Shown here one piece after another: positions 1-64,000 of a stretch of DNA of 64,000 bases (the stretch's first letter is position 1; the number at the start of each line of letters is the position of its first letter). The stretch lies in the NCBI GenBank assembly GCA_028716485.1, contig JAQUPS010000002.1, forward strand, positions 43,013 through 107,012. The letters are read 5' to 3'. A program made the position numbers and the translations under genes. A model generated the notes under the pieces. The model did no database searches, was not told where the DNA came from, and saw only the letters and a program-made list of their open reading frames with translations. Source of the DNA: Patescibacteria group bacterium. Lineage in GTDB: Bacteria > Patescibacteriota > Patescibacteriia > Patescibacteriales > WJLG01.

Positions 1-871
1 GCGGCCGCTTCGCCCGCTTAAATTCTTTAAAATCCGCCTTGACGAAAGCCTTAGTGATCTGCCGCGAACGATCCCGGCGAAAATTAAAACAAATCACCGC
101 GTCATTTTCCTTAATCAAAGCGACCGGCTCGCCGTTATCCGCGGTTAAAATCACCGGCTCCAGATACTCATCGAAAATTCCCCGCTCATATTGGCTGTCG
201 ATCGCTTCATGGGCGTTTTTTTCCGTGATGCCGATGCCGGCGGTCAGGGCTAAGAATGATTTCTCGATTCTATCCCAATTATTATTGCGATCCATGGTGA
301 AATACCGGCCGCTGATAGTGGCGATTTTGCCAAGGCCGATTTCTTTGATTTTATTTTCCAGCATCGTCAAAAATTTCTTGGCGCTTTGCGGGTGCGTGTC
401 GCGGCCGTCGGTAATGGCATGGATAAAAACCTCCTTAACCTTATTATTTTTAGCCATTTCCAAAAGCGCGAACAAATGTTCAATGTGGGAATGCACGGCG
501 CCATCGGAAAGCAAGCCAAGAACATGCAGATTGGAATTGTTTTTTTTCGCCCATTCAAAAGCGGCGAGCAGCGCCTCGTTCTTGAAAAAAGAACCATCGG
601 AAACGGCGGAAGAGATTGTCGGCAAAAATTGAAAAACAATCTGACCCGAACCGATAGTCTGGTGTCCAACTTCGGAATTGCCCCGCACGCCCCAAGGCAA
701 ACCGACCGCCATGCCGGAAGCCTGCAGATAGATTTTCGGGTAATGAGCGTTGAGCTCCTCAATTACCGGCAATTTTGCCTTCACGAATGGATTGCCCTTT
801 TCAATGTCCCACTCGCCCCAGCCATCAAGGATAACCAAAACGATCGGCTTCTTTTTTTTAACATTATCCAT
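1..871 (-). CDS. gpmI: 2,3-bisphosphoglycerate-independent phosphoglycerate mutase, N-terminal part (3' end runs off the window)
   Basis: Absent from the ORF track because it is open at the window edge. Reverse-strand translation from ATG at 869-871 gives MDNVKKKKPIVLVILDGWGEW...GNSEVGHQTIGSGQ...LLSDGAVHSH...AITDGRDT, which are typical iPGM motifs. The + strand ORFs 39..632 and 386..928 are antisense shadows. Confidence 0.85.
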   Translation of the reverse strand, partial: MDNVKKKKPIVLVILDGWGEWDIEKGNPFVKAKLPVIEELNAHYPKIYLQASGMAVGLPWGVRGNSEVGHQTIGSGQIVFQFLPTISSAVSDGSFFKNEALLAAFEWAKKNNSNLHVLGLLSDGAVHSHIEHLFALLEMAKNNKVKEVFIHAITDGRDTHPQSAKKFLTMLENKIKEIGLGKIATISGRYFTMDRNNNWDRIEKSFLALTAGIGITEKNAHEAIDSQYERGIFDEYLEPVILTADNGEPVALIKENDAVICFNFRRDRSRQITKAFVKADFKEFKRAKRP

Positions 872-1063
872 ACAAATATATTAATCAATCTTAGCAATCG
901 CTACATTATTAAATTGTTATATGGCTAAATTGTTAGGCGACAAAGATATCAACTTTCAGCAATGTAACAATTTAACAATTCAACAATTTATCTGTTTGTG
1001 CTATAATACTAACATTAACTTCCTTTATATTTTATCACATAATAATCTTATTTAAAAATCGTT

Positions 1064-2041
1064 ATGCAAAAAGTCCACATTCCCTATACCGTGCCCCGCT
1101 CCAAGCGCGCCGAATATTTAAAGAATTGGAAAATCGCCACCCGCGGCACGGGAAAACTGTTCATGTTCGCCTGCGACCAAAAAGTCGAACACTTGAATGA
1201 CGACTTCGTCGGACCGGGTATCAGTCCCGAAGTCGCGGATCCGGCGCATTATTTCGAGATTGCCAAAAAAGCGCAGATCGGCGTTTTAGGCTCCCAACTC
1301 GGCTTAATCGCCAAATACGCCGACCTCTGCCCGGGAGTTCCTCTGATCATCAAGGCTAATTCCAAAACCAACCTGATCAAGAAAACAGCGCGCGATCCGT
1401 TCAGCAACCGCTGGCTGGCGGTGGAAGATATCGTTAACTTCAAAAAAACCTCCGGCTTGAATATCGTCGGCATCGGCTACACGGTTTATATCGGCAGCGA
1501 ATTCGAATCCGAGTCTTTCGGCCAGGCAGCTCGTATCATCTATAAGGCTCATCAGGAGGGCATGCTGGCAGTCGTTTGGATGTACCCCCGCGGCAAGGCC
1601 GTTAAGAATGAAACAGATGCCCATTTATTGGCCGGCGGCGCCGGAGTCGCGGTATGTTTAGGCGCGGACTTCGTGAAAATCAATTATCCTTATGATAAAC
1701 CGACTGCCGAAACCGCCAAAAAATTCCGCGAAGTGGTGGCGGCGGCGGGACGGACGAAAGTCATTCCCATCGGCGGCGCGAAAATGCCGGAAAAGAAATT
1801 CCTCCAGCAGATCCATAATCAAATCCATCTTGCCGGCACCTCGGGCGTCGCCATCGGCCGCAATATTTTCCAGCGCCCGACCGACGAAGCCATCCGGATG
1901 GCCGATGCCATCGCCGCTGTCGCGCTCTATGATTATTCCGTGGAAAACGCTCATAAAATATTCCTTGGCAAAGCGAAGCTGAACGGCAAGCCCCGGCCAA
2001 GCAGCTCAACACTCAAATCGTTTTTGTCGTTATCGTTCTAA
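1064..2041 (+). CDS. class I fructose-bisphosphate aldolase (DhnA/FbaB, DeoC-LacD-type TIM barrel)
   Basis: 325-aa ORF. It has FACDQKVEH near the N-terminus and DFVKINYP, the Schiff-base Lys context of archaeal-type class I aldolases. A terminator follows. Confidence 0.75.
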   Translation: MQKVHIPYTVPRSKRAEYLKNWKIATRGTGKLFMFACDQKVEHLNDDFVGPGISPEVADPAHYFEIAKKAQIGVLGSQLGLIAKYADLCPGVPLIIKANSKTNLIKKTARDPFSNRWLAVEDIVNFKKTSGLNIVGIGYTVYIGSEFESESFGQAARIIYKAHQEGMLAVVWMYPRGKAVKNETDAHLLAGGAGVAVCLGADFVKINYPYDKPTAETAKKFREVVAAAGRTKVIPIGGAKMPEKKFLQQIHNQIHLAGTSGVAIGRNIFQRPTDEAIRMADAIAAVALYDYSVENAHKIFLGKAKLNGKPRPSSSTLKSFLSLSF

Positions 2042-2052
2042 AAATTATTTAT

Positions 2053-2085
2053 AAAGGCTTCTCTGCTTGGGGAAGCCTTTTTTTG
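2053..2085 (+). terminator. rho-independent terminator of the aldolase gene
   Basis: Stem aaaggcttc / gaagccttt followed by a T-run, 12 nt after the stop codon. Confidence 0.7.
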
Positions 2086-2270
2086 TTGAAAAAAATTTTA
2101 GGCGCAAGGCTTATGGCTCAAGGTCTAAAAGATCAGCAATCTTAGAAATCTTATTAAAAAATTTTCAAATATCTTTGCCACTTTTTTTAGAAAAAAGTGG
2201 CGCAAAAAATCGCGCGCCGGACAAATTTCCTATCACTCCGCTAAGAAACCTAGCAAAATTGCTATACTTG

Positions 2271-2310
2271 CCTCTCACCAATTTTGTTTGATAACAAAAT
2301 TGGTGAGAGG
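2271..2310. repeat. perfect inverted repeat (18-bp arms, 4-nt spacer)
   Basis: cctctcaccaattttgtt-tgat-aacaaaattggtgagagg. It is flanked by a second inverted pair, gcaaaattgc ... gcaattttgc. No T-run follows on either strand. Confidence 0.8.
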
Positions 2311-2581
2311 CTTCGGACAACGCAATTTTGCACGGTTTCCACGCTACGTGATTACGGAAATTTTCCAATGCGCGCTATAAGGAAAAAATAATCCAATTAG
2401 ACCTCCAAGTATCAAAAGAGCTGAAGCGCATTATCGCCTCAGCTCTTTAATAATTTATATGAATTTTTACTTTTTACTTTCGACTTTAATTTTCAGATGC
2501 GCCCCTTTTCGTAACGGGGCTCCGCCACTAAAATTCGCATGTCCCGCATTCGTAGCGCGGATCCGCCCCAGGCGGATAACG

Positions 2582-3769
2582 TTACTTCATCTTCTTCCGA
2601 ATAAATGCCGGGATGCCCAATTCCCCTTCTTCCGATTCTTCGTCCGGCAGTTCTTCCTGCGCCATTTTCACCGGGGAAATTTTGCTTTTCCGCGGCGCGT
2701 CGGCCGTTGAATCCGTCTTGTTCCCGAACCAACCGCGGCTTTTTTCTTCTTTCTCCGCGATAAAACTGTTCGGGGTGTAGGCGGGACGCAGCTGTTTGCC
2801 GGCAAGATCGTGCGCCTGGCCGTCAAAACCGGTGGCCACCACCGTAACTTTTATTTCATCTTTCAATTTATCGTCTATCACCGCGCCGAAAATAATCTTG
2901 GCTTCGGCATCGGCGGAAGCGGTAATAACTTTGGCGGCTTCGGAAACTTCGGTCATACCCAAACTGGGACCGCCGGTGATGGTAAAGACAATGCCGCGGG
3001 CCCCATCAATCGACATATCTAAAAGCGAAGAATTGATCGCCGCCTTGGCCGCTTCAATGGCGCGATTTTCTCCCGAAGCCTGGCCGATACCCATCAAAGC
3101 CGAGCCGGCATTCTGCATCACCGCCCGGACATCGGCGAAATCCACATTGATCAAGCCGGGAATGGTGATAATTTCGGCAATACCCTGCACGCCCTGGCGC
3201 AAGACATCGTCCGCCACCGAGAAAGCTTCCATCAGGGAAGTTTTTTTATCGATAATCTGCAATAATTTATCATTGTTGATAGTGATGATCGTATCAACCT
3301 TGTCGGCCAGTTCGGCAAAACCGCGTTCAGCAATCGCCTTTCTTTGTCCACCTTCAAAAGAAAAAGGCCGGGTGACGACCGCAACGGTAAGCGCGCCCAA
3401 ATCACGGGCGATTTCCGCCACCACCGGCGAAGCTCCCGTGCCGGTGCCGCCGCCCATGCCGCAAGTGATGAAAACCATATCCGAACCTTTCAAAATATCC
3501 CTGATTTCGTTCTGCGATTCTTCCGCCGCCTGGCGCCCCAATTCCGGATTCATGCCCGCGCCCAAACCCCTGGTAACCGATTTGCCGATATGCAATTTGT
3601 CGCCGGCTTTATTGTAATGCAAAGCCTGCACATCGGTATTAATGGCGACAAATTCCACGCCCCTGATTCCTTTGTCGATCATTCTTTGGATGGCGCTTCC
3701 GCCGCCGCCGCCGACCCCGACAACTTTTATCTTGGCGAATGTTTCGGCCAATGGTTTTATTTCGGCCAT
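2582..3769 (-). CDS. ftsZ: cell division GTPase FtsZ
   Basis: 395 aa with the tubulin signature [21 protein letters not shown] and NTDVQAL. The acidic/basic C-terminal tail ends in IPAFIRKK. Confidence 0.97.
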
Positions 3770-3985
3770 AAAATTGAAGATGATTTATGACGCCAAGCAT
3801 GGCGTATAAATTAATTGCACACTAAAAATATTATACTATAAGTTTATCCTATTGTAAAAAAAATATCAAGCCTGTTTAAGGCTTAATAGCTTACAAATTT
3901 TTATGCTTATTTTAGCCTATTTTAAGATGTATAAATTTAGCCGGAAAGCTGCTGAATAAAAAACTTGTACAATCGATAATTATTA

Positions 3986-5248
3986 TCAGGGGGCGAAGCG
4001 GGAAAAAATATCCCTGATTTTTTTATTGGCATCATCCAAAAAATTTCCCAAACCTCTCAAGGCGCCTTTGCCGGATCTTTTAGCCATGAAAGAATTTCCC
4101 CAGATGACCAATCCCAGAGCGGTTAAGTATTTGGAATCATTCACTTTATCAAAAATAATTTCCGCGTTGCGGCAAATGCCCACACTGGCCGGCAAACGTA
4201 ATTTATCTTTGGCAACCTCGATTAATCCCGCCAATTTAGCGCCGCCGCCCGCCAAAACAATGCCGGCCGGCAGCAATCCGGAACGGTCAATCTTTTTCAG
4301 CTGCTCGTCGATGCGCTCAAAAATTTCCTCGGCCCGAGCTTCGATTATTTCCGCGACATATTTTTTGGAGATGATTTTAATATCATCTTCCACCTCTTCT
4401 TCGCGGGCCAGTTCAGTGATATCAACCTCTTCCTTGCCGGAAAAATTCTTGGGCACGGCATTGCCATGCTCGATCTTCACCCGCTCGGCCAAATTGATCG
4501 GGCAGCGCAAACCGATGGCGATATCCGAAGTGATATGTTCCGAACCGATGGGGATAACTGCGGCATGAATCAACTTCCCTTCTTCATAAACCGCCAAAGT
4601 CGTGGTCGAAGCGCCAATACCGGCCACCGCCACGCCCAAATCTTTCTGCTTGGCGCTCAAAACCGCTTCGCCCAAAGCGAGCGAAGATAAAACCAGATCA
4701 TCGATATTCAAACCCGTGCGATAAATCGCCTTGGTCAGATTCTTTATCTGGCTGGTCATTCCCTGCACAATCAAAGCCTCGACTTCCAAACGAATCCCGC
4801 TCATCCCGATCGGGTCTTTGACGTCTTCCTGGTTATCCACAGTGAACTTTATCGGAATGACGTGCAAAATTTCGTAATTCGGCGGCATGCTCAAGGTCCG
4901 CGCCGCTTCAATCGCCCTTTCCACGTCTTCCTGGCTGATTTCGCCGTTATTCTTGCTCACCGCCACCACCCCCTTGCTTTTCTCGCACTTGATATACGGG
5001 TCATTAACGCTCACGTAAACATTGCCAATCGGCAGACCGATCAAACGCTCGGCCTTTTCCAAAAGCGAAGAAATCGAAGACGTGGTGTCATCGATGCTTT
5101 TGACCATTCCCTTGGTAATACCTTCGGATGGCGACGAAATCGCCCCGATTATCTGCAATCGGCCGTCATTTTGCTCTATTCTCTGCCCCACCACCAATCT
5201 AACCTCCGTCGAGCCGATATCCAAACCGACAATTGAATCATCTTTCAT
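3986..5248 (-). CDS. ftsA: cell division protein FtsA (actin-like ATPase)
   Basis: 420 aa with VGLDIGSTEVRLVVG phosphate-1 and GGGAKLAGL motifs. It lies immediately upstream of ftsZ on the same strand. Confidence 0.93.
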   Translation of the reverse strand: MKDDSIVGLDIGSTEVRLVVGQRIEQNDGRLQIIGAISSPSEGITKGMVKSIDDTTSSISSLLEKAERLIGLPIGNVYVSVNDPYIKCEKSKGVVAVSKNNGEISQEDVERAIEAARTLSMPPNYEILHVIPIKFTVDNQEDVKDPIGMSGIRLEVEALIVQGMTSQIKNLTKAIYRTGLNIDDLVLSSLALGEAVLSAKQKDLGVAVAGIGASTTTLAVYEEGKLIHAAVIPIGSEHITSDIAIGLRCPINLAERVKIEHGNAVPKNFSGKEEVDITELAREEEVEDDIKIISKKYVAEIIEARAEEIFERIDEQLKKIDRSGLLPAGIVLAGGGAKLAGLIEVAKDKLRLPASVGICRNAEIIFDKVNDSKYLTALGLVIWGNSFMAKRSGKGALRGLGNFLDDANKKIRDIFSRFAP

Positions 5249-5348
5249 AAAAACATTTAGTGAAAATTGATAAATTTGTTAATATAATGCTGATATTATA
5301 AATTATACGCTAATAATGCGCGTTCCACAAGTCAAATTAATTTTTTGA

Positions 5349-5726
5349 TTATGATGTAATTCTTCTTTTTGCAAACAAAATTGCCTCCCCTAAAATAATT
5401 GCGATGAGAGAGGCACAGGCATCCACTATTAGGGGTCCGAAAGATTGTATTACTAAAAGTAATAATGATTCCAATCCTATAACTATGGCAAAAATCCAAT
5501 ATCTGAATTTACCGGCAAAAAGAATTATCCCCAAAGTTAAAATAAATGCCGAGCTTAAAAAGAATCCTTCAAAATATTCAGGATGCCCAAAACCAACATC
5601 CGCCCAGCTACCAGATCTTATATTAGTTCCTGTAATCATTTCATACAGAGTCGCGAAAGATGGGGTTAAAAAAAAAGTTAAAACAACAAATAAAAATAAA
5701 ATTAAAACATTTCCTTTTTTAAGCAT
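5349..5726 (-). CDS. small polytopic membrane protein
   Basis: 125 aa with about four hydrophobic spans. It is the third small membrane gene in the tandem module series downstream of the giant protein. Confidence 0.5.
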   Translation of the reverse strand: MLKKGNVLILFLFVVLTFFLTPSFATLYEMITGTNIRSGSWADVGFGHPEYFEGFFLSSAFILTLGIILFAGKFRYWIFAIVIGLESLLLLVIQSFGPLIVDACASLIAIILGEAILFAKRRITS

Positions 5727-5730
5727 AAAA

Positions 5731-5964
5731 TTATAAATTACTTAATAAATAATTAATATCTGCTTTTATCATATCATAACCGGCCTGGTTTATCCCATTC
5801 TTTTCTTTTATTTTATCCAGAGTTTTCAAAATAAAATCTAAATTTAGCACTATTGCTTTTTGCTTTGCCTCGCTATTTTTATCCAGTAATTTATTTAAAG
5901 CGTCAATAATTTTTTTCTTGGCTGTGGGATTTATTTTTTGGTTATTTTCAGCCTCTTTGACCAA
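5731..5964 (-). CDS. degenerate copy of the C-terminal helical module of the 1398-aa protein
   Basis: The 77-aa ORF ends in NQAGYDMIKADINYLLSNL. Compare WINQAGYNIIREDIKYLLNKI at the C-terminus of 7049..11245. Confidence 0.4.
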   Translation of the reverse strand: MVKEAENNQKINPTAKKKIIDALNKLLDKNSEAKQKAIVLNLDFILKTLDKIKEKNGINQAGYDMIKADINYLLSNL

Positions 5965-6047
5965 CTTTTTAATTACTTCTCTCCCTTTCGCGAGCAGTTC
6001 AAGCCAGAAACCAAAATAGCTGAATTAAAACAAATAACCCGGCTTTT

Positions 6048-6281
6048 TTAACCCAAAGGAATTAAATTGGTGTTACCATTATATAAATTTATTATAGCGA
6101 AAACTAATAAAATAAAATAAAATAAATGGCGTTTTTTATCGCCTAACTTAATCAGCAAAAATGGAAATATGAAAATAAAATAAACAATGTAGATAAAAAT
6201 ATCAAACAAATGAAAGACAAATAACAAAAGAAAAGGAATTAAAAATAACAAGAAAATTATAACTTCTTTGTACTTTTTCAT
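6048..6281 (-). CDS. small membrane protein (paralog of 6762..7043)
   Basis: 77 aa and very hydrophobic. It shares FIFIFP and the C-terminal TNLIPLG with FIFIFP ... TNFIPFG in the paralog. Confidence 0.5.
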   Translation of the reverse strand: MKKYKEVIIFLLFLIPFLLLFVFHLFDIFIYIVYFIFIFPFLLIKLGDKKRHLFYFILLVFAIINLYNGNTNLIPLG

Positions 6282-6285
6282 AAAT

Positions 6286-6765
6286 TTATATTTTACTTAA
6301 TAAATATTTTATATCCTCCCTAATTATATTATACCCTGCCTGATTAATCCATTTTACCCGCAAGAATACATCCAGCTTGGTTAAAACCAAGTTATATTTT
6401 AATTTGATTACGACTTGATTAATTTTGTTCAGTCTATATTCGAACCTGTCAAATGTTTTTCCGATTTTGGCATCGCACCAGGCCCGATTTTTATGCTTCA
6501 AACATTGCGCCATTGCCTTGTCCCGCATTATTTTTTCTTTATCGATTCTCTGGCCGTATTTTTCCTGGAAATTTTTAATATCAGTCAGATCGTTGATTAA
6601 GCTATTCTTTGCTTCAACCTTTGTGATCATTTTCTCGTCGTAGGCGCGACTGACATCAGCGATTGTTCCGTTAACGTCGGTGATAAAAGAAAAATTTACT
6701 ATTTGCTCGGCTTGATCGCCGGCTGAATAATTTTTACCGTGCTTAGCTATTGTATTTTTTATCAA
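6286..6765 (-). CDS. stand-alone copy of the about 145-aa C-terminal module of the giant secreted protein
   Basis: From GDQAEQ onward it is almost identical to the last about 145 aa of 7049..11245. Shared strings include AYDEKMITKVEAKNSLIN, QCLKHKN.AWCDAKIG and WINQAGYNIIREDIKYLL. Confidence 0.6.
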   Translation of the reverse strand: MIKNTIAKHGKNYSAGDQAEQIVNFSFITDVNGTIADVSRAYDEKMITKVEAKNSLINDLTDIKNFQEKYGQRIDKEKIMRDKAMAQCLKHKNRAWCDAKIGKTFDRFEYRLNKINQVVIKLKYNLVLTKLDVFLRVKWINQAGYNIIREDIKYLLSKI

Positions 6766-7043
6766 CCAAATGGTATAAAATTTGTTTTCTCGCTAAAAAA
6801 CATTGAAATAACATACATAAATAGGCTCAGATAAAAAAATATAAACAAAAATATATTTACCGTTTTTGAAGCTTTATTTTTTTTGTAAAAAAAGATAAAA
6901 ATAATCGGAAAAATAAAAATAAAGTAAAAGAAGTAAAAAGCTATGTCTATAAAAGTAGTAAACACCAAAAGCGAAACAGGCAATAAAAATAATATTGCCC
7001 AAAAGCTGAATATCTTAAATACCAATTTTTTTTTCTCTGTCAT
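6762..7043 (-). CDS. small membrane protein
   Basis: 93 aa and hydrophobic. Its stop overlaps the next gene's start. It is a paralog of 6048..6281. Confidence 0.55.
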   Translation of the reverse strand: MTEKKKLVFKIFSFWAILFLLPVSLLVFTTFIDIAFYFFYFIFIFPIIFIFFYKKNKASKTVNIFLFIFFYLSLFMYVISMFFSEKTNFIPFG

Positions 7044-7048
7044 ACTTT

Positions 7049-10000
7049 TTATATTTTATTTAATAAATATTTTATATCCTCCCTAATTATATTATACCCT
7101 GCCTGATTAATCCATTTTACCCGCAAGAATACATCCAGCTTGGTTAAAATCAGATTATATTTTAATTTGATTAGAGCTTGATTAACTTTATTTAGCTGAT
7201 ATTCGAATCTATCGAATATTTTTCCGATTTTGGCATCGCACCAAGCTTGATTTTTATGCTTCAAACATTGCGCCATGGCCTTGTCCCGCATTATTTTTTC
7301 TTTATCGATTCTCTGGCCGTATTTTTCCTGGAAATTTTTAATATCAGTCAGATTGTTGATTAAGCTATTCTTTGCTTCAACCTTTGTGATCATTTTCTCG
7401 TCGTAGGCGCGGTTAACATCGGCAATTGTACCGTCAATATCGGTAATTATGGAAAAATTAACTGTTTGCTCGGCTTGATCGCCGGCCAAATCTTGAATGG
7501 TGATTTTAACCTGATGCGAGCCAAGGCCTTGTAGGAATAGATCAATTAAATTTGTATTGACAAGATTGCCATCCAAATAAATTTTGGCGGTAGCTGTGTC
7601 AACGCCGGAAAAATTATCAACGGCAAAATACTCGACATCCAGCGTGTCGTTGCGCAATATTTCTTGCCCTTCCTGCGGCAATAAAACGCTGATGGTTGGT
7701 TTGGTTTTATCTATCGCGAAAGTTATTTCCTTATTTTCTTCGCGATTTCCAGCTCGATCAGTCGAGGAATATAAAATAGTCGCAGTTCCATCTTGGGAAA
7801 CCGTAAATTCTCCCGTATAATTAGTCCAAATTTTTCCGCCATCCAAACTGTATTCCGTTTTCAGAACGCCGGAATTATCATCGGCGGCCGCGAGATTAAT
7901 TTTCACAGCAGAAACGTAATAATCATTGTTCCCTTTTATCCCGACAATATTTATAGTTGTGGCTGGCTTAACCAGATCGTTCATCTCATTGCCAGCCAAA
8001 ACGGCATCGGGGGTTTTATTTTCCTCAAAAACTCCATCGCCATTTTCATCAACTTTTACAACTTGACTTTCTTGACCGGGAATTAAATTAATTTGTGTTC
8101 TGGTTAGATCGGATTGGAGCGGAATGCTGTTAAAATATTCCGTATTGGTGTATTGGTTGTTTTCTACTGTTTTTATCGCCACTTCCAGAGTGCCTGTTCC
8201 GACCGCCTCGCCGGTTATCCGATAATTACCGCTCGCGGGCAAAAAAGCAAATTTATTGCCGTCAACAATATCATACTGAACGCCGGGGACATTGTTTTCG
8301 ATATCGCCATTGGCGGTCGGCCCGGTATGATTGCCTTGATCGTCATAAATATTCATCTCCACCGGGCAATGATATTCAATGACTTTTCCGGAAATTCCGC
8401 AAATACTGTCATCGGCCTTGAAATTTTGGGATTGCGCAAACGGATATTCCGCTTCCTGATTATTTAAAACCAAATAAACAAAATCTTTCACTTCCTGCGC
8501 GCCGGGAATCTGCGAATGGTCTTTTCCAGAAAGATAATATTTTTTATCGCCAAAATAATCAGCGCTCTTCAAGGGTACTGTGCCGTCGCCGTCAACATAT
8601 TCTAAGCCGTATTCATCCCATAAAAATGCTTTTTTGCCTAAATTATCAATTTTGCCGATAGTAGGTGTGCCGCACCCGGAAATGGTATAGGAATTATTGA
8701 TTTTCACATCATCTATCTGTGAATGTAAAAGCGAATTTTTATTTATGAAATATGATGATATTCCATTATTACTGGCAATAAGATACGAGAGCGAATCATT
8801 ATAATTTAATTCTCCTTGCAAACTCGTGCCGCCGATATTTGAATTATTGTATAAATAATGTCCATAGCCGTCGCCAATGAGATTAAAATATTCTGGGCTA
8901 GGCAGCAGTTGATAGATCGAGGGCATTTGCAGGGAAATTTCTTGAATTTTACTTGGACTTAAAAAATAATAGCCTTTTAAATTTATGCCCAAATTATCCC
9001 CATATTCCAAAATCTTTGCCGCTTTTGGCGCGCCCAAATTCGGTGTGGCAATGTCGATAAATTTATCAATAGAATCCTGCCCGAATTTGGCGGCATAATC
9101 TTTTACCACCAGTCCGCCCATACTGTGAGCGACAATATCAACTTTATCCGAATTTGTTTTTTGTTTAACCTCTTCTATTAAGCATTTTAAGGTTGTGGTT
9201 GATTCGCAGGACGTATTATCACCAGCAACTTGATCTAAATCCAAACGCCAATCATATGGAAAAACAAATAAATCTTTATTTTCTTCATAACCGTTGGCTT
9301 TTAGATAATTAATCAGTCCGCCATAAAAATCCATATAGAAACCTAATCCCCCAACCTTTCTTATGACGTCGGTAGTAAAAATATTTTTTATGGAATTACC
9401 ACTCCCATCCATTTTTAATTCATTCAACTGCTCATCAACGGGGTCGGCGATATAAGTTGCCGGATCCGGCCAAATTTCTTTATTAAGCAATAATTCCTTT
9501 TCATCAAGAGAGCTCCCCAAAATCCCCGGCACGATGATTACCGGATTATGCGCGAGCGGTGGCGGGCCATAGGTGATATAAAGGTCGGGGTTTTTTACTC
9601 CCAGGTAACCCTGCTTGTTATAAGGTTCGGTCTGATCATAATCATATTGATCGCGCATGACCAAAGAAAAATTATTTCCGATCTGGGAATTAAGCCAGGA
9701 AACTCCGGAAGAATTAAAATTGAAAGTAAGGGTATTGGAACCGCCGTAAAAATAATAACTTACGTCTGAAAGGGAGGAGGCGGAGCCTTGATAACCGCCG
9801 AAAGAATCATCGGCATTGGATTGAGGAAATAATTCGCGATCAATATGAGGTGGATTGTCATTATCATCATTAGTTTCAGCCCGCAAATAAGCGCTTTTGA
9901 CAACATTGCCGGCAGGAATCAAATCGGCCAGATTGAACAAATAAGACGGACGAAATATTCTTCCCCCGCTCCCCTGATATTGCGAGTTCGAGAAACAATT

Positions 10001-11245
10001 ACCTGCTTCTCCGTTAAACGCGCAATCATCGGTATCGGCTTTCCAGTAGCAATAATTATCATTTCCAGTATGGTTTAATTGCGTAGCGCGCGGCCAAGTG
10101 ACTGACTTATACCAGCTGCAGGAAAGAAAAAAATTCAAATTTTTCATTTCATCCGGGCGGATTAGGATTTGATGATCGGCTGAAGCCAGAATCACAAAAT
10201 CAGTATTTATGGCGGGGTCGCTTATTGTTTTCCACACCGAGGCGTTGCCTTGCGAATCCATTGCCCTGGCCTGCCAGTGATACCGGCCGGGTAAGAGATT
10301 TGATACATTAACCGAAGCCATCTGGCCGGAAGCGAAGAAACTGCTGAATGCGGTGGGCGTGCCGGTGAACGAATTTTCTGACGGCTGAACTTCAACCTGC
10401 AACTGCGCTTGATCGCCCGTCGGGCTTGTTGGCATCGCCCGAAATACGACGGCGTTGTCCGTAATATTAACCCCCTCATCTATGATTGTTGCCCCGCCTG
10501 ATTTGAACTGCCCGAGATTTGAAAGAGCTGGAATCGGATTTGGGGCGCTGTCATCAAAAAATTTCAGATCGTCAAAATACAATGATACGGCAGACGCTTC
10601 CAGATAGACGCTATTGAATGGTTGCGTTGCCGGATTTAAGCCGGAAAGATGCCATCCTGAATCAAATGAACCTCCAATGTCGCCATTAATAACAATACGG
10701 CACGTATTATCGGTTTGATTCCAGTATAAATTCATAACATACCATTCATCTTGATTATAATGGCCCAAATCGAGCGAAGGAGCGCCAGCAGGATTGCTTG
10801 AATCAAAAAAGAAATTCAAGTGGTGCTTTGCGGGCCAATCCGAAACCAAAAAACATCCCAAAGGACCAGGGTGGCCAACAGACTCCTGATACATTATGCC
10901 AATCTCTTGATAAGGATTAGAACCGGAACCAATTTTAAAAGTAATCTCAAAATGCCCTAAATCAGGAATACCGCCCCAAGGCGACGAAAACATATAATAC
11001 ATCGCGTACATTGAATCATTGGGCGGAACAATATCGCCACCATAAGGAGGGCTGATGTATTCCGATCCTTGCGTATGCGAATAAATAGTGCCACGCCAAT
11101 AATTCGTCAAAAAATTCAACGAGGAATGTCCCGAATAGAAATCAAAATTTTCATCAACTGGCGTTGATGCTAAAACAGGTTTTTGAGAAGTGAAAAAGGC
11201 GACGGAGAGAGAAAGAAAAAATAGAATAAAAAATTTATTTTTCAT
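7049..11245 (-). CDS. giant secreted multidomain protein with an LCAT/PGAP1-like alpha/beta-hydrolase (lipase/acyltransferase) core and Ig-like repeats
   Basis: 1398 aa with N-terminal signal peptide MKNKFFILFFLSLSVAFF. The core carries VIIVPGILGSSL, FPYDWRLD and a VDIVAHSMGGLVV nucleophile elbow (coding about 9115-9140). Later segments such as YSLDGGKIWTNYTGEF ... STDRAGNRE resemble bacterial Ig/OmpL47-type domains. Confidence 0.8.
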   Translation of the reverse strand: MKNKFFILFFLSLSVAFFTSQKPVLASTPVDENFDFYSGHSSLNFLTNYWRGTIYSHTQGSEYISPPYGGDIVPPNDSMYAMYYMFSSPWGGIPDLGHFEITFKIGSGSNPYQEIGIMYQESVGHPGPLGCFLVSDWPAKHHLNFFFDSSNPAGAPSLDLGHYNQDEWYVMNLYWNQTDNTCRIVINGDIGGSFDSGWHLSGLNPATQPFNSVYLEASAVSLYFDDLKFFDDSAPNPIPALSNLGQFKSGGATIIDEGVNITDNAVVFRAMPTSPTGDQAQLQVEVQPSENSFTGTPTAFSSFFASGQMASVNVSNLLPGRYHWQARAMDSQGNASVWKTISDPAINTDFVILASADHQILIRPDEMKNLNFFLSCSWYKSVTWPRATQLNHTGNDNYCYWKADTDDCAFNGEAGNCFSNSQYQGSGGRIFRPSYLFNLADLIPAGNVVKSAYLRAETNDDNDNPPHIDRELFPQSNADDSFGGYQGSASSLSDVSYYFYGGSNTLTFNFNSSGVSWLNSQIGNNFSLVMRDQYDYDQTEPYNKQGYLGVKNPDLYITYGPPPLAHNPVIIVPGILGSSLDEKELLLNKEIWPDPATYIADPVDEQLNELKMDGSGNSIKNIFTTDVIRKVGGLGFYMDFYGGLINYLKANGYEENKDLFVFPYDWRLDLDQVAGDNTSCESTTTLKCLIEEVKQKTNSDKVDIVAHSMGGLVVKDYAAKFGQDSIDKFIDIATPNLGAPKAAKILEYGDNLGINLKGYYFLSPSKIQEISLQMPSIYQLLPSPEYFNLIGDGYGHYLYNNSNIGGTSLQGELNYNDSLSYLIASNNGISSYFINKNSLLHSQIDDVKINNSYTISGCGTPTIGKIDNLGKKAFLWDEYGLEYVDGDGTVPLKSADYFGDKKYYLSGKDHSQIPGAQEVKDFVYLVLNNQEAEYPFAQSQNFKADDSICGISGKVIEYHCPVEMNIYDDQGNHTGPTANGDIENNVPGVQYDIVDGNKFAFLPASGNYRITGEAVGTGTLEVAIKTVENNQYTNTEYFNSIPLQSDLTRTQINLIPGQESQVVKVDENGDGVFEENKTPDAVLAGNEMNDLVKPATTINIVGIKGNNDYYVSAVKINLAAADDNSGVLKTEYSLDGGKIWTNYTGEFTVSQDGTATILYSSTDRAGNREENKEITFAIDKTKPTISVLLPQEGQEILRNDTLDVEYFAVDNFSGVDTATAKIYLDGNLVNTNLIDLFLQGLGSHQVKITIQDLAGDQAEQTVNFSIITDIDGTIADVNRAYDEKMITKVEAKNSLINNLTDIKNFQEKYGQRIDKEKIMRDKAMAQCLKHKNQAWCDAKIGKIFDRFEYQLNKVNQALIKLKYNLILTKLDVFLRVKWINQAGYNIIREDIKYLLNKI

Positions 11246-11336
11246 AGCGGCAAAAGGGCGAAAAACCCTTTTTAATCGGGTTATATTCCATCTTTATCAT
11301 ACCATATTCTTATCCTCTTACCAACGTCGAATCCGC

Positions 11337-12149
11337 TTAAAACATCCCCGTATACCAGCCGATAATCCGCTGGCCCCAGAATAAAGTAATCAGCAGAGCC
11401 GGGGCTAAAAAAACGCCGAGGGGGACTTTGGAGGACCAGTCTTTTTTGCCGAAAATTACCAGACCGACGCCGATTATCGAGCCGATAAAATAGGTCAGCA
11501 GGATGGCTAAAATCAATTCATCATAACGGCCGGTGGCGAATCCCAGGAGGATTCCCAGGCGGATATCGCCGCCGCCGACCCACTTGCCTTGCGAAACTAA
11601 AAATTGCAGGAGAAAAAAACCGCCGCCGATTATGGCGCAGATTAATAATGTCAGCCAATTATAGCCTAAAAATATATTGAGTAAAAAAATCAGCAAAGCG
11701 GCAGGCAGAGCGACTTTATCAGGAATGAGATACCAGCGCAGATCATAAATAAAAATTGTGGTTAAAGCGAAAATTATCAGCCAATCCTTGATTAAAGATA
11801 AAATAAATTTATTATCGGCGATAAGGTAAAGATTGTCGGACAGGCTTGCTTCACCGAGCAAATTTTTGGCCAGCAGATAAAAAGACAGGGCAAAAAGGCA
11901 GGCAGTGGAAAATTCCACCAGCGGATATTGCCAAGAGATTTTTTTACCGCAACAGCGCCCGCGTCCGCGCAAAAAAAGAAAGCTTAGGACGGGAATATTA
12001 TCGAACCAGGCGATCAGCTTGCGACATTTAGGGCAATAAGACCTGTCCCACAAGGTCTCGTTTTCATGCAGACGCCAGACAAAACAATTGGTAAAACTGC
12101 CGATGATGGCGCCGAACAAAAACGAAACGAAGATAAAATAATAAATCAT
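11337..12149 (-). CDS. pilD: prepilin peptidase (A24 family)
   Basis: 270 aa with the CPKCRKLIAWFDNIPVLSFLFLRGRGRCC zinc-ribbon segment and polytopic membrane topology. Confidence 0.9.
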   Translation of the reverse strand: MIYYFIFVSFLFGAIIGSFTNCFVWRLHENETLWDRSYCPKCRKLIAWFDNIPVLSFLFLRGRGRCCGKKISWQYPLVEFSTACLFALSFYLLAKNLLGEASLSDNLYLIADNKFILSLIKDWLIIFALTTIFIYDLRWYLIPDKVALPAALLIFLLNIFLGYNWLTLLICAIIGGGFFLLQFLVSQGKWVGGGDIRLGILLGFATGRYDELILAILLTYFIGSIIGVGLVIFGKKDWSSKVPLGVFLAPALLITLFWGQRIIGWYTGMF

Positions 12150-12235
12150 AAAAACTTGTAATTACCGTATCCTTTTAGAGCCAAGATATACCGCATCTTT
12201 CTGGATTACCGCCTTTGCGGGAATGACTTAAAAAT

Positions 12236-14551
12236 CTATTTAATCTTGTTCTTCAAGCCATCAAGCAAGCTTTGCGCTTCCTGATTACCCGGATTCAGTT
12301 CCAAGACTTGATTAAAATAATCGATGGCCGACGCGCTATCCCCTTTCTCTTTATACAATAAACCGATAGCCAGCGGCCAGGAATAATCTTGCGGAGCAAG
12401 CTGATAGCCCTTTTTATTATACCATATGGCTTTGTCCAGATCTTTCCGCTGATAATAAATATCGGCGATTTTTTTATACGCCTGCGGATAGCTGGAATTC
12501 ACGGCAACGATCTTTTCATAATAGCTTAGCGCGCTGTCCGCCTCATTTTTTTGCGCATAGGCCGTTCCTAAAAGATTATAATAGCTGATGAGCTGGGTCT
12601 CGATTTCCGGACGATGCGAAAAATAACCGCGGCTGGCCATTGCGGCTAAGGGCAAAGTTTCGAGTCCCTGATTGGCAATATCGATGGCCGCGTCATTACG
12701 CCCCATTTTAAGCTCAAAATCGGCCCAATCCTCGTAGACAAGGCTGATTTGCGGATATTTTTCCGCTAAGGCGGTGAAGTCCTTTTCCGCCGCCGCGACA
12801 TAAGCCTTATCAGAGCCTTGCGCCAGCAGCGCTTCCACATCAGCTTTGCTTTTAGCGAAAGAAAATAAATTTTCCGCGGGTATCGACTCTAAATAAAGCA
12901 GCATGTTGCCCTTCAATTGATCCTGTTCATTCTTGGGCAATTTATCAAAACAAAGCAAGCCGCCGGCAAGATATTCGCCCTGATAAAACAAGCTGTTTCC
13001 CCCACTCCAGGCAATGGCCTTGGAAATATCATTAAGCGCGTCCGGACAATCGCCATTAATGGAAATAACCGCCCGCATAAAATAACGATCCGCCAACAAC
13101 GGCCGGAGGTTGAAATAAAAAATAAAAATGGCGATAAAAATAAAAAAAGAAATAAAAATGGCGGCGCGGGAAAAAACGGTCAGAGATATTTTTATCTCCT
13201 TTCGCGGAGCGGCGCGGGAAAGCGAAAAAATCAACAAACCGAGAATCAGATAAAAATATAAATACTCGGGAATGTCCGAAAAATTAAATAAATTATTGAC
13301 AAAATATCCGGCCAAAGCAAGGACACAGGCGGCGGCCAGCCAATAATTTTCATCGCGCATAGCAGTTTTGAAAAAACGCCGGGCCAAGACAGCCAAATAA
13401 ATAAATAACACGAGATAAATGGCCAGGCCGACAAGGCCGAAAGACAAAACAATATCCAAGAATACATTATGCGCCCGATCCGGCCAGGTGTTTATTTTTT
13501 CATCAAGCGGCCAGCTGGTTTGATAATGCCGGGCGAAAACGTCCGAAAGAGAATCCGGCCCGTAGCCGAAAAACAGGCGGAAAGAGCTTTCCTCTTTTAT
13601 TTCGCTTGCCGCATATTGCCAGATATTCAACCGAGCTCTAATCGACCCCTGGCTAAAATCAAAAACAGATTCCAGCCGGGATTTTAAAGAGTAGTCAAGC
13701 TGAGCCGGCCGGGGAGAAAAGGAAAAAAAGGAAGAGGCGAAAATACCCGCCGCGATAGAAAAAATCAGCAAGCCGAACGCGATTTTCTTCCGCCCTTTTA
13801 AAAACAGAAAAAACAGCAGGGCTAAAAATATTTCCGCGGCCAAGCCCAGCCAAGCCGAACGGCTATAAGTGAGGAGTAGGCAAAAAATCTGCCCCGCCAG
13901 CAGAATGGCAATTAATGACCTGGTCAAAACGCGGCGCGCCCCAAAAACCAGCGCGTAAACCGAAAAAGGGATAATTAATATCAGCCAATGAGCGAAAAAA
14001 TTCGGCTGTCCCAAAGTGGAAAAAATCCGGCCGGTTTCGGCCCATTTTATCAGATCAAGCCCGAAAAACTGGATTAAGCCATAGCCGCAGGCGAGCAAGG
14101 AAGAAAAAATCATGGCATAGACAAAACGCTTAGCGATAGAAAGACTTTGCAGATTGAAGATCAATAACAAAAAAAATAACAAATAAAAAATCAGGGTGAA
14201 AAATCCGTTTTGGCGCTCATAATTGCCCCAGAAACTAAAGGCCGGAATCGGCGCAAAGATAGCGGAAACGAGCCAGGAACAGGCTAACAAGGCAAAAATT
14301 ACCAAAAAATAACGGTTATAGCGGTATTCCAGCTGGCCAGCCAAAAATATCTTCGCCAGAAAAAACAGGCCGGCAAGGGAAACGAAAATCCGGATGATTA
14401 TTACCTTATCCAGCGCGAAAACATTGTAAGTTCCATGGAAAAAAGCGAAAACCAGCGGAATCCAAAAAACTAAAAACAAAAAAATCCAGTCAATGGCTGT
14501 CTGGCAAAAATTAATGATCTTTTCCCGATTGAATGAATAAAGCATAGTCAA
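12236..14551 (-). CDS. O-antigen ligase-like (Wzy_C) polytopic membrane protein with C-terminal TPR repeats
   Basis: 771 aa. It has about 12 TM spans including SRSAWLGL and a long loop typical of Wzy_C/PglL-type proteins. The C-terminal repeats are TPR-like (AIDYFNQVLELNPGNQEA). Confidence 0.75.
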   Translation of the reverse strand: MTMLYSFNREKIINFCQTAIDWIFLFLVFWIPLVFAFFHGTYNVFALDKVIIIRIFVSLAGLFFLAKIFLAGQLEYRYNRYFLVIFALLACSWLVSAIFAPIPAFSFWGNYERQNGFFTLIFYLLFFLLLIFNLQSLSIAKRFVYAMIFSSLLACGYGLIQFFGLDLIKWAETGRIFSTLGQPNFFAHWLILIIPFSVYALVFGARRVLTRSLIAILLAGQIFCLLLTYSRSAWLGLAAEIFLALLFFLFLKGRKKIAFGLLIFSIAAGIFASSFFSFSPRPAQLDYSLKSRLESVFDFSQGSIRARLNIWQYAASEIKEESSFRLFFGYGPDSLSDVFARHYQTSWPLDEKINTWPDRAHNVFLDIVLSFGLVGLAIYLVLFIYLAVLARRFFKTAMRDENYWLAAACVLALAGYFVNNLFNFSDIPEYLYFYLILGLLIFSLSRAAPRKEIKISLTVFSRAAIFISFFIFIAIFIFYFNLRPLLADRYFMRAVISINGDCPDALNDISKAIAWSGGNSLFYQGEYLAGGLLCFDKLPKNEQDQLKGNMLLYLESIPAENLFSFAKSKADVEALLAQGSDKAYVAAAEKDFTALAEKYPQISLVYEDWADFELKMGRNDAAIDIANQGLETLPLAAMASRGYFSHRPEIETQLISYYNLLGTAYAQKNEADSALSYYEKIVAVNSSYPQAYKKIADIYYQRKDLDKAIWYNKKGYQLAPQDYSWPLAIGLLYKEKGDSASAIDYFNQVLELNPGNQEAQSLLDGLKNKIK

Positions 14552-14580
14552 TTATTATACCACTCAACTAAACAAAAATA

Positions 14581-14637
14581 AAATTCCCCCCTCGCCATTT
14601 TTTAAAAATACTTTAAAAAAATAGTGAGGGGGGAATT
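14581..14637 (-). terminator. strong terminator hairpin after the pilin gene
   Basis: 14-bp stem aaaattcccccctc / gaggggggaatttt, with a T-run on the minus strand. Confidence 0.7.
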
Positions 14638-14684
14638 TTTACAATAGTTTTTCCAATTAATCAAACTGAACGAATCTCAATCCT

Positions 14685-15134
14685 TCACGGCCAGACACCA
14701 TCGGCAGTTCCGTTCGGAGTAGCTATGTGCCCTCCTGCCACAATTCCTCCGGTATTTCCGGCTAAACAATACTTTATGCTATAAGATGTCAGAGAGTCTC
14801 GAGTATAAGCAAAATCAGCCGCGTCAGTACCACTGCATTTGCCATCAATCCAAGGTTTCGGACTAGACGGAACAATGCCCATATAAGTAGCCGTGCCAGA
14901 CGCTATTTTTCCACCAATGGCAACGGTTGTCGGATAAGCACCGGTATCGCTGTAGTAGAGTTCGAGCGCGGTCATCATCTGCTTGATATCAGCGGCGCGC
15001 ACGGCGTCTCTTGATTTCTGCCGGGCATTATTAAGGGCCACGATTGACAAGGTTGAGAGCAGGCCGATGATGGCGATAACCACCAACAACTCAACCAGGG
15101 TGAAGCCTTCGCTTCGTTTGTTTTTTTGAAGCAT
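14685..15134 (-). CDS. type IV pilin / pseudopilin
   Basis: 149 aa with a class III signal and N-methylation motif: KRSEG|FTLVELLVVIAIIGLLSTL. Confidence 0.9.
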   Translation of the reverse strand: MLQKNKRSEGFTLVELLVVIAIIGLLSTLSIVALNNARQKSRDAVRAADIKQMMTALELYYSDTGAYPTTVAIGGKIASGTATYMGIVPSSPKPWIDGKCSGTDAADFAYTRDSLTSYSIKYCLAGNTGGIVAGGHIATPNGTADGVWP

Positions 15135-15212
15135 AATTATTCTTCCGCCTTGCTTTGCCGGCTCTATCGTCCGGCTGAAAAGCGAGTCAGTTATTTATAT
15201 TTAATTAATTAA

Positions 15213-15241
15213 ATTGTAGCACAAACACAAAACTCCAACAA
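15213..15241 (-). promoter_or_regulatory. candidate sigma70-type promoter of the pilin gene
   Basis: On the minus strand: TTGTTG, 17 nt, then TGCTACAAT (extended -10). It lies about 80 nt upstream of the pilin ATG. Confidence 0.45.
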
Positions 15242-15307
15242 TGTTTACTTATCCACACCCTACCTATATTATACAATGTTTAGAGAAAGTTGGTAAGGGG
15301 CGATTGG

Positions 15308-15401
15308 TTAATATCCAATATCCAATAACCAATACTTAAAACAATAGAAAAATATTAAATAATTAAGGATTGGTTATTGGTTATTTGATATTGGATATTA
15401 A
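15308..15401. repeat. long AT-rich imperfect inverted repeat
   Basis: ttaatatccaatatccaataaccaat ... attggttattggttatttgatattggatattaa, abutting the pilC stop. Confidence 0.75.
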
Positions 15402-15402
15402 A

Positions 15403-16608
15403 TTATATCTGTCCGGCCAGATTATACATCGGCATGATTATCGCGGCCACCATCACGCCGACTGCCACGCCCATCACTACCATTATTGAAGGCTCAAGCA
15501 GGGCGACCAGATTGGCCAAAATATTCTGGATTTCCCGCGCGTAAAAATCAGTGACTTTCCGAAAAACCAAATCCAGCTTGCCGGTTTTTTCGCCGACCAC
15601 GATCATTTGCGGCACCATTTTCGGCACCGTGTCGCTGGCCAAGAAAACTTTGGCTAATGAACCGCCTTCTTCCACGCTGCGGCGGCTTTTGTCGATCAAA
15701 TCTTTATAAACGGTATTCCCTACCACTCCGGCCACCACTTCCAAACTTTTAGAAATGGTCACGCCGCCGACAATCAGAGTATTCATCGATCTGGTAAAAC
15801 GCACAATGTAGATCAGCTGAAAAAGATTGCCGAAAACCGGCAGCTTCAATTTGATCAGATCAAAAACCCTTTTCCCCGCTTCAGTATTCAGAAAAACACG
15901 GATAAGAATAGCGGTAACGATGAGTAAAATAACCAACAGCCACCAATAAGCGATCATAAAGCTGGAAATGGCCATCACGATTCTGGTGGATAAAGGCAAA
16001 GTGCCGCCGGTCTCTTTAAGAATACTGGTTAATTGAGGCACTACCACTACCATCATTAAAATTCCGACCGCGACCAAACCCACCAGCACAAAGGCCGGAT
16101 AGATCATCGCCCCCTTGATCTTGGAAGTCATGTCATAATCTTTTTCCATTTCATCAGCCAGGTAATTCAATACCTCGTCCAGGCGGCCGGAAGTCTCGCC
16201 GGATTTGACCACGTTAGTGTAAAAAGCCGTAAAAATTTTCGGCCGCTTGATCATGGCCGCCGACAGAGTCGAGCCTCCCTCCACTTCATAGGCTATTTCG
16301 GAAATATTCATCTTCAGGGAAACGTTGGTTGTCTGTTCGGCCGCGATCCGCAAAGATTGCACCAGAGCCAGATTGGCGGAGATCATCACGGAAAATTGCC
16401 GCGAAAAAACCACCAAATCCCTGGTCTTGACCGGCTGAAAAAAAGTCGTCAGCTTTAATTCCAAGCTGTCCGTCTTATCCTTAAGGCTGATGTCGGTCAA
16501 TGTCAATTCTTCCAATCTTTCATTGGCGGCGCGGCGATTATAAGCGTTCAGCAAACCGTTGACTTTCTTGCCTTGCGCGTTAATGGCATCATAGCGATAG
16601 ATGGGCAT
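15403..16608 (-). CDS. pilC: type IV pilus platform protein PilC (GspF family)
   Basis: The two GspF repeats, three TM spans and MPIYRYDAINAQGKK N-terminus are typical. The track ORF starts 15 codons upstream at 16653, so the start is ambiguous. Confidence 0.9.
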   Translation of the reverse strand: MPIYRYDAINAQGKKVNGLLNAYNRRAANERLEELTLTDISLKDKTDSLELKLTTFFQPVKTRDLVVFSRQFSVMISANLALVQSLRIAAEQTTNVSLKMNISEIAYEVEGGSTLSAAMIKRPKIFTAFYTNVVKSGETSGRLDEVLNYLADEMEKDYDMTSKIKGAMIYPAFVLVGLVAVGILMMVVVVPQLTSILKETGGTLPLSTRIVMAISSFMIAYWWLLVILLIVTAILIRVFLNTEAGKRVFDLIKLKLPVFGNLFQLIYIVRFTRSMNTLIVGGVTISKSLEVVAGVVGNTVYKDLIDKSRRSVEEGGSLAKVFLASDTVPKMVPQMIVVGEKTGKLDLVFRKVTDFYAREIQNILANLVALLEPSIMVVMGVAVGVMVAAIIMPMYNLAGQI

Positions 16609-16739
16609 ATTAGGTTGGTATTTAGTATGAAGTATTAAGTATATGTTTTGCAAAATGATTTTCTTGTGCGCCCAGAAAACAAAGTAATAATCATTTATTT
16701 AATAAACTTTTATTCCGGAAATATACTAAATACTTGATA

Positions 16740-17783
16740 CTATATTTCGATATCCCCTGCTTCGGTTCGATCCACTTCCCCGGACAAAACCAGATCCTTG
16801 ATTGATTTATTCATGCTGATCATCCCCTCTTCGGTCGAATTCTGGATAATTCCTTCCAATTGATAAATATTGCCCTCCCTGATCAATGATTTGACGGCAA
16901 AATTGGACAAGAGCACTTCCAGCGCCAAAGAAAGGCTGCCTTCCCGGTTAGGGATCAGCCTTTGCACGATCACTCCGAAAAACACGTCAGCCAGCATAAA
17001 ATGGACCGCCTCCCTGGTTAGGCTCTGGCTGGAAGTGTTAAGAATTTTTTCCAACGCGCGGATCGAATTTTCCGCGTTGACTTCCAGGATAACCAAAGTG
17101 TTGCCGGAGGCTAATTCCAGAATATACGGCAGCGCCTGCTCGAAATCCACTCTGATCTCGTCAATATAAACGACATCGACGTCTTCTTCCAGGCAATGCC
17201 GCAGGCCATCCAGAAAATTATTGACGTCGCGGCCGACTTGGCGCTGATCGATCAGGCTTTTTTTGTTGACGAAAATTTTCTCGATCGGGTCTTCAAGCGT
17301 AATGACATACTTTTTCTTTTCTTTATTGATCCGTTCGATAACGGAAGCGATGGTGGAAGTTTTTCCCGCGGCCGGCGGACCGGCGACGATCAGCAGGCCG
17401 GTGGCGTTAAGCAGATTTTTTTTGAAAGTATTGGGAAATCCCAGGTCATCCAAATCGGCGATCACTTCGGAAATATAAGACAGGGAAATTGCCGGGCTGT
17501 CTTTTTGATAAAAGATATTGACGCGAAAACGAAAATTTTCCCCGAAATCCCGGACAAAAAGCAATTCTTTTTTTTCCGCCAGAATATTCAGCTCGGCTTC
17601 GGAGAGGAAAGAGCGGACGATCTTTTCCAAATCTTCCTTCACGAGCACTTCCTCGCCGGCAGCTGAAAGCCGCCCGTAAATTCGCAGCATGGGGGCGCTG
17701 CCAACCGACAAATGCAAACCCGAGGCGTTTTTTTTGGCCAAGTCAAGCAGCATCTTTTTGAAAAATTCAACGGGAGAATCCAT
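16740..17783 (-). CDS. pilT: twitching-motility retraction ATPase PilT
   Basis: 347 aa with Walker A GPPAAGKTST, Asp box and Walker B VVYIDEI. It lacks the N-terminal GSPII domains found in PilB. Confidence 0.88.
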   Translation of the reverse strand: MDSPVEFFKKMLLDLAKKNASGLHLSVGSAPMLRIYGRLSAAGEEVLVKEDLEKIVRSFLSEAELNILAEKKELLFVRDFGENFRFRVNIFYQKDSPAISLSYISEVIADLDDLGFPNTFKKNLLNATGLLIVAGPPAAGKTSTIASVIERINKEKKKYVITLEDPIEKIFVNKKSLIDQRQVGRDVNNFLDGLRHCLEEDVDVVYIDEIRVDFEQALPYILELASGNTLVILEVNAENSIRALEKILNTSSQSLTREAVHFMLADVFFGVIVQRLIPNREGSLSLALEVLLSNFAVKSLIREGNIYQLEGIIQNSTEEGMISMNKSIKDLVLSGEVDRTEAGDIEI

Positions 17784-17832
17784 ACGATAAGTTAAAAGTT
17801 AAAAGTTAAAAGTTAAAAATATTTTTTAATTT

Positions 17833-18243
17833 TTATTTTTTAATTGCCCTTTCTATCACTTCCTTTATCTTATCAATTACTTCGGCAAAGGTGAAATTAT
17901 CGCGGACAATATATTCGGCGGCGCCGGCGGCCTGGCCGGCGGCGATATCATTCTCGGACGACAAATCGGTCAAAATCACCGCCGGGGTTGCCGCTATTTC
18001 CGGATGCTTTTTCATCTCCTTGATAAAACCGAAATCTTCGGCTTTGGGCAAACTGATATCCAGAACGATCAAATCCGGCTTTTCTTTTAAGGCCATCTCC
18101 AAACCATGATCCTCGTCGCTCTCCACGATCACCTCAAAACCGGCTTCCTTCAGTTTGGTAACATAAAACTCGATAAAATCCGGATAATCTTCCAGAAGCA
18201 GAATCTTTAATTTGCCTTCATTGCCATTCATTTCTTTAATCAT
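17833..18243 (-). CDS. stand-alone response-regulator receiver domain (CheY-like)
   Basis: KILLLEDYPDF, the phospho-acceptor context LIVLDISLP, and a K in ILTD...; there is no output domain. The start was chosen at MIKEM; the track ORF starts at 18288. Confidence 0.85.
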   Translation of the reverse strand: MIKEMNGNEGKLKILLLEDYPDFIEFYVTKLKEAGFEVIVESDEDHGLEMALKEKPDLIVLDISLPKAEDFGFIKEMKKHPEIAATPAVILTDLSSENDIAAGQAAGAAEYIVRDNFTFAEVIDKIKEVIERAIKK

Positions 18244-18288
18244 AATTAATATATTGTGGATACTGCTAACTTCAAAAATCCGAAGCAT

Positions 18289-18443
18289 GAAATCCTAAAT
18301 CCTAAACAAGCACGAAATTAAAATGTTCGAAATCTAAAATTTTTTCCTGATTTTATGATGTTTGTCTAAAAAAGTTTTGAACATTTGAATTTTGATAATT
18401 CGGATTTGTTTTGGATTTAGAGCTTAGGATTTCGGATTTAATC
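18289..18443. repeat. about 150-bp AT-rich palindromic intergenic element (family copy 1)
   Basis: The arms aaatcctaaatcctaaacaagcacgaaat ... atttgttttggatttagagcttaggatttcgg fold back on each other. It is related in inverted orientation to 22164-22316. Confidence 0.75.
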
Positions 18444-18445
18444 CC

Positions 18446-20209
18446 TTATTCCTGGATCACACGGTAAACCTCCTCCAATGTCGTCAGGCCTTGCAAAGCT
18501 TTAATGATGCCGTCTTCCTTAATGGTAATGAATTCCTGGCTGGCCCGGATGGCGTCTTCGCGGATGATTACTTTGGGATTTAAGATCATTTCCTGAATCT
18601 TCTCATTGACGTCGATAATTTCCAAAATGGCAAGACGACCCTGATAGCCGGTATTCTTGCAATGCACGCAGCCCTGGCCTTTATAAAAAAAGGACTGGTC
18701 GATATCTTTGAGAGTTTTAATGCCTTTCAGCCTTTCTTGCAACATATAGGGAGGAACTTTGGCCAGTTCGCTTTTCACCTGTTCGATAACTTCCGGCGCG
18801 ACCTTGATGTTTTGCTTGCAGTTCAGACAGATTCTGCGAGCCAATCTTTGCGCCACCATTGATTTGAGCGTCGAGGCCAGCAAAAACGGCTCGACTTTCA
18901 TATCCACCAAACGCGGCACGACATCCATCGCGCTGTTGGTATGCAGAGTGGATAAAACGAAGTGGCCGGTCAAGCCGGCATTGACGCAGAGCTCGGCCGA
19001 TTCATTATCTCTGATTTCGCCGACCATCACCACGTCCGGATCCTGGCGCAAAATTGAGCGCAAGCCGTTGGCGAAAGTGTAGCCGATATCCGGCTTGATC
19101 TGCGATTGATTGGTGCCTTTGACGAAATATTCAATCGGGTCTTCCAGCGTGACAATATTGATTTCTTCGCGGTTAAGAATATTCAAAACGGCGGCCAGCG
19201 TCGTGGATTTTCCCGAGCCGGTCGGACCGGTTATCAGAAACAGCCCAAAAGTTTTCTTGATGGTTTTTAGGATGATCCCCATGGCGTGATCGTCGTAGCC
19301 CAGCTCTTCCAGAGTCGGAATTCCCCGGCCCAAATCCAAGACTCTCATCACCACTTTCTCTTCGCCCAAGAGCGGCATGACGGAAATGCGGAAGTCGATC
19401 TCTTTTTTATTGATCAGCAGGCGGATGCGGCCGTCCTGGGGAATTCTGGTTTCGTCCAATTTTAATTTGGCCAGAACTTTTATTCTGCCCACCACCGCGT
19501 TATGGATGCTTTTGGGCAAAATCAGCGAAGTTCTCAATAAGCCGTCGATGCGGTATCTGACTCTGGTTTCCTGCGGCAGCGGCTCGATGTGGATATCGCT
19601 GGCCTTTTCCTCGACCGCGTGCCTGATGATCACCGAAACAATCTTGGCCACCGGCGCGCTGCTGACGCTTTCTTCCATCAGCTCCTCGGTTTGGCCTTCC
19701 TCGATTTGCTCCAATTCGCCGGCCTCCCTGGCTTTGCTTTCCAGCGCCGTGGAAATTTCTTTCTGCAAATTCCGGTACTGATTGAAAATGTTATTCAAAT
19801 TCTCCTCGGAAATAAGGTAAAACTCGACCGTCAGATTCTGCTCATTGGCCAAGAAATTCACCGCCTCAATGGCCCGCGAATTATAAGGGTCGATCAGGCC
19901 GACCTTGATCTTCTTGCCGGTTTTTTCAAAACAAGCGATTCTATAATTCTGCGCCGCTTCAAAAGGAATTATACTCAAGGCCTCTTCGGTAACCGAAACA
20001 TTCTTGATATCGCGATAGGTCATTCCGGCCAATTCGGCTTTAAGAGCGACAATTTCCTCGGCGCTTAAAATTTTTCCTTCAATCAATAAATCATCCGGAG
20101 TTTTCTCCGTCTCCGCCAGCGCGCTCTCCAGCTCAGCCTCTTTGCCCCCGGTAATAATTTTTTTGGCGACTAATAAATCCAGAAATTCTTTTCCTTTCTC
20201 ATTTAGCAT
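18446..20209 (-). CDS. pilB: type IV pilus assembly ATPase PilB (GspE family)
   Basis: 587 aa with Walker A GPTGSGKSTT, N-terminal GSPII-like domains, and the tetracysteine motif CLNC...CVHC. Confidence 0.95.
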   Translation of the reverse strand: MLNEKGKEFLDLLVAKKIITGGKEAELESALAETEKTPDDLLIEGKILSAEEIVALKAELAGMTYRDIKNVSVTEEALSIIPFEAAQNYRIACFEKTGKKIKVGLIDPYNSRAIEAVNFLANEQNLTVEFYLISEENLNNIFNQYRNLQKEISTALESKAREAGELEQIEEGQTEELMEESVSSAPVAKIVSVIIRHAVEEKASDIHIEPLPQETRVRYRIDGLLRTSLILPKSIHNAVVGRIKVLAKLKLDETRIPQDGRIRLLINKKEIDFRISVMPLLGEEKVVMRVLDLGRGIPTLEELGYDDHAMGIILKTIKKTFGLFLITGPTGSGKSTTLAAVLNILNREEINIVTLEDPIEYFVKGTNQSQIKPDIGYTFANGLRSILRQDPDVVMVGEIRDNESAELCVNAGLTGHFVLSTLHTNSAMDVVPRLVDMKVEPFLLASTLKSMVAQRLARRICLNCKQNIKVAPEVIEQVKSELAKVPPYMLQERLKGIKTLKDIDQSFFYKGQGCVHCKNTGYQGRLAILEIIDVNEKIQEMILNPKVIIREDAIRASQEFITIKEDGIIKALQGLTTLEEVYRVIQE

Positions 20210-20263
20210 AATTTAAAAAAATGGGCGATTAACGCCTTGCTGAGGCTTTCGCCGACCCTGATT

Positions 20264-20554
20264 TTATTGCGGCTCGAAAGGATTTCTTTTTCCGCTTTGA
20301 AAACTTTGCGTCGGCGCCACTTCCGATCTCAGATTTAAAAATTTATCATTGCTGAATAGATCAAGATTCATGTTTATCGCGCCATTATTCAAAAAAACGC
20401 TTTTGGATTGCCCGGTAATCACGTTCATTTCGCTCAAATCAAACGGTGTTATCGATGCCTGGCGAAAAAAATAAAAAAAGAAAATAACCACCAGGGCAAG
20501 GATTGCCGAATAAATGATTATTTGATAATTGCGGGGAATTTTTATAATTACCAT
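20264..20554 (-). CDS. small membrane-anchored pilus-operon protein (PilP-like position)
   Basis: The start MVIIKIPRNYQIIIYSAILALVVIFFF lies 1 nt after the pilO-like stop. It has a single N-terminal TM span. Confidence 0.5.
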   Translation of the reverse strand: MVIIKIPRNYQIIIYSAILALVVIFFFYFFRQASITPFDLSEMNVITGQSKSVFLNNGAINMNLDLFSNDKFLNLRSEVAPTQSFQSGKRNPFEPQ

Positions 20555-20555
20555 A

Positions 20556-21206
20556 TTAATATTTCGAATAATAAGTATTAATAGTGAAGCTGGTGCTGCC
20601 GGCATTCGGCGTGAAGCTGATGTTCAAGACATCCATCAAGCGCAGATTATTCTCTAAAGCGGTCAGAAAATTCTTATAGGTCTCGTAGTTTTTTATTCCC
20701 GCGACCGACAAAGTGACAGTTACCGTTTGCAGGCTGTCGGCGATCTTCTGCTGTTCCGGAGAAATTGGCAGCAAGCCAAAATCCTGATAACCGTCGTTGA
20801 CGCTCAAGCTGACTGATTGCAGAAAAAGCTGATTGACCGAAACCAAATAATTCAATTCCGAAAATAATTCTTCTTTGTTTTGGACGGCCGGAGCGATTGC
20901 GTTGACTTTATCAACATATTTTTTATCGATGTTTTTGTAGGCGGCGATCAGCTGCTCGGTTTTATTCAGCTCGTCGAGCTTGGCCGAAGTATCTGAAACC
21001 TGCTGCTGATTGACAATTCTGATATAATTAACGGCTTGTTCGTATTTCGGCAGCAGCAAAGCAAAGAAGCCGAAAAGAAAAACCACGGCCACAATACCGG
21101 CGACAATCCAATTGAAATAATCGCTGAGAAATATATTGAACTGCTTGGTGCGGATCTTTTTTTCTTCAATATCCTCTTCGATTTCTTCGCTGTTTTTTCG
21201 CGCCAT
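20556..21206 (-). CDS. pilO: PilO-like pilus assembly protein
   Basis: 216 aa with an N-terminal TM span, a coiled coil and a C-terminal alpha/beta region. Its position between the PilN-like gene and the small membrane gene supports the call. Confidence 0.6.
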   Translation of the reverse strand: MARKNSEEIEEDIEEKKIRTKQFNIFLSDYFNWIVAGIVAVVFLFGFFALLLPKYEQAVNYIRIVNQQQVSDTSAKLDELNKTEQLIAAYKNIDKKYVDKVNAIAPAVQNKEELFSELNYLVSVNQLFLQSVSLSVNDGYQDFGLLPISPEQQKIADSLQTVTVTLSVAGIKNYETYKNFLTALENNLRLMDVLNISFTPNAGSTSFTINTYYSKY

Positions 21207-21262
21207 ATTATTTCAGGAAACAGGTATCAAGTATCCATGCTACCTGCTATCTGTTCTAATGT

Positions 21263-22153
21263 TCACTTTAAAAATATTTTCGGGTCAATGGCGAACGACA
21301 GGTTGAAGGTGATGACCGGTTTGCCGCTTTCCCCGCCCACTGTCCCGGAATTGACTTCGGCTTTTTCAATATACGGATTAACCAGAAGTTTTTTTATTTG
21401 CGCGTCAATCGCGTCAAGGCTGTTGGTGGTCGCCGACAAGCCATAAGTGCCGTTAACCGTGCCGCTAAAGGAAGAAAAATAGACATTGGATAAAGTATTA
21501 TCTTCCAGGAAACTGAAAAAATTAGTCCAATAGATGTGCCGCTCAAGCAAAAAATTCACCTGGTCAAGCTTGGTTTTGAAAACCAAAACCTCGTTAACTT
21601 GCGGACTGAGATCTTTTATCTGCTTGCTGATTTTGTAATATTGCTGGAGATAATTGCTGCCTTGCGCGTTCTGATTATTAGATCCCCACCAGGATATCCC
21701 CCAATATATTCCGCTCAAAACCGCCAGAGTGATAAAAACGGCGATCAAGAGAACCAAGATCCCCCTCTGCCAATCGAAATATTTGACTATCTCGCCTTTA
21801 ACCAGATTAACTTCCAAAACCCGGGAAGGATTTTTGTCGATCGCCGTCCTCGCGCCGGACTTGAAAAAATCGGCGAGCCGGCTGATCAGGTTCGATTTTT
21901 TCTTCGTTACCGATTCTATCGGGGGGGTATTCCTATCTTGCGGCGTTGCTTCATCCGCCATTTTTACCGCCGCCTTTTCGCCCGGCTTCCTCGGCTCCAA
22001 ATTTTTAAAAAAATCAAAATTACCGCCTTTGCCGGCTTCCTCGCCTTCAACGTCGCTGACGGGCAGCTTGCGCGCGAACTCAATCTTCTTTTCCGCTTCC
22101 GCATCCTGCCCGTTGTTTTGATCATTCTTTTGTCCGAAAGAAAAAATCGCCAT
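21263..22153 (-). CDS. pilN: PilN-like pilus assembly protein with a long disordered N-terminus
   Basis: 296 aa with one TM span (ILVLLIAVFITLAVLSGIYWGI). It lies directly downstream of pilM. Confidence 0.6.
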   Translation of the reverse strand: MAIFSFGQKNDQNNGQDAEAEKKIEFARKLPVSDVEGEEAGKGGNFDFFKNLEPRKPGEKAAVKMADEATPQDRNTPPIESVTKKKSNLISRLADFFKSGARTAIDKNPSRVLEVNLVKGEIVKYFDWQRGILVLLIAVFITLAVLSGIYWGISWWGSNNQNAQGSNYLQQYYKISKQIKDLSPQVNEVLVFKTKLDQVNFLLERHIYWTNFFSFLEDNTLSNVYFSSFSGTVNGTYGLSATTNSLDAIDAQIKKLLVNPYIEKAEVNSGTVGGESGKPVITFNLSFAIDPKIFLK

Positions 22154-22163
22154 AAAATATAAT

Positions 22164-22316
22164 AAATCCTAAATTCTAAACTCTAAATCCGAAACAAATC
22201 TAAAATTCTAAGCATTAAATTCAAAACAGATCCTAATAAAAAAATAGGACATTAATTTGGGGACTCCGACTGTTTTGGATTTTGGATTTCATATTTCGAA
22301 TTTGTTTAGGATTTAG
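22164..22316. repeat. about 150-bp AT-rich palindromic intergenic element (family copy 2)
   Basis: aaatcctaaattctaaactctaaatccgaaacaaatc ... gaatttgtttaggatttagcc. Its left arm resembles the reverse complement of the right arm of 18289-18443, and vice versa. Confidence 0.75.
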
Positions 22317-22410
22317 CCTGCCGGCAGGCAAGGATTTCGTGCTTCGAATTTAATTATTTTGTCGTCAGCCGGCTGATTCACGAACGCCAAATATCTTACT
22401 TCTAAAATAA

Positions 22411-23454
22411 TCAGGATAACTCTCGCAGCGCCGCGCCGATGGCTACCGCGAAACCCGGTCCGATTTCCGCCAAGATCGGCTTTAATTCCGGCTGATAAGA
22501 AATTCTCGCCCAAGGATCGCCGGCAATGACGTTCAAATTAAGCTTTTCCGACAAATAGGAAGTAAAATTGGGAAGTAGGGCCGAACCGCCTGATAAAATA
22601 ATTTTTTCCACCTTGGCCTCGTTCTTGTTCTGATATAAATTCACCAGATATTTGATTTCCTCGATCATCGGCGCCGTGGCGCTGGCGATCGTTTTGGGGA
22701 TAACATCGCCGCTGCTCTGGCTGCCGGCAATCCCCATATCGCGTTTGAATTGCTCCGCTCGCTCCAAGCTGATATTCAGCGCGGTCGCGATCGCCTTGCT
22801 GATCGTCTTGCCACCGATATCCAGACTGCGCGACAGCACCGGAATGCCTTCTTTTATTATAAAGATGTCGGTGTTAACCGCGCCGATCTCGGCTATCATC
22901 AGGGTTGATTTATCCGCGCCGACCAGAGCCCTGATCAGGGCGAAAGTTTCCGGCTCCAGATTGGTCAGATTGACCATGGTCTTGCGGAAAATATTCACGT
23001 ATCTTTTCACCAAATTTTTCGGCGAACCGGTGAGCAGGATCATCGTGTTATTTTTTTCCTTATCCTTGCTGCTGCCGATAATTTTCCAATCCAGGATCAT
23101 TTCTTCCAGGGGCAAGGGAATGAATTTTTTCGCTTCCCATTCCACGGCCGCGGCCATTCCATTCTTGTCCACGTTGCGCAAAGTGATGATGGAAGAAAAA
23201 ACCGAAAAGGCCGGCAAAGTCGCCACCGCCATATCGGTGGTGGCTTCCATTTTTTTATAAATTTTATCGATTACTTTGACGACGTATTCGGTGTTTTTAG
23301 TCCAACCGTCTCCGGCAGCCTCTTTGATATTTTCGCTATACCCGTAAGAAACCAGTTCGATCCTGCCCTGTCTTTTTTCCAGCTCCACCATCTTGATCGC
23401 CGAAGCTCCGATATCCACGCCGATGAAAGCGTTGTTTGATGAAAATAATGCCAT
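22411..23454 (-). CDS. pilM: type IV pilus assembly protein PilM (actin-like ATPase fold)
   Basis: 347 aa with IGVDIGASAIKMVEL and ILSGGSALLP motifs. Confidence 0.9.
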   Translation of the reverse strand: MALFSSNNAFIGVDIGASAIKMVELEKRQGRIELVSYGYSENIKEAAGDGWTKNTEYVVKVIDKIYKKMEATTDMAVATLPAFSVFSSIITLRNVDKNGMAAAVEWEAKKFIPLPLEEMILDWKIIGSSKDKEKNNTMILLTGSPKNLVKRYVNIFRKTMVNLTNLEPETFALIRALVGADKSTLMIAEIGAVNTDIFIIKEGIPVLSRSLDIGGKTISKAIATALNISLERAEQFKRDMGIAGSQSSGDVIPKTIASATAPMIEEIKYLVNLYQNKNEAKVEKIILSGGSALLPNFTSYLSEKLNLNVIAGDPWARISYQPELKPILAEIGPGFAVAIGAALRELS

Positions 23455-23631
23455 ATTTAAATTTTTTGAAAAATTGATATAACAGCGAATATGCCGTATA
23501 ATGTATTATAGCATAGTCCTCTTAAAATTATAACATAAAAAAAAGAATCTTGATAATCGGGCATTGGGGAAAAGCCGGGCCGCAAACATATTCCAATGTT
23601 CTAATGCTTCAAGATTCAAATATTTAATAAT

Positions 23632-24864
23632 ATGATGAACTTTTTCGCTAAATACCAACGCGTCTTTATTATTATCGGATTTCTGATTTTGGTCGCTGCT
23701 TTGGGCTATCTGCTTTATTTTCTTTTTGTCAAACCGACTCTGGCTCCGGCTCCGGCGCCAGGCCCGACTGCTACTACCACTACCGGAAAACTTCCCCCGT
23801 CCGGCACTGGCGCGCCGGTTACTCCGATTGCCACTACCGGCCCGGGCATTATCCCAAGCGCGGCGAATAAGCCGGCCGCCATTGCTTCGGGCGGCATCAC
23901 CCGAGCGCCGGCCATCAATGACAACACAGCGGTTAATCCGACTTTAAGCGCCAACGGTTCCGGCATCCAATATTATAATCAAAACGACGGAAAATTTTAT
24001 CGGGTTGACGCCAGCGGCAATGCCAGCGCGCTTTCCGACCAGGTGTTTTACAACGTCAGCAATGTAGTTTGGGCTCCGCAAAAAGACAAAGCGATTATTG
24101 AATATCCAGACAACTCCAAGATTCTTTATAATTTCGATACTGAAAAACAAATCACCTTGCCCAGCCATTGGCAGGATTTTGATTTTTCCGCCAACGGTTC
24201 CCAAATCGTGCTGAAGAGCATGAATGTCGACACGGAAAATAATTATCTGGCCGTGGCCAATGATGACGGCACGGGCGGTAAATTAATCGAGCAGATCGGC
24301 GCCAATGCCGACACAGTTTACGATTCCTGGTCGCCCAATAACCAGACCATCGCCATGTACACGCAGGGGGTGGATTTGGACCGCCAGGAAGTTTTCTTTG
24401 TCGGCCAAAACGGCGAAAATTTCAAATCAACGATTGTGGAAGGCCGCGGCTTCGAACCGCAATGGTCAACGGCCGGCGATCAGCTGGCCTACAGCGTTTA
24501 TTCCACGGCCACTGATTTGAAGCCGGAATTATGGGCGGTTGACGCGCAAGGCGATTCGATCGGCGCCAACCGGCGGGATCTGGGAATACAAACCTGGGCT
24601 TCCAAATGCGTTTTCGCCAATGACACGACGATGTATTGCGGCGTGCCGCAGAGCCTGGACACCGGCGCCGGCCTTTTCCCGGAAATGGCGCAAAATACCG
24701 CGGACAATCTTTATCAAATCAACATCCAGACCGGAGAGAAAAAATTGATCGCCGTTCCGGACGGCAATTATAATATGTCCAATCTCGTGGTTGCCAACAA
24801 CGGCAACTCGCTGTATTTCCAGGACAGCAATACGAAACTTGTGCATAAAGTTCAATTGAAATAG
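23632..24864 (+). CDS. membrane-anchored TolB-like beta-propeller (PD40-repeat) protein
   Basis: 410 aa. It has an N-terminal TM span, then a Pro/Thr-rich linker, then repeated motifs of the SWSPNNQTIAMY / PQWSTAGDQLAYSV type. Confidence 0.55.
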   Translation: MMNFFAKYQRVFIIIGFLILVAALGYLLYFLFVKPTLAPAPAPGPTATTTTGKLPPSGTGAPVTPIATTGPGIIPSAANKPAAIASGGITRAPAINDNTAVNPTLSANGSGIQYYNQNDGKFYRVDASGNASALSDQVFYNVSNVVWAPQKDKAIIEYPDNSKILYNFDTEKQITLPSHWQDFDFSANGSQIVLKSMNVDTENNYLAVANDDGTGGKLIEQIGANADTVYDSWSPNNQTIAMYTQGVDLDRQEVFFVGQNGENFKSTIVEGRGFEPQWSTAGDQLAYSVYSTATDLKPELWAVDAQGDSIGANRRDLGIQTWASKCVFANDTTMYCGVPQSLDTGAGLFPEMAQNTADNLYQINIQTGEKKLIAVPDGNYNMSNLVVANNGNSLYFQDSNTKLVHKVQLK

Positions 24865-24878
24865 ACAGTTATCATATA

Positions 24879-24919
24879 GCAGGTAACAGGTATCATGCTA
24901 CTTGCTACCTGTTACCTGC
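24879..24919. other. perfect 14-bp-stem hairpin abutting the comF start codon
   Basis: gcaggtaacaggta-N13-tacctgttacctgc ends 1 nt before the ATG at 24921. A related motif, aacaggtatca..tgctacctgct, occurs at 21212-21258. Confidence 0.7.
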
Positions 24920-24920
24920 C

Positions 24921-25634
24921 ATGAATTATGAACTTTTAAAACGTAAATTATTAAATGTTCTTTTTCCCATCGACTGCGCCGGCTGCGGCAAGGAAGACGA
25001 ATGGCTCTGCCAAGATTGCCTGTTAAAACTGCCGCTGGGAAGAAAGGCGGATTGCTTTTTCTGCGAAAAAGAAAATCAATCGGGAATGACCTGCCCGGCC
25101 TGCGCCGCCAATCATAATTTGGACGGTGTTTTTGTTTGCGCCGATTATTCCGACCGGATTGTCAGCGGACTGATCAAAAAACTTAAATATTCTTTTGCCC
25201 GCGAATTAGGCGAAGTACTCGCTGAAATAGCTTGCCGCTATTGGAAGAAAATAGCTGATGAAGATAGGTTTGGCAAATTATCTCCGCAAAAATTCATCAT
25301 AACGCCAATCCCCTTGCATAAGAAAAGATACAATTGGCGCGGCTTCAACCAGGCGGAAATAATCGCGCGCTATTTCGCCGATCGCCAAAATTTTGCTTAT
25401 CAAGACGCGCTCGTCCGCGTCAAACATAAAACCCCGCAAGCCAGATTGGGCGGCGCGGAGCGAAGAGAAAATATCGCCGGCTGCTTTGCCGCCCACGGCG
25501 AAAATCTGACCGGCAAAAAAATTTTATTAATCGACGATGTTGCCACCACCGGCTCCACTCTCGACGAAGCCGCCCGCGTTTTGAAATCCGCCGGCGCCTC
25601 CAAAGTCTGGGGTTTGGTCATTGCCAAAGGCTGA
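24921..25634 (+). CDS. comF: ComF-family competence protein (phosphoribosyltransferase domain)
   Basis: 237 aa with an N-terminal double CxxC zinc finger (CAGCG...CQDC...CFFC...CPAC) and a C-terminal PRTase motif ILLIDDVATTGST. Confidence 0.85.
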   Translation: MNYELLKRKLLNVLFPIDCAGCGKEDEWLCQDCLLKLPLGRKADCFFCEKENQSGMTCPACAANHNLDGVFVCADYSDRIVSGLIKKLKYSFARELGEVLAEIACRYWKKIADEDRFGKLSPQKFIITPIPLHKKRYNWRGFNQAEIIARYFADRQNFAYQDALVRVKHKTPQARLGGAERRENIAGCFAAHGENLTGKKILLIDDVATTGSTLDEAARVLKSAGASKVWGLVIAKG

Positions 25635-25656
25635 AAATTCCAAAATTTCTCAACAA

Positions 25657-25688
25657 AAAATATCCGCTTCTGGCGGATATTTTATTTT
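25657..25688 (+). terminator. rho-independent terminator after comF
   Basis: aaaatatccgc-ttctg-gcggatatttt followed by a T-run. It marks the transition to AT-richer DNA. Confidence 0.7.
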
Positions 25689-25751
25689 CAGCACGGGGAG
25701 AGCTCTTCGAACCGAAATATTTTATTTAAAATTAGCTAATTTAAATATTGA

Positions 25752-26921
25752 CTAACTAATAATAAACTTATTAAAATGCTCTAGGATTTTTCTTGATACA
25801 TTATTCCATAAATATTGATTAAAATCAACAAATTTGACATTTTTATTCTCGTTAATTACTAATATTTTTTCCAATGAATCTTTAATAGCTTCGATCGATC
25901 CGGGACAAATTACTGTTAAGCCATCATAATCCCGCAATACGTCAATTGATCCAGTGACATCTGTGGTGACAACCGTCTTGCCTAAAAAAGCTGCCTGTAA
26001 ATTCACCATGCCAAAAGGCTCATATAAAGAAGGGGTTACAACACAGTCAGCAATATTAAAAACGGAGGACATATCCATCTGATTAACGTGTCCTAAAAAA
26101 TAAAACGATTTTTTATGAATATTATTTTCTAAAAGCGTATTTATTGAACGCCAATAATTTTTATCTTCTAGAGAACCTGCGATAACAACAATAAAATCGT
26201 AATTTCCCAGCAATTGTAAGGCTGCATTGACTAAATAAATCAATCCTTTTTGAGGAACAATCCTACCGGCATAAAGAACAATTTTGGCGGATAACGGAAT
26301 CGATAATCGTTTCTTAAGATTATCATTGGCAATTGCGTTATCAATTTTAAAATTTTCTTTATCTATGCCTCCCGTTATAGTAACAATTTTTTCGGAGTTT
26401 ATATGATAAAGACTGCGAACTTCCATGGCCATAACGCTAGATTTTACAAATATCAATTTAGCATATTGCATGCAGCGTTTTTCAAGGTAAACAAGAATAA
26501 AATGAATTATATTATTAAAAAATGATTTCTTAATTCCCTCCTCCCGCAAAGTTTTTCGCAGGCCGATCATCGTGCTTCTGGCAAAATAAAAGATTGGTAT
26601 CTTAATTTTTTTCATGTCAATCAAGCCAAACTCCAGAGACTGGATGTAAATCAAATCAAATTCTTGTAACCTAAATTTTTCTTTAATAAATCTTTTGAGT
26701 TTAAAATAATAAACAAAAAAACCAATGAGAGGAATTTTCATTATTGGCAAATAAATTGTTTTGATTCTCGAGTCGTAAAACTCGGCAATTTCAGGATTAC
26801 TATAACAATGTACTACGGTAACCGAATTGCCAAAATCCGCAAAAAACGTTGCCTCTTTGTAAGCGGCGTATCCCATGCCGTAACCAAAACCATACCGAGA
26901 TGTGAGCATTAATATTCTCAT
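25752..26921 (-). CDS. glycosyltransferase family 4 (GT-B, group 1)
   Basis: 389 aa with the C-terminal EPFGMVNLQAAFLGKTVV (E-x7-E) motif. Confidence 0.85.
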   Translation of the reverse strand: MRILMLTSRYGFGYGMGYAAYKEATFFADFGNSVTVVHCYSNPEIAEFYDSRIKTIYLPIMKIPLIGFFVYYFKLKRFIKEKFRLQEFDLIYIQSLEFGLIDMKKIKIPIFYFARSTMIGLRKTLREEGIKKSFFNNIIHFILVYLEKRCMQYAKLIFVKSSVMAMEVRSLYHINSEKIVTITGGIDKENFKIDNAIANDNLKKRLSIPLSAKIVLYAGRIVPQKGLIYLVNAALQLLGNYDFIVVIAGSLEDKNYWRSINTLLENNIHKKSFYFLGHVNQMDMSSVFNIADCVVTPSLYEPFGMVNLQAAFLGKTVVTTDVTGSIDVLRDYDGLTVICPGSIEAIKDSLEKILVINENKNVKFVDFNQYLWNNVSRKILEHFNKFIIS

Positions 26922-27595
26922 GGCTTTACAAAATGATCATAAACACAAAGAACGAATGATTCGGCTATTTCCGAAAGATTTTTAATAGGTAGTTGTTTTT
27001 TTGAAAGAAGTTTAGCTCTTCTAAGTTCAGGGAATGATTTGCAAAGCTTTTCGCCACATACCTTAGAATCTAACTCGAGATCACCGTGAAGATATAATAT
27101 TCCATATTGCAACTCACGCAGCCATCTGCTGTATTTTATTTCCCAAAATTCCACATCTTTATCGTTTAAATATACGGCCCTGCAACCCTGTGCTAAATCA
27201 ACGGCACGCTTGTAAATAGAATTTACAGTTATTTTTTCTTCTTTGATATTGCGCAGACAATCTTCGCCCCAGAGTAAAGCATTTCGCTGTTTAATCCAGA
27301 CAAAAAATGTCGGCGGCCTGAAAATGTGCCAGAGATTAAGAAACTCACTCTTAAAAACAATATTAATATCAAGCTTAAATTTTCTTTCCTTGGTACGAAT
27401 TATTTTAATTTTTTTAAAAAAGGCTTGACGATCTTTAATATCCTTAACTATAAATAAAACATCAATGTCACTTTTCTTATGAAAATTATTCGTTAGTATG
27501 CTTCCGTAAAGATAGGCTGATTTTATGCACTTAAATTTTTTAAAATTAACGCACAAATTTTTCTTAACATCTTCAATTAATAAAGTGTTGGGCAT
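26918..27595 (-). CDS. Pol-beta-superfamily nucleotidyltransferase-domain protein
   Basis: YLYGSILTNNFHKKSDIDVLFIV fits the G-S ... D-x-D NTase signature. There is a 4-nt overlap with the next gene. Confidence 0.65.
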   Translation of the reverse strand: MPNTLLIEDVKKNLCVNFKKFKCIKSAYLYGSILTNNFHKKSDIDVLFIVKDIKDRQAFFKKIKIIRTKERKFKLDINIVFKSEFLNLWHIFRPPTFFVWIKQRNALLWGEDCLRNIKEEKITVNSIYKRAVDLAQGCRAVYLNDKDVEFWEIKYSRWLRELQYGILYLHGDLELDSKVCGEKLCKSFPELRRAKLLSKKQLPIKNLSEIAESFVLCVYDHFVKP

Positions 27596-27602
27596 ATTTT
27601 TA

Positions 27603-28481
27603 TTAACTATTTAGACTTGCTTTATAATTTGCCAGATAAAAACTAGGAACAAAGCTGGCGGGACCATACTGACCTATGGGAGTATCTGTTTTTTTTCCAT
27701 GAAAATCAGAACCCCCAGTGTAATGGACCAATTTATCCATAGCTATTCTTTTTAATAAATCGATTTGCTCGGCGGCGGTATTATTGTGATAAACTTCGAT
27801 GCCGGTTAGCCCAATTCTGAGCAAATCATTAATCTCTGGCTCATTAAGCGGCCTAGTAACAACGCTTACAGAAACGAACGGATGAGCAATAATAAGATCT
27901 TGCGCAATGCCCTTAAATTTTTGTATCAGCCATTCAACCGTAACACCGCTTCTTTCTACTGCGCAAGATTTCCCCGGTGCCTGATATTCATAATAAACAT
28001 CTTCCGGAATAAACTGCTTGCCATATTTATTTAAAAAAAGGTTCTGATTAGCGCTGTTAGCGCAAACATCGAGGGCGACCGTCAGACTCACAGGTTGCTT
28101 TTCATTCGGACTTAATTCTGTAGAGACATTAAGTCCGGCCTCGCGAGAAAGATTAATTGTAACCTCCATTTCTTTTACTTTTTGGGAGCGCACAATCTCG
28201 TTGCGCTCTTTTATTATTTCCGCGACTAAATCAATTTTAAAATCATATGCCAAAACATGCACCTCGTTATCATTATATTTTGCAGTAAGCTCGGCAGCCG
28301 GAATAACTTTAATTCCAGAGCCTTTAAGAGCGTTTATCAGTTCTTGTATGCCATCAACACTATTATGATCGGCCAAGGCGCAGTATTCTAATTTTTTTTC
28401 TTTAATGATCAAAGCTATTTCTGGTACTGATAATTTGCCATCCGAATGAGCGGAGTGCAGATGTAAATCGAATCCGGACAT
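27603..28481 (-). CDS. PHP-domain metal-dependent phosphoesterase
   Basis: N-terminal DLHLHSAHSDG and C-terminal GGSDFHG motifs. Confidence 0.8.
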   Translation of the reverse strand: MSGFDLHLHSAHSDGKLSVPEIALIIKEKKLEYCALADHNSVDGIQELINALKGSGIKVIPAAELTAKYNDNEVHVLAYDFKIDLVAEIIKERNEIVRSQKVKEMEVTINLSREAGLNVSTELSPNEKQPVSLTVALDVCANSANQNLFLNKYGKQFIPEDVYYEYQAPGKSCAVERSGVTVEWLIQKFKGIAQDLIIAHPFVSVSVVTRPLNEPEINDLLRIGLTGIEVYHNNTAAEQIDLLKRIAMDKLVHYTGGSDFHGKKTDTPIGQYGPASFVPSFYLANYKASLNS

Positions 28482-28489
28482 AAATTTAT

Positions 28490-29509
28490 TTATGATAAAT
28501 ATTTTTTAAGCGCTTCGAGCTCTTTGTCTAGATTATTTTTAACGCGGATATGAAATTGCTCTTCATTTATAGACGATGCTTTTAACGGCACGTCTTTCAA
28601 CGCTCGTAATCTCCACAAGATCGAATTAACCAGCACCAAGGGCTCGAAAACTTCTATCCTGCTTTCAAAATATTCGTCTTTTTTAGAAAGTTTTTTCTCA
28701 TATTCAACAAGAAAATCCTTCTTTTGTTCTTCATTAAAATTTAATTTTAGAAACATCTTGGCAATATCCATGGCATTATCCCCCGCGGAAGCCTGCTCCC
28801 AATCAATAATAACAATTTGATCGTTCGTTGAACGCAAAATATTATTACTATTTAAATCAAAATGGATGAGAGTAAAATTATTATCTTGAAAAGCCTCCGG
28901 TTTTTTATTGGCCTTATTTTCCGTCTTATTAATAGCCTGCTCGACGGACGATATTATTTCTGATTGTTCTGACGATAAAGTCAAATCTGTACGCAATCTA
29001 TCAAACTCATCATTAAGAAAATCCATTTTAGTGCCTTTCGTCCTTCTTGTTAGCGGCTTGCCATAGGCATTAAGTTCTATTGAGTGAATTTTCGCCAAAG
29101 TTTCTGCCAATTGATCAATAGTACTTTTATCGAAACTCTCTATAGGTTTTCCTTCAATTTTTTCCTCAAAAAGAATAGTGGCTGATTTTAAAAACCCCCT
29201 TGATTGAGGCGTTTCTTGTGGGTTCCGCATTCTTAATAAACGCAAGACGGCGTTTTCGTGTTCCGCTCTTTCCGAATCTTGCTTAGGATTTTTCCAAACT
29301 TTTGCAATAGCTTTTTGTTTATCATCCGGCAATTCAAAAATTAAAGCATAGCTGCCTTCCGCAAAAGACGGACCATCAAGCAACTTCTGTAAATCCTCAA
29401 ACGTCAAACCAAGGTTGTTAATAGTTTTCATCTCTCTGTCGCTAAATTCTAGTTGATCAACTGGTTTTCTCGATTCTGCGAATTTATATTGCTCGTTCAT
29501 ATAAAACAA
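28490..29509 (-). CDS. APH/choline-kinase-family small-molecule kinase
   Basis: Catalytic loop HFDLNSNNIL and IIDWEQA (Brenner motif plus metal-binding Asp). Confidence 0.75.
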   Translation of the reverse strand: MFYMNEQYKFAESRKPVDQLEFSDREMKTINNLGLTFEDLQKLLDGPSFAEGSYALIFELPDDKQKAIAKVWKNPKQDSERAEHENAVLRLLRMRNPQETPQSRGFLKSATILFEEKIEGKPIESFDKSTIDQLAETLAKIHSIELNAYGKPLTRRTKGTKMDFLNDEFDRLRTDLTLSSEQSEIISSVEQAINKTENKANKKPEAFQDNNFTLIHFDLNSNNILRSTNDQIVIIDWEQASAGDNAMDIAKMFLKLNFNEEQKKDFLVEYEKKLSKKDEYFESRIEVFEPLVLVNSILWRLRALKDVPLKASSINEEQFHIRVKNNLDKELEALKKYLS

Positions 29510-29514
29510 TGGAA

Positions 29515-30189
29515 TTATTTATTTTTTTTCAGAATCATGGTGTAGCCATTTTTACGATACCTTTTTATCTTGAATATTTTAGTCAATAATTTAATAATAA
29601 AATCTACGGGAAAAAACTCCGAACCCAAAACAGTTTCATCTTGATCGGTATAACGAAAAATTAATTTTTCCTCGGTATAATTGCGAGATATATTATCCCT
29701 GGTTAAGCACTCGTTTGCACAACATAAATACTTTCTGATTACGCTGGGATTATAAGGTTTAATGTGGCTTAAATCTGAATAAAAACTATTCCACAACATC
29801 GGCGCGCTTATTACCAGTGTTCCGCCGGGTTTTAAAACCTTATCGATTTGTTTTAAAAAATCATACAAATCTTGCGGTTGTAAGTGTTCAATTAAATGCC
29901 CGCAATGAATTAAATCAACTTGATCGATGGGAATAGTATTCGGGGCATGATATTTTATAGCCTTTGCGTTTTTAATTTTATTCAAGGTGGCGTCGTTGTC
30001 ATCCAGGCAATAAACATCATAGCCCTTGTTTTCAAGGTACTTATAAAAAGTATTTTCACCACCTCCCCCGCCGATATCTAAAATTTTTGAACCTTTTTCA
30101 GGCAAGTCTATTATGTCATAAAACGGCTTACGACTCATAGTAGTATGCCGTTTTTTTTCTTGAAATTCTTTTAAACTATTTTTGAGCAT
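29515..30189 (-). CDS. class I SAM-dependent methyltransferase
   Basis: Motif I ILDIGGGGGEN and a post-I acidic residue (CLDDN). Confidence 0.8.
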   Translation of the reverse strand: MLKNSLKEFQEKKRHTTMSRKPFYDIIDLPEKGSKILDIGGGGGENTFYKYLENKGYDVYCLDDNDATLNKIKNAKAIKYHAPNTIPIDQVDLIHCGHLIEHLQPQDLYDFLKQIDKVLKPGGTLVISAPMLWNSFYSDLSHIKPYNPSVIRKYLCCANECLTRDNISRNYTEEKLIFRYTDQDETVLGSEFFPVDFIIKLLTKIFKIKRYRKNGYTMILKKNK

Positions 30190-30259
30190 GCTGGATGCAT
30201 TTAAATTTTATGCGATAATTTAAACGCGAAAAAATGCCTTATTTAAAGACTCCTCTTTT

Positions 30260-30297
30260 CGATTCCCGCCAAGGTGCTGACTGGGCTGCGGGAATCG
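30260..30297 (-). other. 10-bp-stem hairpin containing a tRNA T-loop-like string, just downstream of tRNA-Trp
   Basis: cgattcccgc-N18-gcgggaatcg. The minus strand reads GGTTCGATTCCCGCAGCCCAG, but no cloverleaf can be built. Confidence 0.4.
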
Positions 30298-30347
30298 AAC
30301 CTCGAAAACACTGGGCCTTCGGGTCACTTTGCACGCTTTCGTAAGAG

Positions 30348-30418
30348 CACGGGGTGTAGGAATCGAACCCACGCTAAAGGTTTTGGAGACCCTTGTACTA
30401 CCACTATACGAACCCCGC
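30348..30418 (-). tRNA. trnW: tRNA-Trp (anticodon CCA)
   Basis: Reverse complement: GCGGGGT-TC-GTAT..GTAC-A-AGGGT-CTCCAAA-ACCTT-..-GTGGG-TTCGATT-CCTAC-ACCCCGT-G. All four stems pair and no CCA is encoded. Track ORF 30220..30453 is spurious. Confidence 0.88.
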
Positions 30419-30495
30419 AGATTAAAATTATAAATCAAAAATAAAAAATTCAAAAAATATTCAACATTCTAAATTCCATATTCTATATTCCGACT

Positions 30496-31560
30496 TTACT
30501 TCTCTAAAACATTCTTATATTCCAGCTCGTAAATGTGGAAAATAGTGATGGTGACCGCGACGATCAGCGGGCCGATGATCAGGCCCCAGAAACCGAACAT
30601 GACGATGCCGCCCAAAATGGAAAATAACAAGAATATCGGATGGACTTCGGCTTTCTTGCGCATAATCAGCGGCTTGACGATATTATCAATCGGATGAATG
30701 ATCAGCAAGCCCCAAAGCGTTAAGAAAACCGCCGCCCAAACATGGCCGGTGAAAAAAAGATAGATGGCTCCAGGCAGCCAAATCAGCCAGGCTCCCAAGA
30801 AAGGGATTAGCGAAAGAAAAGCGGCGGCAATGCCCGCAAAAAAAGCCGGCAAGGGAATATTGAAAAAATAGGGCAAAGTGATGATGAAAAACGCGAGCCA
30901 GCAGGCAAACCCCTGCATAATCGCCGTCACGAAAGTCGAGACGATGAATGAAAGGCTGACATCCTGAAATTTCTTGAAAATGGCGCGATCATATTTATTA
31001 GGCAGCGGAGTTAGGCGCATCAGGGTTTCCAGCATCTTCTGGCCGTCAACGAAAAAGAAAAACATCGTCACGATGATCAGTAAAATGGAAACCACGAAAT
31101 TGGTCGTGCCTTTGATAAAGCCGGCGGCGCCGCCCACCAGCCAATTGCTGGATTTCTGGATGAAATCCATGACAAAATTCTGGATGCTGCCGTTGCTTAA
31201 ATTAATGCCGTCGATTTTAGACAGCGGACTGGACTTGATCATGGCGCTCCAATCGGTCTTGCTGAAAAAATCAGCGGCCTGGCCGTAAGACACCACCGAT
31301 TCTTTGGCCGCCAAAATTATGATATTGACCAGCGGAACGATAACCACCGCCACAATCAAGATGCACATGATCAGCGCGGCGATTTTTTTCCGCCCGCCGA
31401 TTTTTCGGGCCAGCCATTCGAATGGCCGGTAAAAAATCGTCGCCAAAATTGCCGCCACTAAAATTTCCGCCAGAAACGGACGGAAAACAAAATAACAGGC
31501 GACCAGCGAGGCGATCACTAATGTAATGAGAAAACCGCGGCTAAGCAAATTGTTGTTCAT
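30496..31560 (-). CDS. AI-2E family (PerM/UPF0118) transporter
   Basis: 354 aa with about 8 TM spans. The C-terminal IHPIDNIVKPLIM ... VHPIFLLFSILGG region is characteristic of the family. Confidence 0.8.
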   Translation of the reverse strand: MNNNLLSRGFLITLVIASLVACYFVFRPFLAEILVAAILATIFYRPFEWLARKIGGRKKIAALIMCILIVAVVIVPLVNIIILAAKESVVSYGQAADFFSKTDWSAMIKSSPLSKIDGINLSNGSIQNFVMDFIQKSSNWLVGGAAGFIKGTTNFVVSILLIIVTMFFFFVDGQKMLETLMRLTPLPNKYDRAIFKKFQDVSLSFIVSTFVTAIMQGFACWLAFFIITLPYFFNIPLPAFFAGIAAAFLSLIPFLGAWLIWLPGAIYLFFTGHVWAAVFLTLWGLLIIHPIDNIVKPLIMRKKAEVHPIFLLFSILGGIVMFGFWGLIIGPLIVAVTITIFHIYELEYKNVLEK

Positions 31561-31620
31561 ATTTTAATTTTGAGGGGGAGCCCCTGATTATTCGAACGCA
31601 AGATATTGCGTTCCTATGAT

Positions 31621-32034
31621 TTATTTGCCTTCTTTGATTAAATTCAAAATATCGGGAAATTTGTTGAGAATATAATCATAGCGTTCGATGGATTTTCCGG
31701 TCGCTTCGTTAAAAAGCGGGGTGCCGCCGGTATAAACCGCGTTGCCGGCATCGCCATAGCGATTTAATCCCTTTTTTGTCAGCCAATCGTCGATCGCTTG
31801 TTTATTGGCCGCGGATAAATCAGCGGAAGTCATCGCGCTATTTTTAGTAGAAGCGCCATTTTGAGAAAAAAAATTGAAAGTCGAGCTGGCTTGATTTTCA
31901 GACAGATTATTCAAGGCCTTGCCCAGATTATCGTTTAGAATATTAAGTCCGTTCGCCACGCTAAGCTGGCAACCTGAAAAAATAAAAATTAAAAAAGAAA
32001 AAGGAAAAAATTTTAACGCTCTAAGATTTTTCAT
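31621..32034 (-). CDS. putative lipoprotein
   Basis: Signal peptide ending in the lipobox IFSGC, followed by a hydrophilic 110-aa domain. Confidence 0.55.
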   Translation of the reverse strand: MKNLRALKFFPFSFLIFIFSGCQLSVANGLNILNDNLGKALNNLSENQASSTFNFFSQNGASTKNSAMTSADLSAANKQAIDDWLTKKGLNRYGDAGNAVYTGGTPLFNEATGKSIERYDYILNKFPDILNLIKEGK

Positions 32035-32097
32035 AAAAATCCAAAAATGAAAATCCTGCCGATTTCCATATTCCTTATTCTATATTCCGCATTCCGG

Positions 32098-32253
32098 TTA
32101 TTTCGTTTCTTTGTGCAGAGTATGTTTTTTGCAATTCTTGCAATATTTTTGCAATTCCAATCTTTCCTTCAAGATTTTCTTGTTTTTGTGGGAAAAATGA
32201 GTGATTTTTTTGCATTCAGTGCATTCAAACTTGATCAAATTGTCTTGAGACAT
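32098..32253 (-). CDS. rpmG: 50S ribosomal protein L33
   Basis: Below the ORF-track size cut-off. The minus strand encodes [51 protein letters not shown] (51 aa). It has the CxxC...CxxC zinc ribbon and the L33-diagnostic RLEL.KYC..C.KHTLHKE.K. Confidence 0.92.
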
Positions 32254-32482
32254 ATCGTTGCTGTTATAATGTTTAATTGGTTAATTATATCTGTATATTA
32301 TTGAATTTTTAGGGAAAAGTCAAGCACTTTGAATTTTTAATTTTTAAATTTTTATAATTTTTAAATAGCTAAGATTTTCTAATTTTTAAAAATTAATGCT
32401 TAAAAATTCTTTAAAAATTATAAAATTAAAAATTTACACAATTTTTTTAACCAGCAATCTCTATTCGCAGTTAATTAAATAA

Positions 32483-33394
32483 TTATTTTTGACAAAATGG
32501 GCAATAATACGCGCCGCGGCCGGATATTTTCAAACTTTTTATCGTTCCGCCGCAGACAGAGCATTTCTCCCCTTCCCGCTCATAAACTTTTAAGAGCTTC
32601 GAAAAATTTCCCTTTTTGCCGCTCGTATCGACGTAATCGCTGAAAGTCGTGCCCCGATGCTTGATGGCGTTTCTTAAAACCGCCTTGGTTGCCTGATAAA
32701 TTTTGGCGACTTCTGGGGCAGTCAGGCTGCCGGCCGGGCGGGTTGGTTTGACTCGGGCGGCATAGAGTATTTCCGAGGCGTAAATATTGCCGATGCCGGC
32801 GATATTTTGCTGATCCATCAGCGCGGCCTTGATATTGATTTTCTTGCCGGCCAAAATTTTCTTCAAGTTGGCCAAAGTAAATTCGGGCTTAAGCGGTTCG
32901 ATACCGTATTTATTTTTAATTTCGGCCAATTCTTTTTGGTCGACGATTTTCACATAGCCGAAACGGCGCGTGTCGTTAAAAAATAATTTCCGGCCGCCGG
33001 CAAAATTCAAAATAAACCGGGTGTATTTGTTGGGCAATTTCCCGCCGATTTCTTCCAGAAACACACCCCGTCCGCGCGGCGCGGCCACCCCTCTTTTTAG
33101 AAGGGAATTATTTATAAATTGGTGGCCGCCGGCCAGCAATTTTTCCCGGTCTTCATAGACCAGCTGGCCAGTCATTTTCAAATGGATCAATAAAAATTTT
33201 CCTCCGGCTAATTTTAAAATCAATAATTTGCCGATTCGTTCGGCGGCGCTGATTTTATTGCCGACTAAAACCCGGGAAAAATTTTTAGTTTCGCCTAATT
33301 TTTTATCTTTGACTTCGACGGAAATTATTTTCTTGCCCACGATTTTTTTCGTTAGATCGCGGCGGATTGTTTCGACTTCGGGCAATTCGGGCAT
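32483..33394 (-). CDS. mutM: formamidopyrimidine-DNA glycosylase
   Basis: MPELPEVE N-terminus (catalytic Pro2/Glu3) and a C-terminal CxxC-x16-CxxC zinc finger. Confidence 0.9.
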   Translation of the reverse strand: MPELPEVETIRRDLTKKIVGKKIISVEVKDKKLGETKNFSRVLVGNKISAAERIGKLLILKLAGGKFLLIHLKMTGQLVYEDREKLLAGGHQFINNSLLKRGVAAPRGRGVFLEEIGGKLPNKYTRFILNFAGGRKLFFNDTRRFGYVKIVDQKELAEIKNKYGIEPLKPEFTLANLKKILAGKKINIKAALMDQQNIAGIGNIYASEILYAARVKPTRPAGSLTAPEVAKIYQATKAVLRNAIKHRGTTFSDYVDTSGKKGNFSKLLKVYEREGEKCSVCGGTIKSLKISGRGAYYCPFCQK

Positions 33395-33549
33395 AGCCTT
33401 GAATTATAAAACTTTAAGCAAAGTAAAAACGACGATCAAGCCGACAAGCTCAACCGCGAATATTTTTAAAAAGGTTATTTCCATTCGATCGGGATCGACG
33501 AACATATTTATAAATCGATATTAATGGTTGCCGGACCGTTATTAATTAT

Positions 33550-33861
33550 TCATTTCAAAGCTTGAACGGCAAAAACAACTATAGTGATCACGCCAAGCCA
33601 GCCGAGTGTGTAGAAAAACAGCTTAACCGCTTCAATTTTGCGATTTTCCAAATATAAAACAGCCGGGCGGCCGAGCGTCAGAGCTCCGGTAATTGCGGCC
33701 GACAGGACGAAAAGCAGGAGAAAAGCCACTGGCCCCAAAAAATTATCCATTTTGCCGAATATCCTTTCGCCGTTCCGGAGAATAAAAGACACGCCGACGA
33801 TATAAAGCGCGACTCCCAGCGCGTTTAAAAAACTGTTGACGATTAATGTTGAATTTTTCAT
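33550..33861 (-). CDS. small membrane protein
   Basis: About 103 aa from MKNSTLIV, with three to four TM spans. The track ORF starts further upstream at 33927. Confidence 0.5.
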   Translation of the reverse strand: MKNSTLIVNSFLNALGVALYIVGVSFILRNGERIFGKMDNFLGPVAFLLLFVLSAAITGALTLGRPAVLYLENRKIEAVKLFFYTLGWLGVITIVVFAVQALK

Positions 33862-33948
33862 AGATATATTTATTAAACGTAAAAAAATATAAAATACGGC
33901 GGGGTGCCGTATTTTAATTATAGCCAATCTTGTTGAAAAAGTCTATTT

Positions 33949-35511
33949 TTAGCGGTGAAATCTGCTATCATGGCGTACCTTGCCGGGACGATTTCTGCCG
34001 CGGCCAAAACTCGGGCGATCATCGCCTTCCCGCAGGCTGGCGCGGAATCTTTCACGATCGGTCATCACTCTGGTTTCCGGACGGTCGGAAAAATATCGCA
34101 CCGGGTCAAAGCCGCCTTTGCTTTCGCTCTTGGTCTTAAATTTATCATAACCGGACGCGGGACGGAATCCTTCTTTCTTATGGCCGAATCGGGAAGGCTG
34201 AAAATCGGCGCGAAAACCGGTATTTTTGGATTTGAATTTGGCAAATCCTGGTTGCGGACGGCCGGCTGCCGGCTTGAATTTATTAAAACCTGATTTCTTG
34301 AAGCCATGGCCGGCAAAACTGAAGCTTTTCTTCCGGAAATGCTTGATGTTTTTCCTTACCGGTGTATTCATCGTAATCGATTCGTTATATTCGGCCAGCT
34401 TAGTCAGCGGAATCGCCTTCTTGATCAGGCGTTCGATCTGTCGGACATCGCGGATCTGATCGGGCGAAGCGAAAGAGATCGCTTTACCGGTTTTTCCAGC
34501 GCGGCCGGTGCGGCCGATACGGTGCACATAATCGCCGGGATCATCGGGCAGATCAAAATTGATCACCAATTCGATGTCTTTGACGTCAATGCCGCGAGCG
34601 GCAATATCAGTCGCCACCAGCACGCGGTATTTGCGGGATTTAAAACCGGCCAGAGCCTTGCGGCGCTGTTCAAGCGAGCGGTTAGAATGGATTTCCGCGG
34701 CGCGGTGGCCCATCATTTCCACTTGTTCGGTAAGTCTTTTAACTCCGTGCTTGGTGCGGCAAAAAATCAAGACTGAACCAGGCGTTTCCTGCAAAAGTTT
34801 TTCCAATTGCGCGACGCGGGCATCTTTATGGATGATCATAATTTCCTGATTGATCTCATCGACAGTCTGCCCGGACGGCGCCACTTCCACTCTGACCGGT
34901 TCGGCCATATGCCTGGCGGCCAATCTGATGATTTCATTGGGCATGGTTGCGGAAAAAAGCATGGTCTGCCGTTCTTTGGGAATTTTTCTGATGATGGTTT
35001 CAATCTGCGGGGCAAAACCCATGTCTAACATCATATCGGCTTCATCCAGAACCAAAACTTTCACATCATCCAATCTGATCCAGCCGCGCATAATAAAATC
35101 ATTCATTCTGCCCGGCGTGGCAATTAAAACATGCGGGTTGCGGCGAAGCATTTCGCGCTGGCGGTTGATCGATTCGCCGCCGATTATCAGAGCGGTGCGC
35201 AAACCGATTGACGCTCCGAAAACGCGCAAATTTTCATCGACTTGCTGAGCCAATTCGCGGGTCGGCAAAAGCACCAAGCCCTTTCCTTTATATAGAGCCA
35301 AGCGCTGAATCATCGGGATGCAAAAGGCCAAAGTCTTGCCTGTGCCTGTTTGGGCAATGCCGATAATATCTTTGCCTTCGACAGCCACTGGAATGGATTT
35401 AAGCTGAATCGGCGTGGGCTGTTGCAAACCCATCTTGTTGATAGTTTCCAAAAGTTTCTCGGCAATACCGAGATCATTGAAACCTAAACCTTCATTTTTT
35501 TGTTCTGACAT
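33949..35511 (-). CDS. DEAD-box ATP-dependent RNA helicase with a basic C-terminal tail
   Basis: Q-motif, AQTGTGKT, PTRELA, DEAD (VLDEADMML), SAT and HRIGRTGRAG, followed by an RG/K-rich tail. Confidence 0.93.
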   Translation of the reverse strand: MSEQKNEGLGFNDLGIAEKLLETINKMGLQQPTPIQLKSIPVAVEGKDIIGIAQTGTGKTLAFCIPMIQRLALYKGKGLVLLPTRELAQQVDENLRVFGASIGLRTALIIGGESINRQREMLRRNPHVLIATPGRMNDFIMRGWIRLDDVKVLVLDEADMMLDMGFAPQIETIIRKIPKERQTMLFSATMPNEIIRLAARHMAEPVRVEVAPSGQTVDEINQEIMIIHKDARVAQLEKLLQETPGSVLIFCRTKHGVKRLTEQVEMMGHRAAEIHSNRSLEQRRKALAGFKSRKYRVLVATDIAARGIDVKDIELVINFDLPDDPGDYVHRIGRTGRAGKTGKAISFASPDQIRDVRQIERLIKKAIPLTKLAEYNESITMNTPVRKNIKHFRKKSFSFAGHGFKKSGFNKFKPAAGRPQPGFAKFKSKNTGFRADFQPSRFGHKKEGFRPASGYDKFKTKSESKGGFDPVRYFSDRPETRVMTDRERFRASLREGDDRPSFGRGRNRPGKVRHDSRFHR

Positions 35512-35666
35512 AGTCTAATAGACGGCTTTAAGCCGTTTTCATTAATTTTCCTTAAAAAAAGGAAAAGCGACCCGAGTTCAACAATGGTCGCTTAACAAAA
35601 TTAATGACACAAAGAGATTCGAATCTTGGCTGACTTAAAAATCAGCCTTATTTATTTAGTAATATC

Positions 35667-35695
35667 ATTGTAGCACGGAAAAAATATTCTGTCAA
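35667..35695 (-). promoter_or_regulatory. candidate promoter of the helicase gene
   Basis: Minus strand: TTGACA, 17 nt, then TGCTACAAT, the same extended -10 as the pilin promoter. It implies a hairpin-rich 5' UTR of about 150 nt. Confidence 0.55.
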
Positions 35696-35737
35696 ACGAA
35701 CGGAGAATAATGAGCAAAGATTAAAGAGCAAGGAGCG

Positions 35738-36307
35738 TTAAATATGCTCTTTGTTTTTTGTTCGATGTTCTATTAATAATATGCCAATACCGGCAATTAT
35801 TACGGAAAATGCCCATGCCAAAAATGTCAAAAATTCCAGCGATCCGGCGCGATTTTCCACCTCCCGCAACGAACGGCCGGCCAAAGCAAAACCTCCGCCG
35901 TTCCCGCTATAATAGGCCAAAACCATGGCGATACGTACGTTTGGAGCCGGCTGCCAGGTTAATTTATCAAGACCATGCGCCTTGGCATAAACGAAAACTC
36001 CGGCTGGCGGAACGGGAATCTTTCCATTTAGCATTGCAGTAGAAACTAAAGTCTGGCCGATACTGTCAAAGGTGATCAAAAACGGAGCCAAACTTTTATT
36101 AAGGTCGATCGTACCATAAGCATTGGCGCGCAAAAAATCCGGCTGCTCGCCTTTCGCCAAAACGGCGGCGGAATCTTCGGCAATCTGGATTTGCGGATCA
36201 TAAGCGCTCTGCCGCATAACCTGCTGAGCCAGCGTATAAGCGAAGCCGAAAACCAAGGCCAGAATAATCGCGATAAAAAATATTTTCTTTAAAATAATTA
36301 TTTTCAT
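35738..36307 (-). CDS. membrane protein (N- and C-terminal TM spans, extracytoplasmic middle domain)
   Basis: The ORF shows normal coding appearance. No motif was recognised. Confidence 0.5.
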   Translation of the reverse strand: MKIIILKKIFFIAIILALVFGFAYTLAQQVMRQSAYDPQIQIAEDSAAVLAKGEQPDFLRANAYGTIDLNKSLAPFLITFDSIGQTLVSTAMLNGKIPVPPAGVFVYAKAHGLDKLTWQPAPNVRIAMVLAYYSGNGGGFALAGRSLREVENRAGSLEFLTFLAWAFSVIIAGIGILLIEHRTKNKEHI

Positions 36308-36500
36308 AAAATATAAAATCAATAATTATGCCATTGATAATAAAATAATCGCGGCAACTGCCAAAATTATTCCGGAAACTCCCGCCCAGTTCAACCTTTC
36401 ACCAAAAATAAAAATAATTGACTGACAAAAAAAACTTTGATCATATTGGGCATAAATTATTTCTTTAAAAAAACGGCAAAAAGTAATTTTGAAAATTATG

Positions 36501-36588
36501 CGGTGGGAGTGAGATTTGAACTCACGATGGGCTTTTGACCCATGCCGGTTTTCAAAACCGGTACATTAAACCGCTCTGTCATCCCACC
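36501..36588 (-). tRNA. trnS: tRNA-Ser (anticodon UGA)
   Basis: The reverse complement begins GGTGGGATGACAGAGCGGTT. The anticodon arm is CCGGT-TTTGAAA-ACCGG. A long variable arm CATGGGTCAAAAGCCCATC follows, then the T-arm GTGAG-TTCAAAT-CTCAC and the acceptor strand TCCCACC-G. Confidence 0.9.
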
Positions 36589-36749
36589 TTAAACATGGTT
36601 ATAGCTTAACAATTACCGCCTTGACGGTCAAATCAGCGCGTAAAAAAAGTTTGACTTATTTTTGTTTGACTTATTTTCAAAAAATAAATATAATGATTTT
36701 TCGGGGTGATTTATTTTTTTAACTTTCAATCAATCGCAAGGAGGAAGTT

Positions 36750-37145
36750 TTGAAAAAAAATATTGTTCTTTTTTCTTTCGGGCATCGTCATGGCGCTTAT
36801 TATCCCAAAGCTCCCGGGGAACGCGCTTATCAAACAATAATCGACCTGCGAATGCTTTATGAGCCTTACCGGGACGGATTCGTTAAATCAGGACTGGATG
36901 AAGAAATTCAAAAAATGGTAAAGTCTAAAAACATTAATTTCTTCGCCGCGCTCCGGCCGGCGCTGGAAGAATTAATCATCCGCTTCCGAAAAAACCGCAA
37001 ATACCGGACTTTCAACATTTATTTCGGCTGTGCCGGCGGCTGGCAAAGGTCGGTCGCTACAGTTGAATATTTCAAAGACTGGCTGAAAGATAATTTTCCG
37101 AAAATTACGGTAACCACCAAGCATTTAACCATGCATAAACGCTAA
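36750..37145 (+). CDS. RapZ C-terminal-domain-like protein lacking a P-loop domain
   Basis: TTG start preceded by GGAGGA. IIDLRMLYEPY and YFGCAGGWQRSVATVEYF resemble the RapZ C-terminal motifs D.RFLPNP and GCTGG.HRSV. Confidence 0.5.
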   Translation: MKKNIVLFSFGHRHGAYYPKAPGERAYQTIIDLRMLYEPYRDGFVKSGLDEEIQKMVKSKNINFFAALRPALEELIIRFRKNRKYRTFNIYFGCAGGWQRSVATVEYFKDWLKDNFPKITVTTKHLTMHKR

Positions 37146-37193
37146 TTTAAAACCCCTCTTTTTTTGGAAGAGGGGTATTTTTTTCGGAAAAAA

Positions 37194-37997
37194 TTATTCC
37201 GTCAGGGGAGGAATGAACGCGTCGAAGCTAACCCGGTCGCCGTAAGAATGCTTCAGCTCGGCAAGCTCCTGTTGCATTTCCGCCAGCTGCTGTTCATCCC
37301 AGGCAACAGCGGCGATGACGAACGGATTTTCCACCGTCAAAAATTCTTTGCCAAAACCATGATCGCCGAAAATAATGTCCAGTGCCGCGCGAACTTCGTT
37401 AAGACAGTTCTCTTTATTCATATAGGCGCGGCTGATGACAAAGCCTTCGGGCAAACCGCTATCCGGGTCGTTATTTATTCTTCCGGTAGCGTCCCAATAA
37501 CAAACGCGGGCGTCATGGAATTTTCTGCCCATTTCTTCCGCCGTGATATGGCGATGGGGTAAATCGAATTTTACCGCCATCTGCTCCGCCCAATCGCGGG
37601 CGATTTGGTCGGAATTTTCTTCCGGCAAACCGTGCGCCCGGCAATAAAGTTTTCCCGCGCCGCAGCCGTCATGGCTGGAAATGGCATCGGGCTGAACGAC
37701 TTTCATATAAGTGGCAAAGTCTGCCTCTGATAAAAGAATGCCTGACCCGGCGGAATGGACTCCATAAGGCGTGCGCTCATCCATGCAGCAAACGCAATTC
37801 TCAAAATCATCAAGCTGATGCTTTTTCAAATCAAAAGCTTCAGCCAAGCGCGGCAAATTTTCGGCATAACGGGCAAAACCGATTGTTTTAATCTTGTCCA
37901 TTATCCTTTGCTGTTCGGCAAAAGCCTCTTTTTTTCCAGCATCATGTTTTTCATGAAGCGTCATTGTCTGCTCTTGGCTCATGGCGTTCCTTTCCAT
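37194..37997 (-). CDS. hypothetical protein with beta-carbonic-anhydrase-like CxDxR / HxxCG motifs
   Basis: 267 aa containing CCMDER and, about 45 aa later, SHDGCGAG. The functional call is tentative. Confidence 0.6.
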   Translation of the reverse strand: MERNAMSQEQTMTLHEKHDAGKKEAFAEQQRIMDKIKTIGFARYAENLPRLAEAFDLKKHQLDDFENCVCCMDERTPYGVHSAGSGILLSEADFATYMKVVQPDAISSHDGCGAGKLYCRAHGLPEENSDQIARDWAEQMAVKFDLPHRHITAEEMGRKFHDARVCYWDATGRINNDPDSGLPEGFVISRAYMNKENCLNEVRAALDIIFGDHGFGKEFLTVENPFVIAAVAWDEQQLAEMQQELAELKHSYGDRVSFDAFIPPLTE

Positions 37998-38064
37998 TTG
38001 TTTAGTTGATTTTTTTAATAATTATATATTCTTAAAAAAATTTGTCATCCGCCGGCTGGCGGAA

Positions 38065-38892
38065 TTATTTATTTATGGCTGGTCCGGATTGAAAAGTTTT
38101 CAGCCAGGCGGCGCTTACCGTGTTCACCGCCTCCCATTTCCAATGATGATTCACGAAAACGCTCGGCGCCGTGATATATTGCCAAATATTATCATGCAGA
38201 TAATAAATCCTCGGGCTGCCGGCAACCTTGACTAATTTCGGATAGGTAAAAATCGCGCGCGCCGGACCGTTGGCTTTCTTGGTTTTATAGCTATAATCGT
38301 GAATCGTGCCCATAAATAAATCATAACCATATCGATAACCCTGGCCGTCAACCGTATCGCCCGGATCATTAACGATGAATTGCCGCGCCGCATCGTCATA
38401 GCCGGTGATGACCATCATATGATACGAGGTGCCGGTGCGCAAAAAAGGAATATTCGGGTTATGCAAATCAAAACCGTAATGGGGCGTGATCACCGGCCGG
38501 CCGGCGTCAATTTCGCTTTTAATTTGAGCGATAGTCGGATTGTCAATAATTTTGGCATTGTAATCGGTGTAAGTATTGATTAAATATTTGCTTTGCGCCG
38601 TATCAGAATTGACGTTCGAGCCGTATAAAATATTTTCTTTATTAAAAAACATCGTCATCATCGCTTTGCCTTCGGCCAAATTCATCACTTTTTTGCCAGT
38701 ATAATATTTTTCCAGCATCGTGAAGCTCGCCTCTTCGCAGGCGTTTTTCCACGGCCCGCCCGAAGTTCCGGCCGGAACTTCCTTGATATATGGCACGGTC
38801 AAATTAACCGCGGCCGACGCTGAATCAGGCATCCCGATGATTGCCAAAAAAATAAATGCGCCGAGCGCGCAAAATATAAATTTATTCTTCAT
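38065..38892 (-). CDS. secreted C39-like (papain-fold) peptidase-domain protein
   Basis: Signal peptide MKNKFIFCALGAFIFLAII. Catalytic-type residues occur in WKNACEEAS (Cys), SYHMMVITGYD (His) and IVNDPG (Asp). Confidence 0.65.
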   Translation of the reverse strand: MKNKFIFCALGAFIFLAIIGMPDSASAAVNLTVPYIKEVPAGTSGGPWKNACEEASFTMLEKYYTGKKVMNLAEGKAMMTMFFNKENILYGSNVNSDTAQSKYLINTYTDYNAKIIDNPTIAQIKSEIDAGRPVITPHYGFDLHNPNIPFLRTGTSYHMMVITGYDDAARQFIVNDPGDTVDGQGYRYGYDLFMGTIHDYSYKTKKANGPARAIFTYPKLVKVAGSPRIYYLHDNIWQYITAPSVFVNHHWKWEAVNTVSAAWLKTFQSGPAINK

Positions 38893-39010
38893 CTTTGTAT
38901 ATTTTATCACAAAAAATAATCTTCCCTCAAATAATAACACGAAAACTTGACCGTTGCAAGTGTCTGCCGTAAGATTAGGATAGCGCTAAACAATTTTAGT
39001 ATTATTAGTT

Positions 39011-39985
39011 GTGAAAAAAAACATTAAAACATCAATCTTGATCGTCATTATTCTGCTGGTTATCAGCGGTTTGTTTTTCTGGGCAAGCCGAGCGGTCAGA
39101 CAAATATCGAATCCATCGGGGAAAATTCCGGTGGCCGCCAGTTTTTATCCGCTCTATTTTTTCGCCGCGGAAATCGGCGGCGACAAGGCAGCTGTAATAA
39201 ATATCACTCCATCAGGCACTGAGCCGCATGATTACGAACTGACCGCGCAAGATATCGCCAAAATAGAACAAAGCAAATTATTAATTTTAAACGGTATGGG
39301 ACTGGAAGCGTGGTCGGAAAATATTCAAAAAAATATCGATCCGAAAAAAACTTCGGTGCTTACGGCCAACTTGGGAATGGATCAAGTCTGCTCAATTGAC
39401 GCAAAAGCTCATCCCCTGCCCCTGACTGAGAAACAAAAAGAAAGCATTTGCCAGAGACAGGCCGACCCGCATATCTGGGTCGCGCCATTTATGGCGGAAA
39501 ATATCGTACAAAATATTTTAGACGGATATATAAAAATCGATCCGGCCAATGCCGCGTATTATCAGGCCAATGCCGCGGTTTTAAAAAATAAATTGTCGGA
39601 ATTGGATTTGCAATATCAAAAAGGTCTGGCGAACTGCCAATTAAAAACTTTTATCACTTCTCATGCCGCTTTCGGCTATCTGGCCGCGGCATACGGATTA
39701 AATCAACTTTCGATTGCCGGACTTTCGCCCGACGCCGAGCCATCGCCCGCGCAATTGGCTGACATCGCTAAACAGGCGAAAGCTGATAATATCAAATATA
39801 TTTTCTTTGAAAGCTTGGCCAGTCCGAAATTATCCCAGACGATTGCCGCGGAAATCGGCGCGCAAACTTTGGTGCTTGATCCGCTGGAAGGCCTGACTAA
39901 AGAGGATATCACGGCGGGAAAAAATTATTTTACCGTGGAAGAAAATAATCTAAAAAATTTACAAACCGCATTGCAATGCCAATGA
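39011..39985 (+). CDS. znuA: metal (Zn/Mn) ABC transporter substrate-binding protein, cluster A-I
   Basis: GTG start and N-terminal anchor. Metal-ligand contexts are GTEPHDYE, DPHIW and SHAAFGY. Confidence 0.8.
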   Translation: MKKNIKTSILIVIILLVISGLFFWASRAVRQISNPSGKIPVAASFYPLYFFAAEIGGDKAAVINITPSGTEPHDYELTAQDIAKIEQSKLLILNGMGLEAWSENIQKNIDPKKTSVLTANLGMDQVCSIDAKAHPLPLTEKQKESICQRQADPHIWVAPFMAENIVQNILDGYIKIDPANAAYYQANAAVLKNKLSELDLQYQKGLANCQLKTFITSHAAFGYLAAAYGLNQLSIAGLSPDAEPSPAQLADIAKQAKADNIKYIFFESLASPKLSQTIAAEIGAQTLVLDPLEGLTKEDITAGKNYFTVEENNLKNLQTALQCQ

Positions 39986-40746
39986 TAGATCACGATAAGA
40001 ATATCATCGAAGTAAAAAACATCTCCTTCGCTTACGGCGCGGAAGAAGTTTTGTCAAATATCTCCATCAATGTCCATCAGGGAGATTACTTGGCTTTCGT
40101 CGGGCCGAACGGCGCGGGCAAGACGACTTTGCTGAAAATAATTCTCGGATTGCTGTTGCCGAAAAAGGGTTCGATAAGATTATTCGGCCGTGATATCAAG
40201 GATTTCAAGGACTGGCGAAAAATCAGCTACGTCGCCCAGGGCGTCAATAATTTTGACCATAATTTTCCGGCCACGGTCTTGGAAATCGTTTTAATGGGAC
40301 GCTATAGCAGAAAAGGATTATTAAAAAATATAAATTCCAGCGACAAAAAAATAGCGGAAAAAGCGATTGAGCAGGTTGGATTGAGCGGATTTAAAAACCG
40401 GCTGATCGGCGATTTGTCCGGCGGACAGAAACAGCGCGTCTTCATCGCCCGGGCTTTATGCGCCGAGCCGGAAGTTATTTTTCTCGATGAGCCGACGGCC
40501 GGCGTTGACCGCCAGAGCCAGGACAATTTTTACATGCTCTTAAAAAAAATGAATGCCGAACTCGGCATCACTTTGGTTTTAATTTCCCACGACGTGGAAA
40601 GGATGTTAAAAGAAGCGATGCATATCGCCTGCATCGATCATACTTTGACCTGCCATACTTCGCCGGAAGAATTCTTGCGCGAAAGCGCGGCCGCCGATAT
40701 TATGGGAGAAAAAGTCCGCCTCATCGCCCATCACCATAACAATTAA
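39976..40746 (+). CDS. znuC: metal ABC transporter ATP-binding protein
   Basis: Walker A GPNGAGKTT, signature LSGGQKQR and Walker B VIFLDEP. Confidence 0.9.
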   Translation: MPMIDHDKNIIEVKNISFAYGAEEVLSNISINVHQGDYLAFVGPNGAGKTTLLKIILGLLLPKKGSIRLFGRDIKDFKDWRKISYVAQGVNNFDHNFPATVLEIVLMGRYSRKGLLKNINSSDKKIAEKAIEQVGLSGFKNRLIGDLSGGQKQRVFIARALCAEPEVIFLDEPTAGVDRQSQDNFYMLLKKMNAELGITLVLISHDVERMLKEAMHIACIDHTLTCHTSPEEFLRESAAADIMGEKVRLIAHHHNN

Positions 40747-40777
40747 AAATTAAGAATGAAGAATTAAGAATATTCCA

Positions 40778-41584
40778 ATGTTCATAAATATTCTCCAATA
40801 TGGCTTTATCGTCCGCGGGCTGGAGGCCGGCGTAATTGTCGCTCTCATCGCGCCGCTCATCGGAATTTTTTTGGTTTTGCGCCGCTATTCCTTGATCGCC
40901 GATACGCTGGCGCATGTTTCGCTGGCCGGCATTGCCATTGGTTTGTTTTTCGGCATCAATCCGGTTATGACGGCTTTGGGCACTGCCGTCGTCGCTTCGC
41001 TCGGCATAGAAAAATTACGCGTTTCTAAAAAAATTTATGGCGAATCGGCTTTGGCGCTTTTTCTTTCCGGCAGTTTGGCCCTGGCGATAGTCATTTTAAG
41101 CTTGGCTCGCGGCTTCAATGCCAATCTTTTTAATTATCTGTTCGGCAGTATCGTCACCGTAACGCCGGCCGATGTCTGGACGATCGCGATTCTGGCTCTG
41201 GTCACGATAATTATTCTTTTCGCCTTTTTCAAGGAATTGGTTTTTATTTCTTTCGACGAAGAAGCGGCGCGCGTCGCCGGCATTCCGGTTCGCTTCATCA
41301 ACGCGATTCTGATAATTCTCGCCGCCCTAACTGTTTCTTTGTCCATTCCGATCGTCGGCGTGCTTTTGATTTCCGCCTTGATCGTCATTCCGGTCGTCAC
41401 GGCTTTGCAATTAAAATTAAGCTTTATTAAAACAATAATTTGGGCGGAAATATTTTCCGTCGCTTCGGTCATCGCCGGAATTTTTACTTCGTTCTATTTC
41501 AATCTTTCCACCGGCGGCGCGATCGTTCTGATAATGCTGGCGATTTTTATTATTATTTATCTATTTAAAAAAAACTCAAATTAA
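40778..41584 (+). CDS. znuB: metal ABC transporter permease (ABC-3 family)
   Basis: 268 aa with 8-9 TM spans and a FDEEAARVAGIPV loop. Confidence 0.88.
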   Translation: MFINILQYGFIVRGLEAGVIVALIAPLIGIFLVLRRYSLIADTLAHVSLAGIAIGLFFGINPVMTALGTAVVASLGIEKLRVSKKIYGESALALFLSGSLALAIVILSLARGFNANLFNYLFGSIVTVTPADVWTIAILALVTIIILFAFFKELVFISFDEEAARVAGIPVRFINAILIILAALTVSLSIPIVGVLLISALIVIPVVTALQLKLSFIKTIIWAEIFSVASVIAGIFTSFYFNLSTGGAIVLIMLAIFIIIYLFKKNSN

Positions 41585-41610
41585 TCTTGCGGCTTCTGAC
41601 ATAAAAAAAT

Positions 41611-41644
41611 AAAAGCGGTTTGAGTTTAACCCATACCGCTTTTT
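41611..41644 (+). terminator. terminator after the znu-like operon
   Basis: aaaagcggt-N15-accgctttt followed by T residues. Confidence 0.6.
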
Positions 41645-41661
41645 GGTAATCGCTTCGCGAA

Positions 41662-41862
41662 TTATCGCCTGGCCGCCTCGTTCGCGACATCGCGTTCATA
41701 GGTGGCAACTCCGCGCTTAACCAGACTTATCAGCTGCTCGGTCGGAGTCTGTTCGCTATGCGCCGGAATTATTTTATCCCAATTCGCGACTGCGAATATT
41801 GCTATCGCGCAAACCACGATAGCAATCAAATAAAATTTTTCATCCATTGACAGCCTTCTCAT
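41662..41862 (-). CDS. small single-TM protein
   Basis: 66 aa, with AGGAGG upstream of the ATG and the TM span LIAIVVCAIAIFAVA. Confidence 0.4.
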   Translation of the reverse strand: MRRLSMDEKFYLIAIVVCAIAIFAVANWDKIIPAHSEQTPTEQLISLVKRGVATYERDVANEAARR

Positions 41863-42021
41863 CTTCCGCCTCCTTTGTTTAAAAAATATTTATAAAAAAC
41901 GATGTAATTTCGATATAATCATAATAGCATAAATGATACAATCTGTCAACGGTTTTATTGTCCAGTAAAAAAAGCTCCCGTAATTGTTTACAGGAGCTTG
42001 AAGAAGGAACAAATTATTCGA

Positions 42022-43983
42022 TTACTTTCGCAAGACAATCTTGGTTGTCAGGTTTTCAGTCCCAGCTTTTAGCTTAAAAATGAAAGTTCCGGCAGAAAGA
42101 CCGGACGCCTCAATGTTGAAAGAGGAATTATGGCCGATAATGGCTTCTCTAACCATTCTGCCCCGCAAGTCGAAAATCTTCAGCGACGCGCCCTTCTCGA
42201 CATCGCCGACGAAAATTCTTTCGCCGTTAACGCGGAAAAGCTGTCCCCTGCCTTGCGTCAAGAACGGTGATTTAACCCCGGCGGCGAATCTCCACGGCAT
42301 TAAATACTTATACAAAGCCGAAGGCTTGGTCATGGTATAGTCGTAGAAATAGGAAATATCATTAAAGAACATGAAATAACCGTACTTCGCCCTGGCTTTC
42401 CGGAAAGCCAAATAGGTAGACATGTTCGGGCTGTTTGAACTACCATCAAACGAATTAATACCCATGTTTATCATCAGCTTTTTTCCTGGCAATTTAGCCT
42501 GGAAATTACCAATCAAGCTATCAACATAATGATCGATGTTGGTTATTCCGCTAAAATAATAGGAGCCTAAAAACGTTTCCAACATCACACCATCATAGCT
42601 CTTTAAAATCTCTGGGTATTTTAACAGAGAATCAGCGTAAGCGGTGTTAGCAGTAGTGACGTAAGCGCCGACAAAAACCGAATCGCCGGGCAAACTCTGC
42701 CGCAACACCGAAATATTATGGCGGATATTATCTAAAGTTCGCTGACGAGCCAGCGAATCGCTCCTGCCATAATCCCCAAGCTGGGACTCAATGTTGGAAA
42801 AAATCATCCTTGAAGAAAGGCTTGTGGCGTCCGCCTTCTTCACGCCTGGCTCTAAAACAGTCTTGTCAAACAAACCGACACTGTTACCGTTATCGCTAAA
42901 GATCTTGACGAGCTGACCGTTCGCCGCGGAAAGATCTCCGGAATTAAAAATAGTATACTTGGCGATCTCTTTGAGCGTGTCGGCCCAATAACCGATTTGC
43001 TTTTCCAGGGCCGGTAAGGAAATGCCGCTGGCATAGCCGAAACTCCTATGGTCATAAACAATCCCGTCAAGCCTTAACGTATCGGTCGGGAAAAAATTGG
43101 AAAGATTTAGCAAGCCCGAACTGCTGTCTAAAAAAAGTTTAGGCTGGCGCAAATCGGTAACCAAGCCATAGCTGGCCGCTGTCCCGCCCTTCCAATTCTC
43201 ATCGGTGAACTCGAACAAAAAATAATCGAAAGTCGCATTAGCAGTCAGACTTTCCAAAAATAATTTCTGCTCGCTTTCGCAGGACGCGCTGGTCGCCCAG
43301 CCAACCGAGGTTACCTTCACTTCCTTGTTGGGAAAATGGCTTTTCACCGAATCATAGCATTGCTGAACATAAGCGGCCGCGATACTCGCTTTGATGCCGT
43401 CATCTTGGGGCATTATCCGGATCGAAACAAAGTCCAAACTGTCGGCCAAATCCGGATGACGGCAATAAACGTCCCAATTTTCTTCATGCGTCAGCTTCAC
43501 TTTGAATGGCCGGATGGCCGCCTTGCAAGTGTTGATATAAGTCTTGAGCGACGCAACCACAGCAGCTTCCGAAGTATAACTGTTGTCAAAGCTATTGTCA
43601 TAACCGTACATCACCGCTTCGCAATGGGAATACTTTAAAGAATCGGCCTTTTTCAAAAATGCCGCTAAATCGTTTTGCGCCTGAGCCCAGGTATTGGAAT
43701 AGCTGAACGAAGTCCAGCCCGACACGATATAGTTGACCGACAGGCTTTCGCAGATCGCCGGGATACGCTTAAGATAATCAGTGTCGATGCCGAAAGTCCT
43801 GATCCGTGGCACGATTGTTTTGACCTTGACTATGTCCGCGACCATTTGGCTGTCAGCCGGACTCGCGCCATTAGGAGATTGCCCAGAATGGAAAGGGCTG
43901 TAACACAGACCTTTAATGCCGGCGGCGCAGATTGCCGAAGTAAAAACAGCCAGAATCAAAAACGACTTGATTGCGCGTTCCAT
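42022..43983 (-). CDS. secreted glycoside-hydrolase-like (GH17-like TIM barrel) protein with a T9SS-type C-terminal sorting domain
   Basis: The protein has a signal peptide. N-terminal KGLCYSPF ... IRTFG ... VTSVGWAT resembles the GH17 layout, although the usual catalytic Glu positions are not obvious. The C-terminal about 75 aa (SLKIFDLRGRMV...LSAGTFIFKLKAG...TKIVLRK) matches the Por/T9SS CTD pattern. Confidence 0.6.
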   Translation of the reverse strand: MERAIKSFLILAVFTSAICAAGIKGLCYSPFHSGQSPNGASPADSQMVADIVKVKTIVPRIRTFGIDTDYLKRIPAICESLSVNYIVSGWTSFSYSNTWAQAQNDLAAFLKKADSLKYSHCEAVMYGYDNSFDNSYTSEAAVVASLKTYINTCKAAIRPFKVKLTHEENWDVYCRHPDLADSLDFVSIRIMPQDDGIKASIAAAYVQQCYDSVKSHFPNKEVKVTSVGWATSASCESEQKLFLESLTANATFDYFLFEFTDENWKGGTAASYGLVTDLRQPKLFLDSSSGLLNLSNFFPTDTLRLDGIVYDHRSFGYASGISLPALEKQIGYWADTLKEIAKYTIFNSGDLSAANGQLVKIFSDNGNSVGLFDKTVLEPGVKKADATSLSSRMIFSNIESQLGDYGRSDSLARQRTLDNIRHNISVLRQSLPGDSVFVGAYVTTANTAYADSLLKYPEILKSYDGVMLETFLGSYYFSGITNIDHYVDSLIGNFQAKLPGKKLMINMGINSFDGSSNSPNMSTYLAFRKARAKYGYFMFFNDISYFYDYTMTKPSALYKYLMPWRFAAGVKSPFLTQGRGQLFRVNGERIFVGDVEKGASLKIFDLRGRMVREAIIGHNSSFNIEASGLSAGTFIFKLKAGTENLTTKIVLRK

Positions 43984-43989
43984 AAAATC

Positions 43990-44124
43990 CTCCTTTGCCT
44001 TGACGGCAGTTTAAACCGATTGTTTGATTAACTGATTGTTGGATTAACTTGCGGAATGGAAAGCAACAGCACGCAAAAAAACTTGGTTACAGCCAAATAC
44101 AGCTCCTTTGCCTTTACGGCAGTT
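43990..44124. repeat. 22-bp direct repeat duplicating the RBS/5' leader of 42022..43983
   Basis: ctcctttgccttgacggcagtt (43990-44011) and ctcctttgcctttacggcagtt (44103-44124) differ at one position. Confidence 0.85.
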
Positions 44125-44380
44125 GGCAAATTATATATACCAGATTTAAGCTTGGCTCTAATAATTTTCGCTTAAAAAAGCCTAAACCGCTATAAATCAT
44201 CAACTAAAAATTTCTCCCCCTTTCAAGGAGATTGAATTGTCAAAGAACGGAAAGAACCAAGCTATAAAAAGTGCATTTTGAAAACATCTTAGCACTAAGA
44301 GGATTTTTGTTCAATAGGCAAGCTTTTCCCGATATAGTCAAGAAAATGGAGTCAAAAAACCATTGTATTTGCATTCTATT

Positions 44381-44410
44381 AAAATAACCTGACGCAAGTC
44401 AGGTTATTTT
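44381..44410. terminator. bidirectional terminator-like hairpin (junction B1)
   Basis: aaaataacctgac-gcaa-gtcaggttatttt, an 11-13 bp stem with a GNRA loop. Confidence 0.55.
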
Positions 44411-44473
44411 AGTTCTCTCCTTCGCGGCCTACTGGCGGACTGCGTCCGCTGTAGCCCGATTCGGCGAGCGAAG

Positions 44474-44532
44474 GCGGGGAGTGAGCGATTTGAACCACTC
44501 GGGTTTGCGCGATAAAAAGTTGTCACTCCTTC
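44474..44532. repeat. junction repeat R-b, copy 1 (59 bp, tRNA-3'-end-like)
   Basis: gcggggagtgagcgatttgaaccactcgggtttgcgcgataaaaagttgtcactccttc matches 48381-48439 at 57 of 59 positions. The minus strand reads GGTTCAAATCGCTCACTCCCCGCC, which looks like a T-loop plus acceptor strand. Confidence 0.9.
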
Positions 44533-44640
44533 CATTGAATTTGGCTAACAATTGTTAAGTTTTCTAGACATCCCAAGCAATATTATTTTTATTCAATGTT
44601 AATGATTAAACAATTCATTACAAATCTCTCTGTGCTTACT

Positions 44641-44682
44641 AATAAATAAAAAGCCCTCACATAGTTGTTACTAAATGAGGGC
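44641..44682 (-). terminator. rho-independent terminator after the precursor-peptide gene
   Basis: Minus strand: GCCCTCA-N16-TGAGGGC followed by TTTTTATTTATT. Confidence 0.7.
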
Positions 44683-44705
44683 CACGCTAGAAGCTAAAGC
44701 CGTGT

Positions 44706-44858
44706 CTAGTCACACGTGCAGCAGATAGTGAGCGCGGAAATCGTCACTTTTTGATATTCAGTCAAATCAGCGTCAGCTTCTGATGCTGATTTGAAGAATT
44801 GCAACGATTCTTTCGTGGCGCAAACCATCTTGGTGTTTTTAACCAATGTGGCTACCAT
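44706..44858 (-). CDS. candidate RiPP precursor peptide (50 aa, Cys-rich C-terminus)
   Basis: AGGAGG lies 5 nt upstream of the ATG at 44856-44858, 13 nt after the rSAM stop. The peptide is MVATLVKNTKMVCATKESLQFFKSASEADADLTEYQKVTISALTICCTCD. The track ORF 44706..44909 is an upstream extension that overlaps the rSAM gene. Confidence 0.6.
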   Translation of the reverse strand: MVATLVKNTKMVCATKESLQFFKSASEADADLTEYQKVTISALTICCTCD

Positions 44859-44871
44859 TCGCTCCTCCTTT

Positions 44872-46203
44872 CTATGTTGGAATTGTAACAAGAGCTTTCG
44901 CCTTGTCAAGCTTGTTTAAAAATAAATTAAACTTTTCTGAATTTAAGCCATAATCCTTAACAATTTGCCCGGGGTTAAAGGATTGCATAGAATAAAGATG
45001 CTGAAAAAATTCAAATTCCTGAAAATTAAGAATGGCGAATTTTTCCGCTCTAAGAATAAAAGTGTCCTCTGAATCCTTTCTCCATTTGATACTTTCTCTA
45101 ATGGCAAAAATTTTCCCGTCCAGCAAGTTCGCATTAGTCATAACCTTCATGAATAATGTATAATCTTTCTGAACATTCTTCTTGTATCGACTCCTCATTT
45201 TAATATTTTTCCCCATCGCCATTGCTTCAGTCTTACATCCGCCTTTACAGACATCCAAGATGGCGCATTTTAGGCAATCATCAGGAACAACTTTCAAAAA
45301 TGATTCTCGATCACTGCCGTCATACATTGCCATTTTTGACATAACTGTTTTCAAGGAGTCTTCAAAGACATTGGCAATAGGAAAACTCATCACTGGGCAA
45401 CACTTAAGATTACCATTCAAATCGACAGTCATACCATTAACAACCCCAATCGTGCACCCCCTGAACAAATCATGCTTGGCAAATTTTTCATTCATTCCTT
45501 CCAAAAAGCAAATTGGCAGAGGCCGAGAATTTCTAATATCAACTCCGAACTCTTCATGCACTTTAACCATTTGCTCAAATATAGTTTCAATGTCTGAAAT
45601 AGAAACTATATGAGCTTCTTGCTCTTTGTAGCGAGGACTAATCGGGGCCGCACAAAAACGCAGAATACCAAACCTTTCGACGAGCATTTTGGCCGTGTCA
45701 TAAACAAGATCAATATTGTTAACCGGATTTTTTACGACCACCATATTCGCTGAAGTTCTTATTCCTTCCCTGGCAAGATTTTCAAATCCGACAAGGGCTC
45801 TTTCATAAGAACCTTCCGTTCTAGTCATGGCCTCAAAAATATTTTTGTCAATACAAGGAAAAGAGGCGAAGACGCTGGCAACGCCAAGATCCTTTAATCT
45901 TCTGGCGTCTTCCCTGGTGATTAACGTCGCGTTCGTATTGATTCCGAAATCCATTTCCGTTTCTTTGACCGCTGAAATACCTTCATACAAAACTTCCTTG
46001 CGCAGAAACGGCTCCCCTCCGGTAAACGTAACGTCGAAGGTTCCCCAGCCATTAATAATCCCGACAAGTCGCCGAATCCTTTTTTTTGCCTCAATAATCG
46101 ATAACTCTTCCGCGTCAAGAGGATTGTAACAGTAGGGACAGTCATGATTGCAAAGCATCGTGCTTTCAATGCGAACCACTAACGGATTAATTATTTTGAC
46201 CAT
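44872..46203 (-). CDS. radical SAM / SPASM-domain peptide-modifying enzyme with a C-terminal RRE (PqqD-like) region
   Basis: CNHDCPYC (CX3CX2C) and SPASM cysteines (KCCPV ... DDCLKCAILDVCKGGCKTEA). The C-terminal about 110 aa (ILNFQEFEFFQHL...GQIVKDYGLNSEKFNLFLNKL) resembles a peptide-recognition winged helix. Confidence 0.88.
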   Translation of the reverse strand: MVKIINPLVVRIESTMLCNHDCPYCYNPLDAEELSIIEAKKRIRRLVGIINGWGTFDVTFTGGEPFLRKEVLYEGISAVKETEMDFGINTNATLITREDARRLKDLGVASVFASFPCIDKNIFEAMTRTEGSYERALVGFENLAREGIRTSANMVVVKNPVNNIDLVYDTAKMLVERFGILRFCAAPISPRYKEQEAHIVSISDIETIFEQMVKVHEEFGVDIRNSRPLPICFLEGMNEKFAKHDLFRGCTIGVVNGMTVDLNGNLKCCPVMSFPIANVFEDSLKTVMSKMAMYDGSDRESFLKVVPDDCLKCAILDVCKGGCKTEAMAMGKNIKMRSRYKKNVQKDYTLFMKVMTNANLLDGKIFAIRESIKWRKDSEDTFILRAEKFAILNFQEFEFFQHLYSMQSFNPGQIVKDYGLNSEKFNLFLNKLDKAKALVTIPT

Positions 46204-46206
46204 GAT

Positions 46207-46827
46207 TCACTCTCCTTCTTTAACAATGTTATTGGATTTACTCCCCATTTCAACTTCCTGAGCAACATCTGCCTTCGTTTCTTTTTCAAGGAGTTGAATG
46301 TGTTCAAGAATCTTCTTAGCCCTCTCTCCCGCGTTTTCCAAATATTCTATGCGCTGGATTTTAAAACCAAGTTCGCGAATAACATCTTCTGTTATTTTGT
46401 GATAACGCAAAGACTCCTCAAAACTAAAATGTTTTCTTGGCCAACCGAGTCGATGTTTTTTTAAAGGAATAGGGTCGACTAAAAAAACTGTCGGACAAAT
46501 ATTAACATTCTTTGCCAAATCATAATACCTACCAGGAACGCTTAGACCAAGAAATTTTCGCAAAATAATCGGAGCAAAAATAACTCTATCAAAAAAACCA
46601 AGCTTCACGTCTGATTGCAGAGCACTCTTAAGTTGATCTTCCTTTAGGGAAAGAAATAAATTCGTAAAATCTTCCGCCTCAACCCTTGGAGAATACGCTT
46701 CCCCTTTTGCTCGATAAATATCTGGTACAACACTCTTATAGGCCTGAAAACCCATTTTACCAATCTCCCGGAGAATACTAGTTTTTCCGGCAGCCCACGC
46801 GCCCTCCAAGCTGTATATTTTTAGCAT
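46207..46827 (-). CDS. P-loop NTPase/kinase-like protein
   Basis: Walker A at the N-terminus, LEGAWAAGKTS. Size and layout match small nucleotide/nucleoside kinases (AAA_28/dNK-like). Confidence 0.6.
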   Translation of the reverse strand: MLKIYSLEGAWAAGKTSILREIGKMGFQAYKSVVPDIYRAKGEAYSPRVEAEDFTNLFLSLKEDQLKSALQSDVKLGFFDRVIFAPIILRKFLGLSVPGRYYDLAKNVNICPTVFLVDPIPLKKHRLGWPRKHFSFEESLRYHKITEDVIRELGFKIQRIEYLENAGERAKKILEHIQLLEKETKADVAQEVEMGSKSNNIVKEGE

Positions 46828-46850
46828 TATAGACCTCTTTCTGGTTTAGT

Positions 46851-47477
46851 TTACAATGGTTTTTTTGCAATCATGGAAACCATTCCGTGCTTATGCAACT
46901 TTTCATCTCCATGCTTATGTATTTTTGACATATATTCCGAATACTCAAGAATTTTCCAATCACTAAAAAAATTCCGCATCTCCCCTTTCTTGAAGAGATA
47001 ATATTCACAATAAGATCCGTCCGGCGATGGATAAGGACATTTCTCGAGAGGATTATCTACTGTAAATGATGAAATCGCAACAAGCCCGCCCGAGGTAACA
47101 TTTTCTTTTATCGCAGCAATAACCTTTTCAATATCTTCTATACTGAAAAGCTGTAAAACACCTAAACAAATAACAGCATCGTAATTATGCTGAAATTTAA
47201 AACGCCTCGCATCCCCTTCGCTAACTTTTATTTTAAGTCCGTGCTCACTGGCGATTGAGATCGTCTTTTTTAAGGCGGAAGATGAAATATCCACTCCCTC
47301 CACGGAAAAACCCGATGAAGCCAAAAAAATTGCATCTCTTCCTTCGCCCATACCCAAATCCAACACCGACCCGTGCTTTATGTAACGTAAGAGTCGAGGA
47401 ATGATTTTGTTTGGTGAAGATCCCCAAAATGAACCAAAACCGGAATACAGTTTTTCGAACATTTTATAATTTTTCAT
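46851..47477 (-). CDS. class I SAM-dependent methyltransferase (TehB-like size)
   Basis: Motif I VLDLGMGEGRDAIFLA, with GVDIS as post-I. Confidence 0.85.
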   Translation of the reverse strand: MKNYKMFEKLYSGFGSFWGSSPNKIIPRLLRYIKHGSVLDLGMGEGRDAIFLASSGFSVEGVDISSSALKKTISIASEHGLKIKVSEGDARRFKFQHNYDAVICLGVLQLFSIEDIEKVIAAIKENVTSGGLVAISSFTVDNPLEKCPYPSPDGSYCEYYLFKKGEMRNFFSDWKILEYSEYMSKIHKHGDEKLHKHGMVSMIAKKPL

Positions 47478-47532
47478 TTTTTCTCCTCAATTGTTAAAGT
47501 GCTAACCGTTTATATAAATCATTACTGGATAT

Positions 47533-48087
47533 TTACATTAACTTTTTAAGTGCTTCCAAAAGTAAATTAATACTGCTCAACTTATCCGCAACCACCTCTC
47601 TCGCTTCTTTTAAAGTTAATTTATCATTACAATCTCTGTCCATTTTTTTTATCACCCAATCATATGCTTCCATAAAGTCTTTGCCATTAGATCCGCAATG
47701 AAAGAAAAAATAAGGCATAACGTCAAAATGAGCCATGGCATCAGCATTCGCGATTATCTCCGCCTCTATCGTTTTGGGCTTATTTTCACCTTTAACTTCA
47801 TGGGCCTCCACACAATGAACAATTTCTTCAATAATTTTATCTTCAAAAGAAAAATCTTTTAAAATTTTTCTTGCTTCTATTGCTCCCGTTGACGCATGAT
47901 CTTTTGGCCCAAATTTAAATTTTCCAATATCATGAAGAATTGCAGCAAGCTCAACAATTTCTAAATTGGCATTCATTTTTTTTGCTAAAAAAACAGCGTT
48001 ATTAATTACGGGCTGAAAATGAAATTTTCGCTCATATTCATTTGCTTCGTCGAAAACTATTTTTTTAATTTGCTCTATTTTTGTCAT
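47533..48087 (-). CDS. HD-domain metal-dependent phosphohydrolase
   Basis: LAAILHDIGK (H...HD) and a later VEAHE. The start is ambiguous: ATG at 48087 or TTG at 48144. Confidence 0.8.
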   Translation of the reverse strand: MTKIEQIKKIVFDEANEYERKFHFQPVINNAVFLAKKMNANLEIVELAAILHDIGKFKFGPKDHASTGAIEARKILKDFSFEDKIIEEIVHCVEAHEVKGENKPKTIEAEIIANADAMAHFDVMPYFFFHCGSNGKDFMEAYDWVIKKMDRDCNDKLTLKEAREVVADKLSSINLLLEALKKLM

Positions 48088-48157
48088 TTTATTTAAAAAA
48101 ATTAAGCGGAAAATAACGCTTATTACAAGTTGTTTAAACCCCAATTTTAATGATTAA

Positions 48158-48186
48158 AGTTTACTATATAATTAAAGAACTGTCAA
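48158..48186 (-). promoter_or_regulatory. candidate promoter of the HD-to-peptide operon
   Basis: Minus strand: TTGACA, 17 nt, then TAAACT. Confidence 0.45.
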
Positions 48187-48292
48187 CTGCCAAAACGTAC
48201 CCATAAAATATCTTTTTTCAACACGATCCCCTTCAAAAAAGAAATGGGATTAGAACTAATATTTTTCATATTTTATAGCCTTTTTGACTTAA

Positions 48293-48332
48293 ACAGAAAA
48301 TCCTAGCACAAGCCAGGATTTTCTGTTTTTTT
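48293..48332 (+). terminator. terminator-like hairpin (junction B2)
   Basis: acagaaaatcctagc-acaa-gccaggattttctgt followed by TTTTTT on the + strand. Confidence 0.55.
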
Positions 48333-48351
48333 GCGAACATTCCCAAGGATC

Positions 48352-48439
48352 TCGGGTATGCACGATACTAAATTGTCTCTGCGGAGAGTGAGGGATTTGA
48401 ACCACTCGGGTTTGCGCGATAAAAAGTTGTCACTCCTTC
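48352..48439. repeat. composite junction repeat: R-a (48352-48384) plus R-b copy 2 (48381-48439)
   Basis: tcgggtatgcacgatactaaattgtctctgcgg matches 56894-56926 at 30 of 33 positions. The following 59 bp match 44474-44532. Confidence 0.9.
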
Positions 48440-48496
48440 TCTGATTTTACTTAAATTTATTATTTATCCGTAAAACACGCAAAAGCAAAGACTCCT

Positions 48497-49171
48497 TTAA
48501 ACGCCAAAAAAATATTTTGCCTGACCACTTTTCTTCAAAACAAAACCTATAAAAGGCGGCCTAATAGGAAATAATCCTCTAGTAAAACAATATATTGTTT
48601 CTAAAACTTTATTTTTGAAACAAAAACCGAAAGTTTCCAAGCATTCAGCGCCCGAGTCATTAATTATTTTTTTCCAAAATTTTACACTTAAAAATCTTTC
48701 ATCTCCGTGTATTCTTTGGCTATTAGAAAAATAATTAGTCGGCACAGAAATAATTACTGTTTCTGATTTGGATAGACAATACTGTATTGCTTCCACTATT
48801 CTTTCGTTGGAAAAATGCTCGAGTACGCCATTACTAAAAACTAAATCTTGAAAACCAATTTCGTCTGGCCAGTTAAATAAATCACCAACCCTTATATCAA
48901 CTTTATTGTTGGAAAATCCTACAACTTCTTTAGCGATCCTAATCATATTAACATCTGAGTCAATCCCGGAAACTGAATACCCCAGTGACCCTAAAAAAGC
49001 CAGAGAGGCGCCGGATCCGCAACCGATTTCTAATATTCTCCCTGATTTGCTGGCATGTTTGCATATAGCCTTTATCAGCCTCTTCTTATAACTAATCCTG
49101 CTAAAAACAAAACTCTCGACTGAACCAGCCTTTGCAATTTCTTCACCATAGACATACGACCATTTACTCAT
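48497..49171 (-). CDS. class I SAM-dependent methyltransferase
   Basis: Motif I ILEIGCGSGAS, with GIDSD as post-I. Confidence 0.85.
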   Translation of the reverse strand: MSKWSYVYGEEIAKAGSVESFVFSRISYKKRLIKAICKHASKSGRILEIGCGSGASLAFLGSLGYSVSGIDSDVNMIRIAKEVVGFSNNKVDIRVGDLFNWPDEIGFQDLVFSNGVLEHFSNERIVEAIQYCLSKSETVIISVPTNYFSNSQRIHGDERFLSVKFWKKIINDSGAECLETFGFCFKNKVLETIYCFTRGLFPIRPPFIGFVLKKSGQAKYFFGV

Positions 49172-49175
49172 AAAC

Positions 49176-49820
49176 TTACTTGTTAAAAAAAATTTTACTA
49201 GTCAGATTAATGATACTCTTGGATGACATTTTTTTACCACCCTCATTCTTCAGTCGCACTATCTTCTGCGCCAATTTATTACAACCGCTATTATTCGATT
49301 TAACCACGCAGCCATTAACTATCTCTTTTTGCCATAATGAATTAAATTTTACAACTGCAGAAAAATATTTCTTTTCAATAAACATTTTCGGGGTGCCTCG
49401 TAAAAATGCACTCTGGCCAGCGGAGAATCTTTTTTGGGCAATCTTTCTGTCACAGGAAACAAAAACATAAAAATCAGGAATTACAGTCTTCTTTTGCCTT
49501 AAAAGACTCTTTAGCGACTGTAAATGTTTTTCCCTCAAATCGATGCCGGAAAAAAAATATAAGGCATAAATATGCGCGGAAAGCGAAACAAAGCTTCTGT
49601 CAAGCATAACAATCCCCTTGCCCACTGCCTTCTGACGCAGATTGTCCACTTGCAAATAGCGTAAGTGCTCGTTGAACTCCGGAGAATATTTTTTTTCTCT
49701 CCTTATCTGGTCGACAAAAAATGTATGCTCGGCTATGCGTCGGCAGCCAATCTTTTCTGCCAGACAATTAACCAAGGTTGTTTTACCGGCAAAAACATTG
49801 CCATCGAATGCAACAATCAT
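49176..49820 (-). CDS. thymidylate-kinase/deoxynucleoside-kinase-like P-loop kinase
   Basis: IVAFDGNVFAGKTTL (P-loop) and a MLDRSFVS segment resembling the DRY/DRS motif of dNMP kinases. Confidence 0.65.
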   Translation of the reverse strand: MIVAFDGNVFAGKTTLVNCLAEKIGCRRIAEHTFFVDQIRREKKYSPEFNEHLRYLQVDNLRQKAVGKGIVMLDRSFVSLSAHIYALYFFSGIDLREKHLQSLKSLLRQKKTVIPDFYVFVSCDRKIAQKRFSAGQSAFLRGTPKMFIEKKYFSAVVKFNSLWQKEIVNGCVVKSNNSGCNKLAQKIVRLKNEGGKKMSSKSIINLTSKIFFNK

Positions 49821-50686
49821 AAAGACAATTTACATTTTTTACAAATATTCGGAAATTTTTTTCCTCCTCCATTAATCATTCTTCTTAAATCATTAAATCT
49901 CTTAGACTCCCAAACTTCTCCAATAGTTTGTATAGACAGATCACCAACAATGCATTCACGCCGCCAATCCATACTACAAAGAACTACCTTGCCGTCAAAA
50001 AGAATGTGCATTCTTTCTGTGTCTCTGTTTTGCTCGCAACCGCAAACATAATGGTTGTTGACTTTATTGTCATAAGCAGATACATTTCCTCCCCTGTCTA
50101 AAAATCCCCAGAATTCAAATTTTATAAAATTATCCTGACAATATTTCTTTGCCAAAGCAATATCTTTCGCACTTATCCCAGGATAATCAACCATGATCAA
50201 ACTTATCTGGCCAATCTTTGACCGCAATTTTTTATTAGCGCATAAAAGATCTAAATTATTTTTCGTATTCTCCCATCTTAAGCCAGTCATAGCTTTCTGA
50301 TAAGTCTTCTCTGTAAAACCAAACACGCTCAATCTTAATTCCTTAATACTGCACAATGACAACTCTTTCTGTTTCTTGCCATCAAGAATGGACAAATTGG
50401 TAGAAATTTCGACTTCAGCTGCCGGGCACTTCTCATTTATATATTTAACCCGATCGATAAAAAATTTATCCAAAAATGGTTCATTGTTCAAATAAGGAAT
50501 AATCCTGATACCCCAACAATTGTTACTGCTTATCTGTTCAATAATTTTTTCAAAAAGATCTTGATTCATAGATCCGCATGGCATCAGGCGCGAGACATCT
50601 TCATAAGGACAAACAACACAACCGCCATTGCAATATGAAGCTGTTTGAATTTCAAAAAATTTCGGGTAATCCAAATATTTTTTCAT
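49817..50686 (-). CDS. radical SAM enzyme with a SPASM/twitch-type C-terminal Cys cluster
   Basis: CNGGCVVC (CX3CX2C). C-terminal CGCEQ ... LCSMDW ... CKKCKL. Confidence 0.85.
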   Translation of the reverse strand: MKKYLDYPKFFEIQTASYCNGGCVVCPYEDVSRLMPCGSMNQDLFEKIIEQISSNNCWGIRIIPYLNNEPFLDKFFIDRVKYINEKCPAAEVEISTNLSILDGKKQKELSLCSIKELRLSVFGFTEKTYQKAMTGLRWENTKNNLDLLCANKKLRSKIGQISLIMVDYPGISAKDIALAKKYCQDNFIKFEFWGFLDRGGNVSAYDNKVNNHYVCGCEQNRDTERMHILFDGKVVLCSMDWRRECIVGDLSIQTIGEVWESKRFNDLRRMINGGGKKFPNICKKCKLSL

Positions 50687-51714
50687 TATTTTCTGAAAGT
50701 TATTATTGATTTAATATTCTTGCCAGACCAAGCATCTTTATAAGCTTGCTGATAGTTATCCATACTATAAACGCTGCTTGAGTCTATAAACGTTTCTGCT
50801 TTTAGCCGTCCAGATAAGACGCCTTCTATCACTTCTTCATGAACCGAACCCTCATCATAGTCCAAGCCATCAAAAAAACATATACCACTTCTTACACCAG
50901 GAGTAAAAAAAGCTTGATCTTTTTCTTTGTTTAAGCCATAAAGGCCAACTCTCGATCCAGCTTTCAGTGTTGTCACTAACTTGTTTAACATCCGATAATC
51001 CCCGCAAGCATCTATCACCCCTCTTACACCGAAAACAACCAAAGACTTAAGAATATTGTTCCAATCTTTTTCTTTATAAGAAATAAAGGCTTCGGCTCCG
51101 CAAGACAAAAATTTATCCCTCCGACCAGGATTACCGATAATAACCGTCCTTATCTTTAGATTATGAAGGTGGCATACAAACGACAATGCAACCGCTCCTG
51201 AACTAATAATTACTACATTATCTCCGGCAACAAAATTTAATCTTTTTAAAAAAGCTAAAGTTTCGCGCCAAGTAATAATCATTGTACTGGCAATCGGATC
51301 AAAATTTTTCGGCAAAACGCGATTGGCTGTAAATTTTTTCCATAAATCTTCTTTGCAGCCGTCTTCTTTCATAGCGCGCCAATCAACCGCTGTCCCGAAT
51401 TCCGCCATTCCACCCCAGACCAAATCAATTCCGCAACCTTCTGGCAGGTGATTATTAATCCTTGAAATCAAATCACCTGGTTTAAAATACTTAACCTTGC
51501 TTCCACGAGCCACAACAAGACCGACGGCTTCATGGCCGATGATGGCAGGGAGTTTAACTTTGAAACGATTGTGATTGCAAAAAATCTCATGATCGGTCCC
51601 GCTGCAAATCGCCGAAGCCTCAATCGAACAAAGAACCTCATATTCCCCCAAAATTGGGTCAGGAACATCTTTCAATTCCAACTTTTTAGGTAATTTAAGA
51701 ACAATTGCCTTCAT
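50686..51714 (-). CDS. zinc-type medium-chain alcohol dehydrogenase/reductase
   Basis: CSGTDHE and GHEAVGLVV zinc-ligand motifs, plus a Rossmann segment VVIISSGAVALS. Confidence 0.85.
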   Translation of the reverse strand: MKAIVLKLPKKLELKDVPDPILGEYEVLCSIEASAICSGTDHEIFCNHNRFKVKLPAIIGHEAVGLVVARGSKVKYFKPGDLISRINNHLPEGCGIDLVWGGMAEFGTAVDWRAMKEDGCKEDLWKKFTANRVLPKNFDPIASTMIITWRETLAFLKRLNFVAGDNVVIISSGAVALSFVCHLHNLKIRTVIIGNPGRRDKFLSCGAEAFISYKEKDWNNILKSLVVFGVRGVIDACGDYRMLNKLVTTLKAGSRVGLYGLNKEKDQAFFTPGVRSGICFFDGLDYDEGSVHEEVIEGVLSGRLKAETFIDSSSVYSMDNYQQAYKDAWSGKNIKSIITFRK

Positions 51715-51724
51715 AATACTATGG

Positions 51725-53374
51725 TTAGTTTATCCTATCAAGACCGGTATAGATACAATCAATGATATCAGCTCCTCCGCTCAATCCAATCTTATTTACA
51801 ATCTCGGCATGCTTAACCTTGATCGCCAAATGATATTTTTTAAATTCAGAAAAAAAATCAATTTTCCGATAGCCAAAACTGTCAATTTTTAGATGGCCAG
51901 CAAGAATCAGGTCGATGTAGCCGAGCAAAAAATCAAGCAAACTGTCCATAGCCTTATCCGCCGTCTTCTCTAAAATTGAAAAGTCTTTATCAACTTCTAA
52001 AAATATTTTATTATTATCTTGCTTGAGCAAGCTCTTCAGCAGAAATGCCGTGGTGCAAAAATATTCAAACTCATAAACCTCGTCTTTTATCTCTTCAAAA
52101 ATCGACTTAATTCCTTTTATGAATCTAGCCGTCTTGCGATCTTTATATCTATAACCGTAAGTTATACCGTTAAAATCGGCTTTGGCCTCAAGTAAACCGT
52201 CTTCGACCAGCTTTTTATGAAAACCTGATCCGGGAATCACTCTGACTGGCTCGAGAATAGTCCCCAATCTAAAGAGCTTATCAATCTTTCTCAGGTGCTT
52301 CAAATTTTCAGCAACTGCCGAAAGCCTTGAATATGGTTCAACAACTATATAGCCAATGTGAATATTTATATCGAATTTATCGAATTTGGTTTTTGCCTTT
52401 TCATAAGCATGAAGTGCAATTTTTTTATTCAAAACATCTTGGCTTTGCGAAGAAATATTCTCTATCCCTAAAAAAACTCTAACCAACCCGGCCTGATGCA
52501 AAGCCGACAAAATATCTTCCGGCATTTCTGGCTTAACTTTCAAATAGACATAAAATTTTACAGACAATTTCCTCTTTTTAATTTCTTTGCAAAAATCAAT
52601 AATCCGAGCATTGTCTGCCTTGCCGCGCCAAAAACAGCTATCATTAAAAATAAATAGTTTTTTTCCCAACGAACCGTTAAGCTTCTCCATTTCGTCAACC
52701 ACCAGCCTTGGTGATCGATAATCAATCTTTTCCTGACCGGAAATTTTTGAAACCAAGGGAATGTGGCAAAAACTGCATCCGCCATTGCAACCCCGCGAAG
52801 CCTCAATATTTATAAAGCTTCCTTTCTCTATTTTTTCTACATCTCGAGCTGGGAAAGGCAGGCCATTTAATCCGAGCCTTGAATTCCGAAAAGTAAAATC
52901 AGAAAAGAAATCTCCTCCTGATTTGCGCCAAACTCCGCCTGAACAATTTTGCGGCGTAAGTTTTTTACCAGCAGATATCAATCTTGCCAAATCCAAAGAA
53001 GTTTCTTCAGCATCACCAATCAATATTCCATCCAACCATGGCAGCTTTTTCATTATTGAATGATAATTCAAGCAAGCAAAAGGCCCGCAAAAAAAGACAC
53101 TATCAACCTCCCGTTGCTTCTTTAACTCGGCAAGTAACGGCAATAGCAGGGAATAATCCTTAAAATTTGGTTTAGCGATAACGATCTTTCTTCCCTCTCC
53201 TTGCAATATCTTTTCCGCGTTATGCAATCCTTGTCTTTCCATTAGACATAAATCGCAAACAAACCCGTTTTGACGCAGAAAAGCGGCAACAGACCCCATG
53301 GTCAAGGAGGCAGCCGATTGAGAAAAAAGGGTGCGGTAAAAAACTAATTTGAAAGTAATTTTTTTATTTTTCAT
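51725..53374 (-). CDS. cobalamin-binding-domain radical SAM enzyme (class B type)
   Basis: 549 aa. An N-terminal flavodoxin-like B12-binding-type region is followed by EASRGCNGGCSFC (CX3CX2C). Confidence 0.8.
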   Translation of the reverse strand: MKNKKITFKLVFYRTLFSQSAASLTMGSVAAFLRQNGFVCDLCLMERQGLHNAEKILQGEGRKIVIAKPNFKDYSLLLPLLAELKKQREVDSVFFCGPFACLNYHSIMKKLPWLDGILIGDAEETSLDLARLISAGKKLTPQNCSGGVWRKSGGDFFSDFTFRNSRLGLNGLPFPARDVEKIEKGSFINIEASRGCNGGCSFCHIPLVSKISGQEKIDYRSPRLVVDEMEKLNGSLGKKLFIFNDSCFWRGKADNARIIDFCKEIKKRKLSVKFYVYLKVKPEMPEDILSALHQAGLVRVFLGIENISSQSQDVLNKKIALHAYEKAKTKFDKFDINIHIGYIVVEPYSRLSAVAENLKHLRKIDKLFRLGTILEPVRVIPGSGFHKKLVEDGLLEAKADFNGITYGYRYKDRKTARFIKGIKSIFEEIKDEVYEFEYFCTTAFLLKSLLKQDNNKIFLEVDKDFSILEKTADKAMDSLLDFLLGYIDLILAGHLKIDSFGYRKIDFFSEFKKYHLAIKVKHAEIVNKIGLSGGADIIDCIYTGLDRIN

Positions 53375-53444
53375 GCCTTTACTTTAATAATACTCTTGTT
53401 ATAATATGCTATATAACGATTATAAATTATAATAATAACTCTAT

Positions 53445-53870
53445 ATGGAAAAAGGTTTAATTGTCCACGCCGCTATCCTCAATAATGATGAATTGCTAAT
53501 CCTTAAAAGAGCCCCTGGAACTTATTTGGAAAAACTGTGGGATATTCCAGGAGGCACACTTGAAGATGGCGAGGAACCAGAAGAAGGCACTATCCGCGAA
53601 GTCATGGAAGAAACCGGCTTAAATCTAAGCAAGGCGGCAATTTTTTATTGCCACTCTAACGTGGACCAAAAAAAGAACAAACAATTCGTGACCCTCATCT
53701 TCTTGGGCAAAACCGACCAAAAAGAAATAAAAATAAATCCTTCAGAACACAACGAATATGCATGGGTTAAGTTAGCTGAAATAAAAAAATATGAAACAGT
53801 TGATTATCTTCTTTCCTGTATTGAATATTTAGCAGAAAAAAAGAGCGGACTCAGCTCCTTAATATCTTAG
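53445..53870 (+). CDS. NUDIX hydrolase (copy 1)
   Basis: NUDIX box GGTLEDGEEPEEGTIREVMEETGL. The 3' end overlaps the convergent GT2 gene by 20 nt. Confidence 0.9.
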   Translation: MEKGLIVHAAILNNDELLILKRAPGTYLEKLWDIPGGTLEDGEEPEEGTIREVMEETGLNLSKAAIFYCHSNVDQKKNKQFVTLIFLGKTDQKEIKINPSEHNEYAWVKLAEIKKYETVDYLLSCIEYLAEKKSGLSSLIS

Positions 53871-55305
53871 TTTTATATTTATCAACTTCTCCGTTCGTAA
53901 TTTTTGCTTTAGCGGCCAAAAAAATTGAATAGTACGCCGACGCGCCATGCATAACATAGGCAAAAAAAGATCCGAACAATAAAAAAATTAAAGCCTCACC
54001 GGCTTTAATTTTTTTATCAGGAAATAACAAATATACCAGAAACCCTGGCAAAACCAAAAAGGTAAAATAGGCTAACAGAAAAGGCTCAAAATTTAAGGTT
54101 GCCAAGGAATATAAAAAAATAAATAACAAGCAAGTCGGCCCTATGACCCAAAAAATAGCATGAAAAAAAAGTTTGCTGGATAGAAAAAACAATCTTGCCC
54201 CATCAACCTCCGGAATCATGCCTTTCAATTTTTTAAAGTATAAAGGAGCCTGAAACGGCCCAAAAAACCAAGTAGCCTTCTGAAAAAATAAACTCTTAAC
54301 CGTATTGGGGGCGTCCGCAACATCAAAAAAAGGTATAGGAAAAATTGTTTTTTTCGCATAACTAAGTCCTAGGCCAAAAATCGCATCTTCATTGTGCGTA
54401 TCCTCGAAAAAATGATATTTTTCATAAATATCTCTGGTAAAAAACAAACCGTGGCCGATACAATAATTTAAGGGGTGCAAAAACCTCTCGCCGATAATCT
54501 TTTTTTTAAGAAAAATAAATTGCTTCAAACTGTTGAACATCTCAAAACCGACGCTCCATCTATTTTGCCAAATACACGATGAAATAAGAATCGCCCTGCT
54601 AATAAAATCACTCTTTAAAATCGATTCGGTATTTCCAAAATATTTTCCGTACTGCTGAAAAACCAAGCTGGAACCATTGCTTCTTTGATTCAACCAAAAA
54701 AATGTTTCCGAGTCAGGACGAGAATCAGCATTGTAAATTCCTAAAAGTTCGTTATGCCAAAATCCTTTATTAATCAATAATTTCAAACAATAATTAAGCT
54801 GATGCGCCATCTTCCCCGAAATAAAAGGATAATTAATCACCATCACCCCTTCCCGGTGGCAATCCTTCAAAACATCGATGGTATTTTTATACTCACTAAT
54901 CACTTCTAGCGCTTTGTTCTTTAAAATTTCAATATCTTTAAAACCGCTCAGGTCTGCACCGAAATCAGATTTAATAAGAGAAACGATTTCATTCCTTACT
55001 CCCTTAGACGCTAAAACCTTAACAGCCTCTTTGTTCTTTTTACAAATCTCATCTTCCTTTGCCGTAGTGACAATAATTAATTTTGATCCAGGAAACGGCT
55101 TAATCAAATTTAAAAAATAATCTATAGTGGCAAAAATAATATCTTTTTCTTCTATGACTGGAATGACCACAAAAAAAGGACGATTAGCTTTTCTCTCGCC
55201 ACCATAAAAAGCTCTCTCGCTTCTTTTCATCCAAAAAAAAGAAACTAATATTTTAACCAACCAATAAACCGATAACAAAATAAATAAATATAAAATTATT
55301 TTCAT
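53851..55305 (-). CDS. membrane-embedded family 2 glycosyltransferase, processive (synthase-like) type
   Basis: N-terminal TM span, FFVVIPVIEE, a YNADSRP (DxD-like) segment, the Q-x-x-RW motif CIWQNRW, and 4-5 C-terminal TM spans. Confidence 0.72.
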   Translation of the reverse strand: MKIILYLFILLSVYWLVKILVSFFWMKRSERAFYGGERKANRPFFVVIPVIEEKDIIFATIDYFLNLIKPFPGSKLIIVTTAKEDEICKKNKEAVKVLASKGVRNEIVSLIKSDFGADLSGFKDIEILKNKALEVISEYKNTIDVLKDCHREGVMVINYPFISGKMAHQLNYCLKLLINKGFWHNELLGIYNADSRPDSETFFWLNQRSNGSSLVFQQYGKYFGNTESILKSDFISRAILISSCIWQNRWSVGFEMFNSLKQFIFLKKKIIGERFLHPLNYCIGHGLFFTRDIYEKYHFFEDTHNEDAIFGLGLSYAKKTIFPIPFFDVADAPNTVKSLFFQKATWFFGPFQAPLYFKKLKGMIPEVDGARLFFLSSKLFFHAIFWVIGPTCLLFIFLYSLATLNFEPFLLAYFTFLVLPGFLVYLLFPDKKIKAGEALIFLLFGSFFAYVMHGASAYYSIFLAAKAKITNGEVDKYKTKILRS

Positions 55306-55340
55306 GTTTATAAAAAAGGCATTGAATAAAAATCAATGCC

Positions 55341-55970
55341 TTATTCAGAGTAACCAACTTTGGCAGCAAGTTCTTCTTGCTTAAAAAACATCAACGATTC
55401 CCTGATTGCATCTTCTTTACTGTCTGCACAATGAATCAGGTTGTAAACAGGGTGCTTCTTCTTTTCGTCTTCATACTTGAACCGGACGTGATTTCTCAAA
55501 TTCAGAAGCTCTCTGAAAATATCCGAGCCAGAAACCAACAAGCAGAGCGACGGTCCAGAAGTCAAATAGTTTAAAAAATGAGCCTCCCATATTCTTTCAA
55601 AGAAGTAAGGATAAAGGCGGAAAGCCATTTGCTGATCAAGCACTATTGTCTTTTCTGCAAGAATCTTAAAAGAACTGGCGACAATAGATCTTATTTCTTT
55701 GACCAATCCGCGCTCCCCGCAATCGGGCTTCAGGATACAGAGGCTAAAATCTTTGAGCAAAAAAAGCTCATCCGGAAACGACATGGAAATCCCCCTCCAA
55801 TACCGTTTCTCGTTTTGAACCATAATGTATTCACCATCGCTGTCGGTTTCAATAAACCCTTGAATGGTTGAACCAACATAATACCAGCGATCCTTACCGC
55901 CCAAAAAAACCTTACGTACTAGACGCCCTTTTTCATCGACAAGATATTTGCATTCGCTTTCCATATTCAC
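55341..55970 (-). CDS. nucleoside-diphosphate-kinase-like protein with an about 70-aa N-terminal extension
   Basis: LCILKPD ... LTSGPSLCLLV ... NLIHCADSKEDAIRESLMFF parallels the NDK strings IKPD ... MTSGPVVAMV ... NIIHGSDSVESAEKEIALWF, including the catalytic His. Confidence 0.6.
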   Translation of the reverse strand: MNMESECKYLVDEKGRLVRKVFLGGKDRWYYVGSTIQGFIETDSDGEYIMVQNEKRYWRGISMSFPDELFLLKDFSLCILKPDCGERGLVKEIRSIVASSFKILAEKTIVLDQQMAFRLYPYFFERIWEAHFLNYLTSGPSLCLLVSGSDIFRELLNLRNHVRFKYEDEKKKHPVYNLIHCADSKEDAIRESLMFFKQEELAAKVGYSE

Positions 55971-56190
55971 CCCCCTCCTTGATTTTTTGGTTATTATTAA
56001 TGGGAGACTCTTTTAAGGAGCTAATTTTGTTTCTATTAATTTACGTATCTTATACATACCACGTATTATCTATTTATGTCAAGTCTACAACAAAAACAAT
56101 AACATCCGTAAAAAACTTGATTATATCGCGCTATTTGTTTAATATGGTTAAGAGAAGCTGAACATTAACATTTTACAAAAGAGGTTTAAC

Positions 56191-56610
56191 ATGGAAAAAG
56201 GAATAATAGTCCATTCCTTAATCATAAATCAAGGAAAAATTCTAATTCTAAAAAGGGCAAAACAAGAAGATCCTCTTAAAAATCACTGGGATTTCCCCGG
56301 TGGTACGTTAGAGGATGGTGAACAACCAATTTTGGGCGCAAAAAGAGAAATACGGGAAGAAACCGGCCTGGTAGTAAAAGATTTACAACTGTTTTATTGC
56401 GTTTCCAATATTGATGCTAAAAAGAAAAAACAGTTCATTACCCTAATATTCTTAGGGAAAACAAAGGCTAACCCAAAAAAAATTAAGTTAAGCAAGCGCG
56501 AACACGGAGAATTCAAATGGATTGAATTAGATGAATTCCAAAATTATCAGGTTGTTGATTTCGTGAAAGGATGCGTGTCCTATCTAAAAAGTCACGATTA
56601 TGCAATTTAA
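56191..56610 (+). CDS. NUDIX hydrolase (copy 2, paralog of 53445..53870)
   Basis: NUDIX box GGTLEDGEQPILGAKREIREETGL. It is colinear with copy 1 from MEKG(I/L)IVH to the C-terminus. Confidence 0.9.
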   Translation: MEKGIIVHSLIINQGKILILKRAKQEDPLKNHWDFPGGTLEDGEQPILGAKREIREETGLVVKDLQLFYCVSNIDAKKKKQFITLIFLGKTKANPKKIKLSKREHGEFKWIELDEFQNYQVVDFVKGCVSYLKSHDYAI

Positions 56611-56632
56611 TAAAGTTGGATATTATTGCACA

Positions 56633-56662
56633 AAGGCCGTCACCGAACAGACGGCTTTTTTA
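56633..56662 (+). terminator. rho-independent terminator after NUDIX copy 2
   Basis: aaggccgtc-N8-gacggctt followed by TTTTT. Confidence 0.7.
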
Positions 56663-56733
56663 TTAGCGTTAACTAACCATTGCGGCTACAAAAAAATGGC
56701 TATTTTTCTACAATTACTAAAAATGTTGATTTT

Positions 56734-56755
56734 TGAAGCACACGGGATTCGAACC
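56734..56755 (-). other. isolated tRNA 3'-end-like fragment
   Basis: The minus strand reads GGTTCGAATCCCGTGTGCTTCA: T-loop, 3' T-stem, 7-nt acceptor strand and discriminator. No matching 5' half is present. Confidence 0.45.
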
Positions 56756-56776
56756 AAAATTACACATATTTTTCAC

Positions 56777-56839
56777 ATCTTTGACTAAATCTTTGACTAA
56801 ATCTTTGACTAAATCTTTGACTAAATCTTTGACTAAATC
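56777..56839. repeat. tandem 12-bp repeat, five full copies plus a partial one (iteron-like)
   Basis: (atctttgactaa) x5 then atc. TTGACTAA recurs at 56872-56879, and TTGACTA at 57569-57575. Confidence 0.95.
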
Positions 56840-56866
56840 AAAAAAATCTGACATAAATCAGATTTT
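56834..56866 (-). terminator. rho-independent terminator oriented on the minus strand (junction B3)
   Basis: Minus strand: AAAATCTGA-N6-TCAGATTTT followed by TTTTTGATTT. Confidence 0.65.
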
Positions 56867-56893
56867 CTCTATTGACTAACAATAGCCAACCAA

Positions 56894-56935
56894 TCGGGTC
56901 TGCACGATACTAAATTGTCTTGGCGGGACACTCGG
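56894..56935. repeat. junction repeat R-a copy 2 followed by a CACTCGGGT motif
   Basis: tcgggtctgcacgatactaaattgtcttggcgg, then gacactcgggt. CACTCGGGT also occurs in both R-b copies and at 57004-57012. Confidence 0.9.
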
Positions 56936-57107
56936 GTTAAGTGCCCCAGTTATACAATCATTATAAGGGTTTTATGCGCCTTAGTCCAGAGGCAAAATTG
57001 AAGCACTCGGGTCGGGGGTCTAAAAGCAAAATGAGACAAATGAGACACTATAAGGGGCTTTTTGGATTGTCTCATTTTGGGGCATAATGCAAATGGATAA
57101 AAGATAA

Positions 57108-57137
57108 GGCTATAGACTAGATATCTAGTCTATAGCC
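57108..57137. repeat. perfect 30-bp palindrome
   Basis: ggctatagactagat|atctagtctatagcc, with no spacer. Confidence 0.95.
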
Positions 57138-57220
57138 AAGATAATTAAGTGTAACGTTTTCCTGTTTTCATCGTATAATTAAGTATAAGCAGTTAAAGCA
57201 ATCTGTTGCTTTTTTTGCTA

Positions 57221-57248
57221 TTGCTTTTTTCTATATAAATGCTATAAT
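57221..57248 (+). promoter_or_regulatory. strong sigma70-like promoter
   Basis: TTGCTT, 16 nt, then TGCTATAAT (extended -10 with a consensus hexamer). Confidence 0.55.
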
Positions 57249-57254
57249 TATAAT

Positions 57255-57738
57255 CATAAAAGTACCATTAAAATTCATAAAATCAAGCCTCTCGGGAGAG
57301 ATCTGCGAGAGGGGGAGTATCGGGATTATTAGATGCTGATTCAATTCTCGGGCCTTCAATGTCTTTGAAACAAGGCGAAAAAACGGCAATATTTGCTATT
57401 CCCTTGCGCGGGGTTAAAGCGCGGCAAATATCAGGCATTTCGCTTACTGAGTAAGTTTCCGGGGGATTATCCCCCCGCCCTGCAGGAGAAATTCTGCAAG
57501 GAGAGCCATTGAAATCAGCAAAAAATAATTAATTCACCAGTTAATCCGATATTTTTGAAACAAAACCTTGACTATTAAAATTGCTCATCTGCTTTTTCTT
57601 ATAGCAGTAAAACAATAAGTAGGGCAAAATTAATATTCCGGTATCTGGGTAGTTTCCAAGATCGCTTATTTATTTGAGCGTTTTTGGAATTTACCCTGAT
57701 AGGGTAAAAAAGAACGCCTCAATAAGCGTTCTTTTTTT
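57255..57738 (+). ncRNA. candidate about 480-nt structured non-coding transcript or long leader upstream of the ParB-like gene
   Basis: Bounded by the promoter at 57221-57248 and the terminator at 57709-57738, with no ORF over about 11 codons. It contains many local hairpins: cctctcg/cgagagg, ggggg-attat-ccccc, cttac-tga-gtaag, tgcag/ctgca and ttaccct-gat-agggtaa. Confidence 0.35.
57709..57738 (+). terminator. rho-independent terminator immediately upstream of the ParB-like gene
   Basis: aaagaacgc-N8-gcgttcttt followed by TTTT. Confidence 0.65.
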
Positions 57739-57764
57739 CATTTATAAACTAAAAATTAAAAAAT

Positions 57765-58232
57765 ATGTTGAATAAAAACAATCTTAACATCGTTTATGTT
57801 TCTATAAGTTCATTGCGCCCATCAGAGTATAATCCGCGTAAATGGGGCAAGGAAGCAAAAGAACAATTGAAACAAAGTATTAGCCGATTCGGGCTGGTTG
57901 ATCCGCTTCTCGTCAATTCCGCCAAAGGCCGGGAGGGCGTGGTCATCGGCGGCCATTTCCGTCTATTCATAGCCAAAGAATTGGGATACGTCAAAGTACC
58001 TGTTGTTTATATTTGTATTGACGACCTAGAAAAAGAAAAAGAACTGAATATTAGGCTTAATAAAAACTTGGGGGAATTTGATTGGGATATGCTGGCTGAT
58101 TTCGGCAATTCCCTGCTAACTGATATCGGATTTTCCAGCGAAGAATTGGATAATATCTTTGGTATTGATGAAAGCCCGGAAATGTTTAATTTGGACAAAG
58201 AATTGAAAAAATTAAACATCAAAAAAATCTAA
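57765..58232 (+). CDS. ParB-like nuclease/partition N-terminal-domain protein
   Basis: VSISSLRPSEYNPRKW ... VIGGHFR, the ParB/Srx-fold box. It ends at a TAA that is in frame with the next ORF. Confidence 0.8.
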   Translation: MLNKNNLNIVYVSISSLRPSEYNPRKWGKEAKEQLKQSISRFGLVDPLLVNSAKGREGVVIGGHFRLFIAKELGYVKVPVVYICIDDLEKEKELNIRLNKNLGEFDWDMLADFGNSLLTDIGFSSEELDNIFGIDESPEMFNLDKELKKLNIKKI

Positions 58233-58256
58233 ATCCAAAAAGGAGATGTTTGGCAA

Positions 58257-59096
58257 TTGGGAAAAAATCGCTTAATGTGTGGCAATTCGACTATGGAAAA
58301 CGATGTTTTAAAACTCATGGGCGATGAAAAAGCCGATATGTGCCTGACTGATCCGCCATACCTTTTAGACTATCTAAAAGGTAAAAAAAAGAAAAATGGC
58401 GAAGTGACCAAGGGTTTCGGATTAAAACGTGACCGCGTTTATCTCGGCACCGAAACTTTGCCGGATAATTTCACTGAATTATGGATGAATAATGTCGCTA
58501 AAATTCAAAAACCGGACTTCTCCATAATTGTCTATGAAAATCCAAAAAATCTAAGAACGATTTGGAATGAATTAGAAAAGCATTGGAAATATCGCAATAC
58601 GATTATTTGGCACATTCCCAACCGGGTCCAAGGATTTAGCGCGAAATATAAATTATTCAATAAGCATGATTTTGCAATTGTCGGAACTTCGGGGAAGATT
58701 GGGCTGAATACCGAATCGGAATCAGACGAATTGCTGCAAACCGAATATGAAACGGCCCTATTCGCCACTTCTGGCTCTCCACAGTGGGAAAGCTACGGCA
58801 AGGGAAAAAAATACTGCCCAACCGATTTTATTGAGCATATCGCGGCCGATGAAAAATCTTCGGGACAAGGCATTATTTTCGGAACCAAGCCTTTAGAAAT
58901 TCTAATCCCCTACATAAAAGTAATGACCAGGCGCGATGCCCTTATTGTGGAACCATTCGGCGGAAGCGGATCAACCCTGATTGCCGCCCAAAAAATGAAC
59001 CGGCGCTGTTTTCTAATGGAAAAATCGCCAGTCTATGCCGAAGTGATTAAAAAACGCTGGGAAAATTTAACCAACCTTAAAGCTGAAAAAATATGA
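58257..59096 (+). CDS. N4/N6 DNA methyltransferase (beta-class order), phage ParB-methylase type
   Basis: Catalytic motif IV is CLTDPPY, and the C-terminal SAM-binding motif I is VEPFGGSGSTLIAA. Homology-like sequence (KGDVWQLG) starts at 58239, upstream of the TTG called by the track. Confidence 0.85.
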   Translation: MGKNRLMCGNSTMENDVLKLMGDEKADMCLTDPPYLLDYLKGKKKKNGEVTKGFGLKRDRVYLGTETLPDNFTELWMNNVAKIQKPDFSIIVYENPKNLRTIWNELEKHWKYRNTIIWHIPNRVQGFSAKYKLFNKHDFAIVGTSGKIGLNTESESDELLQTEYETALFATSGSPQWESYGKGKKYCPTDFIEHIAADEKSSGQGIIFGTKPLEILIPYIKVMTRRDALIVEPFGGSGSTLIAAQKMNRRCFLMEKSPVYAEVIKKRWENLTNLKAEKI

Positions 59097-59506
59097 AAAC
59101 AGACAAAGAAAAGCAATTGTTTCTTGAACAGCTAAAAAAAACTCCGATTGTCCAGATCGCCTGCGAAAAAACTAGTTTGAGCCGGGCCACCTATTACCGC
59201 TGGAGGCAAGCTGATTCGGAATTTACCAAAGCGACTGATGAAGCTATTTTTGAAGGCGGACTGTTAATTAATGATATGGCCGAATCCCAGTTAATTTCCG
59301 CCATTAGAGATAAGAATTTTTCGGCGATCGTTTATTGGCTCAAGCATCACCATCCCACTTATGCCAATCGCTTAGAAATAACTGCCCAGCTGAAACAATC
59401 AGAAGAATTAACGCCAGAGCAAGCAACGATAGTGCGCGAGGCTCTGCGCCGATCTTCTCTATTGATTGATCAGGAAACTGCGGGCAACCAAGAATATGAA
59501 AAATAA
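59093..59506 (+). CDS. terminase small-subunit-like HTH protein
   Basis: 137 aa with an N-terminal HTH (IACEKTSLSRATYYRWRQ). Its start and stop overlap the neighbouring genes, and it lies directly upstream of the large terminase. Confidence 0.6.
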   Translation: MKTDKEKQLFLEQLKKTPIVQIACEKTSLSRATYYRWRQADSEFTKATDEAIFEGGLLINDMAESQLISAIRDKNFSAIVYWLKHHHPTYANRLEITAQLKQSEELTPEQATIVREALRRSSLLIDQETAGNQEYEK

Positions 59507-60551
59507 TGAAATAAAGGCGTTGGATGATCAAAAATTAATGGAAGAAATTGCTAAGGATCAAAAAATCCGCACGGCCATTAGCCGCAAGGATCACTTTTGG
59601 TTCTTTAATATTTATTTTTCTCACTATCTAATTTATCCTCCGGCCTTGTTCCACAAAGAAATGTTTGAACTCTCGCAAAGGGATGATCTTCGACTTATTG
59701 CTATCATGGCCTTTCGTGGCTCGGGTAAATCAACCATCATGAATTTATCCTATGCTCTATGGTCAATCTTGGGAAAATTTGAAAGAAAGTTTGTTCTAAT
59801 TGTCAGCGAAACTCAGAGTCAAGCCGAAGTACATTTCTCCGACATCCTTCATGAGCTAAAAACTAATGAACTATTAAGTGCTGATCTTGGACCATTTGAA
59901 GAAACAAGAGAACCTTACTCCGTACTGCTAAAGAATCTCAATGCCAAAATCATGTTCGTCTATCGCGGACAAACGATTCGGGGCATGCGCCACGGACCAC
60001 ATCGACCAGACTTAATTATCATTGATGATATTGAAGACAGTTGGTCTGCACAACCAGGACTAACGCGTGATACTACTTTTGAATGGTTCGAAACTGAAAT
60101 TATTCCAGCGGGAAACTCCGACACGACCATTGTAATTCTTGGAAACCTATTGCATGAAGATTCGTTCCTAATGCGCATTAGAGAAAACGTTAACGATGGA
60201 AAGATGCTCGGCGTATTCAGGGCCTACCCCTTGCTTGATGATTTAAATCAGAATCTCTGGCCGGAAAAATTCACCGAAGAAAATGTTGAACAGCTCAAGA
60301 AGAACAATTCGGCCTGGAAAAAAGAATATCTCTTGGAACTTAAAAAACCAATAACCACGATTATCGATTTGCTTGATCTAACAGAGCAAGGATCTTCAGA
60401 TAAAAAAAACGGTCAAACAAAAAAGGCTGTCCGCTTAGGAAAATATGTAATCAGCGCGCCGATTACAGGATGTTATGACTTAGGCAAGATTGATAAAATA
60501 TTAGATGAGATTGAAAATAAAAATCACTCTAAGGAAAATCACCCTCCCTAA
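59496..60551 (+). CDS. terminase large subunit, short (about 351 aa), probably C-terminally truncated
   Basis: Walker A AFRGSGKST, Walker B DLIIIDDIED and the coupling segment IVILGNLLHEDS. The ATGAAAAATAA overlap with the upstream stop supports a start at 59496. Confidence 0.75.
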   Translation: MKNNEIKALDDQKLMEEIAKDQKIRTAISRKDHFWFFNIYFSHYLIYPPALFHKEMFELSQRDDLRLIAIMAFRGSGKSTIMNLSYALWSILGKFERKFVLIVSETQSQAEVHFSDILHELKTNELLSADLGPFEETREPYSVLLKNLNAKIMFVYRGQTIRGMRHGPHRPDLIIIDDIEDSWSAQPGLTRDTTFEWFETEIIPAGNSDTTIVILGNLLHEDSFLMRIRENVNDGKMLGVFRAYPLLDDLNQNLWPEKFTEENVEQLKKNNSAWKKEYLLELKKPITTIIDLLDLTEQGSSDKKNGQTKKAVRLGKYVISAPITGCYDLGKIDKILDEIENKNHSKENHPP

Positions 60552-60562
60552 AACTTAATTAA

Positions 60563-62476
60563 TTATTTTGTAATACTTATAATATCAATATTAGGTGCGC
60601 AACCAAACCCCCACCCACAATCGATACCCTCAACCTTGCCCACTATTGTATATAATTTATTATAATAATCATCCTTTTCATTAAACGGCACCTTATAATA
60701 GTTTAATATGTCGGTAACAAAACCGTTTTTATACGTTGGATCATTTGAAACATCGTTCGAGTCTGCCCAAAACCAATCACAAGGCTTATTATTGTCTACG
60801 TTTTGATGATCTTTATCAATAATACAAAATTTAATTCCACCAGCCTGGGAATAGGCGTTACTAATCTTTCCTTGCCATTTAATAACTTTGCCGTCGTATT
60901 TGCTGTTATAACCCCCTCCATCCGATGTTCCTTCTTTGGAACCAATAACTTGATTATAGGTTAAGTCTGTCAATATAGACGTTGGAGGAAGACAAATGTC
61001 CCCAACTAAATCCGAATAAGGGACGAAAGCTTCAACCACTCCGGCAGCGCCAGATGACACGGTATAGGGCTGGAAATAAACGCTAATCCCCAAGCCCCCT
61101 ATTCCAATAATTTTATAATTTTCACTAGAGGGTGCGGCATACTCATCAATCTCATTGTCCCAATTATCGGTTGGGCCCCAGTGCTGAGCATACACTTCAG
61201 CTCTTACTATCGGAGCTATTTTATTTAAATAGTCTTCCCCGCAAAACAACTTATCGTTTTTTACTTCTTGATTATTTTTTAAATCGTAGTTTATAACAAC
61301 AACGTGGTCATGGTTGCCATTTCCTCCGCCGGTATAATCCGAGAAAATTATTTTAATGCTGACAATATCATTGGTAATGGAATTGATTTCGTAACTCGAG
61401 CTCAAATTAACACTACATTGGTAGTCGTATTCTTTAGCATCTCGGCATTCCCACTTATCGGCATCGGAATCATCGTAGTATTGCTTGTTGCCGTTGCCGT
61501 CTATGGTATAAAATCCGTTATCAATCCAGCCTTTAACTTCAGCCCGATCATCCGCTAAAATTTTATCAACAGTGCTTTTTATCAGTTCGTTCAATTTTTG
61601 CACTTCGACACCGCCAATAAATTTTGGGTATGCAATATTAACATCCGCATAAGTATTCTCTTCTTTAGTAATTTCATTTTGCCATTTTAGAGATTGGTAT
61701 TTATTTGATTTAGAAAGCTCTTTATGAAGCCCCTCGTTTTGATTATAAAATTCTATATTTTTAGACATGTCTAAACTATCGAGGTAGGTGCCATATTGCT
61801 CTAAGTTATCCAATAGCCATTTATTTGCTAGCTGCTCGGCTTCTTGGTCGTTGCTTGCTTCCAGATTTTGACTGAAAATTAAGGAATAAGTTGATTTGTT
61901 ATCTTCAAAAACTTTAATTACATTAATAGTAACGTCGGCTATATTAGTTCCGCTCGAAGTAGCATAAGAAGTAATACAATATGATTCTCTTTTTTGGGAA
62001 TCTGGAGCGACAAAAGGCTGAAAGACCTTAGAGCCATCTCGTTTGTTCTGCTCAACAATTCCATCCGCTAAATTTTTGGCTGAAATGTTGTTTCCGTATT
62101 GATTGATAATTAATTGTGCCTTAGCACTAAAATTCAATTCGTCTGCTGAATAATACATTGCCAACCCCTCATTGATTGGGGTTATATAATATGGAGTAAA
62201 ATCTTTGCCGGCAAATTTTAATACACCGCTACTTAAAATTATTGCCGACCGCTCCTTTTCCTCGTCGCTTGTTGAAGTTGCGTTCATCCCTGCAACTCTA
62301 GCGTCAAACATAGCGGCTCCCTTGTTAACTTTAGCCCAATCGATTTTATTACTTTCAGGCAACTGTTTTTTTTGAGAAACTGTATATATAAATCCCGCGA
62401 TAAAAACAAAATAACAAAGCAGGGATATTGTTAAAATATAACGATAAAATATTTTCTTAAATTTAATGATACTCAT
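60563..62476 (-). CDS. membrane-anchored extracytoplasmic protein with a DUF4163/DUF3298 (RsiV/PdaC-like) central region
   Basis: The start MSIIKFKK lies 2 nt after the upstream stop, and there is one N-terminal TM span. NIAYPKFIGGVEVQKLNELIKSTVDKI ... ISVYFQPYTVSSGAAGVVEAFVPYSDL fits that architecture. Confidence 0.55.
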   Translation of the reverse strand: MSIIKFKKIFYRYILTISLLCYFVFIAGFIYTVSQKKQLPESNKIDWAKVNKGAAMFDARVAGMNATSTSDEEKERSAIILSSGVLKFAGKDFTPYYITPINEGLAMYYSADELNFSAKAQLIINQYGNNISAKNLADGIVEQNKRDGSKVFQPFVAPDSQKRESYCITSYATSSGTNIADVTINVIKVFEDNKSTYSLIFSQNLEASNDQEAEQLANKWLLDNLEQYGTYLDSLDMSKNIEFYNQNEGLHKELSKSNKYQSLKWQNEITKEENTYADVNIAYPKFIGGVEVQKLNELIKSTVDKILADDRAEVKGWIDNGFYTIDGNGNKQYYDDSDADKWECRDAKEYDYQCSVNLSSSYEINSITNDIVSIKIIFSDYTGGGNGNHDHVVVINYDLKNNQEVKNDKLFCGEDYLNKIAPIVRAEVYAQHWGPTDNWDNEIDEYAAPSSENYKIIGIGGLGISVYFQPYTVSSGAAGVVEAFVPYSDLVGDICLPPTSILTDLTYNQVIGSKEGTSDGGGYNSKYDGKVIKWQGKISNAYSQAGGIKFCIIDKDHQNVDNNKPCDWFWADSNDVSNDPTYKNGFVTDILNYYKVPFNEKDDYYNKLYTIVGKVEGIDCGWGFGCAPNIDIISITK

Positions 62477-62478
62477 AT

Positions 62479-63072
62479 TCAATATTTCTTTGGAAAATAC
62501 TTTTTTCCAGCTTGCCATAGATATTTATCAATTTGCTTTAAATCAAACATCTCAAGCTCGTAAAATTTCCTAAAATTTTCGAGTATCTTTTTATATTGCA
62601 CATACACTTTTAAATCTTCTTTTGAAAAAAAGTCAAAATTATCTTTATTTTTACAATACACAAGCATTTGATCTACATAAGAATCATATATGGGATAAAC
62701 TGCTGGTTTATGGTGGCTACAGTATTTTGTTGCAAATGAATAAAAATTCTTTGTATTTCCCCCGTTCATTTCAATCCTTGCAATTTTATTTACTATGGTT
62801 AAATCGTTTTGTTTTAAATTATCATCAATTTTCAATTTTACAATATGCTTGGCAACAGTAAAAGGCGAGAAAATATTTGTGCTATAAAAATCATTTAATG
62901 AACATACTTTAATAAGCACATCATCAAGATCGTTATTCGAGGGATATGTTTTTGTAAACAATTTTCTCAAGCTACTTTCTTGTAAAGTATAATTCTCAAG
63001 AGAATCCCATAGCTTGAGATAATATTCAACCTCTTCTTGCGATGGCTTGATTATTTTTAAATCTTTTTTCAT
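62479..63072 (-). CDS. hypothetical cytoplasmic protein
   Basis: 197-aa ORF tightly coupled to its neighbours. No motif was recognised. Confidence 0.5.
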   Translation of the reverse strand: MKKDLKIIKPSQEEVEYYLKLWDSLENYTLQESSLRKLFTKTYPSNNDLDDVLIKVCSLNDFYSTNIFSPFTVAKHIVKLKIDDNLKQNDLTIVNKIARIEMNGGNTKNFYSFATKYCSHHKPAVYPIYDSYVDQMLVYCKNKDNFDFFSKEDLKVYVQYKKILENFRKFYELEMFDLKQIDKYLWQAGKKYFPKKY

Positions 63073-63103
63073 ATTTTCTTAACCCCAAAAAACTTTTATC
63101 ACA

Positions 63104-64000
63104 TTATTCAAGCCGTTTTTGCGAAACATCTCGTGCTTCAGCAATCGTCTTGCACGTAAATAAAGTATCTAGCATTACCCAGTTTCGACCAATAGGAAAT
63201 ATTCCGCCAGCTTCAACAACATTTACTGGCTTAAATGCCTTTCCTAAAAAATATGCAAAATGTGGCCTGCCCCAATTAGTGCTTGGCACTTCTTTTATTA
63301 TTTTGTGCGGATCGGTAAAAACTTCGTAGCCTTCTACGTGATGTATTGATTGTAGCTCACCATTATAGCGGAAAGCAATATAATTTGGCGGTTCAGAAGG
63401 GGCTCCATCGCCAATTTTATGCCAATATCTCAATTTTTTATTTACAATATCCATGTTTGTTATTGTCGCGCCAGGAACCGGAAATTGATTATTTAAAGCA
63501 ACAACATATACCCAATTTGAATCTTTATTTTGCATAGTCATAATATTTTCTAAATATTTATTTAATTCAATTAGTAATCTTTTTTCGGCATGGGAACAAT
63601 TAATCATTGCCTTTTTTGCGTATTTATAAATATCTTTCCATGATATATTTTTCACTTTAATATTATTAATCTGTTTAATATTAAAATGGGCATTAGCAAA
63701 ATCTTCGCTTGATTCAGATAATACTAATATCTTTTTAATCTTTACGGTTGAGTGTTTAAAACTGTCTCTTTTAACATATTTTTCTAATTGTTCCGCTGTT
63801 GGAAAATTCCAGCCTCGTTTAGCTTCAATAATCAGATGAAAATATCCAGGGTATTCAATTTCAAAATCAGTAAAACCACCGCCATCTTCATGTTTTTGCA
63901 AAATTACTTTTACATCATCTGGCAGATATTTTTCTTGCCAATTAATTGTTTCTTTTAAAAAAATATCTAAAAATTTATGAGAATTGGCTAACGCCCAGCC
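63104..64000 (-). CDS. PD-(D/E)xK nuclease-like protein (5' end beyond the window)
   Basis: The reading frame stays open from 63901 to the window edge (GWALANSHKFLDIFLKETINWQEKYLPDDVKVI...). FTDFEIEY...HLIIEAKRG fits a D ... E-x-K nuclease core. Confidence 0.5.
   Translation of the reverse strand, partial: GWALANSHKFLDIFLKETINWQEKYLPDDVKVILQKHEDGGGFTDFEIEYPGYFHLIIEAKRGWNFPTAEQLEKYVKRDSFKHSTVKIKKILVLSESSEDFANAHFNIKQINNIKVKNISWKDIYKYAKKAMINCSHAEKRLLIELNKYLENIMTMQNKDSNWVYVVALNNQFPVPGATITNMDIVNKKLRYWHKIGDGAPSEPPNYIAFRYNGELQSIHHVEGYEVFTDPHKIIKEVPSTNWGRPHFAYFLGKAFKPVNVVEAGGIFPIGRNWVMLDTLFTCKTIAEARDVSQKRLE

What the first reader, a model, noticed from the sequence alone, without database searches (positions are those of the whole stretch)
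56840..57764. About 0.9-kb ORF-free, hairpin-dense region with its own strong promoter and terminator and a perfect 30-bp palindrome
There is no credible ORF in a genome that is otherwise tightly packed. A near-consensus promoter (TTGCTT, 16 nt, TGCTATAAT at 57221-57248) fires toward a terminator at 57709-57738, which sits just 27 nt before the ParB-like start. That defines a potential RNA of about 480 nt full of local stems. Upstream lie a spacer-less 30-bp palindrome (57108-57137), an 11-bp-stem hairpin built on repeated ATGAGACA words (57037-57078), and two CACTCGGGT motifs. Possible roles are a large structured ncRNA of a mobile element, a terminator-controlled leader regulating the ParB-methylase-terminase module, or a phage-type ori, pac or cos region.
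Basis: seen in the sequence. Interest (0 to 1): 0.55.

Follow-up and report, generated by a model that had tools for sequence, protein, structure and literature searches.

The report
Mobile-element junction plus structured operon leader
The gene-free stretch is the non-coding left end of a decaying mobile element in a Patescibacteria genome. It combines a widely conserved, previously uncatalogued 160-bp block of protein-binding-type repeats, where other gene cassettes have been spliced in, with a separate promoter, folded leader and terminator unit in front of the ParB/terminase genes.

Summary
The region is a composite of two parts.

(1) Window 56918-57077 ("EL") holds both CACTCGGGT motifs and the ATGAGACA hairpin. 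It recurs, same strand and upstream, next to ParB-methylase/TerS/TerL modules in 35 or more of 80 Patescibacteria species loci and in 119 of 120 metagenome contigs fetched with a 20-nt motif. It has no Rfam match and no consensus RNA fold. Its repeats co-vary as three equivalent copies, and it sits where conserved element genes meet unrelated DNA. In this window a perfect 20-nt direct repeat (48359 and 56901) brackets an 8.5-kb low-GC cassette. I read EL as a DNA-level recombination or junction site.

(2) Window 57221-57745 is an extended -10 promoter, a 490-nt RNA that folds far better than chance (z = -6) and a terminator 27 nt before ParB. Only the closest relative conserves the sequence, with compensatory changes. 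The architecture is family-wide, so I read it as a termination-controlled leader.

The 30-bp palindrome is real but not conserved. The element is decaying: it has a nonsense codon in ParB-methylase and no recombinase gene.

The parts
56734..56755 (-). tRNA 3'-end-like fragment (GGTTCGAATCCCGTGTGCTTCA: T-loop, T-stem and acceptor 3' strand), not an intact tRNA
   Evidence: Unique in the window within 3 mismatches. ARAGORN and Rfam call no tRNA here. 13 of 14 nt are shared with 56998-57011 inside EL (D13). T-loop-like motifs are 4.6-fold enriched in the 250 nt left of EL copies elsewhere.
56777..56839 (+). Perfect tandem repeat, 5.2 copies of the 12-bp unit ATCTTTGACTAA; not conserved in relatives
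   Evidence: 5 copies against 0.46 expected. No homologue in any fetched locus.
56838..56873 (-). Terminator-like hairpin (AAAATCTGA/TCAGATTTT) with a T7 run on the minus strand. It would stop leftward transcription leaving the element.
   Evidence: Sequence; inverted repeat I11; weak minus-strand terminator-type Rfam hits. An analogous hairpin lies at the same relative place in the 48.3-kb and 44.4-kb repeat copies. A terminator-like hairpin lies within 110 nt beyond EL in 21 of 52 other copies.
56882..56928 (+). Direct-repeat block with a perfect 20-nt core, TGCACGATACTAAATTGTCT, at 56901-56920. Its partner is at 48340-48386 (core 48359-48378). The block includes box M0 (CAATCGGGTC).
   Evidence: Two exact copies of the core against 0.00 expected; alignment A9. 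The same M0-CGATAC flank precedes EL in about 20 other loci.
56918..57077 (+). EL: the conserved 160-bp element. The L part (56918 to about 57022) has boxes M1 (56928-56938) and M2 (57003-57013) plus TATAAGGG. The R part (57029-57077) has AAATGAGACA twice and one inverted copy.
   Evidence: nhmmer hits in 35 or more of 80 genome loci, always on the same strand as ParB, and in 119 of 120 metagenome loci. No consensus fold. Copy co-variation.
57108..57137 (.). Perfect 30-bp palindrome (GGCTATAGACTAGAT|ATCTAGTCTATAGCC). It is lineage-specific; only the left arm is partly present in L005.
   Evidence: (I4). No homologue found. L005 has ATAGACTAGA at the matching position.
57221..57248 (+). Extended -10 promoter: TTGCTT, 16 nt, TGcTATAAT. 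A second -10-like TATAAT lies at 57174-57179.
   Evidence: (D8). L005 has TTGACT, 16 nt, TGcTATTAT at the equivalent position.
57255..57745 (+). Predicted transcript of about 490 nt: a 5' hairpin at 57288-57312, a GC-rich middle part absent from L005 (about 57346-57552), and 3' hairpins at 57578-57704
   Evidence: z = -6.04. Blocks 57281-57345 and 57553-57748 are 84% and 77% identical to L005. The consensus structure has 5 compensatory pairs out of 44.
57706..57737 (+). Intrinsic terminator (12-bp stem AAAAAAGAACGC/GCGTTCTTTTTT with a T-run), 27 nt before the ParB start
   Evidence: Conserved with a different loop in L005 at 2420-2442, 29 nt before its ParB-methylase ATG.
57765..59096 (+). ParB_N-N6/N4 methylase gene, broken by one in-frame TAA at 58230-58232 where L005 has Glu. 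The ORFs are 57765-58232 and 58257-59096.
   Evidence: Pfam and PHROG hits; translation. The gene is a single fused ORF of about 445 aa in L005 and most loci.
59093..60551 (+). TerS-like HTH protein (59093-59506) and a TerL-like ATPase without the nuclease domain (59466-60551, 361 aa)
   Evidence: Full-length relatives are about 490 aa with a Terminase_6C domain. 20 of 21 nuclease-less loci carry EL, against 6 of 54 full-length ones.
48286..48450 (+). Second copy of the junction repeat: terminator hairpin, M0 box, 20-nt core, then a tRNA-like 60-nt unit. It marks the left border of an 8.5-kb low-GC cassette.
   Evidence: GC profile; cassette genes.
44376..44545 (+). Third, more diverged copy of the junction repeat: a terminator hairpin plus the same tRNA-like 60-nt unit as at 48386-48445

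Best explanation
The ORF-free stretch is the non-coding left end of a decaying integrated mobile element of a Patescibacteria genome. That element carries ParB-methylase, small terminase and a nuclease-less large terminase. The stretch has two independent parts. Part 1 (about 56.84-57.08 kb) is a family-conserved junction element, EL, with its M0/CGATACT flank. It is built from co-varying repeats: three CTCGGGT boxes in direct order, and three AAATGAGACA boxes, two direct and one inverted. I infer that it works as DNA, as the binding array of a site-specific recombination (att-type) site at the element's end. Relatives carry a large serine recombinase and an excisionase-like gene next to it, and other integrase-less cassettes have been spliced in there, leaving direct repeats. 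Part 2 (57.22-57.74 kb) is an extended -10 promoter driving a highly folded leader of about 490 nt. The leader ends in an intrinsic terminator 27 nt before ParB. I infer that the ParB-methylase/terminase operon is expressed only on read-through (antitermination-type control), or is at least insulated from upstream transcription. Shown: conservation, position, repeat co-variation, direct repeats, folding statistics, and promoter and terminator sequence. Inferred: which protein binds EL, that recombination happens there, and that the terminator is regulated.
For: EL conservation and position. nhmmer finds the 160-nt block upstream of and co-oriented with ParB in 35 or more of 80 species loci, 0.26-5.5 kb away, and in 119 of 120 metagenome loci. 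To its right, genes are conserved: ParB-methylase in 30 of 90 copies and the c4 family in 27 of 90, at a median of 68 nt. To its left, nothing is conserved. In L154, EL lies directly after a host ABC-transporter operon, and a large serine recombinase closes the element 11.7 kb away.

Link to recombination. The c3 cluster is a large serine recombinase, with Resolvase, Recombinase and Zn_ribbon_recom domains. It abuts EL in L049, L043, L034 and L203. In L214, EL-plus-recombinase units are repeated in tandem. The c4b proteins give weak HTH_17, MerR and Excisionase hits at one position.

Arrays and breakpoints. L303 carries four EL copies bounding 1-2-kb cargo cassettes, and L208 carries three. 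Partial copies end recurrently at model column 100-112. In L008, L291 and L068, EL is split there by inserted DNA. In this window a perfect 20-nt repeat at 48359 and 56901 (0.00 expected) sits within a similar block of about 45 nt. A third copy lies at 44.4 kb. These copies bracket low-GC cassettes of radical-SAM, methyltransferase, NUDIX and kinase genes.

DNA rather than RNA. No consensus structure exists on either strand apart from the repeat hairpin. The L part folds no better than shuffles, z = -0.1 and -0.4. Both direct GAGACA copies match the inverted copy equally, 91.4% and 90.4%. G-T and A-C mismatch types show no strand bias. There is no Rfam hit.

Leader. The promoter is unique in 64 kb. 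Folding gives z = -6.04. L005 has the same promoter, 5' hairpin, 3' hairpins and terminator layout, with 5 compensatory pairs. Across the family, the 300 nt before ParB-methylase have mean z = -3.9 where the gap is at least 250 nt (n = 42), against -0.68 inside the gene. Terminator-like sites occur on the ParB strand in 18 of 80 loci, against 1 of 80 on the other strand and 0.6 expected.
Against: No recombinase, integrase or c4 gene lies in the window near EL. The ParB-methylase gene carries a nonsense codon. The site may therefore be a relic here.

Serine-recombinase att sites are normally about 50 bp with a 2-bp identity. A 160-bp multi-repeat block and a 20-nt perfect repeat are not typical of them. 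No EL-like sequence was found beyond the recombinase gene at the other end of complete elements.

Copies of EL's L part that occur alone are not next to recombinase genes, and copies of the R part that occur alone are not next to element genes. A simple model in which the L and R parts are the two arms of attP therefore fails.

No protein has been shown to bind EL.

Leader sequence conservation rests on one relative. The family-wide z-scores use mononucleotide shuffles. Some upstream terminators may simply end the preceding gene. A conserved TATAAA at 57743 could give ParB its own promoter, which would make the upstream RNA a separate product. No antiterminator gene was identified.
Confidence: 0.5

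Rival explanations
1. EL is a small RNA gene on the minus strand, running roughly 57077 down to 56840 and ending at the 56866-56838 terminator. Islands use it as an integration target, as they use tRNA and tmRNA genes, and each island brings a replacement 3' end.
For: Full and partial copies lie in direct order, with the full copy at one end (L303; window copies at 44.4, 48.3 and 56.9 kb). Each window copy is followed on the minus strand by its own, non-homologous terminator hairpin. 21 of 52 other copies have such a hairpin. The boxes resemble tRNA T-stem and acceptor 3' ends. A tRNA 3' fragment lies at 56734-56755, and T-loop motifs are enriched to the left of EL.
Against: There is no conserved secondary structure, and the L part folds like shuffled sequence. 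No conserved promoter lies upstream on the minus strand. Wobble-type mismatches show no strand bias. ARAGORN and Rfam find no tRNA, tmRNA or other family. EL travels with the ParB element on one side rather than sitting in a constant host context.
Confidence: 0.2
2. EL is the packaging recognition site (pac or cosB-like) bound by the element's small terminase. It would let a helper phage package the element.
For: EL is linked to the TerS/TerL module. 20 of 21 loci with a nuclease-less TerL carry EL, against 6 of 54 with a full TerL. It always has the same orientation as the terminase genes. Its boxes are short, lie in direct and inverted order around an A/T-rich centre, and co-vary as protein sites do. 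From general knowledge, this layout resembles the R sites of lambda cosB.
Against: In 60 of 90 full copies no ParB/terminase module lies within 2.5 kb. Arrays of three or four copies bound cargo cassettes without terminase genes. The distance to terS varies from 1.6 to more than 6 kb, with unrelated genes in between. A packaging role would not explain the recurrent breakpoints or the 20-nt direct repeat.
Confidence: 0.12
3. The 57255-57745 transcript is a free-standing structured non-coding RNA of the element, not a leader. ParB would have its own promoter after the terminator.
For: The transcript has its own promoter and a strong terminator, and folds at z = -6.04. ATTTATAAA, a -10-like motif, lies between the terminator and the ATG and is identical in L005. 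Related elements do carry a known small RNA, LOOT (RF03000), in their intergenic regions.
Against: Only one relative shares the sequence, and its middle 200 nt are missing. The structured, terminator-bearing region always sits directly upstream of and co-oriented with ParB-methylase across the family. No -35 accompanies the TATAAA. There is no Rfam match.
Confidence: 0.25
4. The region is a replication origin with iterons (the 12-bp repeat in 5 copies and the CTCGGGT boxes), a palindrome and a neighbouring ParB.
For: The region holds dense direct repeats and a perfect palindrome. GC skew changes sign near 56 kb.
Against: The 12-bp array and the palindrome are not conserved in any relative. No initiator gene is present. 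The ParB_N domain is the N-terminus of a methylase, not a partition protein. The skew change coincides with a switch in gene orientation.
Confidence: 0.05

Closest known systems
Composite SCC-type islands integrated by large serine recombinases (Ccr)
   Same: Integrase-less cassettes accumulate in tandem at one site, and each is bounded by direct repeats of the attachment sequence. Large serine recombinase genes occur in related elements, directly beside the repeated site.
   Different: The repeated unit here is 45-160 nt and internally repetitive, not a core of about 20 bp. The site is not the 3' end of a conserved protein gene. No recombinase gene lies in this window. Patescibacteria are the hosts.
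tRNA/tmRNA-targeting genomic islands (Islander paradigm, PMC4383910)
   Same: Full and partial copies lie in direct order, with islands between them. Each copy has a downstream terminator. The boxes resemble tRNA 3' ends, and a tRNA 3' fragment lies nearby.
   Different: No tRNA or tmRNA gene is detected at EL by ARAGORN or Rfam. No tyrosine integrase is present. One side of EL is always the same element.
Lambda-type late-operon control (PR' promoter, 6S leader RNA, tR' terminator, Q antitermination) and HK022 put RNA
   Same: A strong promoter, a leader RNA and an intrinsic terminator lie immediately upstream of the packaging genes. This comparison rests on general knowledge.
   Different: The leader here is about 490 nt and very structured. 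No Q-like or other antiterminator was identified. The first gene is ParB-methylase. Regulation is untested.
Lambda cosB (terminase small-subunit R sites)
   Same: A block of about 150-200 bp holds short repeats in direct and inverted order near terminase genes.
   Different: EL also occurs in arrays without terminase genes, and it marks insertion breakpoints.
LOOT RNA (Rfam RF03000)
   Same: LOOT occurs in the same family of ParB-methylase, terminase and recombinase elements: L035, L024, L055, L018, L109 and L043.
   Different: It is not present in this window at any threshold. It is unrelated in sequence to EL and to the leader.
IS110 bridge RNA
   Same: Both are non-coding elements at the end of a mobile element, next to a recombinase gene, made of two homologous modules whose short boxes co-vary with a box in the flanking DNA.
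   Different: EL has no conserved stem-loop structure. The recombinase is a serine, not a DEDD, enzyme. No transcript is known.

Membership tests
Any Rfam 15 RNA family | Score at or above the family's gathering threshold | tested here: not met
   Across the whole window only two tRNAs pass, at 30 and 36 kb. A permissive scan of 56550-57850 gives only sub-threshold terminator-like hits; the best is 29.8 bits against a threshold of 114.
LOOT RNA (RF03000) | Match to the covariance model | tested here: not met
   Absent from the window. Present at 67-94 bits in six related loci.
tRNA or tmRNA gene (as integration target) | Cloverleaf or tmRNA detected by ARAGORN or Rfam at the site | tested here: not met
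   None at 56.6-57.8 kb. No tRNA in 303 loci has a 3' end matching box M1. Only a 22-nt 3' fragment is present, at 56734-56755.
tDNA-type island integration | Displaced target fragment in direct orientation at the far end of the island | tested here: met
   A perfect 20-nt repeat lies at 48359 and 56901 within a similar block of about 45 nt, and a third copy lies at 44.4 kb.
tDNA-type island integration | Tyrosine integrase gene next to the junction | tested here: not met
   Pfam and PHROG scans of the flanking ORFs find no integrase.
Large-serine-recombinase att site | Recombinase gene adjacent to the site | tested here: inconclusive
   A recombinase is adjacent in related loci L049, L043, L034, L203, L189 and L214. 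None is present in this window.
Large-serine-recombinase att site | Site of about 40-50 bp with imperfect dyad symmetry around a 2-bp crossover, and no long flanking repeats | tested here: inconclusive
   The R part in many copies is a dyad of about 50 bp with two boxes per arm. However, the breakpoints fall at column 100-112, outside that dyad, and a 20-nt repeat flanks the cassette. No repeat was found at the recombinase end.
Structured non-coding RNA (EL) | Conserved secondary structure with compensatory changes and folding energy below shuffles | tested here: not met
   Only the repeat hairpin is predicted. Mean z for the L part is -0.08 and -0.44. Both direct copies pair equally well, and there is no strand bias.
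Structured RNA (leader 57255-57745) | Folding energy below shuffles and compensatory changes in homologues | tested here: met
   z = -6.04. 5 of 44 pairs are compensatory against L005. There is only one homologue, so the covariation support is thin.
Intrinsic (Rho-independent) terminator | G+C-containing stem-loop followed by a U-run on the transcribed strand | tested here: met
   57706-57737: 12 pairs, 4 of them G-C, followed by a T-run. Conserved in L005.
Sigma-70 extended -10 promoter | TGnTATAAT with a TTG-type -35 at 16-18 nt | tested here: met
   57221-57248, the only such match in 64 kb. Promoter activity is not testable with these tools.
Q-type or put-type antitermination | Antiterminator protein gene, or put-like paired stem-loops acting in cis | not tested
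   No candidate protein was recognised in the window. No assay was possible.
Phage pac or cos site | Terminase binding and cleavage at the site | not testable with these tools
   Only the association with TerS/TerL could be measured.

The most novel reading that the evidence does not exclude
EL is transcribed, and its two homologous modules act as an unstructured guide-like RNA, or as a templating strand. The CTCGGGT-type boxes would match the box in the flanking target DNA (M0). That would direct a serine recombinase, or cassette capture, to the site: an RNA-specified recombination system outside the IS110 family. Three observations leave this open. The boxes co-vary between the modules and the flank. 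EL sits directly beside recombinase genes. Minus-strand terminators follow it.
Probability: 0.06. Interest if true: 0.9.

Novelty: new variant of a known kind. Interest (0 to 1): 0.55.

Why it matters
Patescibacteria have tiny genomes and are almost entirely uncultured, and how they exchange genes is poorly understood. This locus exposes a widespread family of small elements carrying ParB-methylase, terminase and serine-recombinase genes. The family shares a conserved, uncatalogued 160-bp end element at which unrelated cargo cassettes pile up. If EL is the recombination site, it gives a sequence tag for finding element borders and cargo across the phylum. It also provides a defined substrate for testing their serine recombinases. 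The strongly folded, terminator-ended leaders in front of the ParB-methylase/terminase operon suggest an untested RNA-level switch for the packaging genes. The orphan LOOT RNA also gains a genomic context.

Tried and rejected
Alternative genetic code. All six frames carry TAA, TAG and TGA.

Remnants of neighbouring genes. A blastx of the region against all ORFs of related loci found nothing.

Small ORFs. The 18-aa plus-strand and 41-aa minus-strand ORFs through the GAGACA boxes are not conserved: L048 stops after 4 codons and L006 lacks a start codon (alignments).

EL as a structured RNA. RNAalifold on both strands, an all-pairs helix scan and z-scores were all negative.

Box M1 as a host tRNA 3' end. 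No tRNA in 303 loci matches it, and the tRNA-Asp beside L006 does not match.

Simple model in which EL's L and R parts are the two arms of attP. Copies of the R part that occur alone are not next to element genes, and copies of the L part that occur alone are not next to recombinase genes.

Direct repeats between EL and the far end of the element. None were found after TerL or after the recombinase.

Viral scan with the 18-mer. 16 of 19 hits were unrelated tandem repeats.

The palindrome. It was not found in viral contigs or any fetched locus.

Aligning the 11 BLAST-linked upstream regions. They were too diverged for a consensus fold.

Defence-system models. Only methylase hits were returned.

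Literature. Three searches found no description of this element or of LOOT context.

One script timed out, and one Rfam call exceeded the size limit.
Full report
**Origin and setting**

The window matches a Patescibacteria (CPR) metagenome-assembled genome, GCA_043956575.1, contig JBINOC010002844.1. The finding lies between a NUDIX hydrolase gene (56191-56610) and a four-gene block on the plus strand:
- ParB_N domain protein (57765-58232)
- N6/N4 DNA methylase (58257-59096)
- a small-terminase-like HTH protein (59093-59506)
- a large-terminase-like ATPase (59466-60551)

- The interval 56611-57764 has no ORF longer than 52 aa. All six frames carry all three stop codons, so recoding cannot hide a gene.
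- The promoter TTGCTT, 16 nt, TGcTATAAT at 57221-57248 is the only TTG-N16-TGnTATAAT in 64 kb, against 0.10 expected.
- The terminator at 57706-57737 ends 27 nt before the ParB ATG.
A third motif copy lies at 56891.
- The predicted transcript 57255-57745 folds at -153.4 kcal/mol, with z = -6.04 against dinucleotide shuffles.
- Rfam gives no family at or near threshold.

**The region is two things. The first is EL, a conserved 160-bp block**

BLAST and iterated nhmmer show that window 56918-57077 is conserved at the DNA level in at least 35 of those loci. It is always on the ParB strand and always upstream, at 0.26-5.5 kb. This interval holds both CACTCGGGT motifs and the ATGAGACA hairpin. A 20-nt motif scan of metagenomes returned 120 contigs, of which 119 carry the block.

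Nothing else in the finding is conserved beyond the closest relative, L005. That includes the palindrome, the 12-bp tandem array to the left, and the middle of the leader.

**EL does not behave like an RNA**

- RNAalifold on either strand predicts only the repeat hairpin. An all-against-all helix scan of 37 sequences finds nothing else.
- The left 105-130 nt (the L part) fold no better than shuffled sequence, with mean z of -0.08 and -0.44 on the two strands.
- In 81 sequences, the inverted AAATGAGACA copy matches the first direct copy in 91.4% of cells and the second in 90.4%. Both show concerted changes. One arm cannot pair with both partners at once, so this is the signature of three (in many loci four) co-evolving copies of a recognition sequence.
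- G-T-type and A-C-type mismatches show no consistent strand preference.
- The CTCGGGT boxes also change in concert as direct repeats, for example CTCGGGT, GTCTCGGTC and CTCAGTC.

**EL sits at an element border and at insertion points**

Clustering the ORFs around 121 EL copies gives conserved neighbours only on the right:
- ParB-methylase
- a zinc-ribbon protein family (c4) at a median of 68 nt
- TerS and TerL

The left side is unrelated DNA.

The c3 cluster is a large serine recombinase. The c4b proteins give weak, sub-threshold HTH_17, MerR and Excisionase hits at one position.

In L154 the order is: host ABC transporter, EL, c4b, GmrSD, DUF2779, ParB-methylase, methylase, TerS, TerL, recombinase, host helicase. 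The recombinase gene abuts EL in several loci. In L214, units of EL plus recombinase are repeated in tandem.

L303 has four EL copies that are 75-80% identical to each other. They bound cassettes encoding a methyltransferase, an IS200-type TnpA, and GNAT/ASCH proteins. Partial copies end recurrently at model column 100-112. In L008, L291 and L068, EL is split there by inserted DNA.

**The window itself shows the same pattern**

The 20-mer TGCACGATACTAAATTGTCT occurs exactly twice, at 48359 and 56901 on the same strand, against 0.00 expected. It lies inside a similar block of about 45 nt, and each copy is preceded by a terminator-type hairpin. A third, more diverged copy lies at 44376-44545.

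Between the copies lie low-GC cassettes (0.35-0.39, against 0.43-0.48 elsewhere). They carry radical-SAM, methyltransferase, deoxynucleoside-kinase, HD, NDK and three NUDIX genes, and no recombinase.

A 22-nt tRNA 3'-end fragment lies at 56734-56755. T-loop-like motifs are 4.6-fold enriched to the left of EL copies, and two loci have a whole tRNA there. No intact tRNA or tmRNA corresponds to EL.

**Reading of EL**

The best reading is a DNA-level site-specific recombination (att-type) region at the end of the element. It would also serve as a landing site where integrase-less cassettes accumulate, much as in composite SCC islands.

Three weaknesses stand against this reading. A 160-bp multi-repeat site and a 20-nt identity are atypical for serine recombinases. 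No EL-like sequence lies at the recombinase end of complete elements. A simple model in which the L and R parts are the two arms of attP fails.

Rival readings:
- A minus-strand small RNA gene used as an integration target. Terminators follow EL on that strand in 21 of 52 copies and in all three window copies. However, there is no structure, no conserved promoter and no strand bias.
- A terminase recognition site. 20 of 21 nuclease-less TerL loci carry EL, against 6 of 54 full-length ones. However, EL arrays occur without terminase genes.

**The second thing is the promoter, leader and terminator unit**

L005 (ParB 84% identical) has TTGACT, 16 nt, TGcTATTAT at the equivalent place. It shares:
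- the 5' hairpin block, 57281-57345, at 84% identity
- the last 200 nt, 57553-57748, at 77% identity
- the terminator, with a different loop

A two-sequence consensus fold keeps 44 pairs, 5 of them through double changes. The GC-rich middle 200 nt of the window's leader are absent from L005.

Across the family the sequences are not alignable, but the architecture recurs:
- The 300 nt before ParB-methylase have mean z = -3.9 where the intergenic gap is at least 250 nt (n = 42). 42% of all 80 loci fall below -3. The mean is -0.68 inside the gene. These z-scores use mononucleotide shuffles.
- Strict terminator-like sites occur on the ParB strand within 250 nt of the start in 18 of 80 loci, against 1 of 80 on the opposite strand and 0.6 expected.

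This works like the promoter, leader and terminator arrangement in front of phage late or packaging operons. That would mean expression by read-through, or at least insulation from upstream transcription. No antiterminator was identified. A conserved TATAAA after the terminator leaves room for a separate ParB promoter, in which case the 490-nt RNA would be a free-standing product.

**State of the element**

ParB-methylase is a single gene of about 445 aa in relatives. In the window it is broken by a GAA-to-TAA change at 58230. TerL lacks the Terminase_6C nuclease domain. No recombinase or c4 gene is present. The element is probably a relic, so the sites described may no longer be used in this genome.

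**Novelty**

EL and the leader are absent from Rfam. Three literature searches found no description of them. In kind they are familiar: an element-end recombination site and a terminator-controlled leader. Their form is unusual, and they are widespread in a poorly known phylum. I therefore class the finding as a new variant of a known kind, of moderate interest.

Noticed in passing
L035:5460-5581(-), L024:5453-5573(-), L055:5342-5462(-), L018:10125-10246(-), L109:4850-4979(-), L043:9366-9483(-): LOOT RNA (Rfam RF03000, an orphan small-RNA motif) scores 67-94 bits inside six related ParB-methylase, terminase and recombinase elements, on the strand opposite to ParB. It is absent from this window. 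This gives LOOT a mobile-element context in Patescibacteria.
   Followed up: partly
window 58230-58232: ParB_N and the methylase form one fused gene in relatives (444 aa in L005). Here a single in-frame TAA replaces a Glu codon and splits it. L006 and L033 are also split.
   Followed up: yes
window 59466-60551; L005, L008, L010, L011, L019, L021, L033, L034, L043, L049, L068, L069: A recurrent TerL variant of 340-415 aa keeps the ATPase domain but replaces the RNaseH-like nuclease domain with a short tail carrying a shared motif (Q.ALIPPM.EF.I..P). It co-occurs with EL in 20 of 21 loci.
   Followed up: partly
window 44478-44540 and 48386-48445: Two near-identical 60-nt units have 7-nt complementary ends (GGAGTGA/TCACTCC on the minus strand) and a GGTTCAAATC T-loop-like core. 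They look tRNA-like but are not called by ARAGORN. Each sits at a cassette border.
   Followed up: partly
window 44000-57000: A low-GC block (0.35-0.39) holds three radical-SAM enzymes, several methyltransferases, a deoxynucleoside kinase, HD, NDK, AAA_28 and three NUDIX genes. It looks like horizontally acquired nucleotide- or DNA-modification cargo.
   Followed up: partly
window 56777-56839: A perfect 12-bp tandem repeat (ATCTTTGACTAA, 5.2 copies, each copy containing TTGACT) lies just left of the finding. It is not conserved in any relative. Two Logan assemblies break here.
   Followed up: partly
L100 (IMGVR_UViG_3300020195_001307), unit 9117 bp: The contig is an exact tandem or concatemer of a 9117-bp unit. 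The unit carries EL, two unknown genes, ParB-methylase, a second methylase, TerS, a short TerL, a PfkB kinase, a ribonucleotide reductase and NUDIX. It may be a small circular form of such an element.
   Followed up: partly
15-25 nt upstream of the ParB-methylase start in many loci (window 57750-57762): An A/T motif, TTAAnAATTAA, lies just before the start codon, and no Shine-Dalgarno sequence is visible. It could be a translation-initiation signal or a promoter element.
   Followed up: no
L055:4227-4337(-): A SAM riboswitch (RF00162, 67 bits) lies about 1.7 kb upstream of ParB-methylase in one related locus.
   Followed up: no
window 30315-30325: A CTCGGGT-type box (GCCTTCGGGTC) lies 22 nt from tRNA-Trp (30347-30418). 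Box-like 11-mers number 14 in the window against 5.9 expected.
   Followed up: no
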